64,000 bases of DNA from Bugula neritina (Eukaryota; Animalia; Bryozoa), in assembly GCA_964035545.1 (NCBI GenBank), contig OZ037770.1, positions 4,496,662-4,560,661 of the forward strand. The letters run 5' to 3'. Positions 1 through 64,000 of the stretch are shown here, piece after piece. Within the stretch, counting starts at the first letter, position 1. The number at the start of each line of letters is the position of its first letter. The notes beneath the pieces were generated by a model that saw only the letters and a list, made by a program, of their open reading frames with translations, made no database searches and was not told the DNA's origin. Position numbers and translations under genes: made by a program.

Positions 1-163
1 CAGTTATTCAGGATGTTGTCTCTCCTTAATCCAATCTTTTAGACTTGTCTTCAAAAAAGGTATAACTAAACACTGCTCAGAATCAAAACTAAACAAATTT
101 TTAAAATATACTGAGCTTGCTCTGATTACATTATGCATTTGGCTGCATTCAATCTTATTATAG

Positions 164-862
164 CATCAAAGAGACATCCTGAGTATGGATCTCCTATGAT
201 TAGAGCTCTAGTATCTTCAATCTACAAACATGCTTGTCACCGTGATCTCTACACCATCTTTCAGCAGGTAAGTTAAAAGCTCGAAAGTTTTTTTGCTATT
301 TTAACTTTTACGCCAGAAACTATTCCTCATCGTGGCATCGCCTCCATCTCCATGTGTTCAAACCATTATGTCAATTGAAAGAAACAATTTAAGTTGTTCT
401 GAGTACAAGAGAAAGTCATTCAATGCTTTACTTGTTTGAATTGTGGAGTTTACTCTCTGTTGTTACAGTTTCTTTAGAGTACTGGCTCAGTACTATATTG
501 ATAGTCTCTTTCTTTTTTTAATATGTTCTTGTAGTCTGCGCTAATAACTGGTTCACTTTATCAAATGACTTTACTGTAGCGGACAACTCCAAAAGTTTTA
601 CTACTCAGGATTGTTAAAGTAGGATACAATATTCTACCAGCTGGGAGTTGTACTTTATTACTTTTAGTAGTGAGTTTATGAACAGTCTTACTACTCATTA
701 CTTACTCTACAGGTACAGACTAAACTAGTGAAGAAACTCTATGCAGATGAAGATTCAGAGAGAAGCAGAAATTTGGTTGTAATCTGGAAGACTCTTCCTC
801 CCCGTAAAAGACTTTACTTGTTTCCAGGCTTTGATGGGTTTGGTGAAGAGGCCAAATTTTAA
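164..862 (+). CDS. Last two exons of a divergent caspase-like (peptidase C14, p10 subunit) gene; upstream exons lie outside the window
   Basis: Exon 164-267 (TAG acceptor, GTAAGT donor) reads SKRHPEYGSPMIRALVSSIYKHACHRDLYTIFQQ. Exon 713-862 reads VQTKLVKK...KTLPPRKRLYLFPGFDGFGEEAKF*. These match caspase p10 motifs SWR..GSWFI.AL and STL.KKLYLFPG. AATAAA at about 1436. The acceptor at 163 is the least certain boundary. Confidence 0.75.
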
Positions 863-1659
863 CTCAATACATGACTCTATTTGTAATTTGCACAACACTC
901 AGTTTATGTTTGACTAAAATTCCGTGACCATTAAACCTAAACAGATAGAGTGAGTTTGTGTGAATGTAATTTCTAGTGATTACTTGACAGTCAAATTATC
1001 TATCACAGATTTTTAACTTTTGTATCTTACTTTAAGTATAGAGCTATATACTTATAACATTTATTTTTGTAAACTGGCTTGTGATGTCATCTCATATTGA
1101 ATAATCATATTAGGCCTATACGGTATGCTGTCCTGTCATATTACAGTAGTTATATAATTAGCTCATTTGTGATTTTGTGTGTTCTGCCTATATAGGTTAC
1201 TATGCTATAATATTTAGTATAATGTGTTTACAGTTGATTTTATATCTTGTTAAACATTAACCATTCCTTCTTATATGCTTTTTACCTAACCAAATTTATT
1301 ATCATGTATAACTGGTGTGACACTAAGCACTGACTATGTTCTTTAATCCACATGTTCTAACTGCTATGCTAACAATATTATCATAATTGCAGTAGCTTGC
1401 TAGTATATATCGAAGTTTGCTTTTTATATTTTATCAATAAATTTATTCAAATATTTTATGTGAAAATTGTTTGTATGATTTCAAGTTCTGTAAAATTTCA
1501 CTTCAATAATCTGTGACTAAAGTAACGAGTCCATTATCTAAAAATAATATTCATGAAATCCTTCTTTTTTTATCTGCATCTGCAAACCAATCATTTCTCA
1601 AATAAGCAAATGAAATGATAACATCATTATTCATTAAATGCTATTCAGATATTTTGGGC

Positions 1660-4365
1660 AGATGGGGCTCAGTAGTCTGGGAGGTCAGCTTATCTAGGAG
1701 AAGAAAAACTCTGATTTCAAACCTTCGCTGTTTTGCGGCGATACTCAACCAAGGGAAAGGCTTGGGGTTAAAGCCCAAAAATAAATAAGGATTTGGAGCC
1801 CTGAAGGCATTTCGTAGTTATTTAAAACTTTGTTCTGGCAGCTTCTGCGACGACGCTGGTGCCCAACTGTGACAGCCCTGCTGTTCCTTTAGATCCGCCA
1901 GCGATGTGGAGAGGTGGGACATGCTATATGGGCAAGAACCTTTCCTTCATGTTATCAATGCCCAGGTATACACTCGCACAGCATCTCACTGGAGAGAACA
2001 CTCCATCTTCACTTTCTGTGTAGACACAAAATCAGGAGCAGCAGATACAGATTATTAGCTGTTTCTGTGGTGTAGAGGCAAAGCACCAGGAGTCACGTCT
2101 GTTGGTGGGAGAGGCTTTCAGATTTCATTGTACAGCTGCTGCCTGCCATAAGCTAGGCAGCTTCTAGCCAGTTACGTGCTCTTTCGCCACTGTCTTCTTT
2201 CCTCATTGAGTGCATGGGAAATAGGAGACAACTGAACAGCAAACTGCAACAAAATAATGAAAACTAAAAGACCAGCTCCTATATATATTGGAATGTTGGA
2301 GCGTCTGTACCATGCTCACCGGTCTATGCATTAATTTACAGGCGTCAGAGACACCTAAAAAAGTGCCATTATAAACAACAAATTTAATAGATTAGGCGTT
2401 GACATTACTACCAGTTCAAGAAACGTGGTTAGCTCGTTATGGCACTCTAAAATAAGCACTACTGGTTTTATGGTAGGGGCGGAGTTCTAATTAACCAAAA
2501 GTGTATACGGAGTTGGTTTTTCAGTGAGGGACAGCTTCTTTAATATGGTAGAGCCATGTATCAACAGCTTAGAGGGACATATGACATTTTGCCTCAACAC
2601 TACCAGTGGCCCTGTCAACCTTGACAGTGTATATGCTCCAACAATATCCGCCACACCAGATGACAAGGACACGTTCTATAAGAACCTCACAACCATCACC
2701 AGGACCATCTCCAGCACACAACAATTATTCCTACTGGAAGATTCCAACACCAGAGTGAGTGCTGATCATGACTCATGACTCCGTGCTGAAGACACTTTGG
2801 TGTCGGAAGATTGAATGATGATGGTCAGATATTGCTTGAACTCAGTGCCCTCTACAACTTGTGCATTACCAACACTTATTTCAAAGCCAAGCCACAACAT
2901 TTCCTAGAAACACCCACATTGCAACCAATCCCTATTAGACATAATGCCATCAGGAATGTTTTCCACACTCGCTCCTGTCACAGTGCAGACTGTGACACTG
3001 GCCACTTTCTTGCATGCTGCAAAATTAAGCTTCTACCAAAGCCGTTTTACCATACAAAAAACTAGGCACTCTCGCATACATATTACTAACAACTCATAAC
3101 CTGACCTTGTGCATCAATTTTCTGATGTTTTTTCAAAAACAATTCTTTCCTTCACAGCCTGGAAAATCTGCCACAGCAAAGTGATAGGCTCTGCAAAACT
3201 CAATGCGCATTGCAGCCTTGACCACTTTTGGTAAAATTAAGACTTCAAAGTCGCATGATTGGTTTGATGCAATGTCAACCAAGATGACACCGATCATTGA
3301 AGCTTACCATGCTGCCTTGACAGAATACAAACGATCACCTATTAGGACCAAAAACCTTTGTGTTCTGCGGGCTGCCAGGAGTAAAACTACACAGAGCGCT
3401 AGGCATTACGCCAATGAGTACTGGTCTGAGCTTAAGGAGGTATCCAAAATGCACCGCAACAGTTAACGTCAGAGCAATGTATGGTGGCATCATGCAAAAA
3501 AGTAATAAGACCAATCTAAAGCAAGACGGCTCCTCTTAAACTTTCCACTAGAGAAGTCATCACTGACAAAGGAAAGCAGATGGAGCGATGGGTAGAACAC
3601 TACACCAACCTACACTCTCACCAGAATGTAGTATCTTCCTCTGTTCTTGATGCCGTTGAATGTATGTCCACTATTGATGATTTTGATGACGAAACCACTG
3701 TGGATTACCTAATTATTATTGTCATTGAATGTTTGTCTTAGAGCAAGACACCTATGGCAGTAATGCACTATCTTTTGATTACATCAAGTGCTACAAAACT
3801 GATCTTTTGCATCCCCTGCATGTCAATGCTGAGAAGAAGGTGCTGTGCCACAAGACTTGAGAGATGCAAAATTTACAAGAATGAGGGAGACAAAAAGGTT
3901 TTAACACATAAAGAGGCATCTATCATACTACTCAGCATCATTGGCAAAGTATTTGCCAAAATCATTTTGGCTCGCCTACAGATACTACTGAACGGGTCTA
4001 CCCGAGTCGCAGTGTGGTTTCCGTGCCACAATTGACATGATCTTCTCTTTGCGACAGCTCCAGGAGAAGTGTAAAGAGCAAAGGATGCCTTTCCATGTTG
4101 CCTTTGTCAAATTAACAAAGGCTTTTGTTTTGGTCAACAGAAAAGGGTTGCTAAAAATCCTTCCAAAGATCGGCTGCTTTTCAAAGCTGCAAAGCATGAT
4201 AGATTCTTTTCACAATAAGATGAAGGGGACAGCAATATTTGACAGCAACCTTTCGGAACCCTCCGACATATGAAGGCTGCATTCTTGCACCAACACTATT
4301 TGGTGTCTTCTTTGCCACGCTCTTAAAGCGGGCTTTCAATAATACATCAGAAGGAATTTACCAAC
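1660..4365 (+). mobile_element. Degraded RTE-clade LINE (APE endonuclease plus partial RT), many stops and frameshifts
   Basis: ORF fragments VYAPT..DKDTFY, MNDDGQILLEL..NLCITNTYF, SADCDTGH, LLSIIGKVFAKIILARLQ, MIFSLRQLQEKCKEQRMP..AFV.LTKAF, GCILAPTLF are typical RTE ORF motifs. The 5' boundary is approximate. Confidence 0.85.
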
Positions 4366-4381
4366 AAGCTAAATTAAATAT

Positions 4382-4697
4382 TGTAGTGAATTTTGCCAGT
4401 TCACTATTATTATTTGTGGATCTACTTAATCAAAGCCACTGCGACAGGTTGTTTACGATAAGATACTTTATTATTTACACCAATATAAGAAGGTTATTTA
4501 CTGCTAGCATGAATAGAAAACGATTACATAATTAGTGAGCTTTAATACACAACTGTTCTAAATGAAGTCCCAAGCTGCTCTGCCGGCTAGCTACTCAGCG
4601 CACTGCAACTACGAGTAGCTAGCTCCACCTGCTATCAATTAAATGTCATTGTCCTGATTGGTGGCTACTAATGGTGCCACTACTGCCCATAGCTACA
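4382..4697 (-). mobile_element. LTR-like segment (isolated LTR or truncated Gypsy end)
   Basis: 316 bp bounded by TGTAG...CTACA, same size and termini as the LTR at 54765-55073. Left flank is ATAT. Carries GATTGG and TTTATT (CCAAT and polyA signal on the minus strand). No matching TSD on the right. Confidence 0.5.
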
Positions 4698-5219
4698 CTC
4701 CGACAGTGTCGAACTTACAAGATACATAAAACAACATAGAGTAAACCTTTTCGATTAATACCAGAATACTTGCACCACTAAAATCTACCACAATATTAAA
4801 CTTTTTAACTTTGCCTGACTCAGAGCCTCCAAAAAAGTTTTTCAAGTTGTCATCAAAGAGATGCTGGTTGCTCATGATGCTGCTTTGATATGAATAATTG
4901 CTTGCAATATAAGATTCAATGACTGTCGACATATGCCATGTGTTCTGTCGGTGAAACTTCAGGTTTAAGAGTTGTTTTCTCTCATAGCACTATAATTATT
5001 TATATATCAACTAACTAGTCTAAACTCTGTGGACATAAAATCGAATGAACAACTAATTGAGAATCATTCAACACTCTTTGTTTAAAATATTATAATGCTG
5101 CTCACTAACACAGACTAACATGCATGATTGAATAACTTTTTAACAGACATTGAGTGTTTTTTTAAACAATAAAAATCCTAGGTGATATAAATTAGCAAAT
5201 TGTTAAACCCCTCTTTCTA

Positions 5220-6289
5220 GACTTCTCTTCTGCATTCAATACTATATCTATTCTAGACCTCATTACGCAACTAACTCATCTTGACTCCAATGTTACTGAG
5301 TAGATTTACAGCTTTTTTTCAAACAGAGTACAGCGCACAATAGTGGATGGCATAACATCAAATCCAATCATAACTAACACAGGAACTCCCCAAGGGTGCT
5401 GTTTATCTCCACTATTGTTTTCTATCTACACTAATAGGATTACCTCAAGCCAGAGCAACATCACTGTAATCAAATATGCAGATGACACTTGCATTATTGG
5501 CTGCATTGGCAAACAGTCTGATCTAAATGTTTACTTTGACGAGATTGAAAGAATTTCTAAGCAATGTGATGATTTAAATCTATTAATAAATCTTAGCAAG
5601 ACTCAAGAAATGATGTTCTCAACCCAACGTGCTAAACCTCATGCCCCTACTCTTGTATTGAATGGAACAAACGTTGTATTGTCTGAAAAAGTGAGATATC
5701 TTGGTGTGTTAGTGGATCAGAATTTGAGATTTCATGAACATGTACAATCAGTAGTTATAACAGTATCAAGAAGAATGTATATTGTGAAGAATTTGCATAT
5801 CTTAGCTCTAAACCTCTAGCAAATATCTTATTCAAAAATTTCATCTTGTCCCGCATCGCCTATTGTCTACCTACTATTTTTACTTGTATCTATGCCAGTG
5901 ATAAAAAAGCCAATCGAAGGATTTTCAAGGATTGCTCAAAACCTCGGATTGAGTATCTAAACATTGATTTGCATATTCAGAAACTCACTAAAGAACTTAC
6001 CATCAAATATATAATAGACAATGACCATTTCATCAATAACTTTCTGAGTCAATGCCCTTCTGGAAGATATCGAACTATCAAATATAGAGGGGCATGGGGC
6101 AGAGATAGCTTCTTGCGACATCTTGTAAATACTTCAAACGAGCTTTTATTTTAAATAGCCCTACATATTTTTGACTTTTTTTCTTAATTCTGTTCATGCC
6201 TAGTTATGTTATAATCAGCATTTACACTGAATTTTTCATCCTGTTGTCATGTTTGTGATATGTAATAAATAAATAAATCAATCAATCAA
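5220..6289 (+). mobile_element. 5'-truncated non-LTR retrotransposon (RT C-terminal half plus 3' microsatellite tail)
   Basis: ORF 5343-5819 has GTPQGCCLSPLLFSIY, KYADD and YLGV, with a frameshifted continuation at 5846-6154. Ends in (TAAA)n(TCAA)n at about 6263-6289. Confidence 0.85.
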
Positions 6290-6922
6290 GGTATTCTGCA
6301 GTTATGATCAACTATGACGAAGCCTACAGTTGAACTTTATTCTATTTCCTGTATTGTTCATCTAGAACAGGCACATATGACACGCTATGGGACTGTGTTT
6401 AAGGTGGGCAAGTGGCCCTATGTCTTGATACAACTTACACCATCTTTAAACTCAATATACACTTATCTAGGTATAAGAATGCTTGATGAACAAACTGATG
6501 TAACGAACATTACCAGATATGAATCAAAACCAGATAGTTTATCTCTCCAGGTCTGTTAGTTTACCTTGTCTTCATGTTTGTAATGATTAGCTAAAGCATC
6601 ACTTCCAATATATAACTTTTTTATTTATCAAATATTATTAAACTTGCTTTAATGTCGATGATATTATATATATATATTTCAATGTATAATAATGTTTGTG
6701 AGAATTGGTGAAAAAATACATAACGTGCAACTTTCTTGTAAAAATATAAATAGTTATTGCAGACAAAAAATGAATCCTAGTGCATATAAAAAATATGTAT
6801 ATAGATCTTGTATATGCTTCGTATTTTCACAAATAATAATATTCTACACTATGTGTCCAATACCAAAATATGAACGTGGTCAAACAGTATCAGAGTATTC
6901 TAAGAAAAACATTCTTAACTTT

Positions 6923-9900
6923 TCACCCCATAATCCTGTATTTTAACTCAGAGTTGAGGAGTTGTCGTTCTTGTCTAGAGTTGGCTATCAGAGAGGAATT
7001 TTCATGAGAACGTCTTGACAGGTATGGCAAAGACTCGCTGATTGTACCAACAGCCACTGATTTATACACAGGATATCCCTTTTGACCTAAATACAACAGG
7101 ATATTGAGAATAAATATTTATTGACAAGCTTCTCGTATAGTTCGATGGAAATTGTCTTCTTTTTAAAGAATATTTTTCCAGAAATAGGTATATATAGGTG
7201 GCTGAGTATTATAGGTTTAGATAGTTTGAAGGAATTACTAACTACAGAGGAAGGTATGTTTAAACAGGTCAAGTTCCGTTGGATTTTGAATTTTTACTGA
7301 GTTTAAAACAGTGCGACTTTGAATTTTATTGCATGATTCTCATCTGCATTGAAGAGTTTAAAGTTGATTTGTAACTTAACAAATTTTCCGGGTTTATAGT
7401 CGCTAACCCTACAACAGTCCCAGATAGAAAAAGTAAACTACAATTTTCTCTTTTATGTTGTAAAAGAAAATTATGACTGAGTACCCTTCTTCAACTCACC
7501 AGTGGTCTTTGTATAAGATGGAACTGCTGTCTATATGCTTACTAAGCCTGTGCTTTAACCACTAGATCATGCTGCAATAGTTACACTTACCTAGAGTATA
7601 TGTTATGTGGTCACACATCCCATAAACATGAGCAAGGATCACTTTCCTGTCTTTACTCAAAATACCATAACTTCTCATTCTACATGAGAATAATAATACT
7701 AGCTATCTTGAGTTTATATAATATATTATGCGTGCACATGCAGATATAGTGTATATGAACATTGCGTCAGAGGAAGGTGGATTATGCAAAGTTGTTAGTA
7801 ATAAGACATTTGACCAGTTTCCACCACATGACCAGCTACAATTAAACTGGTAAAACTATATCTACCTTTGCACAGCCTGTTTGATGGAGTCTTGGTTATG
7901 AGAAGCGAGAACAAATCTGATTTGTCTCCCCTGGTTGCTGTTATCACGGATCTTCTGCAGTAGCCAGTTGGCTGTAGAGTTGTATGAGTTATGTGTAGCC
8001 TGTATTCCATCGTGTACAGGACAAGGATGATCTTGAATTTTAGCTTCATTTTCCTCAGCTACCATGTACGCGCCCCTTACCAACTTAGCTGAAATATCAA
8101 ACACACAGTTTTTAGAACCTCAGCCTTCTGTTATATGGACAGCAAGAAATCAAATAATTCTACATAATATACGTGTGAATCAGTCAAAAGGAAGTAAATA
8201 AACATTCCCAAGTGATTAAACAAATATAATATTGAACTATACCCATCTGTTGATAAAAAATTTAAAATTAACTGCATTTTGTCAAAGTTTATATTATGAA
8301 CAAGCTCATTTTAATATAAGTTAAGTGTTTTGTTTTTTTACAAGAGCCCACTATTGTAGAACCATTAGAGTACAATTGGATGCGTCAATAACTTTTAAAA
8401 GTCATTTTGAGTTATGCCAATCAGCCGAATAAAGGACATTGGAAGGTCACATGAATCCACAAAATAGAGTATAAACTGTAATAGATTATCTCAAATCAAT
8501 CTTTAATCTAATATACAATATGTTTGTGATTGTGAAGCAGAATTCCCTATCAATTATTTATGTGTTTGCTAGTTCAACCTATTGGGAATTTTAATTATTA
8601 TTTATATACTTGGGAGTTGCTCTCTTAAATTATGGTGAAGGCCAGAGTATAGACAACTCCGTATGCTAATCAGCTAATCAACTGGAAAACTGACTGACTC
8701 ACCCCCATAGTGAAGGTTATTCTTCTCGGCAAAATTGAATTCCCACTGCAAGGCCTCAAATGACTTCTACAATGTGCAAGAAACAACCAACATAGTGTGC
8801 ACACATGAAGACATCTTTGTAGAATAGGTTATACAATTACCAAAAATATATTTACATGGAGAAACAAAAACACATCTTCTGCGCATTGAGAACCAATTTG
8901 GATCAAGTTTAAATTTTTTATAGAAAAAATAATGAAAGAAAGACAACTTTTGTTTGATCTGTAAATCCACATTCTGAAACTTACTATCTGTAGCTAACAG
9001 CAGTCTAACCTTGAGGTAGCATTGTGTTGTGTTCCAAACAACAGCCTTAGTCTTATTACACACTAGACTGAGAGCCATGGCCAAAGCTGTGAGAGCCGGG
9101 TTCGTGTTGGTTTACTCAGGGTCTACCATCAACACGGTATCCGTGGCAGCTGCTTTCTGTCCCACTTCACTGAGCAGAATCAGCCCCGACAGCAATTCTG
9201 GGACGATGCCAGAAGCCCCAGGTGTCTCCGCTAGCCACCTCAGGGTGTCTACAGGTACAGCCTATGTGCTGTATAATGCAGTGAAAGTAGTTATGAATAT
9301 CTGGACAGTTTTTAGTTAATATTTGGATTATTTGAAATGAGTCAACAAACTTATCTAATATGACAAAACCCACAGAAGTTTAAAGTCCTTATCCTAGATG
9401 GCTGAGATATTTTAAAAGCTGACTAAAAACTTAAATTATTATGTAGCACAAGAGTAACAACACGTATGACCTTTACTGAGAATTGACCCTATTACCTTGG
9501 TGTTACTAAGTCAGAAATCTAACCCCTAAACCGCTGCTCCTTCCTAACATATTTATATGATAAGCAGAAGGTATAATGATATGCAGATTTGGTGAAGTCT
9601 ATATATAATTTTTTCAGACTGAGGTCCTTGAGCTTCACAATTGGCGCATTGAGTCTGCACTCCAAACCAAGACACATGATCACAGTATAGGAACATAGTT
9701 GTATGATAAGCAGAAGGTATAATAATATGCATATTTTGTGAAGTTTATAATTATTTTAAACTAATATCTTTGAGCTTTATACACGCAATTGGAACATTGA
9801 ATTTGAACTTCAAATCAAGACACATTATTACAGTATAAGGACTCAGGCTATTCTCATACAAGCCATAAACCTAACAGACTTTCACTTACAAAGATTACAG

Positions 9901-12900
9901 ACTATATCACCACGTCACACTATAATACTACAGGACTTGTATAATATAAGGAGTAAAATAAGGAGAAAAGAGTTAATGTGAACCAGTTACAACTCGCTTC
10001 AACCAAAACACTGGGATATGTAAATTCTTTGTCAATGATGGCTGTCACTGAGACATGACAATATAATAGCTCATGATAAGCTGACTGACAGCACAATAAA
10101 AAACTCATTACTTATGAATTATAACATTTATTTTGTAACAAATCTAAAATCTGCCAGCCTACACTGCAAATGCTCTTATATAATTGAGAGCTCTTCCCCC
10201 CTCCCCCTACACTATGCCCTTTGTATAACCCCCTTTTCCCCTTCCTACACCACTTACGCTCACTGCATAACCATCATTGCGTTATGTGAATAAATTGTTC
10301 ATTTGGTCAACATGCAGAAACAACTACTTTGAATGAAACCACAACCATAAGTTAATACAAACTACAAGCACAATTTAATCTGTTATCATAATGGCAGCCA
10401 AGCTTTTGATGTAGAATGTTCTGGAAATATAATGAATAAACTATGGGGTTGTTTAAATACACAATGGCGTTGTTTCCATGACAACAAAGTCCGTCTACAT
10501 TCACACTAAACATTACATTATTTTGATTGTTATTCTTAAACTTGTGCAAGTCTTGTAAGTTTATGTAAACTCATGTAATTCTTGATTGTTTTCTTTTCAA
10601 ATTCTCAAATATAATTCACACTTTCTATAAAGTGTATAAAGTGTATATATTTGCAGTTGAAATTGAAATTTATGATTTGTGGTTCAAAGTTTGGGTGCAG
10701 AGCAAAATTAGGTTACCGTTATAGTAATATAGGTGAAAACCAAAATATTATATAAAAAAGAACTACAGCCTTAAAAATGAATCAAAACCTAAATTATAGC
10801 CCAAGTCCTAACAGACTAAAAGAAATATCAGATGTTATACCAGGGTTGTGGGTGCGCATGTACTCAGCTGAACTATAAATAACTTTCTCTCTCACTTCAT
10901 CAGACAGTAGGGACAGGGACTTCTGTTCAAATACAATAATAATATATCTCATAAGTATATCAAGACATTTCTTTGAACAGATGTCTTAAATTATAATTAG
11001 ACAATTGAAATTTTTAATGCTTTCACAAACGTAACATACATATATTTTCTCAGGATAAATCTAATTCCGTTGAACTAAATGCCAAGTTTTACCAATTAAA
11101 ATACCGAAACCAGAACTCGTAGCTGAAACAACAAAGCAAGCAGTGAACTCACCAACAGGTGTGAAGTGAACATAGCAGAAATACGAGTTTGCATGTAGGA
11201 GCCATACGGAGTTATCTTTTCAGTAATACCTTCCATCATTTTGATAATGTTTTTAGCATTGCCATTAGCTTCCTGAACCCTTTAAAGCAATCTAATTCAA
11301 TTGCAAAACTTGAATGGAGCCAATAATTAAAAACTGAAAATGAAGTCATTTTTTTGTTCTTAGTTTGCAGTCACAGTTGTCGTTTTGATAAAGATACAAA
11401 ATATTGTTATTAAAAACTTTTTTAATAAAAAGATGCTGATGTATCACTAATGATAAAGTACATCATATGACATGTGTGGATCCCAAAAGTAACAGTTATA
11501 AGATAAAAGTCAAATATACTATGTGAAATTGAATATGTTATATAACATTTGCTGATACCTCATGACACATTGTCAAGCATACGGTATTGGGCTGCATGCA
11601 CTGCAAAAAGCTTCAATGTGAAGCTTGCTATGTTAATTATAATCAGCAAAGTACTGGATCAGATCACATCTCAAATCAAGTCATAGTTCAAGTCAATTAT
11701 GGCAATGCATGACTATAGTGTTGAATGAATTGAAAATACAATATAACCAATGAATAGCTCTATAACAGCATTTATCACAGTTTCTAAAATTCGTTTTGTA
11801 TTCATAGTACCAAAAACTCAAGCAACAAATAGTTCAAGTCTTTGCTATAAAGTTATTAAATACAATTTTATTGATTCCATATTCTATAAAACTATTGTCA
11901 CCACTAGGATCCGATCCCGCACTAACCATTACACCAAAATGTCTATTGGATAATCGCAATAATACGCACTTGCTGAAAACTTAACTCATTCCAGAAAATT
12001 TTTGAAGACAAGTTGCATATAGTCAACACTCTAACTAAGTCCACAGGTAAGTTGAATAAAATTAGCTTGAGTAAACTTTGAGAATTAGTAAGTTATTTAG
12101 CTGTCCCATGCATAAAGAAGGTAGACAACTTAAAAATAATTCTTAGGTATTTCATGAACTACACATTGCTACGCTTCGGGCCGTCATATACCAACCCCCT
12201 AATTTACTTGAAAGAGAAAAGAAACTTACTTGTCTATGGCCTCCATTACCATCAGAACAAATGTGCCACTGTTGGCTTTAGCCAGTTTATCAATATTATA
12301 TCTAACATCGGCTATAGTCACACCCCCAACAAACTGGTCATAGAACAAAGGTTTTACAACGGCAGAAGACAGTCTTTTACCCAGAATTCTCTGTGTCCTT
12401 TCAAATATCTGTAACAAAACAATTGCTGCTCAATACTCTACAAATATTTTCCAACTGAGAAATAATATATGTACAGAACTAACAATATTCTATAACATTG
12501 TTCCACCTTTATATTATGTCTGTTTAAATTACTGAGTGAAGCACATCACCAATTGATGTGATGGCAAAGGTAACTGATATTATTGACTTCGATAATATTG
12601 CTAAAGAATATTTTATTAACTTTTTTATTTACTTTGCTTTCTATAAAATTAGCCTACATAATAATTGGCAAATTTCCAAGTCTTACTGGTTAAAAGTTGT
12701 ATGCTCCTACCACTTATCACAATATTATATTGAGTTATAAGAAGCACACTAAGATGTAAGTTATAATAAACTGTCATATCACATTGTGCAATTTTACAAC
12801 TTCACTATAATAAGATAATGATGTGCAATATTATATAAAGTTGTGGTGTTTTGTAATACGATACCCTATATAATTTACATAATAAGTTTCAAAAGTAACG

Positions 12901-13185
12901 TAAAGCAAGCCTTAGTATGTAACACATAACCTCTGCCGAACTGCTGACGAATGTCCTGTTGGAACAGACTCTGAAGACTGTCAGAGCTCTCACAATCTCC
13001 CACAATGACTTCTCTTTGAAAGCTTGCTTGTGATCAGTGAAATCCAAATCTACAACTGGAGATGTCGCTGTATCTTCTGCAACCGTTTCTTGGTTGATTA
13101 AAACGGCCTTTTGCTGACGGGGCAAGACAGTTGATAAATATTTCTGCTGCCGAAAAGGTCGGGCAGAGAGTTTGAGAAAAGACAT
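6923..13185 (-). pseudogene. PRODH2: PRODH2-type hydroxyproline/proline dehydrogenase, 9 coding exons, with a premature TAA (pseudogene or null allele)
   Basis: Exons 13185-12931, 12408-12230, 11279-11153, 10922-10841, 9248-9010, 8766-8703, 8088-7866, 7679-7591, 7086-6923 are all GT-AG and phase-compatible. Motifs: FYDQFVGG, LMVDPE*TNTNPAL, WNTTQCYLK, GAKLVRGAYM, ASHN, GMCDH, VYKSV (Ser as in PRODH2), PYLSRRSHEN. In-frame TAA at 9114-9112. N-terminus resembles a mitochondrial targeting peptide. Confidence 0.85.
9555..9840. repeat. Diverged tandem duplication, about 146-bp unit x2, in a PRODH2 intron
   Basis: TATGATAAGCAGAAGGTATAAT..ATATGCA...CAAGACAC...CAGTATA occurs at about 9556 and again at about 9702. 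Confidence 0.7.
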
Positions 13186-14644
13186 TACTGGACAAGTCAA
13201 AATCTGAGTGCAAATTAAACTTGTTTTACAAAACAATGTGGTGGGAGAATCTAATGTCAGCTGTCAAGTGTGGTTACTGCAGAATGTGTTGTACTGTGAA
13301 CAGTAAACTTCTAACACTCAGTTTGATTGGCCTAACAGGAGTGTCTGGTCAGTTACTTACAACAAACCAGACACTGTGTAACATATTAATATAACACTGA
13401 AGTAAAGATTTACACTATAATCTAATTATAATATTATTTGCCTACATCAGTCTTGGTATATATAGCTCCCTTCCAAGGACTGCATTGTGCAAACGATTTT
13501 CTCATTGATGCATGGGGACAGTGTCTTTAAGGACACAAATCCATTCAAACGGTTCTATCAAATGAAAATGATGCGAAGCTGATTTATGTATCGATGCCCT
13601 TTAACCTTTTGGTGCGAAGCCTTTCAATCAAGTCGGATAAACTCTTTTGTCGCAGAGGCAGAGATCGGTAATCGTACTGGCTCTAGTTACATAGTTACAG
13701 GATGTAAGCAATAAAATTCTCCAACTACGACTAAAAACTAAAATGTTATTTCACAACCAATTTGAACAAATTATTTCGTGTATTTTAGCTGCCATTATTT
13801 CAAATAGTTATTTGTCACTGTGAATCTTCGTAATTTTTCTGTGATTGTAAAGAATTAAACTTCCAATGGCTAAAACAAGCCAACGGCTAGTTTGAAAGTA
13901 GGTTTCATTCTGAAAACATTTAGTAAGCCTTTATTTTATGCACCATGAAAAGTAAGGCATTCATTTGTTAAAACCTTTAAAATTTAAAAAAAGTTTGACG
14001 CAATGAATTTAATTTAGCAAAAACCAAGATAGAGTGAGTGGTGTAAAGTACCATGAAGTAGTAGCACTAACTCGATATTAGCCATATCTGTCGGCAATAT
14101 GCCGCTGCAGGAATGCATGTTTTGCTGGCCACATTAAATGGCTGAATAGTCTTAGAGCACATTATTTAGAAAAAAAGACATCTTCGCACAAATTGCCTGT
14201 AGCACTGTGTTCCTTTTATTCTGTATAACCCGGGCAGGAATATTTGTGAAAAGGTAGTTAGTGTGTTGTAAAAGCTTAATATAAATTATAAAGACAAAAT
14301 TTCATTGCAGCAACTTGGATATATGACTATGAAGTTATATGCACCTACATATTGACTGAAAAATTTATTTTTGTGTTTAGTGTTTTTATTAAATATCCAG
14401 GTTCAAAATAACCACTTTTGGAAATTCATGCTGTCTTTAAAACAATTACAACATAAATTTTTTGCATCAGTTTAGGATTGCTTGTTTTTAATCCTAAATG
14501 TTAGCTATATTCTAAAATTAGTGTCAGCATAATGGTGGTATCATCACTGCATGCAAGAAATGCTGTTTCATTAGGTTTTGTTTAATTTTGATATTTTATG
14601 CTATTATGTGATAAAAACTGTAAGTTTTAGTGCACCAACTGTGA

Positions 14645-14669
14645 GTACTATTACTACCACTGCTACTAG

Positions 14670-14731
<62 letters not shown>

Positions 14732-14810
14732 ATAGTACTACTAATAGTACTACTGCTGCTGCTTCTACTAATACTCTGATTACAGCCACTATAACTACTG
14801 CTACTACCAC
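14645..14810. repeat. (ACT)n microsatellite
   Basis: Pure ACT run at about 14670-14730 with degenerate flanks. Confidence 0.95.
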
Positions 14811-14938
14811 CAGATCAAAATTGTCATTGACACATTGTTCAATACAAAACTAAAGAAATGAACTACTCAAATTTATGAAATAAAATTTTATTTTGGTTCA
14901 CTTTGCATATAGAAAATATAAATACTAATGAAATGGGT

Positions 14939-16020
14939 TCAGAGATTAAACTTCCGACGGCTGGTATCCATTTCATGTCTCTTGTGCATCCATTCATATT
15001 CACCGAACTTGGAGTCAAACGTCCCCTTCTGAATAGAACGCAGTTTGAGTGTGAATCTTGGGCCAAGCTCGTGCAAACCACACTTCTTCTCATTGCGGAA
15101 CTGAAAATGACATACAGTAGTAATAGTAGAGCAGTGTTTGAACTATACACTATAATATGTAATATCATTTGTAATATAATACAGCAGCTTTAGCTAACAT
15201 AATAATGATAATTTGAAGTAAAATATTTTATATAATACACAGATATCTATTTAAAAAGAAAATACTGATCTCCAATGATATCTAGATTAATGGGTACAAA
15301 CTTGATATCTCCAGTTTTTAGCTAGTTTCACAATTTAGTTGCTAATGTATATGTCTTTTTTGTCCTATTCTAAGAAAATTTTAATAAGTATGAGGGCTTT
15401 ATCAAATTTTGCTTGAATTCCTATACTTGAACCTAATCTTTTATTGAATTGGGAGATGAGGACCAGAATGAAAAACACCCTCATAGTTCATATAAATATT
15501 TAGCTTGTATTACGACAATGATGCTGCATTTCAAGGTTGGAACTTGGAACTCCCAACTCTAAATCTCCAAATTGGAGAATCTCTTACTACTGCCGTGTTG
15601 AAGGTCCAATGCACTCAGTCACCTGCAACTCGGAGCTGCTTGTAGAATGATTCAACTAAAACCATCATTAGCCCAAGCTCTAGTTCGTCATTTTTTTTGG
15701 GGGGGGGGGAAGGTGCTTGCTACATTCAATTCAATCTAAAGGAAAGATGCTGCCTTTCTCCATTACTTCTAAACCACCGGGGTTTCTCTACCACAACTAA
15801 TCTAATAACAACTGTCCCTCACCTGATATCTGTGATGTCTAAAGAAGATGAAGTCTCTTTGATTGTGAAATGTGACGACCCTGCGACCATTGAACTGAGG
15901 GTCATGAGGGAACAGCGAGGCAAACATCCTTCCCACGGTCAGCCCTAGCCTTGTGTTGAAGTTGTTGAGTATTACCTCTGGAAGAGGGGATGTCGTCTCC
16001 CCAGCCTTCCTTATTTCAGT
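14939..16020 (-). CDS. RPF1: Last two exons of ribosome production factor 1 (Brix domain); upstream exons not found
   Basis: Exon 16020-15823 reads [55 protein letters not shown]. Exon 15100-14939 reads [53 protein letters not shown]. Canonical splice sites, phase 0. Confidence 0.93.
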
Positions 16021-16149
16021 CTGAAACAAGAAACATCATAGCAAATAGCTGTGGAGATGCTGGATTACTCATTGTTTATTTGTACCCTTAATATAGCTAT
16101 AGGTAGTCCACCAGTATGTCTCACATGTTAGTTGAAACATCTCTTTACA

Positions 16150-16216
16150 TTGATTGATTGATTGATTTATTTATTACATATCACAAACATGACAACACGT
16201 TGCAAAATTCAGTGTT
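16150..16216 (-). mobile_element. Very short 3'-end copy of the LINE at 5220-6289
   Basis: Reverse complement matches 6223-6289 (ACACTGAATTTT...TGTTGTCATGTTTGTGATATGTAATAAATAAATCAATCAATCAA). Confidence 0.8.
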
Positions 16217-16435
16217 AGGATAAGTCCATACTATACAGTGTGATAACATTGTATTGGCCATGCCCATTCCCTTATATTATCAATATGCAGTCAACTACAT
16301 ACTATGACCTTGTTACATAATAGAATACAAGTATGTCAGGCATCAGACCAACTGAGCAACAGGAAGTAACAAGAGAGGACAACATATGATTGAATCAAAA
16401 TCAATATCAACACTCAATATTCCCCTAAAAAAAAA

Positions 16436-16646
16436 CTCACGCAAGTTTATAGTCGCTATCCCTGTGAGAAACCCCTGATAGAAAGGGTTTTTGTTAGAAC
16501 GGGCTAAGGACATGTTCAAATGAGGCACAGGAGCAATTATGACTGGATGCTCTTCCTAACATCACCAATGGCCTTTGTCGGGGTTTGAACCCACAACTTC
16601 GTGTTCACAAAGCGAACACTCTAACCCCTAGACCACGGCTGCTCCC
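16436..16646 (-). mobile_element. tRNA-derived SINE, copy 1
   Basis: Minus strand reads GGAGCAGCCGTGGTCTAGGGGTTAG (A box)...GGTTCAAACCC (B box)...CCATTGGTGATGTTAGGAAGAGCATCCAGTCATAATTGCTCCTGTGCC. The body is shared with the copy at 42590-42800. Confidence 0.75.
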
Positions 16647-18373
16647 TAAAAAGATGGAACCAAACTAAATTGTGCTCTGCTACTTTCATGACATTCAGTC
16701 AAAAATTCAATTTTGTCGAGTTGAAAATTTCACTGAGTTGAATTGCATTGGAAAAGCCACTCATCAATTTTTTTTCACTTGCCACAACTTAATTGGCCGA
16801 TTTTAGAATAACAATCAATGGGGAAGATAACTCTTTGTAGATATTGATATTCAATTATGACTCTAGAGACTGGATGACATACTTATAGTATGTTTATAAT
16901 TATATTGTCTAAGTTTTCTCAATTATTGCATTAATGATGTCAACTTGACAAATTCACTACAGTTTCAAATGGCATCAACTAACTAACTTAGAAAGGGAGT
17001 TTCCACATCAATATGATTTCAATGGGTTTCAGTTTTTAACTATAAAGGGGTACTCAGCCGAGTGAAATTGACTGAAACTCAGTAATTTAATATATTAAAA
17101 AAATTAAAGAACTTAGGCTATCTCCATTTCTCCACTACTGCTCCTGAATGCTTTATAAGTTTAGGTTTAGAAGTAAAAGGTTAAGTCCTTCAAAGGAAGT
17201 GACTTATTTAGCTATATGACTTATTTATAACGCAGGTTATTCTGAATTTCCAAATGACTGCCCCTACTTTGAGATGAAATCCCAGGTACTGGTCACCTTA
17301 GCTTACTTTTCAAACATGTCTCACTACAAGAGGGGGCCCAGGTAAGAGCCCAGAGTGAAACTGATAAACTGAACTGTAGGGAACGAAGAGGTCACATCCC
17401 CTCATACTGGGAGAGTAGCAGCTCGAATCTACACGACAACTGACCAATAAAAAAACAGAAATCAAAGAGTATTAGCCTGTGAATGTACCTGAGTGTAATT
17501 TACTGGGTTGGAGCTAAGGCTAACAAATATATTCCAACTACAAACAATTATTGCTGAAACCACTGAAGTGATGCTACAGCATAGAAAGTGTAATCAACTA
17601 TGTGAAATATCAACAGAGAAATAATACATCCGAATTAAATTTAAATAAGTTTGTGCCATCCACTACTTTTACTGTCATTACAGAGCTTGGTAACCTTGCA
17701 TTAATCAAGAAATAGCGTATTATGTACGTTTTATCTATATTGTTCTCCACTAGAAAAGATAAAAACCTATGACTTAAGCATAGAATTCTTTTAAGAGAAA
17801 ACAAGAGTCAATATCTGGTTAGTATCAAGGAAACAGGGACTATGATATTGTAGACTTTTATTTAGTGGTTTGTGCAGTGCTACATGATAGAATGGATAAT
17901 TAGTCCATGATAGTGTTACTTTAGTACTTATATAAAGGCTACTAGCATTGGGAGTGATCAGTCAGTGAGCGACTCAGATACTCAGTGAGTGAGTTTATTA
18001 AATAATAATTCAAACAACCTGCAGGACCCATTCACTGACTAAACTAATGGATATCCAAGCCAGTTAATGAATTACAGAGTAGATATACAAATGTCTCATT
18101 CAAATCAAGACTCAAATCAGTGTAGACCTGTCAGAAATAGTCAACAAGTGAAAACCTCACAGCTAGAAATCTACAGAATAATTCCGAAGGGTATAAAATG
18201 TCTCACTATGAGAAGAAAGCAACAGGAAACGAAATAAACTCATGTCACGGAATACCAATATAATACATTTCCCTCGCAAGGGAAATGAAGCCCTGACTTT
18301 GCTATTCATACGAGCAACATCTCTAACATAAATACAATGAGTATACAAGAGTGTAAAGATACAAATATTTTAC

Positions 18374-19041
18374 CTCCTGAAACAAAAGAGACAGGTGAGC
18401 AGCACTACCACAATGATAATGACACACAGCGCTACAGCCAGTCCAGTGATTATCATATCCCCCTGAGTTAGACCTCCACCACTACCTCCTTTGCCAGTTG
18501 TTGATGACGTAACTACATCTGGAGTCACTGCAAACATAAATATCAAAATATCAGAATATTGTGAGTTCTGTGGAATCATTCAAATATAAAAAACCATATT
18601 TTCAAACCACTAATCATTTGTTGATAATTATTAATAACCAATCACTGCCAACTATGAGTATTAAAGTTTATGCTAATCATGAAATGGAATAGGAGCATCA
18701 GATATGTACAGTTCTCTCTTTCTATCTCACAGATAAAGTTCTCACAAAACTGCACAAGTCATGAGAAGGGCTTGGACCCTCAGTTTGTGGCTTTTGTATG
18801 TGTGTAGGGAGAAAATGTGGTATGGATCAGTGAGTTAAATCTGGTATTCTACTATGTCATGAATTGAGGTTTCGTTAGCTTAGTGAGATACAGAGGGAGC
18901 ATAATAATCCAAAACATAATATTTTATACAAAACTAGACATAAATATCGTGCTGTATTCTCATAGCATTTATTAGAAACTAACTAGAATTTGCAGTTGCA
19001 GCTTGCAGAATCACCATGAAGCATACCCACAGCAGAGCCAT
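18374..19041 (-). CDS. Small type I membrane protein (signal-peptide exon plus short stalk/TM exon); 3' exon(s) unresolved
   Basis: Exon 19041-18984 reads MALLWVCFMVILQAATANS (phase 1). Exon 18527-18374 reads MTPDVVTSSTTGKGGSGGGLTQGDMIITGLAVALCVIIIVVVLLTCLFCFR. Splice sites are canonical and phases match. Confidence 0.65.
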
Positions 19042-20369
19042 AATCCACGCAGCTATCTTCTACAAATTAAAATAATGGTGAAATGAGTGGTTGAAAAAAT
19101 ATTACACTAAGATAAGATGAAAGTTAAAGAAACATATTGATTAAAATATTTAGTAAAAAGATCAGCATTTTAGCCCTAAAATAAAATAGCCATCACAGCT
19201 ATTCTGAAAATTAAAATATTCTCAGCAGAAGCTGGTCATTTCATGAAAACGTTCTATAGGCTTCGTGTTTCAGCCTAGACTAGTAGACACTATTATTAGC
19301 AAAGTTATTCTCTCATATTATATCCTATAAGTGCAGGATATGCTGCCTAACATACTATTTACATTGATAAAATAGAAACATTCCCGCAGCATTTTAATAG
19401 TAAGTCATCACCTAGGGAGGGTGTTGGTAGCCCCCCCTCCCCAGAGGAAAACAACAAAACTGTCACAAAAAACTGGAGAACCTTATTAAAACATATTAAA
19501 TCTAACTTAGTTTTTAATTATTGATGGTGACTTTTCATGGTGACTTTGAAACAAGCAAAATTGAGAGACTTTTTCTGATTATTTCTTCAATTTTAATCTG
19601 AAGAAAATCTGAGAAAATTTATTTTTATAAACTAATTCTACTTGCAGCCTATACTTGATACTTTACTTTAACATAAATAAATAAATATGTCTGAGCAAAG
19701 TTTAAAACTACGTTAAAGTTTATTGTCACCTCTACTTATTAGGCAGAAGACAGGAAGCAGGGGTTTGCATTGTTCAGTGACTAGTCAATATTTCAAAGGC
19801 TCATTTAACATTTTTACTTGAACATTTTCTTTCTAGTGCTTCATTTCTATTTTTGAGCAGTTCCTGTTTTGCATTACAGCCAAGAACAATTTACGTAACT
19901 TAAAGCTTAATGCCTGCTTAGAATCCACATTGCATTAGGCTCAGTATATATGCATCCAATTATGTTGGCAAAGAAAGCTTGATTTATAAATCCCCATTAA
20001 AAGTAAAGCCTAGTTACAGAAAATTATTTTAAAATTTATTCTATTTCTATAACTTATTATTGCAACATCTAACTTAATTTAAATAACAACTTGTTTTAGA
20101 ACTTCCATTTTCAAAGCAACAGAAATTCAGAATATTGTTTTGAGATACCTACACAATAGTTTATCTATCAATTTATTCACTAGAACAAATTAAATACAAA
20201 ATCACAATCAGCAGAGCTAATCACAGCTAATAGCATACTATGCTTTATAACGCTGACTATGTTTTCAACAGTAGCAGAAGATACTTATATTGATATTTAC
20301 AATGAGCAAAAATTTAAATTATGCCCTAAAAATCAAAAGACCAGGCTAGACCTAACTATCACTTGTAGT

Positions 20370-21270
20370 CAATTATTATAATTATAATGATAATTATGTC
20401 AATGCTACAATTCAAGCTGTTAATATTATTATTATTATTATCATACTAATACTCATTATAATAATCAACTATAAAGAAAGGTATAGTCATTGGGATTGTA
20501 ACACTAACAGCCATACTTATACTCCTAATAACAATGGCAATGATATTCATATTAAATTTGATAAGATACATAACTTTGTGAACACTAAAAATTAATAGTA
20601 AGAGAGAATAATTTAAACTTCAAATTATATATAACAATTAACATGAAAACTTACTGATACTAAAACTAATACTAATATTACAATCATAATGATAATCATA
20701 ATACCAATATTATTAAGAAAGTCATTATTAATTTGGAGATCATTATTGATTATTCAATATGAATATGAATATCACTATGAACACCGGAATACGTTGACAA
20801 TCACAATGACACTGATACGTAATTTTGAAGAGCAGAATGAATATGTTGTCAAAATCAAACTCAATGTGTTTTAGTATGAGTTTCATTCCTAGTTCTACTT
20901 TAATATTAGTAACCTTAAAACTAAAAGAGAGTGAGTTCAGGAACAAATAACGCGTAATAATCACACATAATTATTATGTGTTATTATATTTAATTTTATT
21001 ACGCGTTATTTGTTACTATTACTATTAGTATTACATTTACTATTAGTATAAGTATTAGTATTATGATAATAGTAATAGTAATACCATTGGCAATAGTGAG
21101 TAACACTAGTAATAGTAATACTAAGAGTAGGAGTGTAGTACAACTACTACTAGACCTAGTAGTACTAGGTTTAGTAGTACTAGTACTACTAGTAGTACCA
21201 GTACTAGTAGTAGTACTAGTAGTACTACTAGTAGTACTAGTACTAGTAGTAGAGTACAGGTACTGAGTAG
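20370..21270. repeat. Low-complexity TAA/TAG/GTA-rich tract ending in a (GTA/CTA)n microsatellite
   Basis: Degenerate trinucleotide periodicity; GTAGTACTA repeats at 21150-21250. Confidence 0.75.
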
Positions 21271-22309
21271 TACTACATCGAGACTGAGCAGTGAAAACTG
21301 ATGGTGATATGTACATATTAAAATATAAACTTATCCAAGTGATTAAATTACTTTGGTCAAATATTAATAAAATTATTAGCGACGCTAACCATTTATTTTT
21401 AACTTTAGAGTGCAACACTAACTCACCCACTGCCACTGTGACACTGACTGGAAGCAGCTACATTCTGTTGCAAAATGAGAAATGAATTAAATATTGTCGG
21501 TTTCAGCGGCTAGAGCGGCAAGAGTCAGCAATCAAAATGTATTGGATGCAGTGGGGGAGGGGGTGAGGTGCCGCTTAGTACACAACGATATTTTATGGAT
21601 TTACTACTACGTCTGAGGCCTATTTTAATAATCGATTGAAAATTACGACTTTGCTACAATACCATAAAACTAGGTGATCGATGGAAGCACAACTCTTATT
21701 TTAACAAACGGCAATTTCGTGTACGTCGTAAATTACCCTGTTCCCTGTAATCTGAAAATATTATAACAATATTATTATAGAGAGATCTGAATAATTTATA
21801 GACCCAAAAGTTGTAATTTTTTATTTTTTCAATTATATTTTTTTTTCAAATATTTTTTTTATAATTGTCACTACCCCAATTAGAAAACTTAAAACTTGTT
21901 TTCGAAACAGAGTAGAGACGACTCTGAACATAATTGCTATGATACTAGACAGCAGTAGATGCCATCATATGCAATTTGTATAATTTCCCCGATAATATCG
22001 AAAAAAACATATTGCAATCTAAATATTGTTTTTATTATGACCATAAATATTATTAGACGTCAAAATAGAATAATTACGCACTACAATTTTAAAAAACTGT
22101 TTGTAGCTGTAGTGCTTTTATCACAATAACTTTCTCACATTCAGCTCTTTCCAGCCTTAGTTTATTAGGTCTCAGATGACTTATTCGATGGCGATAGTAA
22201 TGTGGTTACTAGTTAATCGCTAACTCTAAGTCTAATAGTTATTTATTATGCTACATTTTACTCTATAACACAGGCTGTTTCATTTTCTTAATTACTGCAC
22301 CTACCTTAG

Positions 22310-22620
22310 GCGAGCCATAACATGACAATGCTACCAAAATAGAGAGGTTAGCCCAGATTCCCTACAGAAACCTGGATACAGCCGGCAGATGCTGGCCTTT
22401 GAGGCACACTCTTGACAAGTAGATGCTGAAGAGGGAGAGCTGTCTCGAATACATCAAAGGATCCACCAGTCGCAATCACTGCAGCTGCACCGGCCTCCAC
22501 AGAAATCTCCATATTGCTAGAATTGGTGCGAGGTCTGCAGGCTGGAAGGCCAGTGCATCCCATCAGCAAGTCAAGGTGCTGAAAGACTGGTTCAGCATTC
22601 TAACTCGGGACCTAAAGCAT
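22310..22620 (+). mobile_element. Decayed Gypsy gag relic related to the two Gypsy elements in this window
   Basis: HDNATKIERLAQIPYRNL (from 22321) aligns with [17 protein letters not shown] and EHATAVMKLAQIAYSDL of the other gags. GC-rich island with stops. Confidence 0.6.
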
Positions 22621-24651
22621 TGTATGGAGAATTTAGACGACTCTGATGGCAGTCCCTGCATCTGGAGCAAGAAGTACTGCAGAGGCCGCACTCATTTTTA
22701 TACACACAAGCATGATGTTGTAATACTGTTAGATTCTATTGGTTATCTTTTGTTAATGCAGGTGGCTGGCTATATTATGTAGCCAGGTACTTTCTTTGTC
22801 TAGTTTCTTCTCCTGTTATATAATTAGAGGGCCTGATTGTGACCTTTCTTATTCAGTTGTGTTTTTTAATACCGTGTTTATACTCTAGCGCAAAAAAACA
22901 AAAATAGCTTAAATTAAAGATATATATATAGTGTACTAACTTAAGTAAAATAACCCACATGTTCAAAGGTTTATCAGCCTAACTCAACCCGCACGTAATT
23001 CTTGCGTATTACTAAGACGCCAAATTACTACAATATCTCACAAAAATTTCGATATTTTAGTGAATTTGCTAATTAATACTGTTGTAGTTTTGTGCACTAT
23101 TCTTTAGGGTGTTATTGCGCGCTCAATAAATACTGCATATCACTGTGAGGTTATGTGAAGAACCGAACCAGTTGATTATTTGACGAGAGAACTGTATTAG
23201 TATTTCAAGTACGCACTTGCAATAAAAAGTCATATATATATATAAGTATAAAGAAGAAAAGAGTACAATTAGTAAAATGTTGCACAAGGTTAACCTGTCT
23301 ACTTAACTACCATCGTCTAGACTGGTGTAGATACTGGACGGCATTGTTTATATATGAGGGGTTGATCTTGATTGGATTAATAAGGTTCTGGTGTTGTCAC
23401 CATAAAGGGTGATACGGTGCCACACAGGGAAGCGCTATAACTAGCGGAGTTGTCCTCCTTGAGACAATAGTTGCACCATAATATATTGTAAGTCTGTAGC
23501 AGGGGCACTGAAGGGTGTGCTTCCCTAAACCACTGCAACATACTATTAATATTAGCTAGTGTTCTATTTCTTACATTATCTTTTTTAACCTATATATAAT
23601 TTACTTGTAGTTATAGTTTATTTCCACTTAGATCTATAGTTTTGTCTTAGACCTCAACTGTCTAGCTTCTGCACTGCATTCATGCAGCTGGATGAAGTCA
23701 TACAAGTATTTTGTACCAACATGACTCTGGAGTAGGTTTATTCATAGCAACTGTATTATTTCTTCTTATAAACAGCATATAATTATACTTTATTATTATA
23801 TTATTTAGTTGTCATGTTGTACTATTATATATAGCATCATTATAATGGTATAGTATTATTGCATAATGTATAGCATCCTTATATCATAGCATTGTTATAT
23901 ATAGTATCATCTTATAGTTTTGTTATGTATAGTAATATTGTATTGCATTATTGTGTAGTATTATTATATAGTACATATAGTTGTAGTAACTCTTTATTGA
24001 GTACAGCTGCATGCATAGTAATAATATAGATATTTTATATATTATTATAGGATATTATAATAGGCTACAGGGTGTCATTATGCAGTAGTCTGGTAAACTT
24101 TGTTTTGGTTTGATATTATATTATATTATATTAGTCTTCATAAGTATTTCACTAAGTCTGCCCTTCTTTTTCACATAAAAATATGTGTGTGATGTGTTTA
24201 AAATATTTAAAATTATATAGTACTTTTCTATAAGACAACATTATGATTAAAGTTCTGTTGATTAGTAAAAGTATTATACAGTTAGTTGAACAAAATATTA
24301 TTATATAATATGTTGCATGCTTGTGAGCACTCATACATAACCTTGAATGTTAAATTAAGTACAAATGCATAGTGTATGATTATATACAGTAATCATATAT
24401 TTGTGTGTATTAGTATTGCATTCATTTAATACTATACTCTATTTTATTTCAAAATATGTAGAAATTTATTGCAACTAAAACGTAATTCCACATGCAAGTG
24501 TTATGATATCATAATATATTTAGTACTGAAAAATTTCATTCGGTATTAAAGACCTATATTTGCTATCATTACATGTTTAGTATTAAGAATTAACATGGTA
24601 AATCACTTACCTCTCGTTTGTACTGACAATAGAACTATAATATGTTTTTAG

Positions 24652-24980
24652 GTTATGGAATCTACAGGAGTTACAGATACTAGACATATCAGAGAATAAC
24701 TTCACCAGTCTATACCATCTTCAGTGTGCAGACTGAAAAAATCTGCTAGAACTCAAGTTAATCTTCAATGACTGCATGACATCGTTGAATCAGCTGAGAT
24801 ACTATACTGCTAACACATCTTAGTTCTTTATACTAGGTGGTTGTAATGCTCTTATACAGCTCCTCCACTATAAACCTGTAAGAAAGAGGGTTAAATGCTG
24901 TGAGACAATACTACACACATTTGGCTAAAGGAGCAGGTAGAAATATTCCATTCGCTACAATAACTGTATTGTGAAAGACC
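24652..24980 (+). pseudogene. Frameshifted relic of an LRR-Roc terminal exon, paralog of the exon starting at 63259
   Basis: Aligns at nucleotide level with 63259-63580 (TCAGAGAATAA.TTCACCAGTCT, CCATCTTCAGTGTG, CTAACACATCTT, CTCCTCCACTA, CAATACTACACA, GGTAGAAAT.TTCCATT.GC.ACAATA). Same phase-2 acceptor; contains indels and stops; breaks off at the P-loop. Confidence 0.85.
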
Positions 24981-26006
24981 AGCTTGCAGAGCACTAATAG
25001 CAAGTGGTGTCTGCAGGCTGACAATGTTTGCACATATTAGGCTTATTTTACCATTGTATAAGTATATGATTTCACCTGTGAAATTTGCCTGGTTTACCTA
25101 GCTTATGATGTCATTTCCTGTCACTTTACACTCTTGCAGTGTTTCATTTCACTGTATATCATATAATGATTATTTTAATTGATTTGTTTGTTTTGTTTGT
25201 TTGATTTGTTTTGATTATTTCAATTATATATAATTGTTGTCTATTAATTCAACGTTATTTACTAGTTATTTATACCTCACCTACAATCTCAGAGCTAGTT
25301 TACTAAATTTTGCTTATATTATTACGGTTCAATTATTTCTGACCAATATATAATGCAAACACCTGTTCTTTATTTTGAAGGTAATTAGTTGTAATGCTTT
25401 TTCTCCGTTAGTCATCAGCATTATTGCCTTTTTCAATTTTTTCATCTAAAATTCAATTTTATACTCTATGAATAAATTGTATGTGTTTATTATGAACCAA
25501 GTCATTTATGAGTTCTAATAATTACACTCAAACGTAGAACTTTGTTTAGTTTTGAAAGACAAATTTATTGTCTAAAAGTTTGAAGCTAAAGAAACTAGTA
25601 AAAAGTTTCGATCTTTCATGGCAGCTGGTTGATAGAACATTTCAGCTGTAAAACGTACATTTAGGTTGGATAATAAACTTATTATAATTGGCGTGTTTAC
25701 AATTCTACAAAAAATGGTAAAAGTGTGGCTATACGTTGTGTGACAGCTATAGTTAATGCCTAATACTTGAATAAATAAAATTCAGTTAGTTTGCACAATT
25801 TTTTTAACTATGCTTATTTCTCCCTAAAACTTTGTTAATTTAGTGGTAAACAATTTTCTATAGCAGCATATTTTATTGAATGCATAGAAAGGCAAAATAT
25901 TCTATTGATCTAAAGAACATAATTATACTCCGATATGTGATACAGTATAAATATTATACTTATTTATATAATTGACAAATGAATACAGCTGCGTAGTGAA
26001 AAATAA

Positions 26007-26060
26007 TTGCCTGGCTGGGATTCGAACCCGTGACCTCTGGCTAACAAGTACACCACTGGA
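26007..26060 (-). repeat. tRNA-like or SINE head fragment
   Basis: Minus strand has a B box (GGTTCGAATCCCAGCCAGGC) but no complete cloverleaf. Confidence 0.5.
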
Positions 26061-27354
26061 CTTCTATAGGTATATTCACATGCAACACTACACATAGATG
26101 TGGTTTAAAAGTTTTTGAAAGTATTGTTGATATCCATTATAATAATGAGTATTGACATAGTTTAGTAAAAGCAGTATTCAGTGACCAATTTTGATAATGT
26201 CTCTCTATGTGTTCAAAGTTGCATTTTATGTAACCGTTTCAGAATGAAATTTTGTTCAGTAGATGCACAGATTTTCAAATTTTACTAGTGGTTATACTTT
26301 TACATATTTCATTGTCCTAAATATTATAATATGGATATACAATATATGTATCATTTACTAAAGAAATATTACTTTGAGACCTACAAATATTATTGATATA
26401 ATGGTGACTTAACGTCATATATATCAGAATTCACTCTTAATTGCCTGCCACCAGATTTGTTGGAAAAACAATTAGCATGAAGTTCAGCATAAAATTATTT
26501 GATGCTATAATATGGATTATGTATTTCATTAAGGAGAAAGGATAGGCTGAGTCAAACGCTGCAGTTGTGTTCTATACAATGTATTTGTTATCACAAGGGG
26601 ATCATCAGGTGAGCAGAAACTCTGCATATTTCAAGTTGATAAATTTTTGTGTGTAGTAATACCTATGTCAGATCAACAGCTATATTTGAATGTTTGACAT
26701 TTTCGAACATATGTAGAATGCTACATTGTAGTATAATATCATAATAAAATAGTATATTGAATATCATAGACAGTGACTAGTGAGAAAGTTGTCTCCCCTA
26801 ATGCATTCCAATACACTCACCAGCTTGCAAAGTTAGAACAAATCACACATAAATCCTCAAATATTAATTAATGCAATAATATAAATATAATAAACTAGTA
26901 TATTATTGATATTGATATTGATATTGATTGCGTGGAGCTTCGTGGAGCCACGCAACAACACTAAATTTATAACGTTTTCAACTCAAAGATAAGCATAAAA
27001 TTTAAAAACAACTATTTTTATTAATAAAATAAATTTTAATAACATAAATTCAAAAGTATTGTATTTTTATGCAACATGGCAGCCGCGAAAATTTAAACTT
27101 CTAAAATTCTAAAATTTAAACTTCTAAAATTTAAACTTTATTTTGAATAATTCATAAAATTAAAAAGTAGTTGCAGCTTCAACACAGCGTGCTAGGGGTG
27201 TTTTTGTTTTTAAAGTAAGAATTTAATATTGAATAGGGTGGTTCCTCCACCAAGTCGGTCTGATTCTGAATGAGTCAGACTGAAACTAAAAACGAACCTC
27301 ACTATAGTTACATAAAAGAACTAATAGAAGCAGCACCAAATGAGCAGTGACTAA

Positions 27355-29403
27355 GTGAAAATCGGACAACTCCGAGATATCACCACATACTTTAATAAGG
27401 TTCACCCTAGCTCATGCCCATGCAATCTTAGCGTGGATAAATTCATGAGTAACTACCACTATGAGTCTAAGAAATATGACTCAATGCACACCAAGGAAAT
27501 TTTACTTGTCACTAATATTCCAGACGACCACGAAGACTACCTTATGCTCACCAAGAGACATTTCCTCATACTATCCCAGCGGTATCACCCAGATAAAAAT
27601 ACCCCTGATCATGTTATAACCTGTCAAATCACTATGACGACACTGAATCAAGCACTCTGTGCTATTGAGGAAGATCATCACAAGAAAGGAGATGACAAGT
27701 CAGTTGTAGTCCAAGATGGTAAGATCTACACATATAGATCCAAAGAGATAATCACCTGCCAACACTATCGATGTGTTGCTGCATACTGCCATCCTGCATA
27801 TGAGGAGGATTGGATCCACCTTTTGCAACATGAATGGAGTACAGAACCAACTGCCATACAACAAGGTGTACAATTCGGTAACAACCAACAATCACTGTAT
27901 ATTACGGTGTTCAACACAGGTACAGTTTTTGTACAGGGAAACCTAGCTATATCTTATTCTCTCGAGAACATGGCTAGGCTTATTTCACTCTTGCCCAAAG
28001 ACAAGAAACTGGACTCAAGAAAAAGACTCTCTGCACTAAAGAATGCAATGAAGCTCTTCCCCAAACCAGTATACCACAGAACAGAGCCTGTAATACCAGC
28101 ACTCACATTTGAAACGTACCAACCTTCAAATAACAGCATGTTACGCAGTGAGTCTGAACATGATAACGACATGACCTCCACAATCCTAGGCGAGGATAAT
28201 ACCATCAACTCAATCCAACTCAACCACCAGTTCCAAAGCATGGGAGACACTCAGCACGAACCCTCACTAAGCACAGCATTGCTCATGATGCGTAAGTTAG
28301 AACAAAAACTTCTCTCCATGGAATCTGATCACCAAAAATGCCGAAGGGAAATGGAAAGGCGCATCGAAAAGTTGGAAAAAGAAAACAGAGAGCTGCGGCA
28401 TACAGTCGGGCCAAAGGTCAGCTACCTCTTACAGCAACCCCACCTTCAGAGACAACAGATAACTGAAGACAACAAAACACACAGTCCTACTACTTCAACA
28501 CAATCCATCACTGTCAACAACACCAATGAAAACCAGGACAAGCATAATGATGAGGGCAAGTGGACAACTGTGACACATGGGAAACCCACAAAAAGAAAAA
28601 CACAGTCACCTACCAAAGCTTCCACAAATACAGAAAAAACAGGAAGCATCCAATTCCGGATAGAGAAAGTTGTAATAATAGAAAACATCACCAACACCGA
28701 AAAAGCCAACTCAGATGATAAAGTTAGGAGAGAGATTGGTAAGCACATAGACAAAGTAATAATAGACAGGATAACACACTACCCCCACAAGAAAAGCAAA
28801 CTGATGATCCAAGTAGCCACGGAAGAGATGAAAGAATTGGTCGTAAGAAAATGGAAACCCGAGAAAATATTTGGTTCTTCTAGCATCAGACTCCCCACTA
28901 AGCAAGTTGAGAATACTGTAGGTGTAGCAAAAGGAGTTCCCCTGGATATGGACGACGATGATCTCAAGAATGATCTTGACCAGTTGTTTTCAGACACAAC
29001 ATTTGTCCGGATGACCAAAGGCCCCACTAAACAAAAGCTCAGAGCAGTGAAGATCTTCTTCAAATCTCCAGAAGACCTAGCAAAAGCAATCGAGGGAGGT
29101 ATGAAATTAGCCAGTCAAAGTCAATATGTTAGAGTAGAGGCCCTGAAATGGAGGCCTCATGTAAGGCACTGTACAAATTGCTGGCGTTTTGGACACTCAT
29201 CATCACAATGTGAAAGTGAAAAAGCCTGCCCACACTGTGGGGAAGGCATCGATGTCAGCTCTCATTTAATATGCGCTGAACAACCTACTTGTAGAAACTG
29301 CAAAGGCAACCACAGCTCTGATCAAAGAAACGAATGCAGCGAGTTTAGGAGAAGACTAGCCAAAATCACCCAACGACACCAAGAGCTTCAAAATGGCGAT
29401 TAA
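27355..29403 (+). CDS. LINE ORF1: N-terminal J-domain-like region, coiled coil, three CCHC-type zinc knuckles
   Basis: YHPDKN (HPD at 27586-27594); heptads LEQKL..IEKLEKENREL; knuckles CTNCWRFGHSSSQC, CPHCG..H..C, CRNCKGNH...C. True start is uncertain: an in-frame ATG at 27340 is followed by TAA at 27352-27354. Confidence 0.85.
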   Translation: MKIGQLRDITTYFNKVHPSSCPCNLSVDKFMSNYHYESKKYDSMHTKEILLVTNIPDDHEDYLMLTKRHFLILSQRYHPDKNTPDHVITCQITMTTLNQALCAIEEDHHKKGDDKSVVVQDGKIYTYRSKEIITCQHYRCVAAYCHPAYEEDWIHLLQHEWSTEPTAIQQGVQFGNNQQSLYITVFNTGTVFVQGNLAISYSLENMARLISLLPKDKKLDSRKRLSALKNAMKLFPKPVYHRTEPVIPALTFETYQPSNNSMLRSESEHDNDMTSTILGEDNTINSIQLNHQFQSMGDTQHEPSLSTALLMMRKLEQKLLSMESDHQKCRREMERRIEKLEKENRELRHTVGPKVSYLLQQPHLQRQQITEDNKTHSPTTSTQSITVNNTNENQDKHNDEGKWTTVTHGKPTKRKTQSPTKASTNTEKTGSIQFRIEKVVIIENITNTEKANSDDKVRREIGKHIDKVIIDRITHYPHKKSKLMIQVATEEMKELVVRKWKPEKIFGSSSIRLPTKQVENTVGVAKGVPLDMDDDDLKNDLDQLFSDTTFVRMTKGPTKQKLRAVKIFFKSPEDLAKAIEGGMKLASQSQYVRVEALKWRPHVRHCTNCWRFGHSSSQCESEKACPHCGEGIDVSSHLICAEQPTCRNCKGNHSSDQRNECSEFRRRLAKITQRHQELQNGD

Positions 29404-32167
29404 TGTGTGTCAAATAAACATTAATGGCATGTCAAACAACACTATAATGGCCCTGGAAAGATATGTCTGGAGTAGAGATTTAGACATAATTTGCCTTTCA
29501 GAAACTAAAATAGCTGAACTCCCACTTGGTAGTCTACCAAATATGAAATGCATTCTTAGACCCAATCCAGTTAGCGCTAAACAGCGTGGAGTGGCATTAC
29601 TTGTGAAGAATGACATTCATATCACCAGATACTCAGAACTGGAGCCATTAAATGCAGACATGATAGTCACTGTCTGCCGAGTCGCAGGCCTTCGCTACTT
29701 CGTTTGTTCTGTGTATGAGAGTGATAGACTGCAGGACATTCTAACAGCCACACAAAACATCATAAACCACATGCCATCCATGAAAATAGATGGTCTCATG
29801 TTACTTGGTGACCTCAATGCTCGTCATGAATCATGGGGAGACCATCAACAAAACCGTGCTGGTATTACCTTGCTGGACTTCATACAAAGATTGAACATGG
29901 AGGTTGTCTACAAACACGACAAACCCACATTCCTGTGCGACAATGGCTCAAGCTACATCGACTTATTTATTGCTACCGAAAATATAGCCAGGCATTGCAA
30001 GAATCAATTTACTGACGACACAGTTGAACTTTTCACCGGCGCTCCTCATAGAGGACATGTGCCAATAATCACGATGCTTGACAAACAAAAATCCACAGTC
30101 ATGCCCACGAAGTACTTTAGATGGAACGAAGCTGACTGGTACTCGTTCAGTTACACAGTGGAAACTATGTGTGAACAGCACATGGCAGATTTCTGTACAT
30201 CATCAGATCCTGACAACATCTGGAAGACTCTCAAAAGGATATTACTCAAGTGTAAAGAGCTCTTTGTTCCAATGGCAGTCTCTAACGCCCATAATAAACC
30301 TTACTGGAACAAGGAACTTTCTGAGATGTCAACACGGCTCAGAGAGGCAAGGAGACAATTCAAATATCGATCCTCTTACAAAAATGGAGATAAATTAGAC
30401 CAAATCAAAGCACAATTCAAAGCGATGCTAGCTGCAGCTCAGCAAAGATACCTTGAGTCAAAATCAAAGAAACTCAATGACCACAACGGAGAAACCTTCT
30501 GGAAGGACTTCAAATCTCTATTCTATAAAAAGGGAGAGAACCTAGTAGGAGATCTTGTCGGCGCAAACGGGGAGATCATTGAAGATGACGTAAGCAAAGC
30601 AGAACACATGTTCAACAAAATATTTGGGGGGTTAAGTAACTATTGTCCTCCAGCATCACCAACAATGACCCAAAAGCCTACCATACCCTTATATAACAGT
30701 CAGCTTCAACAGCTGAGTCAACCCATCACAATTCAAGAGATAACGCAAGCACTCGCCAAACTAAAAACCTCAGGAAAAAGCAGTGACTTCGATGGTATCC
30801 ATCCAAAAATGCTGAAACAGGGAAAGAACTTTTTTTTTGATTGCCCTGCATTGCTTATTTAACAAGATTCTCTCCACCCATCAATGGCCATGGAATTCAT
30901 CTAACCTGGTCATTTTCCTAAGGAAACCTGGGAAGAAAGACTACAAAGATGTCAGCTCATACAGACCCATCACAATAAGCTCTGACGTTGGAAAAACACT
31001 AGAGAGAATAATGGAACAACGTCTCAGATCACTGGTTGAAACTTGGTCACTAATACCAAATTCACAATTTGGATTCAGACAGGGAAGAAGCACATTGATG
31101 TATTTACTCAACCTTTTGACTGAAACCACACACTACACTAAAAGCAGATTATGTACTGCTGCACTGTTCTTAGACCTGCAAAAAGCCTTTGACACAGTCA
31201 ATCACCAACACATGATTTACCGCCTGCAAGAATTAGGACTGGAAGGTAACTACCTCCATGTTATTGACTCCTTTCTCACCAAGAGAGAAATCAGCCTCAA
31301 AATCAACAACTACATTCACCCAGCAACAAAATGTCAAATAGGCCTCCCACAGGGGAGTGTGCTATCTCCACTTCTCTTTATCATATACATCAGAGACATG
31401 CTGTCAAGCATAGACGGTACAGGATTACAATATGCCGATGACTGCACTATTTTGATGACTGGAAAAGACTCTTCAGAACTACAGATAAAAATTGAGAACA
31501 ACTGCCAACGGATACAAACCTGGATGGATCGATGGAACCTACTCATCAACTACCAGAAAACAGAAATTGTGGTATTTAATGGAGATATCACACCCCCAAT
31601 TATAAATGCTAACACCATACAAATTTCCACCTCCTCCAAGGTTCTTGGTATAACTGTTGATGACCATCTAACCTTCGAAAAACAGTACAGCACAAGTACT
31701 AAATGTCTCACTCAACGTATGAATATGCTGAAACCATTTATCTACGCTGGGCTTAGCCCAGACACCTCAAAGAAAATTCTCACACAAGTGATCATGCCAA
31801 AAGCTCTCTACGGCGCCTCTCTATGGGACTACAAAACCAAGATCTCCCTGCACACTTATATTGTGGTGGTTCGTGGAACTACCAGCAGCACAACATGTAG
31901 GGTCGCGTAATTGACCCGGAACAATGGATAGCCAATTAGCGTAGTTGATAGTTAGCAGCAATTGTAGTTTCCCGCTGCTAAGTCAGTCGAAGCTAGAGTG
32001 TGAAATAGATTAGATGTGTAACTTGTTGGAAATAATGTATCGTGTTTTTATAATGTATAATTGTGTATAAAATATACTCGTTCACTCGACTTAGCCTGGT
32101 GCAGTTCTATACTAGATAAATAGACTCTCTGGATAGCATATCAACCCTAATCTGAAAATTATAACAG

Positions 32168-32185
32168 TGGTGGCAGCGGTGGGAT
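32168..32185 (+). promoter_or_regulatory. Primer binding site complementary to a tRNA-Leu 3' end
   Basis: TGGTGGCAGCGGTGGGAT is the reverse complement of ATCCCACCGCTGCCA-CCA, the metazoan tRNA-Leu(AAG/UAG) 3' end. Confidence 0.85.
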
Positions 32186-32197
32186 AGTGCATCCAAG

Positions 32198-33157
32198 ATG
32201 GAGACTGAAAATGCTGAAACTCAACCACCGGCAATCGAAGGTGAGCGTAGAGACAATGCTGTAGAGACAATGCCTGTTAACCATGTAGTAGAGGAACGAA
32301 GGGTTCCGCGAGAACTAGTTGAATACCGCTACAGGTTAAAGGCGCCCACCTTCACGGGTGAAGAGGAGGTGGAACAATTTATCCAAGAGTTTAGCGACGT
32401 AATGGACGTCGCTCAGTGGCCCCCTAGGGTGGCCCTGCTGAAGCTTAGAATGGCATTGATGGACAAAGCCAAGCCCTATGGGCTGGGCGTAGACATTGAT
32501 AATATCTTTGCTTCTCTGCGGGCCCGTTTTGGCCTCTCGACTACAGATGCCAGGGCCCGATTACAGAGGTTGCGGCGTGATCCCCGCACCCCGCTGCGGG
32601 AGCATGCCACCGCGGTCATGAAGCTGGCACAGATCGCGTACAGCGACTTGCCCCCAGTCAACCGCGAGAGGTACACCCTCGACGCTTTCATAGCATCTGT
32701 CGACGATCTGGGTCTCCACCACCAGTTTCTAGCTAGGGGAGTCACCACCGTTGAAGATGCTCTGACTGAGGGGGAAGCTTACCTCCTAGCTAACCAAATG
32801 CATAAAAGTCGCGGAAGCTCCCGCCAAGTGGAGATAGACCGCGCAGACACGGCCGCGGGACAAGGGGAGGAAACCCCCGCCGCGGCTGCCGTGTCCCAGT
32901 TGGCGACGGCATCAAAAGTCACTCAACTGACAGACATGCTAGCCAAGCTGATAGCAACACTGACCCCACAAAACCCAGTGAGTACCGCCCCTGAGCCCAT
33001 GCGGCCATTGGCGCCGCCACAGGGAGAAACAGTCAGTTTTTGCTGGGAGTGCGGAAATCAAGGACATTTCCGCCGATATTGTCCCTTCCTAAATCAGGGG
33101 TTAAACTACCGCGGCCCGCAGATGTTCCCACCTTCCGCGGGCCGACGAAACCTCTAG
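32198..33157 (+). CDS. gag: Gypsy Gag with CCHC knuckle
   Basis: 319-aa ORF right after the PBS; KAPTFTG capsid start; CWECGNQGHFRRYC. Confidence 0.92.
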   Translation: METENAETQPPAIEGERRDNAVETMPVNHVVEERRVPRELVEYRYRLKAPTFTGEEEVEQFIQEFSDVMDVAQWPPRVALLKLRMALMDKAKPYGLGVDIDNIFASLRARFGLSTTDARARLQRLRRDPRTPLREHATAVMKLAQIAYSDLPPVNRERYTLDAFIASVDDLGLHHQFLARGVTTVEDALTEGEAYLLANQMHKSRGSSRQVEIDRADTAAGQGEETPAAAAVSQLATASKVTQLTDMLAKLIATLTPQNPVSTAPEPMRPLAPPQGETVSFCWECGNQGHFRRYCPFLNQGLNYRGPQMFPPSAGRRNL

Positions 33158-36100
33158 GGAAGAAGAAACGCAGGTCACCCAGACGGGCACCGCGTACTGG
33201 CAACCAACAGTGGCAACAGCCGCGACGGACCAGCAAGGGGCTTCGCCCCGCGGCTGCCTTTTCTATGCCCCTTCACAACAGATTCACAGGGCTACAAGTC
33301 CAAGAATCTGGATGGGAGCACACAAAGGTAGCTGAGAAACCAGCCTCGGCACCCCCGAGGCCTACCTATCACCGCCCCAAGAGACCCCCTTCGCGACCCA
33401 AAGCGAGGGAGGTACTCCCTGCGAGAGTCAGGCCTGAAGGGAGAGTTCAGGTGCAGCCCCATGGGAACAGCTATTTCTTGCCCGGTAAACTGGAAGGCAA
33501 AGCTGTTACTTTTCTCATTGATTCGGGCTGTACCACGAACCTCTTAAGCCGCCAACTCTTCGACACCCTCAGTGCTAGGGTCAGGGGCGAGATGGAAGCA
33601 TACGAAGGGGAATACGGCACCCTAGCTGACGGGTCGTGCCTTCCCTTCTATGGTATAATTGAGCTGACGGGACGAGTCCGCGATCAAACGATCCAAGAGA
33701 CGTTCATCGTCAGTCAGCTCAAGGAGGATGCTATCCTCGGGATGCCGTTCCTTAAACGGCACGGATGTCACATAGATTTTAGCAGATCTGCAATGATGAT
33801 GTCCGGGCGGGAACTCGCCTGCGTCGACAAGTTCGGCTGCCCTTTAGTGGGAGGTGTGCAAGTGGTACGCAACCGTACCATACCAGGCCGCTCCCGGGCT
33901 ACCATTCACTGCAGGGTGAATAGTAGCCGGATCTCTGGACTCGGGGTGGTTGAAGGCGCGCACGAAAAGATCCAACTTGCCAGCAGTCTGAATCAGCTGA
34001 CTGAGCAAGGGGAGATCTTAGTGCAGTGCGTCAACCCCTTTACCGAGCCTATCAAGCTCCCGGCTGGGTCGATGCTGGGCCGTTTTCACTCTGTTCAAGA
34101 GGGAGACGTAGGCCCGTCGCTGGGTGATGCGACAGAGGCACCCCCTCGACACCCTATTCAAGGACGAGGGGCAGTCCCAACACATCTCCGGGAGTTATAT
34201 GAAACAGCCAGTGGCGGCTGCGCGAGTAACAGGGAACGCCAAGCTATGGCTAAGTTACTACGCGACTACGGTGATGTGTTCAGCAGCGGAGAGCATGACG
34301 TGGGACTGACTGGAATTGTCAGACACGAAATACCGCTGACTGCAGGGACAGTCCCTGTCCGGCAGCCCACACGCAGGCTGGGGCCGGAGAAAGAGAAGGA
34401 GGTTAGCCGACAAGTACGGGATCTTCTGGACCGGGGACTGATAGAGCCCGCCCATAGTGCGTGGAGCTCGCCAGTTGTACTGGTCCGGAAGAAAGACGGC
34501 AGTTGGCGGTTCTGTGTGGACTACCGCAAACTCAATAGCGTAACCATACAGGACGCCTACCCTCTACCTCGTATTGACGAGTCATTGGACGCCCTAGCCG
34601 GCAGCAAGTACTTCAGTACGTTAGACTTGCTAAGCGGCTATTGGCAGGTTCCTCTGAGTCCCGACGCCCAAGAGAAAGCGGCGTTTATCACACGGGACGG
34701 TTTGTGGAAGTGGAAGGTGCTGCCCTTCGGGTTAACCTCCGCCCCAGCCACCTTCCAGAGGCTGATGGAACAAGTCCTTAGCGGACTCCATTGGAAGACA
34801 CTGCTGGTCTACCTCGATGATGTCATCGTAATCTCTCCAGACTTCGAGACACATGTCAGTCGTCTGCAGGAGGTTTTCGAGAGACTCCGAGGTGCCGGTC
34901 TTAAGCTCAAACCTTCCAAGTGCGCTCTGTTGCAGCCGGAGGTCAAGTACCTGGGGCACGTTGTCGGTCGAAACGGCGTGGCAACGGATCCCGAAAAGGT
35001 ACGGGCAGTAGAAGACTGGGTCACCCCTCAAGACTTGACCGGACTCCGGGCTTTCTTGGGGCTGGTAGGGTATTACAGGCAATACATACCAGACTTTGCG
35101 GGCATAGCCCAGCCGTTAAACCGGCTTACCGCAAAGGGAGTGACGTGGCAGTGGACTCCAGTCGAACAAGAAGCGTTCGACCGCCTCAAGGGCTGCCTCC
35201 TAACGGCGCCCATCTTGGCCTACCCAGACCCCACTCTGGAGTACATCCTAGACACGGACGCCAGTGACCAGAATGTTGGCGCTGTGCTGTCACAAGTGCA
35301 GGAAGGCCGAGAAGTAGTAGTAGCCTACTACAGCAAGTCTCTCTCTCCCGCTGAACGAAATTACTGCACTACCCGCAAGGAGCTGCTGGCAGTAATCAAG
35401 TCAGTGAAGCACTTCAGACCATACCTATATGGCAGGAAGTTCCGGCTGCGTACGGATCATGCCTCGCTGATCTGGTTGTGCAGGAGAGCAGAGCCCTCTA
35501 GTCAGGTCGCCCGGTGGCTCGAAATCCTAGCTGAATTCTCGTACCGGATCGAACACCGACCGGGCAAGAGACACAGCAATGCGGATGGGTTGAGCCGCCG
35601 ACCTGACGGAGGTTGCAAACAGTGTCTCAACATCGAGAGGAGGGATGGAGGTCCCCCTCGATGCGAGTTGGAGACGCTGGCTCATCACGGAGTACCGTTT
35701 GACTGGGATCAAGGTCAACTCAGGCAAAGAGTTGATGAGTCCCCGGAGGATATACAAAACCTCCGCGCCAACCCTGTACTGGCCGGTAATGTTCGAGAGC
35801 TGAGGAAGCTCCAAGAAGAGCTGCCTGGAGTCGTGGCAGACATCTACCGGGCCAAAAGGGAAGGGCGACGACCCAGCGAGGAACGCATAAGACAGGGATG
35901 CGCCGAATTCCGGCTATACTGTCAGCGTTGGGACTCGCTGCGGATCGGGCAGGATGGGTTGCTAACCATCTCTCTAGCTGCCAGCGGCAGACACCCGGAA
36001 AGGAAGAGGGTAGTCTGCCCCACAGCCATCCGCCGTGAGTTGATTTGGGATACTCACAAGCAGGCCCACGCAGGGGTCAAGCGAGTGATGTCCAAATTAC

Positions 36101-37668
36101 GACTCCGGTGGTATTGGCCGCAGATGGAGCGTGACGTCCGGCTCAGAGTCAAACAGTGTGAGATCTGCCAGGCCAGTAAGCATAGCCGCCCCCCTGGTGA
36201 AGCAGGACGGCGGAGGCTATATGCTGGTAGGCCCTGGCAAGTAGTCGCTGTAGACCTGGTCGGACCCATGCCCCTGACCCCCAGAGGCAATAATTGGATC
36301 CTAGTACTAACCGACCACTTTACTAGGTGGGCGGATGCTCTGGCTATCCCAGATGCATCAGCCCCAACAGTGGCCAGGGCACTAGACCAACATGTATTCT
36401 GTTATTTTGGGCTTCCCGAACAGATACACTCTGATCAAGGCGCTCAATTCCAGTCTCAACTGATGAGCGACCTTTGCCACCTCTGGGGAGTAAATCAGAG
36501 CAGGACCACCCCCTACCACCCTCAAGGTAACGGGGTGGTGGAGCGCAACAACCGGATGTTAGGTGATGCGCTCCGGAGTCTCCTCCTTGGACGAAGTCAA
36601 GAGGAATGGGATACGGTGTTGCCGCAAGTCATGCGTGCATACCGTAGCACCCCACACACCAGTACTGGTGAGACCCCAAACCTCTTGATGCTCGGGAGAG
36701 AGACTCGTGTCCCTGACCATCTCACCTATCACGTTCCAGAGCAAGATAACTCAGTCCACGAGTATGCCAGTGAACTAGTGGAACGGATGAAGGCCGCACA
36801 CGAGATACTGCGTCAACAGCAGTGGAAGGTGCGGCACGAAGATTCCGATGAACCACCCCTCTATCAAAGAGGAGATAAGGTGTGGATGGTCAATTACCGT
36901 AGGCGCCGCGGACAGGCTGATAAGCTGAAGCCTAAGTTCGTAGGCCCCTACGTGGTCGTCGAGGCTATGCCCAATCATACGTACAAGATTGAGCGCTCAG
37001 GACAGGTGTCTATCCAGAATGAGTCTCGCTTGAAACCGTATTGGGCTAGCCCCGGCGGAGTGGGAGAAGCCCCCCCGTTGTTAGAGCCCAGGAGGCAGAC
37101 AACAACGCGCGGGCGACGGCGGCATGGACCTGAATACGAAGTGGTCATACCGCGGGAAGAAAACTTGGTGAGAGAGGAGCGGCAGCTTCTGGCAACAGAA
37201 GCGTGTCCGCCACCGCCAAGTCTAATTCCATCACTTCCAGAAACCGAGCCGGTTCCGGAAGTGCAAACCCCCACGGAGGGAGGGGCTCCATCCGGAGAAC
37301 AAGAAGAGGTGACTGCTGACGGTGAAGTAGAGACGCCATTAGAGGCCCCTACTAACGAACCGGCAAGCGTGTCACCCCCCCTAGAAAGGGGACAGCGTAC
37401 GAGGCAACCCCCCGCATACTTGAAGGACTTCGTATGTGACTGCGTTAAAAGCGGCACACATGAAAGTCTAGGGGAAAACCGTACGAGAAAAGAATCGAGC
37501 AAATGTGGGAGTTGTCAACACCACGGAAATATCAACTTTTGTATCGGCGGAAGTAGGAACAAAATTCATCCGCCGGGTGCACAAAGTCTTAATCACGCAC
37601 CCCAACCACGTTGCTCGATCTTTTCATACGCTGATGCAGTCAAGAGTAGATGTGTTTCTAAGCAGTAG
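33040..37668 (+). CDS. pol: Gypsy Pol (PR-RT-RNaseH-IN) in the -1 frame relative to gag
   Basis: LIDSG (protease), VYLDD (RT), TDAS (RNase H), H..H..C..C and DLVGP..SDQG..VER (integrase), GPY motif. Uninterrupted ORF. Confidence 0.97.
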   Translation: MLGVRKSRTFPPILSLPKSGVKLPRPADVPTFRGPTKPLGKKKRRSPRRAPRTGNQQWQQPRRTSKGLRPAAAFSMPLHNRFTGLQVQESGWEHTKVAEKPASAPPRPTYHRPKRPPSRPKAREVLPARVRPEGRVQVQPHGNSYFLPGKLEGKAVTFLIDSGCTTNLLSRQLFDTLSARVRGEMEAYEGEYGTLADGSCLPFYGIIELTGRVRDQTIQETFIVSQLKEDAILGMPFLKRHGCHIDFSRSAMMMSGRELACVDKFGCPLVGGVQVVRNRTIPGRSRATIHCRVNSSRISGLGVVEGAHEKIQLASSLNQLTEQGEILVQCVNPFTEPIKLPAGSMLGRFHSVQEGDVGPSLGDATEAPPRHPIQGRGAVPTHLRELYETASGGCASNRERQAMAKLLRDYGDVFSSGEHDVGLTGIVRHEIPLTAGTVPVRQPTRRLGPEKEKEVSRQVRDLLDRGLIEPAHSAWSSPVVLVRKKDGSWRFCVDYRKLNSVTIQDAYPLPRIDESLDALAGSKYFSTLDLLSGYWQVPLSPDAQEKAAFITRDGLWKWKVLPFGLTSAPATFQRLMEQVLSGLHWKTLLVYLDDVIVISPDFETHVSRLQEVFERLRGAGLKLKPSKCALLQPEVKYLGHVVGRNGVATDPEKVRAVEDWVTPQDLTGLRAFLGLVGYYRQYIPDFAGIAQPLNRLTAKGVTWQWTPVEQEAFDRLKGCLLTAPILAYPDPTLEYILDTDASDQNVGAVLSQVQEGREVVVAYYSKSLSPAERNYCTTRKELLAVIKSVKHFRPYLYGRKFRLRTDHASLIWLCRRAEPSSQVARWLEILAEFSYRIEHRPGKRHSNADGLSRRPDGGCKQCLNIERRDGGPPRCELETLAHHGVPFDWDQGQLRQRVDESPEDIQNLRANPVLAGNVRELRKLQEELPGVVADIYRAKREGRRPSEERIRQGCAEFRLYCQRWDSLRIGQDGLLTISLAASGRHPERKRVVCPTAIRRELIWDTHKQAHAGVKRVMSKLRLRWYWPQMERDVRLRVKQCEICQASKHSRPPGEAGRRRLYAGRPWQVVAVDLVGPMPLTPRGNNWILVLTDHFTRWADALAIPDASAPTVARALDQHVFCYFGLPEQIHSDQGAQFQSQLMSDLCHLWGVNQSRTTPYHPQGNGVVERNNRMLGDALRSLLLGRSQEEWDTVLPQVMRAYRSTPHTSTGETPNLLMLGRETRVPDHLTYHVPEQDNSVHEYASELVERMKAAHEILRQQQWKVRHEDSDEPPLYQRGDKVWMVNYRRRRGQADKLKPKFVGPYVVVEAMPNHTYKIERSGQVSIQNESRLKPYWASPGGVGEAPPLLEPRRQTTTRGRRRHGPEYEVVIPREENLVREERQLLATEACPPPPSLIPSLPETEPVPEVQTPTEGGAPSGEQEEVTADGEVETPLEAPTNEPASVSPPLERGQRTRQPPAYLKDFVCDCVKSGTHESLGENRTRKESSKCGSCQHHGNINFCIGGSRNKIHPPGAQSLNHAPQPRCSIFSYADAVKSRCVSKQ

Positions 37669-37692
37669 TTCAAACCATTTCACATATTCAGT

Positions 37693-38769
37693 ATGTCTTA
37701 CGACAACAGATCGTGGGGTGAGTTAACTATATCTTAATACGAAACTAGATTGCATCGCTCAGCTCTGACTCACTGAGTCAATCGAGCTGGAGATAGGTTA
37801 GTGAAATACCGTAGTAAGAACTTAGTTTGACTTAGAGATTTTTATAATCTCATTGCAATACGGTTCTGTCTGACTATTCACTATCATTAATCTCTACGAG
37901 GTAACTGAATTAGGAGTTGCCAAGCTGTTCAAGCTGACAACACAGCAGTGTAATGTACTAACACTGTTGAAACTTTTTCAGATTACACTCGACCCGCTAC
38001 AACCAGGGTACGGGATAGAACACTTCCCGCTCCGTATCCGGAGGACTATGCTAGTGGTGACCGGCCTGAGCCACTACGCCGCCGTTGGCGGTGGGTGTCT
38101 CCACAAACCGAAGAAGAAATAGAAACAGCCTGGGGGTCCAGAGGACGGACGAGATGCCAGATCTGTGGTGAAGATTGCGCCTCTCACCGCTCCCTTAAAC
38201 TACACGTCAATGCCCATCTCCTACTGACCTTCTGCCCCTGCGGGTACAATGATGTGTATCCTTACCCCGTCACCAGACACAGAGCGGCGGGCTGTTTCCC
38301 TGGAGAAAACTATGTGGTCGACGCTAAGCTGTACCCGGAGTTCCTCACATATATACGACCCCTGGTAAAGAAGGCCATGCTACTAGCCGTTCTATCCTCG
38401 GGGTTCCAAAGTGTGTTAGACAACGCCCGCCAACAATCCCCGTTGGTGTCTGACCGCCCTCCAATTACCTACACCCCCGAGGAAACTACATATCCAGAAG
38501 AAGGAGAGATCTCCCCTACCCCGGCGAAGAGACGGACCAGGTCCCCCAATCCACCATTACGCCGCAGACGGACACCGTCCCCAGACCCAGTACGACTAGC
38601 TACAGTAGAAGAACGCCTCCTACGATTACAAGAAGAGTTCACCCAGCTGGCGCCAGATCTACTCAACACTACCACAGGACTCTTCCAGCTGAAGGGATCC
38701 GTATGCCGTATGAAACGGAAACTGCGTACATGCCAAGCCAAGCACCGGCGTGCCCAACAAGGACTCTAG
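37693..38769 (+). CDS. Gypsy accessory ORF3: zinc-finger-like plus coiled-coil protein, predicted two exons (37693-37717 and 37982-38769), 270 aa
   Basis: ATG 37693, donor GTGAGT 37718, branch TACTAAC 37956-37962, acceptor TTTTTCAG ending 37981; splicing keeps frame. CQIC..HVNAH..FCPCG..RH...C motif. Homolog at 55714-56547. Confidence 0.72.
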
Positions 38770-40599
38770 TATGCTACCCAGAATACTCCACATTTGGTGA
38801 AGAACCAAACTCGTGTAAATGCTTAACTGCTAGACAGGTTATTCCTTGTCTAATACCACAGCTAGCTAGTATTCCTCGTCTATCTACAGCTGGCCAATTG
38901 TATGCAACGGATCGTTATAACGACTCTGTGTATTATTATGTCTCTTCCTGTATATTATGTATTATTTTTGTCCACTGATGTATGCAATTACTACTGAATG
39001 TTTTTTTTATATATGTATCAGAAAGATGGCTTTCTGCTGGTGGGGGCGGTGTGGTGGTTCGTGGAACTACCAGCAGCACAACATGTAGGGTCGCGTAATT
39101 GACCCGGAACAATGGATAGCCAATTAGCGTAGTTGATAGTTAGCAGCAATTGTAGTTTCCCGCTGCTAAGTCAGTCGAAGCTAGAGTGTGAAATAGATTA
39201 GATGTGTAACTTGTTGGAAATAATGTATCGTGTTTTTATAATGTATAATTGTGTATAAAATATACTCGTTCACTCGACTTAGCCTGGTGCAGTTCTATAC
39301 TAGATAAATAGACTCTCTGGATAGCATATCAACCCTAATCTGAAAATTATAACAATATCAAACTGCTACTCGGAGCTCACTACAACCCTCCCACCGAATC
39401 ACTACACTTGTTGGCAAACATCCCACCAGTAAACCTTGTATACACCAAAGAAAGATTGCAATTAATCAGAGGATTGGTAAAAACTGATAACGTATCCATG
39501 CTCTCGGACACACCTCGAAGCGCAATTACCCTAAAGTTCATATCAGACATAAAGAAACTGGTCCACCGGACAACTAAATTAACAGATCTACAACCAGTAG
39601 ATCTTACAAGGCACAAGATCACCAACTGCATACAAAATGAATAGACACGCCAATGGAATGCACAGCTCGCAACTGGGATATGCCCATATGGCATACTCTC
39701 TGTTCTGGAACCGGAACATTTGTTCCACAAACCACTACCATTGAACAACAGGAGAAAAGATGTTGGGGCATTATGTGATCTTCTCACTGGTCACAGCAGG
39801 CTCCTTTCTTTCCAATACAGGATAAATCTTACATACACCCCAGTATGTACTTGTTTAATAGAAGAAGAAACAGCGTATCACTACATGTACTTGTGTGCAG
39901 ACTATGATGTCGCCAGAGCTCATACTAGCCCCTCCACGGATAACTGGGAATCAGTCATTTCATTCTTGAACCTCACTAGAAGACTGATGTTCTAATTACC
40001 CAGAACAGATGACAACCAAGGCCAGGCTATAACACTCATACACTCAATATAGTACTCAATACAATCTTTATTTTCAAGCATCATATTGTATTTATATAAT
40101 AATATTATATGTACCTTATAATATTAAAAAAAAACAAAAACAAAAAAAACTGTTATACAAATATACTGTAGATTGTATTTTTTTATACATTCGAAAATAT
40201 TAACTTTCATCTTTGCCTGCAAATAGAGGTATTTTCTTTTTTTCTTGTATTATTTTATCAATAAAGAGTTCATCATCAATATATTATTGATTATTGGCGC
40301 AGATAGATGAAAACAATGAAAGCTGTATTTAGCCGCGAGAAGAAAACTCTACAGTGAAAATAATAGATAGCGCATCGTTTCTAACCAACGTGAGTATTTG
40401 CTTTTCTTTGCCGTTTCCGACTTACTTCCTAGCTGACCAAGAGTCACGAAATTCCCAACTCGTTAATTTTTAATCCACCATTCCCTGTTATGGTAGTTTC
40501 ATTTATTTTTTCTTGTTTTCAAATTGCTGTAATAAAATAATTAGGTGCATAAGTGTGAATTATGATCATCTCTACATTGGCACGTAATCGTTTTGATTA

Positions 40600-41510
40600 T
40601 CAGGTTATACATATAGTTATACTGATACTTATAGTTATATTATTTATAACTTATAAGTTATAACTATAACTATAAGTTACAGTTATACCTATTGGTTATA
40701 CTTATACTAATAATTATACTTATACTTATAGTTACAGCAATAACTTATTAGTTATCATTAATATTATGATTGTGATATCATTATCACCATTATGATAAAT
40801 TGATTATCATTATGGTTTAGAAAACCATAATCATAATGATAATTACTTTTACTTTATCAATATTATTATGATTATTGTTATCATTATCATCATTATGGCG
40901 TTAATATTACTACTACTATTAGGCTAAATATAATGATAATCATAACGATTAAGTTAAGCTGATTATGCCTGGTATTCATATTGATATAGTGATATACTCA
41001 CAGTCATACCGTATATAGTAATACTGATAGTAACAGTGAATAACAGAATAAGCGATAATATTAGTAATGCTGATTATAGTTTTGTTTACAATCACAATAA
41101 TGTAATATGAGTAACATAAGCATTAATGGTTGTCAGCATAGTCTATTACTCTATAGCAATAGTATTGCTATAACTATTAGTATTAGTTATCATTAATAAT
41201 TCTAATGATACTGTTAGTATTATGCAACTTGTAATACGAATATAGATATATGATAATTTGATATTAACCATATATCCATGACCAGAATGATAATGTAATG
41301 CTAATACTAATAATAATCCTGAAAATAAGTAAGACTCTGGATATCAGTATCAATATAAATATGATTGTTTATAATATTGTTATGTACTATTTGTATTAGT
41401 ATGCATCATAGTGATATTTATTGATATTTATGATAATTATTAACCATTACTATGCCAACACTTAGCTTTATTGTTTATATTAAGCCTAATGACTATGCTG
41501 ATTATTATAT
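40600..41510. repeat. Low-complexity TAT/TAA-rich tract
   Basis: Degenerate trinucleotide periodicity with no credible ORF. Confidence 0.65.
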
Positions 41511-42589
41511 ATTTTATCTGCAGTACCCACGGCAACACCCGTAGGCAATTTTGTTTAATAGTTAGGATTGAACTATATCATGATATTATTTTAAATTGAT
41601 TTGATATTTTTTTGGCAATAACCAAATGCACAAACAAAGCCACATGTTGATAGTGTAATTGTTGATTGTTTTTTAAACTTCAAATTGATTCTTCTTACAG
41701 TGTTTCTTCGAAGTTTTTACTCCAATATATGTCAGAAAGTTTGCCATCTGCGTCTGCATGTAAAGTTGCATAGTTTTTAACATGATTGAAATAGTTTTGT
41801 AATTTTTTAGTGCATTAGTGAGCTCTTGTACTTGGTTTTCACAAATTACGTTATTCTAGATACACTCTAACATTTGTCAGATTGTATTTCAGTCATTAAA
41901 TAAATCAAGCTGTTCAAGTATATACAGCTATTGAAGTATCATCACTGCTGCTTAGGCTGGTTTTAGTTATTGAACTTTGTTAGAGGTTGTTGCGTAGTAT
42001 TCCTTGTTGGTTTGAGTTATGTTTATGTGTGTTCTAGCTACATTGCTTGTCTCAATACGATATAGTATGTCATTGTTTAACAACTATATGGTAATATTTG
42101 AAGAAACTTGTGTGACAAAGCAAACTAAATCATCTCAAGGTGTGTTCTCAGCTTCATGAGTGTTTTCATGTTTGCTAAAATTTAGTTTTGAGGCTATTGT
42201 TATAGCCATAGGTTAAGTTGTTTTTATGTAAAGGTTTTCATCACTTTAGTATCTGTAATTGTTTTATATAATTTATTTTAGTGATCTCCTAATCTTTATT
42301 ATAAGTTAATTTAATGAACACCATCCATTAGTATTTCCAGTTCATCTGCCTTGAGATCCGCAGCTTCTTTAGGATTTTCTGTTTCCAACATATAAATTAT
42401 TTCACAGACAACAAAATAGCTTTATATTACTGAGAATGGTGGATAGATTTTTTGCAATAGGAAATATGTGAAATATGTGTTTAACAAACCACTTAATCAA
42501 AGTGTATGTGTTAACCAAATAAGATATTTGATTTAAGGATGTTGTATTTGCATAAATCAATTTATAAGTTAGCTATATATAGCTATGGT

Positions 42590-42800
42590 TCTGCATGGTC
42601 TAGGCCCTAGGGGTTAGAGCAGTTGTCTATAGTAAACACAAATTCTGGGGTGGGAGTTTAATAAACGCCATTGGTGATGTTAGAAAGAGCATCCAGTCAT
42701 AATTGCTCCTGTGCCCACCTAAATAGGTCTTTAACCCAATCTAACAAAAGCCCTTCCATCAGGGTTTTCCCCAAAGATGATGACTATAAACTTGTGGTAG
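42590..42800 (+). mobile_element. tRNA-derived SINE, copy 2
   Basis: Shares CCATTGGTGATGTTAG.AAGAGCATCCAGTCATAATTGCTCCTGTGCC...GACTATAAACTTG with 16436-16646. Confidence 0.75.
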
Positions 42801-43071
42801 TTTTTCTATATGACTATGGCTATGCCATAGTCATAATGATATGCTATACTAGTTGGCTCATCCATTACTTGTTTTGACTGCCTTTGTTTTTATGGTTTGC
42901 TTCTCACAGAGATAAATATTCTTTTTATAGATGACTGTATGTGTTTGAGTGTAAGAAAAAATGTCGAATCTGCTGGTTCAGCCTCCAACTGATGGATCTC
43001 TGGGTATGTGTATTTAAACTATTTATTCATGCGCAACTCCTGACTTGGCGGATTGTCACTGTAAATAGTTG

Positions 43072-43958
43072 GCACTAATATTCTACCTTACACTAATAGT
43101 CTACCTTACACTAATACTCTACCTTACACTAATAGTCTACCTTACACTAATACTCTACCTTACACTAATGGTCTACCTTACACTAATAGTCTACCTTGCA
43201 CTAATGGTCTACCTTACACTAATAGTCTACCTTACACTAATATTCTACCTTACACTAATATTCTACCTTACACTAATAGTCTACCTTACACTAATGTTCT
43301 ACCTTACACTAATAGTCTACCTTACACTAATATTCTACCTTACACTAATATTCTACCTTGCACTAATATTCTACCTTGCACTAATATTCTAGCTTACACT
43401 AATAGTTTACCTTACACTAATATTCTACCTTACACTAACAATCTACCTTACACTAATATTCTACCTTACACTAATATTCTACCTTACACTAATAGTCTAC
43501 CTTACACTAATAGTCTACCTTACACTAATATTCTACCTTACACTAATAGTTTACCTTGCACTAATATTCTACCTTGCACTAATATTCTAGCTTACACTAA
43601 TAGTTTACCTTACACTAATATTCTACCTTACACTAATAGTCTACCTTACACTAATATTCTACCTTACAATAATAGTCTACCTTACACTAATATTCTACCT
43701 TACACTAATATTCTACCTTACACTAATATTCTACCTTACACTAATATTCTACCTTGCACTAATAGTCTACCTTACACTAATAGTCTACCTTACACTAATA
43801 GTCTACCTTACACTAATATTCTACCTTACACTAATATTCTACCTTACACTAATATTCTACCTTACACTAATATTCTACCTTACACTAATAGTCTAGCTTA
43901 CACTAATAGTCTAGCTTACACTAATAGTCTATCTTACACTAATATTCTACCTTGCACT
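43072..43958. repeat. 18-bp minisatellite, about 49 copies
   Basis: Unit CTACCTTACACTAATA(TT/GT) in direct tandem, no spacers. Confidence 0.97.
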
Positions 43959-45313
43959 GGTTGAGGTGACTGGAAAACATCTTCCCCTCACTATCTTACT
44001 GTCATCACTTTAAATCCTCTTCTAGTAATTGTCTCTTCCCAGCAGTAAATACATATTAAGAGTAGAAATAGTAAAACTATGTAAGTCTCTAATTAGTGCT
44101 ACAGAGTAGGAGATACAGACTACAAATCTCTGTGTATGTAGCCTTGTTATTCATTGGTACAAATTAGGTATAGCAGTGCATAGGTATGCTGTAGGGTATC
44201 ATCTTTTATAGTTGGTTCAGCATGGAACAACAGCAGATCAACTGTGATTTTTTTATAGCTATTCTATTTTCATCATAAGTATAATTATATGAGAGGATAT
44301 CAAATTTCAAGCTATAAGGATTGTCTTTATTTATCAATCTACAGAGTTTCTAATAGCTAATTTATGTTTGGTCTCATTACACATTATTTGCTATGCTAAC
44401 TTGACCAAACAGGAAGTGCTACTTTCATATATATATGAAACAATTAAGAGTGTAGCTATAAGTTGTATGTTTTATTCAGTTTAAATAACTACAAAATACT
44501 TAATTTGACAAAAGGTGAACATAGCTACTGGGCCACATGTTTCAATAGCACTGCAGCTAGTAGAGATCAGTAATCTTGTAGAGTTAGTCATGAATTGTGG
44601 AATTTCCACTTCTCCTTTGGCTGCATAGCACAGTGTTTAGATATAGTCATGTTGTAGTACTTGGTCTATTTATATAAGAGGTTATAAATTACTGGGTGAT
44701 GACTATTCGATACAGCTTCGTTCAGAAGTAAAATATTATGTAATACTTCTGCCTTTGAGGAATTTCTGAATGCAGTTTAGGATTCTGCTGTTACACTGTT
44801 TTAACTACCTTGTAGCTTGTGTATTAAACCACTACTATTGGATGCTGTCACATTGTTATATTTAATTACCTTTTTGTATAAGAATATATATATTACTGTA
44901 TCTAGCTTTGTTTAGCCCACTATATAAGTGATTGAAATATTCCAAAAATTCCTGCGATATGAGTTCTTTGCATTTTCCGTAAACTGTGTTAAGTCAAATA
45001 AAAACTATCACTTTCTGTTTGAGTCACAACTTATTCAACTTTAAAGTGTTTGATGCAAAGGAATATTAGTAATGATTATTTATTTATATATAATAAATTA
45101 TATAAGTGTTTAAGAAAGTTGTCAAAGTCCTTGAATTAAATTTGTTGACCTGATGTTTTGTTCAGCCCTTTCTGGGAAAATTTATGTACTAAAATACTGA
45201 AAACAGCAGGTGACCATATTTTATTACTTCATGTATAATAAATGTTTTAGATGGAGTTGTTACACCTTAGCTGATACTTATTACCAAGAAAGACAATCTA
45301 CTATTTGGTAGCC

Positions 45314-48300
45314 ATGGCAACAGCTGGTGAGTGAATTTAAATACTCTTTTATTCACTTATTTCTTGGAAAATAGAAATATATAAACTCTGAAGATATGTT
45401 GATGTTGTGCCACCAGAATTTAATATAAATCTATAAAACTATTTTATTATCATGCACTACTCTCTATAGCACTGTTTTATGTCACCAATTAGCGTATTGC
45501 TTTGAGAATAGTAGAATAGATAATATTATGCAAGCAGTTGGGTTAGAGTTGTGTTATCTCAACACAATAAACACTGAACTATAAACTATACATTAAATGA
45601 TTATTTAGAAAGAATATAAAGCTATCCAATAAAATAAATATTAGTCATTGTTATGATTACTGAAATCTACCATATAATAAATTTATTCAAGCAGTAGATA
45701 TGACAGGTGTCACAGCGACATACATCACCTGCTAGCACTGTGTAATAATCACACTGTCACTGCATGATGTTACAGAGAAGATGAGAATCTGGTTCAGACA
45801 TTCTGGACAGCCACCTGTAAGCTGGTCAGATGTAAGGAGAGCTGATACCAAGTTATATACTACTGCTGAGGTGAAACGTGAAGTTGGGAGTTATTACATC
45901 ACAGATCTCAAGCTGAGAGGGAAAATTCCAAGTAACATTGGAGAGATTGCAGGTAAAGCCCTGTGTCTACATGTTTCTAACCTGACTGACAGAGCAAGTC
46001 TAGACAAGTGAGTGTCTATTAAAATAGCTGTGTAAATGTTAAACAAGTTCATTTATTAAATAATGATAATACTGCTATTTATGATGATGGATAAAATATA
46101 ATGGATAATATAATATAAAATATACCTGATTGAATACACCACTATAGTATACAGAGTACATACTACTATTTGTGTTATTTATTAAATAATAATGGATAAT
46201 AGACACTGAAGCTGAAGCATATTTTTGCTCATAATATATTCATACAGTATAATATAAATCAACATAGTAATATGTGCAACATTGTATGTAATCCAAATGA
46301 GCTTATAAAACTGCCTCTACTGCTACTTCATAATATATGCTGAATCTAAGCATGCTTTTGCTCATAATATATGCATACAACATAATATACATCAACATAG
46401 TAATATGTGCAACAATGTATGTAATTCAACTAAGCTTATAGTTGTATAGAAACTAGGAAGTGCAAAACTGCCTCTACTCGATATCACTGACTAAATCATG
46501 TTTTATGTATATATAGCTAAAAATATGAGTAATGCACAGTCTATAATATATTATACAAAAGACTATGTTATGCCCGCAACTGCAACTGCAAATGTTATTC
46601 AATATATTAATTTACAGAGCATTGTAGAGTGAGGCCTTGTGTACTATAAACTGACAGCTAAGCTTGCTAAATGAAGCTTCCTCTTCTCACCTACAACATA
46701 ATATTATAAGTGAAACTTTTTGTGTTTTTGTGTTAACAATAAGTGCGTTTCTTGCATATTTTACTTAGTTAAATACACAAGTAGCATGATATAATAGTAT
46801 ATATTATTTTGATATGGTAGACATAAATACATGACACACTTTATATTACAGTCTATGTAAGCTGACTCAGTTAGAGAAACTAGACATAGGATGGAATCAT
46901 CTCGACATAGTACCAGAATTTGTGTCATCACTCACATCAATTAAAGAGTTGAATATGGAAAACTGTAAATTATCTACTCTACCTGAGAGGTTTGTGGAAC
47001 ACAGTCCTTTTTGTTTCAAACACTAAATAATTCACATGTTGATATAATGCGTACCAAGTATTGCTAATTAGTATGTCACTATGTGTTGAAAAGCATAAAG
47101 CTATAAATTACGTACTTCTTGAGGCTATACGATATTAGAGTTTTTGAAAACTTGAAAATAAATATGTTTCAGTTATCTGGCATTACATTTCCTATTGCTA
47201 TAAAACCTTTTTAACAAATATTATAACACCCAATTGTAGTTTACTATAGTGTGTATTTCTCATCAAATGGTTGTTACTTTGAATATGCCTTAGCGTAATA
47301 AATTTGCTACTTGGATATTTTACCTGATGGAATATGCAGTGCATGCTATGATACAGTAGACTAAATATATCACATACTTTATATTACAGCCTTATTAAGC
47401 GGACTCAGTTAGAAAAACTATACATAGGATTGAATCCTCTCTACACAGTACCAGAAGTTGTGTCATCACTCACTTCACTGAAAGAGTTGAATATGTGGGA
47501 ATGTAATTTATCTACTCTACCTGAGAGGTTTGTGTGCCACAACAAATTTTATATATCACTTTTAACATTCAATAATTGTTATTCTGAAGCAGAATTTCAA
47601 CACAGTAAATACTACATTGAGATGTTTATACTTTTTCTCTGCAAAAACTACATATGAATCTCACAGTTTCTGGGGATATTGTCAATTAGCACACTGTCTA
47701 GAAGTTTCCTCTGCTTCACAAGTTCTTTTATAGTGTTTCTATATCTTTTTGAATATTTCCCATGATAGGTTGACTGGGCTGTTTTTCAGTAATCGCTTTA
47801 ATAACTCTTTTCATTATAATATAACTATAGCTACTTCTGTACACATAATTGGTATATATTATATTATTATAGTAACACAGCTTCTTATTATTGTTTAATT
47901 TGAATACACAAGTGCTATATACAGTATTTATATAATATTATCCTGGTACAGTGAATTACATATATTACACACTTTATATTACAGTCTGTGTCAGCTGACT
48001 CAGCTAGAGAAACTTGAGCTAGCAAGAAATTCTCTCCACACAGTACCAGAAGTTGTGTCATCACTCACAGCACTCAAAGAGTTGAATATGGGGAGCTGTA
48101 AATTATCTACTCTACCTGAGAGGTTTGTGGAACACAGTCTTTCTTGTTTCAAACACTCAATAATTCACATGTTGATATAATGCTTACCAAGTATTGCTAA
48201 TTAGTATGTCACTATGTATTGTTGAAAAGCATAAAGCTATAAATTACATATTTCTTGAGGCTATATGATATTAGAGTTTCTCAAAACTTGAAAATAAATA

Positions 48301-51300
48301 TGTTTCAGTTATCTGGCATTACATTTCCTATTACTATGAAACCTTCTCCAATAAATACTATAGCACTCGCTTGTAGTTTACTAGAATCTAGTTCACATTA
48401 AATGCTTATTAGGTTTCGGTATTTCACTTTGAATTTGCTTTGTTGCAATAAATATGTTTCTTGGATATTTTACTTGATTGAATACACAAGTAGTATATAC
48501 TATTACCATGATACAGTGGATTAAACACGTAACGCACTTTATATTACAGCCTGTGTAAGCTGACTCAGTTAGAGAAACTGGACATAGGATGGAATCCTCT
48601 CAACACAGTACCAGAAGTTGTGTCATCGCTCACATCACTTAAAGAGTTGTATATGGGGAACTGTAAATTGTCTACTCTACCTGAGAGGTTTGTGGAGCAC
48701 AGTCTTTCTTGTTTCAAACACTCAAAAATTCACATGTTGTTATAATGCTTACCAAGTATTGCTAATTAGTATGTCACTATGTATTGTTGAAAAGCACAAA
48801 GCTATAAATTACATATTTCTTGAGGCTATATTGAATTAGAGTTTCTCATTACTTGAAAATAAATATGTTTCAGTTATCTGTCATTACATTTCCTATCGCT
48901 ATAAAACTTTTTTAACAAATATTATAGCATCCACTTGTAGTTTACTATAGTGTGTATTTCTCATTAAATGGTTATTAGAGCCTTCTGTACTTTACTATGA
49001 ATATGCCTTAGCGTAATAAATTTGCTATTTGGATATTTTACTTGATTGAATATGCAGTGTTTGTTATGATACAATAAATTAAATATATCACATACTTCTT
49101 ATTACAGCCTGAGCCAGCTGACTCAGTTAGAGAAACTGTACATAGCAGTGAATCCTCTCAACACATTACCAGAAGTTGTGTCATCACTCACATCACTTAA
49201 AGAGTTGAATATGATAGGCTGTGAATTATCTACTCTACCTGAGAGGTTTGTGTGTCACTACAAATTTTATATCATTTTTAACGTTCAATAATTGTTATTT
49301 TGTAGGAGAATTTCAGCACAGTAAATACTACATTAAGATGTTTATACTTTTTCTCTGCAAACCCCCATACGAATCTTAACGTTTCAGAGGATATTGTCAA
49401 TTAGCACACTATCAGTTGTATAGTTGATTATTATTCACACACTGAGTATATATAATAATTGAATACTTGTATGCTATTATAATAAACTGTTAACTTCTCA
49501 TGCTCTGCATGTAATATGCTACAATAAGTTGCTTGGTTGTTAAATTGTATATAGTTTTACCTGGTTGAAAACAAAATGTGAATACAGTATAAAGTTTTAT
49601 GGTAATGCAGACTACATATATATGTGAATATAGTGAATATAGTGAATATAGTATAAAATATTATAGTAATGCAGACCACATATATATCATACACTTTATA
49701 TTACAGCCTGTGTCAGCTGACTCAGTTAGAGAAACTAGACATAGGATGGAATCCTCTCAACACAGTACCAGAAGTTGTGTCATCACTCACATCACTTAAA
49801 GAGTTGAATATGAGGAGCTGTAAATTATCTACTCTACCTGGGAGGTTGGTATTGCACAATATTATCTCTGTTTCAAACATTCAATATTTCACTTCTTTAA
49901 TGCTTATCAAGTAGTGTTATGCTATTTTATTATATATTGCCAACGTATGTTAAAAAACCTATAGATATGCATTTTCGAACTTGTCCAATAGTTTGTGCTA
50001 AGGTGGAAATAATACAGCCTCATGGTATGCTATTGTATATCCTTATATCACAAGAACCTTTTGTAATGAATAATAAAACAGCCATCCGCAGTGTACTGGC
50101 AATCATGGTAATAATCGAATCTTTCTTAGCTTCTTGCGTCAATCACTTTGACTATCCATTACTGCAATGAATTTTTTTCTGAACTTTTTACCTGACTGAC
50201 TGTGCTTAGCAATATAACATGTACAGTGTATATTATTATGACACAGTAGACTACATATATCATACCCTTTATAATTATTGCAGTCTATGCCAGCTGACTC
50301 AGTTAGAGAAACTAAACTTAAGAGGAAATCCTCTCAACACAATACCAGAAGTTGTGTCATCGCTCACATCACTTAAGGAGTTGGATATAAAGAGCTGTAG
50401 ATTATCTACTCTACCTAAGAGGTTTGTGGAACACAGTCTTTCTTGTTTCAAACATTCAATAATTCACATGTTGATATAATGCTTACCAAGTATTGCTAAT
50501 TAGTATGTCACTATGTATAGTTGAAAAGCATAAAGCTATAAATTACAATTTTCTTGAGGCTATATTGTATTTGAGTTTCTCAAAACTTGAAAATAAATAT
50601 GTTTCAGTTTTCTGGCATTACATTTCCTATTGCCATAAAAAGTTCTTCAACAAATACTATAGCACCGCTTGTACTTTACTAGAATCTATTTCAGATTAAA
50701 TGTCTTTTACTTTAAATATGCCTTGTCAAAATAAATTTTTTTTGCATGTTATACCATATTGAATACACCACTGTAGTATACACAGTACATAATACTATCC
50801 TGATACAGTGGATTGCATATATTATGCACTTTATATTACAGTCTATGTCAGCTGACTCAGTTAGAGAAACTAAACATGAGAGATAATCCTCTCAACACAG
50901 TACCAGAAGTTGTGTTATCACTCACCTCACTTAAAGAGTTGTATATGTGGAACTGTGGTTTATCTACTCTACCTCAGAGGTTTGTGTGTTACAATAATTA
51001 TTTCTTTTGTTTTAAACATTCTATATTTCACTTCTTTAATGCTTCTCAAGTAGTGTTATGCTATGATATCATATATTGCCAACGTATGTTGAAAAACATA
51101 AACATGTATTTTTTTAACTTATCTAGTTGTTTGTCCTAATATAGAAATAATACAATTTTATAGTGAGCCATTGTATATCCTTATATCACAATACTTTTTG
51201 TAATCAAAAATAAAGCAGCCCTCTGCAGTTTACTGACAATCATGGTAATAATCGAATCTTTCTTAGCTTCTTGCGTCAAGCACTTTGACTATCCATTACC

Positions 51301-54300
51301 GGAATGAATTTTTTTTCTGCATTTCTTACTTGGCTGACTGTGCTTAGCAATATAATATGTACAGTGTATATTATTATGACACAGGAGACTACATATATCA
51401 TACCCTTTATAATTATTGCAGTCTATGCCAGCTGACTCAGTTAGAGAAACTAAACTTAAGAGGAAATCCTCTCAACACAGTACCAGAAGTTGTGTCATCA
51501 CTCTCATCACTTAAGGAGTTGGATATAAAGAGCTGTGAATTATCTACTCTACCTGAGAGGTTTGTGGAACACAGTCTTTCTTGTTTCAAACATTCAATAA
51601 TTCACATGTTGATATAATGCTTACCAAGTATTGGGAATTAGTATGTCACTATGTATAGTTGAAAAGCATAAAGCTATAAATTACAATTTTCTTGAGGCTA
51701 TATTGTATTTGAGTTCCTCAAAACTTGAAAATAAATATGTTTCAGTTTTCTGGCATTACATTTCCTATTGCCATAAAAAGTTCTTCAACAAATACTATAG
51801 CACCGCTTGTACTTTACTAGAATCTATTTCAGATTAAATGTCTTTTACTTTAAATATGCCTTGTCAAAATAAATTTTTTTTGCATGTTATACCATATTGA
51901 ATACACCACTGTAGTATACACAGTACATAATATTATCCTGATACAGTGGATTGCATATATTATGCACTTTATATTACAGTCTATGTCAGTTGACTCAGTT
52001 AGAGAAACTATACATAGGAGATAATCCTCTCGACACAGTACCAGAAGTTGTGTTATCACTCACCTCACTTAAAGAGTTGTATATGTGGAACTGTGGTTTA
52101 TCTACTCTACCTCAGAGGTTTGTGTGTTACAATAATTATTTCTTTTGTTTTAAACATTCTATATTTCACTTCTTTAATGCTTATCAAGTAGTGTTATGCT
52201 ATGATATCATATATTGCCAACGTATGTTGAAAAACATAAACATGTATTTTTTTAACTTATCTAGTTGTTTGTCCTAATGTAGAAATAATACAATTTTATA
52301 GTGAGCCATTGTATATCCTTATATCACAATACTTTTTGTAATCAAAAATAAAGCAGCCCTCTGCAGTTTACTGACAATCATGGTAATAATCGAATCTTTC
52401 TTAGCTTCTTGCGTCAAGCACTTTGACTATCCATTACCGGAATGAATTTCTTTTCTGCATTTTTTACCTTGTTGACTGTGCTTAGCAATATAATATGTAC
52501 AGTGTATATTATTATGACACAGGAGACTACATATATCATACCCTTTATAATTATTGCAGTCTATGCCAGCTGACTCAGTTAGAGAAACTACACATAGAAG
52601 GAAATCCTCTCAACACAGTACCAGAAGTTGTGACATCACTCACATCGCTTAAAGAGTTGGATATAAAGAGCTGTGAATTATCTACTCTACCTGAGAGGTT
52701 TGTGGAACACAGTCTTTTTTTTTAGTTTCAAATGTTCAATAATTCACATTTTGATATAATGCTTACCAAGTATTGGGAATTAGTATGTCACTATGTATTG
52801 TTGAAAAGCATAAAGTTATAAATTACATATTTCTTGAGGCTATATTGAATTAGAGTTTCTCATTACTTGAAAATAAATATGTTTCAGTTATCTGTCATTA
52901 CATTTCCTATCGCTATAAAACTTTTTTAACAAATATTATAGCATCCACTTGTAGTTTACTATAGTGTGTATTTCTCATTAAATGGTTATTAGAGCCTTCT
53001 GTACTTTACTATGGATATGCCTTAGCGTAATAAATTTGCTATTTGGATATTTTACTTGATTGAATATGCAGTGTTTGTTATGATACAATAAATTAAATAT
53101 ATCACATACTTCTTATTACAGCCTGAGCCAGCTGACTAAGTTAGAGAAACTATACATAGGAGGGAATCCTCTCAACACAGTACCAGAAGTTGTGTCATCA
53201 CTCACATCACTTAAAGAGTTGAATATGGAGAGCTGTGAAATATCTACTCTACCTGAGAGGTTTGTGTGTCACAACAAGTTTTATATATCACTTTTAACAT
53301 TCAATAATTGTTATTTTGAAGCAGAATTTCAACACAGTAAATACTACATTAAGATGTTTATACTTTTTCTCTGCAAAAACTACATATGAATCTCACCGTT
53401 TCTGAGGATATTGTCAATTAGCACACTATCTAGAAATTTCCTCTGCTTCACAAGTTATTTTATAGTATTTCTATTTCTTTTTGAATATCTCCCATGATAG
53501 GTTGACTGGGCTGTTTTTCAGAAGTCGTTTTAATAACTATTTTTATTATATTATAATTATAGCTACTTCTGTACACATAATTAGCATATATATTACATTA
53601 TTATAGTATCACAGTTTCTTTTTACTGTCTAATTGAATGCACAAGTGCTATATACAGTATCTACATAATAATATCCTGATACAGTGAATTACATATATTA
53701 TGCACTTTATATTACAGTCTATGTAAGCTGACTCAGTTAGAGAAACTAGACATAAGAGGAAATCCTCTCTACACAGTACCAGAAGTTGTGTCATCACTTA
53801 CATCACTTAAGGAGTTAAATATGGAAAACTGTAAAATATCTACTCTACCTGAGAGGTTTGTGAAACACAGTCTTTCTTGTTTCAAACACTCAATAATTCA
53901 CATGTTTTTATAATGCTTACCAAGTATTGTTAATTAGTTTGACAATATGTAGTGTTGAAAAGCATAAAGCTATAAATTACAATTTTCTTGAGGCTATATG
54001 ATATTAGAGTTTCTGAACACTTGAAAATAAATATGTTTCAGTTATTAGGCATTACATTTCCTATTGCTCTATAACCTTCTTTAAATAATCCTATAACACC
54101 TACTTGTGGTTTACTAGAATCTATTCCCCATTACATGCTTATTAGCTTTCGGTAGTTTACTTTGAATTTGTTTTGTTGCAATAAATTTGTTTCTTGAATA
54201 TTTTTCCTGATTGAATACACAAGTATGGTATAATATACAGTATATAATAATATCCTGATACAGTGGATTACATATATTATGCACTTTATATTACAGTCTA

Positions 54301-57300
54301 TGTCAGCTGACTGAGTTAGAGAAACTATACATAGGATCGAATCCTCTCAAAACAGTACCAGAAGTTGTGTCATCACTCACTTCACTTGAAGAGTTGGATA
54401 TGGGGAGATGTGAATTATCTAATCTACCTGAGAGGTTTGTGTGTCACTACAAATTGTACATCATTTTTAACGGTCAATAATTATTATTTTGTAGCAGAAT
54501 TTCAGCACAGTAAATACTACATCAAGATGTTTATACTTTTTCTCTGCAAACCTCCATATGAATCTCACCTTTACAGAGGATATTGTCAATTAGCACACTA
54601 TCTAGAAGATTCCCGACGTCACAAATAAGTTTATAGTATTCCAATATCTTTTTTGAAATGCTTCCCATGAGAGGTTGACTAGGCTTTTCTTAAGAAATTG
54701 TTTTATCAACCCTTTTCATTATATTATAATGATTGTTACTTCTGTACCCATAATTGGTATATATTGTAGTAATTTTAGTAATTACTAGTTTTGTGGGCTT
54801 CTAGCGAGCAATATCTTTATATTATCTTCCAATAATATCACGGCTTGTAACAGGAATGAATGATTTATTAATACGCAGTAAAAGTAGTAGCGAAACGATA
54901 CATCCAGTATCAAGGGTAAAAATATACATTTATCTTACACTAACTAGCTATCACACTCTGAGTATGGCTGCTATCTACATCCGGCGCCCTCCGCGCATCG
55001 CTGGGGGTCTCATGTGACGGATATCGGATTGGCTGGGGAGCACGTGGGATAACATACTACACTCCCCACTACACTGCCCCCCACCCCAGCAGGAAGCCCA
55101 CCTTCCTGATAATACCAAAATAAAAAAATAAAATAACAACAAAAAAACAATAAGATATCTGCATCACAAGATCAAAATTTATACTTAGGCCAACGGTTTA
55201 TTAAAAAAAAACATCTGGTTAAAATATAAAAATTAGGCACTATAAAACTAAGAGATTGTATCTGTACCAAGAGCTTTTTGTACGGCACCGAGAGATATGA
55301 TGTGTAGAGAGACGGTAAGTGAGGCACCACCTGCGGCGTAGATCAGGAGGACAGCTGGAAAGAGTTAGGGACAGGGAAATAGAGAGGGGAAAGAGAACGT
55401 CATCTACGACACTGGGGTTGTCACAAAGACGGGTGTCGGGGCAATGTGGAAGGTAGACACTCAGTCTTTATCATCTCTCTTGAGCTGGGCCACAGAGTCC
55501 CGGAGAGCCTTGAGTTCAGAAGCGGCGGCTGATATTCTAGACGCCAACCTCTCTCTCTCTAGTTCATGCATCCGTTGCTCCATCTCTCTTAGATTTCTAG
55601 CAACAGAGGAGTGGCGTTTGGGGATGAAGACTGCCATCGCCACTTACGAGAGGGTCGAGGGGAGACAGGTGAGGACGGGCATCATCTCTGGGGGACTTCT
55701 ATCCGTTGTAAGACTAGTCGGAGTACGATGTTGGGACGGGGCGCAGTGTGAGCGGGGGTGACGGGCGAGGTACCAGGAGCTTCCTAAGCCCAGGGGGTTT
55801 GGGGCAGGGTTCTTGGGTAATGGCACGGGGAGCGGGAAATTCTTGGCTCAGCCGTTCGTAACGAGCAGGGTCTGAGATGAATGGCTTGATGAGGCCGAGA
55901 AAAGTTGGGAAGGAAAGCTTGTCCACATTGTAGAGATGTCCAACGTGACACTCCATAGTCCTCTGGTGACGAAGGGTGTAGTCCCTGTGGTAGCTGTACT
56001 CCCCACAGGGGCAGAAGGTGGTGATGAAATGTTGATGGATGTGTACTCGGAGGCGGCGAGGTGTGGTGAAATGCTGTTGACACAGCCGGCAGGTGGTGCA
56101 GTTGTCGTTTCCTCTATCTTGTTGAATCATGTTCTCGGTATCCTGGGTAACCCAGCTAGACCGGGTTATGAGTATCTCCGGTAGTGTAGCGGAAGTAGGT
56201 TCCTTCTCCCAAGCCATCTCCAATGGTGGCATATCATCGTAGTTAGAAGAGCGAGTGATATCTGAAAGAGCAGAATTATTGTTAGATCGAATTTGATCTT
56301 TACAGCATAATTCTGATGACAATCGACTGTTACTAGTCTGAGAGTCATGCATATTTTTGTACGGCACTCGAGAGACTGTGTTTGGACGTGTAGACTGACT
56401 GAGAAACATTGTGTCAAGCTCCAGATCTAGTAGATCTCCGGCCATTGTTATGTCCTCGTCGTCTTTCACGTTTAGCCCAGTCTCCAGTAATTGTGATTCA
56501 ACCAGAGTGATTAAATCAGAATTAACTGATGTCAAACCCGTTTCCATAGATAGGAATACTAGGGCTAGGCAGGCTTACTTTGGAACTTGGTATTTGGAAT
56601 CATACTCAACGTTCAAGCTTGGATTTTAGTGGTTTTAGTATGTCTACCTTTGGTGATGTCAGCGTAAGAAAAGACTGGACAGCGTGTTTATTTCGCATGG
56701 CTAGAACTGTTTGCCCCGGGCGCAATAATTCCACCTAATACTCCGCCCTCGCAAAAGTTGATATTTTCGCGGTGTTCACAACTTCCTTCGTTTCGCTACC
56801 AGTTTCTCAGTACCGCACCCAGCTTGGCCTTCATGTCTGCCGCTTGTAACGCAGTCGCATACGAAGTCCCAAATATACTAGGGGTTGCCTAGTACGTTGT
56901 CCACTTTCCAAGGGAAGTGGTGTACTAATTGGGGGAGATGGTGTAGTCACTGCTCGTGGCGGTGTACTCACTGATGGACTGTTATGTTCCATCGGTGGCG
57001 TTTCCGGCCTACTATTGACTGCTGTATTATTTTCAAGATTTCCGGATACAGCCCTCCCCCGGGGGGTTTTGCACTTCCGGAGCTGAAACAGGTTCCGGAA
57101 GTGGTGGCGTTAGACTTGGCGCTGAGGGTGGTGGGCGCACTTCTGGTAACGGAAGTTGTCTTTCCTGCCTCACCAAGTCTTCTGCCCGCGGCATGACCAC
57201 TTCATACTCTGGTTCATGTCGTCGCCGCTAGCGCGTTGCTGTCTGCCTCCTGGGCTCTAACAACCGGGGGGGGGAAGGGGAAGTTCTCCAGCCGCACCTG

Positions 57301-60300
57301 GGCTAGCCCAATACAGCTTCAAGGGAGCCTCATTCTGGATAGACACCTGTCCTGAGCGCTCAAGCTTGTAGGTGTGATTGGGCATCACTTCAACTACCGC
57401 GTAGGGTCCCACGAACTTAGGCTGTAGCTTAGCCGCCTGTCCTTGACGCCTACGGTAGTTGACCATCCACACCCAGTCTCCAACTTTGTAGAGGGGTGGT
57501 TCCTCGGAGTCTTCTTTTCGCACCTGCCACTGAATTTCCCGTAGTATTGTGTGTGCGACCTTCATTTGCTTTACCAATTTGCTGACATACTCGTGGATGG
57601 AGTAGTCCTGCTCAGGAATGTGGTAGGTGAGGTCATCTGGCACCCTAGTCTTTTGAACGAGCATCAGGAGGTTAGGGGTCTCACCAGTACTGGTGTGCGG
57701 TGTGCTACGATAGGCCCGCATGACTTGCGGCAACACCGTATCCCATTCCTTCTGACTCCGGTCGAGAAGTAGACTGCGGAGTGCATCGCCCAGCATCCGG
57801 TTGTTGCGCTCCACCACTCCGTTTTCCTGGGGGTAGTATGGAGTGGTCCTGCTTTAATTTACTCCTCAGAGGCAGCAAAGATCGCTCATCAGCTGAGACT
57901 AAAATTGAGCCCCCTGGTCCGAATGTATATGCTCAGGCAAGCCAAAATAGCAGAATACATGTTGGTCCAGCACCCTGGCCACTGTTGGAGCGGACGCATC
58001 TGGGATAGCCAGAGCGTCTGCCTACCTAGTGAAGTGGTCAGTTAATACTAGGATCCAACTGTTTCCTCTGGGGGTTAGGGGCATGGGTCCGACCAGGTTG
58101 ACAGCCACCACTTGCCACGGCCTTCCAGCATATAGCCTCCACCGTCCCGCTTCACCAAGGAGACGACCATGCTTGCTGGCCTGGCAGATTTCGCACTGTC
58201 TTACTCTGATTCGTACATCACGCTCCATGCTAGGCCAGTACCACCGGAGTTGTAATTTGGTATGCACCCTCTGGGCTCCTGCGTGAGCCTGTTTGTGGGT
58301 GTTCCATACTAACTCCCGGCGGATAGCAGCTGGGCAGACTACCCTCTTCTTCTCGGGGTGTCTGTTGCTTGCGGCCAATGTCATGGTCAGCAGATAATCC
58401 GGCCCGATCCGCAGGGAGTCCCAACGTTGACAATACAGCCGTAATTCGGCGCATCTCTGCCTCAGCTTTTCTTCATTGGGTCGTCGCCCTTCTTTCTTGG
58501 CTTGGTACACGTCGGCTACCACTCCCAGAGGGTTTTCCTGGAGTTTTCGTAGCTCCCTAACGTTACTGGCTAAGACAGGGTTGGCGCGGAGGTTTTGTAC
58601 TACCTTCGGAGGCGTACCCGCCTTCTGTTGGAGTTGACCCTGGTCCCAGTCATACTCTATCTCAGGGTGGTCCAGTGCCGTCAACTAGGACCGCAGGGGA
58701 CTTCCATCCCTCTTCTCAATGTTGAGACACTGCCTACACCCTTCGTCTGGTCGCCGGCTCAGTCCGTCTGCATTGCCGTGCTTTTTACCGGGTCGATGTT
58801 TGATCCGGTAAAATAACTCGGCCAGGACCTTGAGCCATCTCGCGACCTGGCTAGACAGTTCTGCTCTCTTGCACAACCAAATCACAGAGGTGTGGTCCGT
58901 ACGCAGCCGGAACTTCTGGCCGTATAGATAAGGTCTAAAGGTCTTCACTGACTTGATTACTGCCAGCAGTTTCTTGCGGGTAGTGCAGAACTGTCGTTCA
59001 GTGGGTGAGAGAGACTTGCTGTAGTAGGCTACACTACTTCACTACGTTCCTGCACTTGCGACAGCACAGCGCCAACATTCTAGTCACTGGCGTCCGTGTC
59101 TAGGATATACTCCAGAGCGAAGTTTGGGTAGGCCAAGATAGGAGCCTCCAGCAGACGGCCCTTGAGGCAGTCAAACGCCCTCTGTTTGACGGAAGTCCAC
59201 TTCCAGGTCACCCCCTTTGCGGTGAGCCGATTTAACGGCTGTGCCACCCCTGCAAAGTCTGGTATGTATTGCCTGTAATACCCTACCCGCCCCAGGAAAG
59301 CCTGAAGTCCGGTCAAATCATGGGGGTAACCCAGTTTTCCACAGCTCGTACTTTTTCAGGATCAGTCGCCACGTAATGACGGCCGACGATGTGCCCCAGG
59401 TACCTCACCTCCGGCTGCAAGAGAGCGCACTTGGAGGGTTTGAGCTTCAGGTTGGCACCTCTGAGTCGTTCAAACACCTCCCGCAGACGACTGACGTGTG
59501 TCTGGAAGTCTGGGGAGATCACGATGACTTCATCGAGGTAGAGTAGCAGTGTCTTCCAGTGGAGCCCACTGAGGACCTGTTCCATGAGCCTCTGAAAGGT
59601 GGCAGGGGCGGAGGTCAACCCAAAGGGTAGTACTTTCGACTTCCACAGTCCGTCCCGTGTGATGAACACCGCCTTCTCCTGGGCGTCGGGACTCAGAGGG
59701 ACCTGCCAATAACCGCTCAGCAAGTTTAGTGTACTAAAGTACTTGCTGCCGGCCAGGGCGTCCAGAGATTCATCAATCCGGGGTAAAGGATAGGCGTCCT
59801 GTATGGTTACGCTATTTGGTTTGCGGTAGTCCACGCAGAACCGCCAACTGCCGTCTTTCTTCTGGACCAGGACAACCGGCGAGCTTCATTCACTATGTGC
59901 TGGCTCCTTCTCTTTTTCCGGCCCCAACCTCCTCATGGGTTGCCAGGTAGGGAGAGTCCCCGCAGCCAACGGTATCTCATGACAGACAGCTCTAGTCAGG
60001 CCCAAGTCATGGTCTCCGCTGCTGAACATTTCGTTGTACTCGCATAGCAACTTGGCCATAGCCTGTCGCTCCCCGTTGCTCGCGCAGCTATCACAGGACG
60101 ACTTGTACAACTCTTGGACATGTAGCGGGACGGTCCCCCGCCCTGGAGACGGGCGCTGTTGGGGACCTTCCGTCGCATCTCCCAGCGACGGCCCTATATC
60201 CTTTTCCTGAACAGAATGGAAACGGCCCAGTACAGACCCTGATGGTAGCTTTACCGCTTCTGAGAAGGGGTTGACACACTGCATCAAGATTTCTCCTCGT

Positions 60301-63300
60301 TCAGTCAGCCGGTTAAGACTACTGGCGAGTTGGAATCTTGCGTGCGCGCCTTCGACAACTCCCAACCCAGAGATCTGGCTACTGTTCACTCTACAGTAAA
60401 TGGTAGCCCGGGTACGGCCTGGTATTGTACAGTTCCGTATTACCTGCACGCCTCCCACTAGGGGACGGCCAGACTTGTTGACACAAGTGAGCTCCTTGCC
60501 GGCCATCAGTATAGCTGACTTGTTAAAGTCAATGCGGCAACCATGTCGCTTCAAGAATGGCATCCCTAGTATAGCATCCTCCTCTAGTTGGCTGATGACG
60601 AAGGTTTCCTGGATGGCCTGGTCGCGGACGCGTCCAGTCAGCTCTATAATACCGTAGAATGGGATACGCGACCCGTCTGCAAGAGTGCCAGGTTCCCCGG
60701 TATAGGGAGCTAATTCTCTCCTCTCCTTAGGGGGAAGAGCGTCAAAGACCCGACGGCTGAGGAGATTCGTGGTACACCCGGAGTCTAACAGGAAAGTGAC
60801 AGACCTGCCGGCCACCTTCCTGGTAAGAAATAGCTATCTCCATGTGGTTGTACCCTTACTCCCCCAGCGTGCTCGGTCTCGACCTGGTGGGGCAGTGCCC
60901 GTTTCGCCCGCGGTTTTCGGGGCCTCTTAGGGCGAGGTTTTCTCCGCGGAGGGGCGATTGGTTCCCCTCCGATGTCCGGATGGACCTTGCCAGCCGGCTC
61001 CATCTCTGGTAGCCAGCTGAAGCGGTTAGCGAGAGGCAGTGTGAATGGTTCCAGTCGCCGCTCTGGTCGACTGGTCCAACGGGGTGCCTGCCACTCGTGG
61101 GGGGTATACCGCGCTGTCCCTACGAACGCCCTGCGGTATCCACCTCGTGGTTCCTTCATTCTCGGCCTGCGGGGTTTGGAGGCGTCCGCGAGCCGTGGAA
61201 GTTTAATCGTTTCCCAGATTGCGGGCAACTCGAGCGGAGATTTCCTCGTGTGCCGCATCTTCAACATAAAGCAGCTGGCCTCAGAACCTCTACCCTCGGC
61301 CTCAAAGGTCCTTGGGTGGGTTCTGTTTGGGTTGGCACAGGCTAGGATCGCCACCAACTGTTCTAACATGGCTATCATGCGGTCCACCTCCGCTTCAAGA
61401 GGAAGGGTGGTGGTGGCGGCAGCCACTTGGACTGGATGGTCCGGTCCCGAAGTGATTTGTTGGGAGCTCACTTTAGCTCGATAGAATTGTTTGGCCAAGA
61501 TATAGGCCTCACCTTCATGCAGTGCATCCTCTATCGTAGTCACCCCTCTTGCATGAAGCTGGTGGTGTAAACCCAAATCATTGAGGAACTGTACAAAGGC
61601 GTCATAGGTGTAGTGTTCCCGGTGTGGTTCTGGCAAGTTGCTGTATGCGATCTGTGCCAGTCTCTTCACTAGGGTAGCATGATCCTGTAGTGGTGTGCGC
61701 ACTTCTTAGTGCAACCTTTGTGAACGGGCCCTGGCGTCCACAGCGGAGATGCCGAAACGGGCCCGCAGCGCAGCAAAGATCCCGTTTACACTGGATCCCA
61801 GTCCGTACGACTTGGCTTGTTTCGTCAGCGCCGTCCGTAGTTGAATCAGGGCTACTCGTGGTGGCCATCGAGTGATGGCCATGACTTCGTTGAATTCTCG
61901 AATAAATTGTTCAACATCTTCTAGGCCCGTAACATACTACACTTCCCACTACAACATTATATATTTTTATAGTAACACAGTTTCTTATTATTGTCTAATA
62001 AGTAAGAAAACTACTTTCTTATATTTATAATGACATCACATTGCAACATAATTGACTCAATCAACCGTATTGTGTAAAGCTCATTAGTAAAAAATCACTT
62101 AGTAGATTATATAGTATGTTTGATTTAGGTAATTCAAGTTCTACTTTTAATTATTTTGAAATAAAAGATCTGGTTTTATATTGTAAACCGAAGAGGACAA
62201 AAAAATTATTAAATATTGCAACTTTTTTTTTCATGCTCTCCTTTGGTTATCTATCTCCAATTCTCAGTGTAATAGAAGCCAATTTTTATCTTATTCCTGT
62301 TCTCAAACAGCCTGTTAATATATTGTTTCATAATTAATTTACAATTCTAAATTACGAATCAACTGGCCTTTAAAGGTGCAACATGTTCCTGCAAGCCGAT
62401 GACTTTCCAGAATTGTATTCTCTCATAGTGAAATAATTCACAACTTCTATTTCCTGTCTAGAAACTATAATACATTTATTAGGGTAATTAGTGAGAGGTT
62501 GTGGCAGAAGTATTTTATTTTACTTGAAATTACTTTAATGCTTTGCGTAGATGTTTCAGAGCTGTACTGTGTTTCTATTTTATGATAAATTGCATGTATT
62601 ATGGCACATAAAACAATATTCCTTATAATGATAACATCCATATAGTAGAATATCAGTGTGAACAGTTACTCAGTGATCAGAAGTGTCAGAAGTATTTTAT
62701 TTTCACTTCACATTACTTTAATGCCTTATGCAGATGCCACAGAGCTGTAGCCTACCATGTTCCTATTTGCTGATAACTGTATTATGGCACATTATACTAG
62801 GAATTTTCTACTCTGTGGTATAAAATACCATTCTTTCTAGTAGAATAACAGTGTGAACAGTTACTCAGTTATCTGCCATATAGAAAAAGATGATATATAG
62901 TATTACATGTAGGTTGTTGTCTTTTATGACAGTACTTAGTACAGATGTAGCACTTTTCTTACCAAATATATACTTACAATTATACTGTTACATTATATAT
63001 CTTTATAAAATACTTAAAATGTTATGCATCGTATATAATATGATACTCGTACATAATCGTAACTTAGACATATTTGTTTTCTTTCCTTAATTAATGTACT
63101 AATTCAAGGTATTGTATATAAACTTGCTATAGTAACTGCAACTTAGTACTATATTATGTGTAATTATTGTTATACTAATATTGGGTATCTTTATGAAAAC
63201 TATTATATCAATTACCTGTATAGCTAGGTCTAATAATAGAAATATTATATATTATTAGAATACAGAAATTAAAGAAGTTACAGAAACTCACAATTTCAGA

Positions 63301-64000
63301 GAATAAATTCACCAGTCTCCCATCTTCAGTGTGTGCATTGAGTAATCTGTACACACTGGATATATCCGAGAACAGATCCATGACATCCTTGAACCCGGAG
63401 ATACTACAGCTAACACATCTTGGGTCTTTCCATACATATGGATGTGATGCTCTTAAATCTCCTCCACTAGAAGTCTGTAAAAGAGGACTGGATGCTGTGC
63501 GACAATACTACACAGACTTGGTTAAAGGCGCTGGTAGAAATCTTCCATTTGCGACAATAGTCATGCTGGGGAACACCATGGCAGGAAAAACCAGTCTAAT
63601 CAGAACATTACAGAGCACTGACAAGAAGAGAGTTCTGACTGACAGAAGTCCTAATGCAGAGTATGATGAAACTACAAAAGTGTTTATGGTGGAAGAGGTG
63701 GAAGTAAATGGTACAACTCTTCGTTTCATAGATATGGGAGGCCAGGAGGTCTACCATATCACATACCATTTAACACTGAGACAAAATTGCGTACCAGTAA
63801 TTGTAGTCAACATGGAGCAGTATGATAAGATTTCAAATGAGTCTACAGACAGAGAGGCTGTGAGAAAGTTGGCTTTTGACTTCATGTCTCACCTCTATCT
63901 CACTCATCCAACTCTTGGTCCGCCTACCCTTGTCTTCACACACAAAGATAAGTTTTCGAGTGAAATTTTCCAACAGCTTCGAAAAAAGTTTCTTGAAGTG
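45314..64000 (+). CDS. LRR-Roc (ROCO-family, MFHAS1/MASL1-like architecture) GTPase; continues beyond the window
   Basis: Start gccATGg at 45314. Exons 45314-45326, 45776-46007, fourteen 138-nt LRR exons (46852-54434) and 63259-64000+, all phase-compatible. The last exon has about 3 LRRs, the [18 protein letters not shown] hinge, P-loop GNTMAGKT (63569-63592), DMGGQEVY and THKD. Candidate 5'UTR exons end at 40389 and 43003. COR domain is expected downstream but not seen. Confidence 0.92.
46852..54434 (+). repeat. Tandem array of 14 exon+intron units (about 540-600 bp), each exon encoding two 23-aa LRRs
   Basis: Exons: 46852-46989, 47390-47527, 47985-48122, 48550-48687, 49108-49245, 49707-49844, 50284-50421, 50842-50979, 51422-51559, 51980-52117, 52560-52697, 53122-53259, 53718-53855, 54297-54434. 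Consensus [45 protein letters not shown]; all open. Confidence 0.96.
54765..61953 (-). mobile_element. Decayed Gypsy element, antisense in the last LRR intron of the ROCO gene
   Basis: 3' LTR 54765-55073 (TGTAGT...ACTACA), PPT from 55074. Fragmented gag/pol highly similar to the intact element. Only about 24 bp of the 5' LTR remain (61930-61953). Flanks ATAT and ACAT; host intron sequence resumes after 61953. Confidence 0.93.
55461..56547 (-). pseudogene. Accessory ORF3 homolog of the decayed Gypsy (zinc-finger-like plus frameshifted coiled coil)
   Basis: [20 protein letters not shown]....C..Y.VD...P.FL..I.P aligns with 38095-38769. Coiled-coil piece at 55461-55643. Confidence 0.75.
62500..62870. 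repeat. Diverged tandem duplication, about 180-bp unit x2, intronic
   Basis: CAGAAGTATTTTATTTT..ATTACTTTAATGC..CAGAGCTGTA..TAGTAGAATA.CAGTGTGAACAGTTACTCAGT occurs twice. Confidence 0.7.

What the first reader, a model, noticed from the sequence alone, without database searches (positions are those of the whole stretch)
45314..64000. Cassette-built LRR-ROCO GTPase: candidate diversifying immune receptor system in an animal
Seen: 14 exons of exactly 138 nt, all phase 2-2 and open, sit between a unique N-terminal exon and a Roc GTPase exon. The framework is nearly invariant while the x positions of LxxLxLxxN/C vary. Repeat 1: DIGW, YIGL, ELAR, DIGW, YIAV, DIGW, NLRG, NMRD, NLRG, YIGD, HIEG, YIGG, DIRG, YIGS. 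Repeat 2: NMEN, NMWE, NMGS, YMGN, NMIG, NMRS, DIKS, YMWN, DIKS, YMWN, DIKS, NMES, NMEN, DMGR. Known: these positions form the concave ligand-binding face in lamprey VLRs and plant NLRs, and exon-per-LRR shuffled ROCO genes are described in the brown alga Ectocarpus. Inference: a convergent modular intracellular sensor whose specificity is rebuilt by exon gain, loss, shuffling or skipping.
Basis: partly seen in the sequence, partly recalled or inferred. Interest (0 to 1): 0.92.

Follow-up and report, generated by a model that had tools for sequence, protein, structure and literature searches.

The report
Cassette-diversified LRR-Roco-caspase gene, bryozoan
A moss animal (bryozoan) gene builds a fast-changing leucine-rich-repeat surface from 14 interchangeable exons and joins it, in one protein, to a Roc-COR GTPase switch and a complete caspase; at least 77 such genes exist in this genome, and they look like an untested family of one-piece immune or cell-death receptors.

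Summary
Confirmed: 14 open, phase 2-2, 138-nt two-LRR exons at 46852-54434.

1. The gene continues past the window into a complete caspase: 24 exons, 1762 aa, LRR-Roc-COR-caspase.
2. A decayed 7-kb Gypsy element sits in the intron before the Roc exon.
3. The gene is one of at least 77; every Roc-COR exon found has a caspase exon downstream.

Five fully read paralogs carry 4, 7, 13, 14 and 16 cassettes. Eight cassette codons are under diversifying selection (M2a omega 6.5), whereas Roc-COR is under purifying selection (dN/dS 0.16-0.37). Against a recent duplicate, exons differ by 6.9% and the introns between them by 2.1%, and exact 47-91-nt tracts are shared between unrelated cassettes. This fits ordinary germline gene conversion and unequal crossing-over plus selection. 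Somatic rearrangement, exon skipping and any immune role are untested.

The exon plan is conserved in Watersipora. Amphioxus has the fusion without cassette exons. Bacterial LRR-GTPase-COR-caspase proteins and exon-shuffled brown-algal ROCOs are published; I found no paper on the animal family. This scan found the same family earlier on other DNA of this genome.

The parts
45314..45326 (+). Exon 1, start codon (13 nt, phase 1)
45776..46007 (+). Exon 2, N-terminal cap (232 nt, ends in phase 2); no Pfam match for the part scanned; 62 genomic matches
46852..54434 (+). Array of 14 two-LRR cassette exons, 138 nt each, starting at 46852, 47390, 47985, 48550, 49108, 49707, 50284, 50842, 51422, 51980, 52560, 53122, 53718 and 54297; introns 400-461 nt
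50284..52697 (+). Youngest internal duplicates (cassettes 7/9 and 8/10); shared introns about 1-2% different, exon changes mostly nonsynonymous
54782..61959 (-). Decayed Gypsy-type retrotransposon in the cassette-to-Roc intron; ORFs broken; shared with paralog gC (1-3% different), absent from paralog gD
63259..64000 (+). Start of the 2003-nt exon (L006:421-2423) encoding two LRRs, C-cap, Roc (P-loop [16 protein letters not shown]) and COR. The gene runs on beyond the window: two linker exons (L006:2747-3170) and five caspase exons (L006:3435-5411) with S1 Arg (REGS), His (THG), Cys (EACSG), acidic intersubunit linker, p10 (SKR) and stop
24652..24960 (+). Decayed fragment of a Roc-exon 5' end; also upstream of paralogs g0 and gC, a mark of segmental duplication

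Best explanation
A germline-encoded, single-chain intracellular recognition receptor and death protease (about 30 LRRs, Roc GTPase, COR, caspase), one of at least 77 in a bryozoan genome. SHOWN: the anatomy, open frame, catalytic residues, family size, cassette-number variation, diversifying selection on eight cassette codons and tract exchange between cassettes. INFERRED, diversification: the near-invariant exon framework (87% identity between cassettes against about 66% for adjacent intron ends) gives homology for ordinary ectopic gene conversion and unequal crossing-over. Symmetric phase 2-2 exons make every gain, loss or swap frame-safe, and selection keeps changes on the concave LRR face. 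INFERRED, signalling: ligand binding to the LRR arc shifts the Roc nucleotide state and the COR monomer-dimer balance, and dimerisation activates the fused caspase by induced proximity, killing or remodelling the cell. The likely role is defence against microbes or parasites.
For: 1762-aa model with no stops and canonical splice sites. Caspase exons match Pfam Peptidase_C14 and PDB caspases. The AlphaFold model of the Roc exon (pLDDT 92) matches LRRK1/2 and CtRoco (E 1e-22 to 1e-19) and the isolated COR domain 3dpt (E 9e-10). 77 of 77 Roc-COR exons have a same-strand caspase exon downstream, median gap 1.6 kb. M2a versus M1a: 2dL 181, omega 6.5, sites 11, 13, 14, 18, 34, 36, 37, 39; also significant in each half-exon alone. 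Roc-COR dN/dS is 0.16-0.37. Against duplicate gC, exons differ at 67/966 sites and introns at 56/2623, p 6e-11. Exact tracts of 47-91 nt are shared with third cassettes, and the two halves of a cassette are uncorrelated, r 0.04. Probable-RNA contigs laid on paralog g0 cover exons, with introns near zero, and show cassette-cassette and caspase-exon joints. Watersipora RefSeq proteins have the full fusion, and the one mapped has the same intron plan. The bacterial architecture is predicted as a counter-invader system (PMC8195603). CtRoco cycles monomer-dimer with nucleotide (PMC5714945).
Against: No ligand, expression-after-challenge or activity data. Recombination inflates site-model omega. With all ten a-priori concave x codons and their own dS, dN/dS is only 0.9; it is about 2 for the six strand-end codons, or about 4 with all-site dS. 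A four-gamete distance test for recombination was not significant (p 0.20). The RNA evidence is from relatives at 88% or more identity laid on a neighbour, and the cassette-to-Roc and COR-to-linker joints were not among the rows shown. The focal copy has E instead of Q before ACxG and a 7-kb insertion. In CtRoco the dimer is the GDP or empty state, so the direction of the switch is unknown.
Confidence: 0.62

Rival explanations
1. Allorecognition or self-surveillance receptor: the variable LRR face reads polymorphic self or conspecific molecules and the caspase carries out rejection or zooid degeneration, like fungal NLR heterokaryon incompatibility.
For: Same selection signature is expected. 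Apoptosis in allo-incompatibility of bryozoans is noted in PMC8195603. Colonial animal.
Against: No signal peptide or membrane segment is apparent in the model (by reading, not tested with a predictor). At least 77 loci on seven contigs are more like a pathogen-receptor repertoire than one histocompatibility locus.
Confidence: 0.17
2. Non-lethal signalling or scaffold, or decoy: the caspase domains of many copies are weak or inactive and the protein signals or traps pathogen effectors.
For: Four of five paralogs read have EACSG instead of QACxG. An earlier scan note reports a Cys-to-Ser paralog (s1-453575, not checked here).
Against: His, Cys and both S1 arginines are kept in every copy read here, and Watersipora copies have QACxG.
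Confidence: 0.12
3. Mostly neutral repeat turnover: cassette variation comes from recombination and relaxed constraint at exposed residues in a transposon-rich duplicated cluster, without recognition-driven selection.
For: Segmental duplications, transposons, broken cassettes and two Roc exons with internal stops are present. Local dS is raised at the variable codons.
Against: Nonsynonymous divergence in matched cassettes 8-12 (about 26/511, 5%) is five times the intron divergence (22/2186, 1%). 75 of 77 Roc-COR exons are open. Strong variation is concentrated in eight codons.
Confidence: 0.06
4. Assembly artefact: the array or the g1/gC pair are uncollapsed haplotypes.
For: g1 and gC are 96-98% identical over tens of kb.
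Against: The 14 cassettes differ from each other by 5-30 nt with distinct introns. Gene order around g1 and gC differs, and identity drops to 92% at Roc. If they were alleles, cassette number and content would differ between haplotypes, which supports the variability claim.
Confidence: 0.03

Closest known systems
Brown-algal LRR-ROCO genes (Ectocarpus; Zambounis 2012 PMC3341825; Teng 2024 PMC11378527)
   Same: LRR-Roc-COR, exon-encoded LRR cassettes, exon shuffling, positive selection on concave residues, gene clusters.
   Different: 72-nt single-LRR exons there, 138-nt two-LRR exons here. No caspase: the word is absent from both papers, and the three group 3 members carry a different peptidase domain (IPR009003). 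Alternative splicing is reported there, not shown here.
Bacterial AP-GTPase counter-invader systems (Kaur 2021 PMC8195603)
   Same: Fast-evolving N-terminal LRRs, AP-GTPase (Roc), COR and a C-terminal effector that can be a caspase; several copies per genome.
   Different: Predicted only; intronless; effectors vary among copies. Here the effector is constant, matches animal caspases, and the variation is in exon cassettes.
Amphioxus MFHAS1-like LRR-Roc-COR-caspase proteins (e.g. XP_019627981.1; database records only)
   Same: Same domain order, multi-copy.
   Different: LRR-Roc-COR lies in one 1274-codon exon. The family swaps effectors (caspase, GT4, Death, OTU) and forms a separate Roc-COR clade, so the fusion is probably independent.
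Watersipora subatra 'MFHAS1 homolog' RefSeq proteins (XP_067947674.1, XP_067948342.1)
   Same: Full fusion; in XP_067947674.1, phase-2 LRR exons of 45-51 codons, one large LRR-Roc-COR exon and matching caspase intron positions; same clade.
   Different: Cassettes are diverged from each other rather than homogenised; automatic names only.
NLR inflammasomes/apoptosome, plant NLRs, lamprey VLRs (own knowledge)
   Same: Repeat sensor, nucleotide switch and proximity-activated effector; concave-face diversity.
   Different: GTPase instead of a STAND ATPase; no CARD or Death adaptor; no evidence of somatic assembly as in VLRs.

Membership tests
ROCO proteins | Roc GTPase domain | tested here: met
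   Pfam Roc 31.8-34 bits against cutoff 27; P-loop, DxxG and G4-like motifs
ROCO proteins | COR domain directly after Roc | tested here: met
   Pfam COR-A is below cutoff (E 8e-4), but 33 of 61 relatives hit it at E 0.001 and the model matches CtRoco, LRRK and the isolated COR 3dpt
ROCO proteins | GTP hydrolysis and nucleotide-dependent dimerisation | not testable with these tools
   needs biochemistry
Caspases (C14A) | p20 and p10 with His-Cys dyad | tested here: met
   three exons tile Pfam Peptidase_C14 positions 1-49, 50-128 and 173-205 (the last weak, E 0.065); THG and ACSG kept in 5 of 5 paralogs
Caspases (C14A) | Asp-selective S1 pocket (Arg, Gln, Arg) and QACxG | tested here: inconclusive
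   both arginines present; Gln is Glu in the focal gene and three paralogs, Gln in one
Caspases (C14A) | Proteolytic activity | not testable with these tools
   needs an assay
Brown-algal shuffled ROCOs | Symmetric equal-length LRR exons with number variation | tested here: met
   4, 7, 13, 14 and 16 cassettes in five paralogs
Brown-algal shuffled ROCOs | Positive selection on exposed LRR residues | tested here: met
   with the recombination caveat
Brown-algal shuffled ROCOs | 72-nt one-LRR exon, no caspase | tested here: not met
   138-nt two-LRR exons and a caspase; works like them but is not a member
Brown-algal shuffled ROCOs | Alternative splicing of LRR exons | tested here: inconclusive
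   short contigs on a paralog cannot tell skipping from normal splicing
Bacterial AP-GTPase conflict systems | LRR, AP-GTPase, COR, C-terminal effector | tested here: met
Bacterial AP-GTPase conflict systems | Prokaryotic, with variable effector among copies | tested here: not met
   spliced animal gene; caspase follows 77 of 77 Roc-COR exons
NLRs | NACHT or NB-ARC ATPase | tested here: not met
   central domain is Roc-COR
Lamprey VLRs | Somatic assembly from flanking cassettes into an incomplete germline gene | tested here: not met
   the germline gene is complete and in frame; additional somatic change was not testable

The most novel reading that the evidence does not exclude
The cassette array is also diversified within a colony or individual, by combinatorial exon skipping or somatic conversion, giving a bryozoan an anticipatory intracellular repertoire wired directly to a caspase through a GTPase switch.
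Probability: 0.12. Interest if true: 0.95.

Novelty: new variant of a known kind. Interest (0 to 1): 0.76.

Why it matters
It offers a concrete, testable candidate for the immune or allorecognition receptor repertoire of bryozoans; my paper searches turned up no described receptor family for the phylum. It would show animals using a Roco GTPase rather than a STAND ATPase to gate a caspase, without adaptors, with a convergent fusion in amphioxus and a bacterial precedent. It also gives a natural system for asking how LRR ligand binding is coupled to Roc-COR dimerisation, an open question for LRRK2-type proteins, with a protease as the readout.

Tried and rejected
- Single-sequence fold of a Watersipora relative failed (pLDDT 33) and was not used.
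- Four-gamete distance test for recombination was not significant.
- Pairwise dN/dS on all ten a-priori concave codons with local dS was below 1.
- No cassette remnant was found between the Gypsy element and Roc in the focal gene; paralog g0 has one.
- Paper searches for ROCO plus caspase in animals, bryozoans or amphioxus gave no description; subscription journals are mostly not covered.
I did not seek more genome DNA by another tool.
- The spliced model was searched exon by exon, by reference. The joined protein was assembled only inside scripts to check the frame and was not searched, folded or printed.
- In one search the cassette coordinates were off by one; corrected. The tree used only residues from the single Roc exon.
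- A haplotig origin was considered and judged unlikely, but is not excluded.

Full report
Observation. The window is G000:C6:4496662-4560661 of a 216-Mb genome. Each encodes two 23-residue LRRs. The cassette 3' end occurs 340 times in the genome against 1 for the reversed control.

A decayed Gypsy element occupies about 54782-61959, so the last cassette is 8.8 kb from the Roc exon. That exon starts at 63259, is 2003 nt long and encodes two more LRRs, a cap, Roc and COR. Its AlphaFold model (61-sequence alignment, pLDDT 92) matches LRRK1/2, CtRoco and an isolated COR domain. Seven further exons follow outside the window (L006:2747-5411): two linkers and five that build a caspase with His-Gly, Ala-Cys-Ser-Gly, both S1 arginines, an acidic intersubunit linker and a p10. 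The 24 exons give 5289 nt and 1762 residues with no internal stop. The joined model was built only to check the frame; all searches were exon by exon.

Family and organism. At least 77 Roc-COR exons exist, mostly in clusters on C6 (36) and C1 (28); 75 are open, and all 77 have a same-strand caspase exon downstream. The N-terminal exon has 62 matches. The named relatives are bryozoan: Watersipora subatra RefSeq proteins with the complete LRR-Roc-COR-caspase order and Bugula neritina partial models. The organism is therefore a bryozoan; Bugula neritina is my inference, not shown. One Watersipora gene has the same plan: phase-2 LRR exons of 45-51 codons, one large Roc-COR exon and matching caspase introns. 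Amphioxus has the same domain order in several genes, but the one mapped has LRR-Roc-COR in one exon, and the family alternates caspase, GT4, Death and OTU effectors in a separate clade. This points to independent fusion; long branches make deep nodes unreliable.

Expression. Contigs of two probable RNA runs laid on the neighbouring paralog g0 cover exons, with introns near zero, unlike the two runs with intron coverage. They show cassette-to-cassette ends and joints at linker-linker, linker-caspase and caspase-caspase boundaries. The cassette-to-Roc and COR-to-linker joints were not among the rows displayed, and the contigs come from relatives at 88% or more identity. Transcription is therefore supported for the family but not shown for this copy. 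The RefSeq models in Watersipora independently join all domains.

Diversification. Five paralogs read in full have 7, 14, 4, 16 and 13 cassettes; the 53 full-length cassettes show 49 distinct eight-residue signatures. A codon site model gives omega 6.5 for a class holding exactly the eight hypervariable codons (2dL 181); each half-exon is significant on its own. Roc and COR show dN/dS 0.16-0.37. Two caveats apply: recombination inflates such tests, and pairwise dN/dS with local dS is 0.9 for all ten a-priori concave codons and about 2 for the six strand-end codons.

A model-free check comes from paralog gC, 310 kb away and collinear for 15.9 kb at 96%. In matched slots, exons differ at 67/966 sites and introns at 56/2623 (p 6e-11). 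For cassettes 8-12, nonsynonymous divergence is about 5% against 1% in introns.

Part of this is templated. Exact tracts of 47-91 nt covering many of the differences are found in third cassettes, some in other genes. The two halves of a cassette have uncorrelated distances (r 0.04), and 29 of 54 cassettes have their nearest neighbour in another gene. A four-gamete distance test was not significant (p 0.20). The array itself is a mosaic: 98-99% like gC in most introns and the Gypsy, but only 92% from the Roc exon on, where gD is closer.

Mechanism. Shown: anatomy, family, selection and exchange. Inferred: homogeneous exon frameworks seed ordinary ectopic conversion and unequal crossing-over, symmetric exons keep the frame, and selection retains changes on the concave face; no special machinery is needed. 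That the variable x positions of LxxLxLxxN face the concave binding surface is established LRR knowledge; I did not model the array. Inferred function: ligand binding changes the Roc nucleotide state and COR dimerisation and so activates the fused caspase by proximity. CtRoco is dimeric when empty or GDP-bound and monomeric with GTP (PMC5714945), so the sign of the switch is open. Confidence is 0.62 for a defence sensor-executioner; allorecognition (0.17), a non-proteolytic or decoy role (0.12), neutral turnover (0.06) and artefact (0.03) are the rivals.

Comparison and novelty. It is a true ROCO and has a caspase fold with the dyad; Asp specificity is uncertain because Gln before ACxG is Glu in four of five copies. 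It works like the exon-shuffled brown-algal ROCOs (PMC3341825, PMC11378527) but is not a member, and it has the architecture predicted for bacterial AP-GTPase counter-invader proteins, whose effector can be a caspase (PMC8195603). It is not an NLR, and the germline gene is complete, unlike VLRs. Seven paper searches aimed at this question found no description of the animal family, within a library that lacks most subscription journals.

This scan already reported the family and the cassette design on other loci of the same genome. My reading of the fusion and the selection tests were reached before those look-ups; the amphioxus lead came from one of them and was then checked. Verdict: real, a new variant of known kinds, high interest (0.76), function untested.

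Noticed in passing
window 32198-38769 (+): Largely intact Gypsy element (gag, 1542-aa pol) with a third ORF of about 224 aa; decayed relatives lie at 54782-61959 and downstream of the gene.
   Followed up: no
window 27355-31910 (+): LINE-like element with a 682-aa ORF1 whose start resembles a DnaJ-domain motif (by eye), and an endonuclease-RT ORF2 split in two frames.
   Followed up: no
window 43073-43958: 18-nt minisatellite, 49 copies, 1.4 kb upstream of the start codon; similar sequence lies upstream of paralogs gB and gC.
   Followed up: partly
window 12889-13236 (-): ORF resembling a proline dehydrogenase N-terminal exon (by eye); the neighbouring 13.8-18.7 kb stretch is duplicated twice near paralog gC.
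   Followed up: no
window 24652-24960 (+): Decayed Roc-exon 5' fragment repeated upstream of three family genes.
   Followed up: partly
L009:5474-5503 (paralog g0): Truncated cassette with acceptor CGG instead of CAG; probable-RNA contigs from relatives end there with cassette sequence.
   Followed up: partly
L020 (C6:4857556), paralog gC cassette 9: Cassette with an in-frame 9-nt deletion (129 nt); gC cassettes 5 and 6 are identical.
   Followed up: partly
L007-L008 (C6:4576095-4580210, -): Intact 1372-aa Copia-type polyprotein ORF about 11 kb downstream of the gene.
   Followed up: no
P0224 (Owenia fusiformis): Annelid protein listed with Bcl-2, caspase and Roc-COR domains together; domain order not examined.
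   Followed up: no
genome G000, C2, C7, C9: 50 caspase catalytic exons were not paired with a scored Roc-COR exon; some may belong to more divergent family members (36 Roc candidates were unscored).
   Followed up: no

Follow-up and report, generated by a model that had tools for sequence, protein, structure and literature searches.

How the most recently duplicated exons of a leucine-rich repeat (LRR) array came to differ from one another, next to introns that are almost identical, is the question raised by this locus of the bryozoan Bugula neritina. Strong positive selection, micro gene conversion between cassettes and targeted mutagenesis of a few codons had been put forward in a preliminary description. 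Analysis of the window (the whole stretch of 64,000 nucleotides), of outside family members and of sequencing runs suggests that the newest part of the array probably arose through one germ-line unequal crossover, combined with templated patches and selection for new residues at the codons of the predicted binding face.

A predicted Roco gene and its exon array

The gene was not named in that description; it is identified here as an LRR-Roc-COR (Roco) gene and a member of a large family. Its parts are as follows.

45314..45326, + strand: exon A, coding part, read from sequence; four codons, the first a start codon, and one further base, followed by a GT donor
45776..46007, + strand: exon B, open frame, 76-codon N-terminal segment ending in phase 2; joints in run X8 start at 46007
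46852..54434, + strand: array of 14 LRR exons, 138 nt each, all open, phase 2 at both ends
46852, 47390, 47985, 48550, 49108, 49707, 50284, + strand: starts of array exons 1 to 7
50842, 51422, 51980, 52560, 53122, 53718, 54297, + strand: starts of array exons 8 to 14
54765..61953 (approximate ends, by eye), - strand: decayed Ty3/gypsy-type LTR retrotransposon inside the intron after exon 14
63259..64000, + strand: 5' part of the large exon, encoding additional LRRs and a Roc GTPase; open to the window end, in-frame join to exon 14

The GT..AG joint between exons A and B (45325>45775) is seen in 3 contigs, all from run X8, which behaves like RNA, is guessed to be an RNA run with a small share of words, and has contigs that belong to family members. 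Exon B matched no Pfam family, and its second half resembles degenerate LRRs and is likely a cap; two close relatives (83% and 76%) were found among 13 hits. An atlas search with exon B returned only bacterial clusters without names and was taken as no information.

Each array exon encodes two 23-residue LRRs and is bounded by AG and GT; exon 8 passes the Pfam cut-off for both LRR_4 and LRR_1. The introns between the exons are 400–461 nt long. The cassette motif has 14 matches in the window versus 0 in 100 shuffles; all 14 are coding exons on the + strand, and no spare, inverted or non-coding cassettes were found in the window. Contigs of run X8, again from family members, carry spliced exon-to-exon joints of tandem 138-nt LRR exons. 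The phase allows in-frame exon skipping and such joints are present in X8, although they are not read as alternative splicing because paralogues map at 90%. The decayed retrotransposon has broken frames and matches an intact element (31862–39354) at 78% over 3877 nt.

In the large exon, the Roc GTPase domain reaches 33.9 bits with Pfam Roc against a cut-off of 27 (window 63260–64000). The translation preserves intact P-loop, DxxG and THxD-like motifs, and the domain is a candidate for GTP binding and hydrolysis. COR lies beyond the window end and was hence examined on paralogue P0001, a 677-residue frame that is 83% identical over the window part. The model of this close paralogue (pLDDT 80) folds like the Roc-COR of LRRK1 and Chlorobium Roco and places COR directly after Roc, as is presumably also the case in the window gene; its Foldseek hits include 3DPT, an entry with COR only (E 6e-10), and 6HLU (E 5e-19), and the Pfam COR-A match was weak (E 0.008, below cut-off). 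The LRR-Roc-COR fold is shared by Foldseek with LRRK1, LRRK2 and Chlorobium tepidum Roco (6HLU, 3DPU, 3DPT; E 6e-22 to 6e-10), and there is a sequence match over Roc; identity to these solved proteins is 13–16%, and the 677-residue frame is without a kinase domain. None of the three is known as a hypervariable cassette family. The nearest named relatives are Watersipora subatra XP_067935480.1 and XP_067935483.1, at 31–32% identity over 99% of P0001.

Differences and mosaic units in the young tract

The 1138-bp two-exon repeat described earlier was recovered, with every exon 138 nt long and where it had been placed. The features on which the argument rests are these.

50172..51579, + strand: young tract, first copy (end of intron 6, exon 7, intron 7, exon 8, intron 8, exon 9)
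51310..52717, + strand: young tract, second copy (end of intron 8, exon 9, intron 9, exon 10, intron 10, exon 11)
50873..50879, + strand: exon 8 cluster in codons 11–13, a combination found in no other window exon
51312..51334, + strand: cluster of five differences in 23 nt, intron 8 versus intron 10
51422..51559, + strand: exon 9, a mosaic of exons 7 and 11
51634..51635, + strand: two-base change in intron 9, common only to intron 11 (52776–52777)
51997..52020, + strand: exon 10 patch; identity with exon 12 runs over all 24 nt, with exon 14 over 23 nt and with exon 2 over 15 nt
52591..52598, + strand: exon 11 codons 11–13, four differences from exons 7 and 9
52698..53121, + strand: intron 11, a chimera with, against intron 4, 10 mismatches in the first 80 nt and 3 in the other 344

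The two copies of the tract, 1138 nt apart, differ at 37 of 1408 nt. Introns 7 and 9 are nearly identical, as had been judged by eye (4/420 nt differ at lag 1138), and introns 8 and 10 differ at 7/442 nt, five of these in the cluster listed above. The exon counts of the preliminary description were also reproduced: exons 8 and 10 differ at 5/138 nt, four of them non-synonymous and three within 50873–50879, and exons 9 and 11 at 8/138 nt, four of them in the nine bases that it quoted. Exons 7 and 9 differ at 6/138 nt. The copy at 52560 is no clean young duplicate, and 9/11 is not a young pair because unit 9 combines stretches that match unit 7 with others that match unit 11.

Per site, the exons (19/414) exceed the two complete introns (11/862; Fisher p 0.0004) and the introns with the tract flanks included (18/994; p 0.004). 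Face codons diverged more than the introns (9/126 vs 11/862, p 0.0003 per site), whereas divergence no higher than that of introns would have spoken against the earlier reading; framework codons also tended to exceed the introns (10/288 vs 11/862, p 0.02). Across the three exon pairs, face codons chosen in advance (9/126) were not significantly richer in differences than framework (10/288; p 0.086), and a test restricted to strand positions gave p 0.21. Of the changes quoted earlier, two, at codon 12 (M/I, L/I), fall at a buried core position.

Unit 9 is mosaic. At the 12 sites separating exons 7 and 11, exon 9 agrees with exon 7 at 7 and with exon 11 at 5; 5/6 of its differences from exon 7 match exon 11. 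Derived bases are common to units 9 and 11 upstream (-89, -37) and at +75/+76, and to units 9 and 7 at exon positions 32–94 and +98, a pattern which marks exon 9 as the likely junction of an unequal crossover. The rest of intron 9 follows intron 7, in conflict with the two bases at 51634..51635. The exon 10 patch contains all 3 clustered differences from exon 8 (codons 11–13); for the exon 8 and exon 11 clusters no donors were found within the window, and the latter may either date from an older split between paralogues or have been patched in from a further copy of the family. Adjacent differences lie within 6 nt of each other in 17 pairs, with 5.3 expected (0/20000 shuffles), and the introns alone have 4 such pairs versus 0.74 (p 0.002); patch-like change thus affects introns too, as at 51312..51334.

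This clustering, the chimeric unit 9 and the 24-nt identity of exons 10 and 12 speak for micro gene conversion or mosaic recombination. Across the 14 exons, a PHI-like test (p 0.25–0.96) and a GENECONV-like test (1/91 pairs below 0.05) were not significant, so conversion among them is not shown by formal tests. Over 91 pairs, synonymous divergence of exons was uncorrelated with the divergence of their introns (Spearman -0.03): flanks are related (7–12% apart) in the pairs 2/12 and 3/13, yet the exons differ at 20 nt, and flanks are unrelated in 4/6, where the exons differ at only 8 nt. Homogenisation of the exons found no support, as exon pS of 0.14 (interval 0.08–0.22) is not clearly below the intron divergence of 0.20.

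Taken together, misaligned units 7 and 11 would have undergone a single unequal crossover, likely in the germ line; short patches were likely copied among cassettes, presumably from templates, and selection would favour new residues at codons predicted to line the concave binding face. Exons of the young pairs would exceed introns because tracts end there, many family donors pair there and selection keeps variants there.

Selection on face codons and competing explanations

Positive selection, one of the earlier proposals, draws its support from the complete array and from the wider family, not from the young pairs. In a codon site test of our own implementation on 45 codons, M2a was favoured over M1a on the array (2dlnL 33.3), with 18% of sites at omega 5.5. 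In 42 neutral-model simulations, 28 of them with free exchange between blocks, the maximum was 13.4 versus 36.7 observed in the same pipeline. Omega exceeds 1 at codons 11, 13, 14, 18, 36 and 37, which are concave-face or adjacent-loop positions; all six sites with posterior above 0.9 fall in the set fixed beforehand from the LRR consensus, from which, and not from a model of the array, face positions were assigned. Simple counting gives pN 0.25 vs pS 0.15 at the face, with overlapping intervals (bootstrap P 0.06–0.09).

Variation at the same six codons was also seen in 19 family exons from outside the window and in the contigs of four runs. In the outside exons, amino-acid diversity is 0.59 at strand-face codons and 0.19 at other exposed codons (p 0.001); where 7 exons share one type of upstream intron, differences affect 49% of face codons versus 21% of intron read-through codons. 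Among the 40 matches listed for the contigs of the four runs, which as assemblies drop rare variants, 22/26 positions fell in face or loop codons (34/91 expected sites). Diversifying selection at face codons is thus well supported.

Point mutation with strong selection alone, in which plain copies diverge by fast fixation with no templated exchange, is unlikely. It would be consistent with omega above 1 at the face, with the non-significant recombination tests, with the 15/19 young-pair exon differences that are non-synonymous and with the clusters that have no window donor. However, clusters occur in introns too, 10/19 young exon differences are at codons belonging to neither face nor loop, only a single base is private to exon 9, and recombination is needed for the shared bases of unit 9 and for the chimeric intron 11.

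The exon/intron contrast in the young pairs is weaker than it looks. As the differences are clustered, sites are not independent, and they were hence also counted as events, which makes the exon excess borderline (p 0.04–0.26; 0.033 for 7/9 plus 8/10 only); pair 8/10, the only exon inside the tract on both sides, gives p 0.057 by itself. Such values would suit an excess produced by small-sample chance and a junction effect, or by a partly collapsed or mixed assembly, with only the older family-level selection being real. Depth in run X1 reaches 577 and 517 in the single contigs that cover the young introns, versus 172–195 in unique flanks, pointing to about three copies where the window has two (summed depth was not taken as copy number). 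This explanation is nevertheless decidedly unlikely, given that every way of counting puts exons above introns, that the changes keep the frame and use codon states found across the family, and that X1 contigs match the window introns with zero differences over 232 and 155 nt.

Programmed diversification, by somatic conversion or a hypermutation system directed at face codons, has models in lamprey VLR assembly and in diversity-generating retroelements. Here it is very improbable, although a large near-identical cassette pool exists (470 X1 contigs on one exon), all four bases occur at the first positions of codons 11 and 18, and exon differences are mostly A/G (8/11) where those of introns are mostly C/T (6/11), a spectrum that could reflect polar codons rich in purines and an intron cluster rich in pyrimidines. 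Targeted mutagenesis of a few codons, the last of the earlier proposals, is not supported, as silent positions in the variable codons hardly vary: face codons carry 35 amino-acid versus 4 synonymous variants, framework codons 23 versus 17 (p 0.002). Spare or inverted cassettes are absent from the window, and inverted repeats at exon borders gave no recurring signal among the 25 longest of 45 pairs. A diversity-generating retroelement was rejected: the A-rich codons 9 and 15, neighbours of variable codons, are invariant in the 14 exons, and the reverse transcriptases in the window belong to a LINE and to Ty3/gypsy elements. The young duplicates alone do not show an exotic mutagenic process.

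Conversion templated by cDNA, with reverse transcripts of abundant family mRNA overwriting exon patches and leaving introns untouched, would fit the spliced family exons of run X8, an LTR element in the window with identical 305-nt LTRs and the tendency of framework codons to exceed introns, yet it is extremely improbable, as patches and breakpoints lie in introns too, all 13 array introns are kept and DNA-level exchange gives the same pattern in fewer steps.

Related systems and biological meaning

Exon-cassette LRR-ROCO genes are known from the brown algae Ectocarpus and Saccharina (PMC3341825, PMC11378527). They resemble the present gene in LRR-Roc-COR layout, in tandem equal-length phase-2 LRR exons (14 of 138 nt here), in recombination within the array between young duplicates (here a tandem duplication, the mosaic unit 9 and the chimeric intron 11) and in selection on concave-face sites. 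By our own mapping on the printed consensus, codons 11/34, 13/36 and 14/37 are the counterparts of algal sites 17, 19 and 20 in the 24-residue unit, and codons 9/32, invariant in the window gene and variable in the family, are those of site 15. In the algal genes each 72-nt exon encodes a single LRR, introns harbour spare LRR exons that are inverted or non-coding, and LRR exons are alternatively spliced; the present gene, in an animal host, has two LRRs per 138-nt exon, no spare exons within the window and a phase that permits skipping. Somatic diversification of the algal cassettes has been proposed, never shown. As the nearest named matches are bryozoan, convergence with the algal cassettes is taken as a working inference; no animal exon-cassette ROCO case was found in print. 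In metagenome contigs, the cassette DNA pattern had 0 matches and a Roc protein search gave 0 confirmed loci among 589 candidates.

In Podospora anserina, allorecognition has been shown for NWD genes with WD40 repeats such as het-d and het-e (PMC1805685); for the bryozoan gene it would be a candidate role by analogy. Both systems have near-identical repeat units that appear to be exchanged within and between members of a large supplying family, positive selection at a few interaction-surface codons and an N- or C-terminal NTPase switch. Podospora combines WD40 with NACHT, whereas here LRRs are combined with Roc-COR and each unit is an exon with its own intron. The Watersipora proteins, annotated automatically as "MFHAS1 homolog", also have tandem near-identical two-LRR units variable at strand positions that match those of the present family; the units are of 47 residues, and one protein has a C-terminal caspase domain.

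In lampreys, somatic assembly of non-coding cassettes yields the VLRs, receptors that are secreted or displayed at the cell surface. Their LRR cassettes are likewise hypervariable at the concave face, but here the cassettes are coding exons of a predicted cytosolic GTPase. The lamprey comparison was brought up for the algal genes as well (PMC3341825, discussion).

The pattern, known from brown algae, is that of a likely immune sensor: the face may bind foreign ligands, and the protein may act in the cytosol to sense infection or to tell self from non-self, with its GTPase being switched once a ligand binds. A broader reading, rather unlikely at present, is that of a large bryozoan family of cytosolic LRR-Roco sensors, some wired to caspases, in which very frequent cassette exchange would give each colony its own recognition repertoire, either per generation or within the clonal colony by mitotic conversion or exon-skipping. 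If true, this would be the animal equivalent of the het repeats of fungi, with allorecognition between colonies or the discrimination of symbionts as candidate functions. The design of exon cassettes, exchange, binding-face selection and a Roc-COR switch is already described in brown algae; an independent case in an animal, where cassettes hold two LRRs, paralogues are numerous and one relative bears a caspase, would suggest that Roco proteins form, beside NLRs and RLRs, a third class of variable intracellular sensors in animals. The young duplicates are useful because single exchange events are readable in them, and the gene offers a concrete locus for testing recognition diversity in a colonial invertebrate.

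Layout of the Roco gene and neighbouring elements

The LRR array of the Roco gene spans 46852-54434 and consists of 14 exons of 138 nt each, preceded by AG, followed by GT, with introns of 400-461 nt between them. Two 23-residue LRRs are encoded per exon, and both exon ends are in phase 2. The cassette exon translation scores above the cut-off for Pfam LRR_4 and LRR_1, and a conserved 23-nt cassette motif has 14 plus-strand matches in the window compared to none in 100 shuffles. The remaining parts of the gene and two retroelements are located as follows.

up to 45326, + strand: short start exon, 5' of the array
45776-46007, + strand: 76-codon exon, 5' of the array
63259 to beyond the window end, + strand: LRR and Roc exon, open and in frame with the array
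31862-39354, + strand: Ty3/gypsy-type LTR retrotransposon; its 305-nt LTRs are identical and its pol frame is open over 1557 codons
about 54765-61953, - strand: decayed Ty3/gypsy-type element in the Roco intron after exon 14

The Roc domain in the exon from 63259 scores 33.9 bits in Pfam against a cut-off of 27. A decayed paralogue of the start of this exon (24628-24962, + strand) is 75% identical to 63235-63559 and carries stops and frame breaks; no cassette array is found 5' of it within the window. The retrotransposon at 31862-39354 is inserted in a LINE (27355-39995) and holds an extra 271-codon frame (37954-38769), which matches no Pfam family and of which the decayed element has its own version; the decayed element itself is 78% alike to the intact one, with one LTR apparently shrunk to ~24 nt. 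The Roco start is preceded, at a distance of 1.3 kb, by a minisatellite (43073-43958, 49 copies of an 18-nt unit, one frame open for 299 codons). A 200-nt element occurring twice in opposite orientation (16431-16631 and 42607-42805, 77% alike) is likely a small interspersed repeat, and two stretches with GT donors (about 130-270 and 715-840, + strand) resemble exons of a further gene on visual inspection.

Divergence of the young duplicates and selection on the predicted binding face

The youngest duplicates are two 1408-nt copies (50172-51579 and 51310-52717) in which exons 7-9 correspond to exons 9-11. Alignment at a lag of 1138 nt confirmed the difference counts and codon changes of the preliminary description. 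Introns 7 and 9 differ at 4 of 420 nt, introns 8 and 10 at 7 of 442 nt, and the exons at 6 (7 vs 9), 5 (8 vs 10) and 8 (9 vs 11) of 138 nt. Per site, the exon excess exceeds chance, at 19/414 compared to 11/862 in complete introns (p 0.0004) or 18/994 with the tract flanks added to the introns (p 0.004), and face and loop codons, set beforehand from the LxxLxLxxN/CxL consensus, likewise diverge more than introns (9/126 vs 11/862, p 0.0003). The excess is qualified by strong clustering of the 37 differences in the tract, as 17 neighbours lie at most 6 nt apart (5.3 expected); introns alone are also clustered (4 close neighbours, 0.74 expected, p 0.002), and counting each cluster once gives p 0.04-0.26. 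Pairs 7/9 and 8/10 only give 11/276 in exons vs 11/862 in introns (p 0.007 per site, 0.033 per event), and exon 8 vs 10, the sole exon interior to the tract, gives p 0.057. Enrichment of face over framework codons inside the young exon pairs was not significant (p 0.086 and 0.21). Single contigs of sequencing run X1 at 51718-51949, 52174-52328 and 48935-49123 are ~3x as deep as unique flanks at places present in two copies in the window; there may be an extra copy in that sample, or copies collapsed in the window.

Across all 14 exons, the positive selection suggested in the preliminary description is well supported. In our own implementation of the codon site test, M2a was favoured over M1a (2dlnL 33.3), with an omega of 5.5 at 18% of codons and posteriors >0.9 at codons 11, 13, 14, 18, 36 and 37; a star tree gave codons 11, 14, 18, 36, 37 and 39. 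Forty-two simulations lacking positive selection, 28 of which drew a separate tree for every 9 or 3 codons, gave a statistic of at most 13.4, compared to 36.7 observed. Simple counting was weaker (face pN 0.25, framework pN 0.07, pS 0.15), face pN exceeding pS with a bootstrap P of 0.06-0.09. Outside the window, a search returned 22 proteins, from which 19 exon peptides remained after removal of two LRR proteins that are unrelated and a third protein carrying an insertion; their diversity is 0.59 at strand-face codons vs 0.19 for the remaining exposed codons (p 0.001). For 7 of these 19 that share an upstream intron type, differences occur at 49% of face codons vs 21% of 24 intron read-through codons, over 21 non-independent pairs. 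On exon 6, contigs of four runs place 22 of 26 variable positions in face or loop codons (40 of 81 rows).

Origin of the young copies

Unit 9 is a mosaic. Its derived bases 5' of the exon and at +75/+76 of the intron are shared with unit 11, but those at exon positions 32-94 and at +98 of the intron are shared with unit 7. At the 12 exon sites separating exons 7 and 11, exon 9 matches exon 7 at 7 and exon 11 at 5, and it has one private base. The simplest history would be a single unequal crossover in which units 7 and 11 were misaligned and from which the segment running from exon 9 through intron 10 arose; around the junction, repair would have been patchy or conversion would have followed later. 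The 9 vs 11 differences would thus be older divergence, and 5 of the 6 differences between exons 7 and 9 may be old too. Intron 11 is also chimeric: compared to intron 4, its initial 80 nt have 10 mismatches and the following 344 nt have 3. Further mosaics are visible in the intron alignment. Over their last 344 nt, the introns before exons 5 (49108-49245) and 12 (53122-53259) have 3 differences, whereas these exons, another junction-type pair, differ at 10/138, six in face codons.

Micro gene conversion, as initially proposed, is partly upheld. Besides the clustering and the mosaic unit 9, three clustered changes between exons 8 and 10 fall inside a 24-nt run identical in exons 10 and 12, of which 23 nt are identical with exon 14 and 15 nt with exon 2; the codon combination of exon 8 has no match among exons of the window. 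No single tree accommodates about half of the informative site pairs, and across the array exon synonymous divergence does not track that of the introns (Spearman -0.03). Counting against crossover and patch copying, PHI-like tests on exons gave p 0.25-0.96 and a GENECONV-like test placed only 1 of 91 exon pairs below 0.05. Rare states of exon 11 (codon 11 first base, codon 13 second base) occur in all four runs, and donors therefore likely exist in the family.

A somatic process, whose rare variants assembled contigs would drop, is an unlikely alternative. Targeted mutagenesis of a few codons, also raised initially, is not supported. Face codons carry 35 amino-acid vs 4 silent variants (framework 23 vs 17, p 0.002), codons 11 and 18 have four different first bases with an invariant second base, and codons 13 and 34 have an invariant silent third base, the hallmark of selection acting at the residue level. 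Spare or inverted cassettes are absent from the window, and no recurring inverted repeats were found at exon borders among the 25 longest of 45 pairs. The feature is real, and its best explanation is ordinary unequal exchange with patch copying, on which diversifying selection acted as a filter.

The Roco family and known systems

A search with the LRR-Roc frame returned 31 proteins, 28 of them close relatives (43-87% identity). The closest full-length relative has a predicted fold (pLDDT 80) resembling LRRK1, LRRK2 and the Chlorobium Roco protein, its predicted structural matches including the COR-only entry 3DPT. Among 46 proteins from a profile search, the only named animal matches are two from Watersipora subatra (31-32% identity), which points to a likely bryozoan host; both have tandem 47-residue two-LRR units in which 14 of 47 columns vary, mostly near strands. 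One of the two, XP_067935483.1, is LRR-Roc-COR with a C-terminal caspase domain (residues 948-1211, 126.8 bits). Run X8 covers exons and hardly any intron, unlike X1, X2 and X4, whose contigs continue from exon into intron; its GT..AG joints agree with the gene model and exon-end-to-exon-start joints are also present, showing spliced transcripts at the family level that are not attributable to the window copy.

The array works like the brown-algal ROCO system, for which PMC3341825 and PMC11378527 describe 72-nt phase-2 exons of one LRR each, recombining young duplicates, four concave-face sites under selection and splice variants; in the latter source, somatic recombination is said not to have been reported to date. 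The two differ in that each exon here holds two LRRs, and the spare inverted exons of brown algae have no counterpart in the window. In fungal het genes, repeats are exchanged and four codons are under selection (PMC1805685); PMC9334734 places Roc-COR in Aplysia TIR proteins, and excerpts of PMC8195603 hold nothing on the window's family. Full-text literature searches, with most subscription journals outside their scope, returned no animal exon-cassette LRR-Roco family. Such a family seems undescribed in animals, and the one represented here is likely of immune type.
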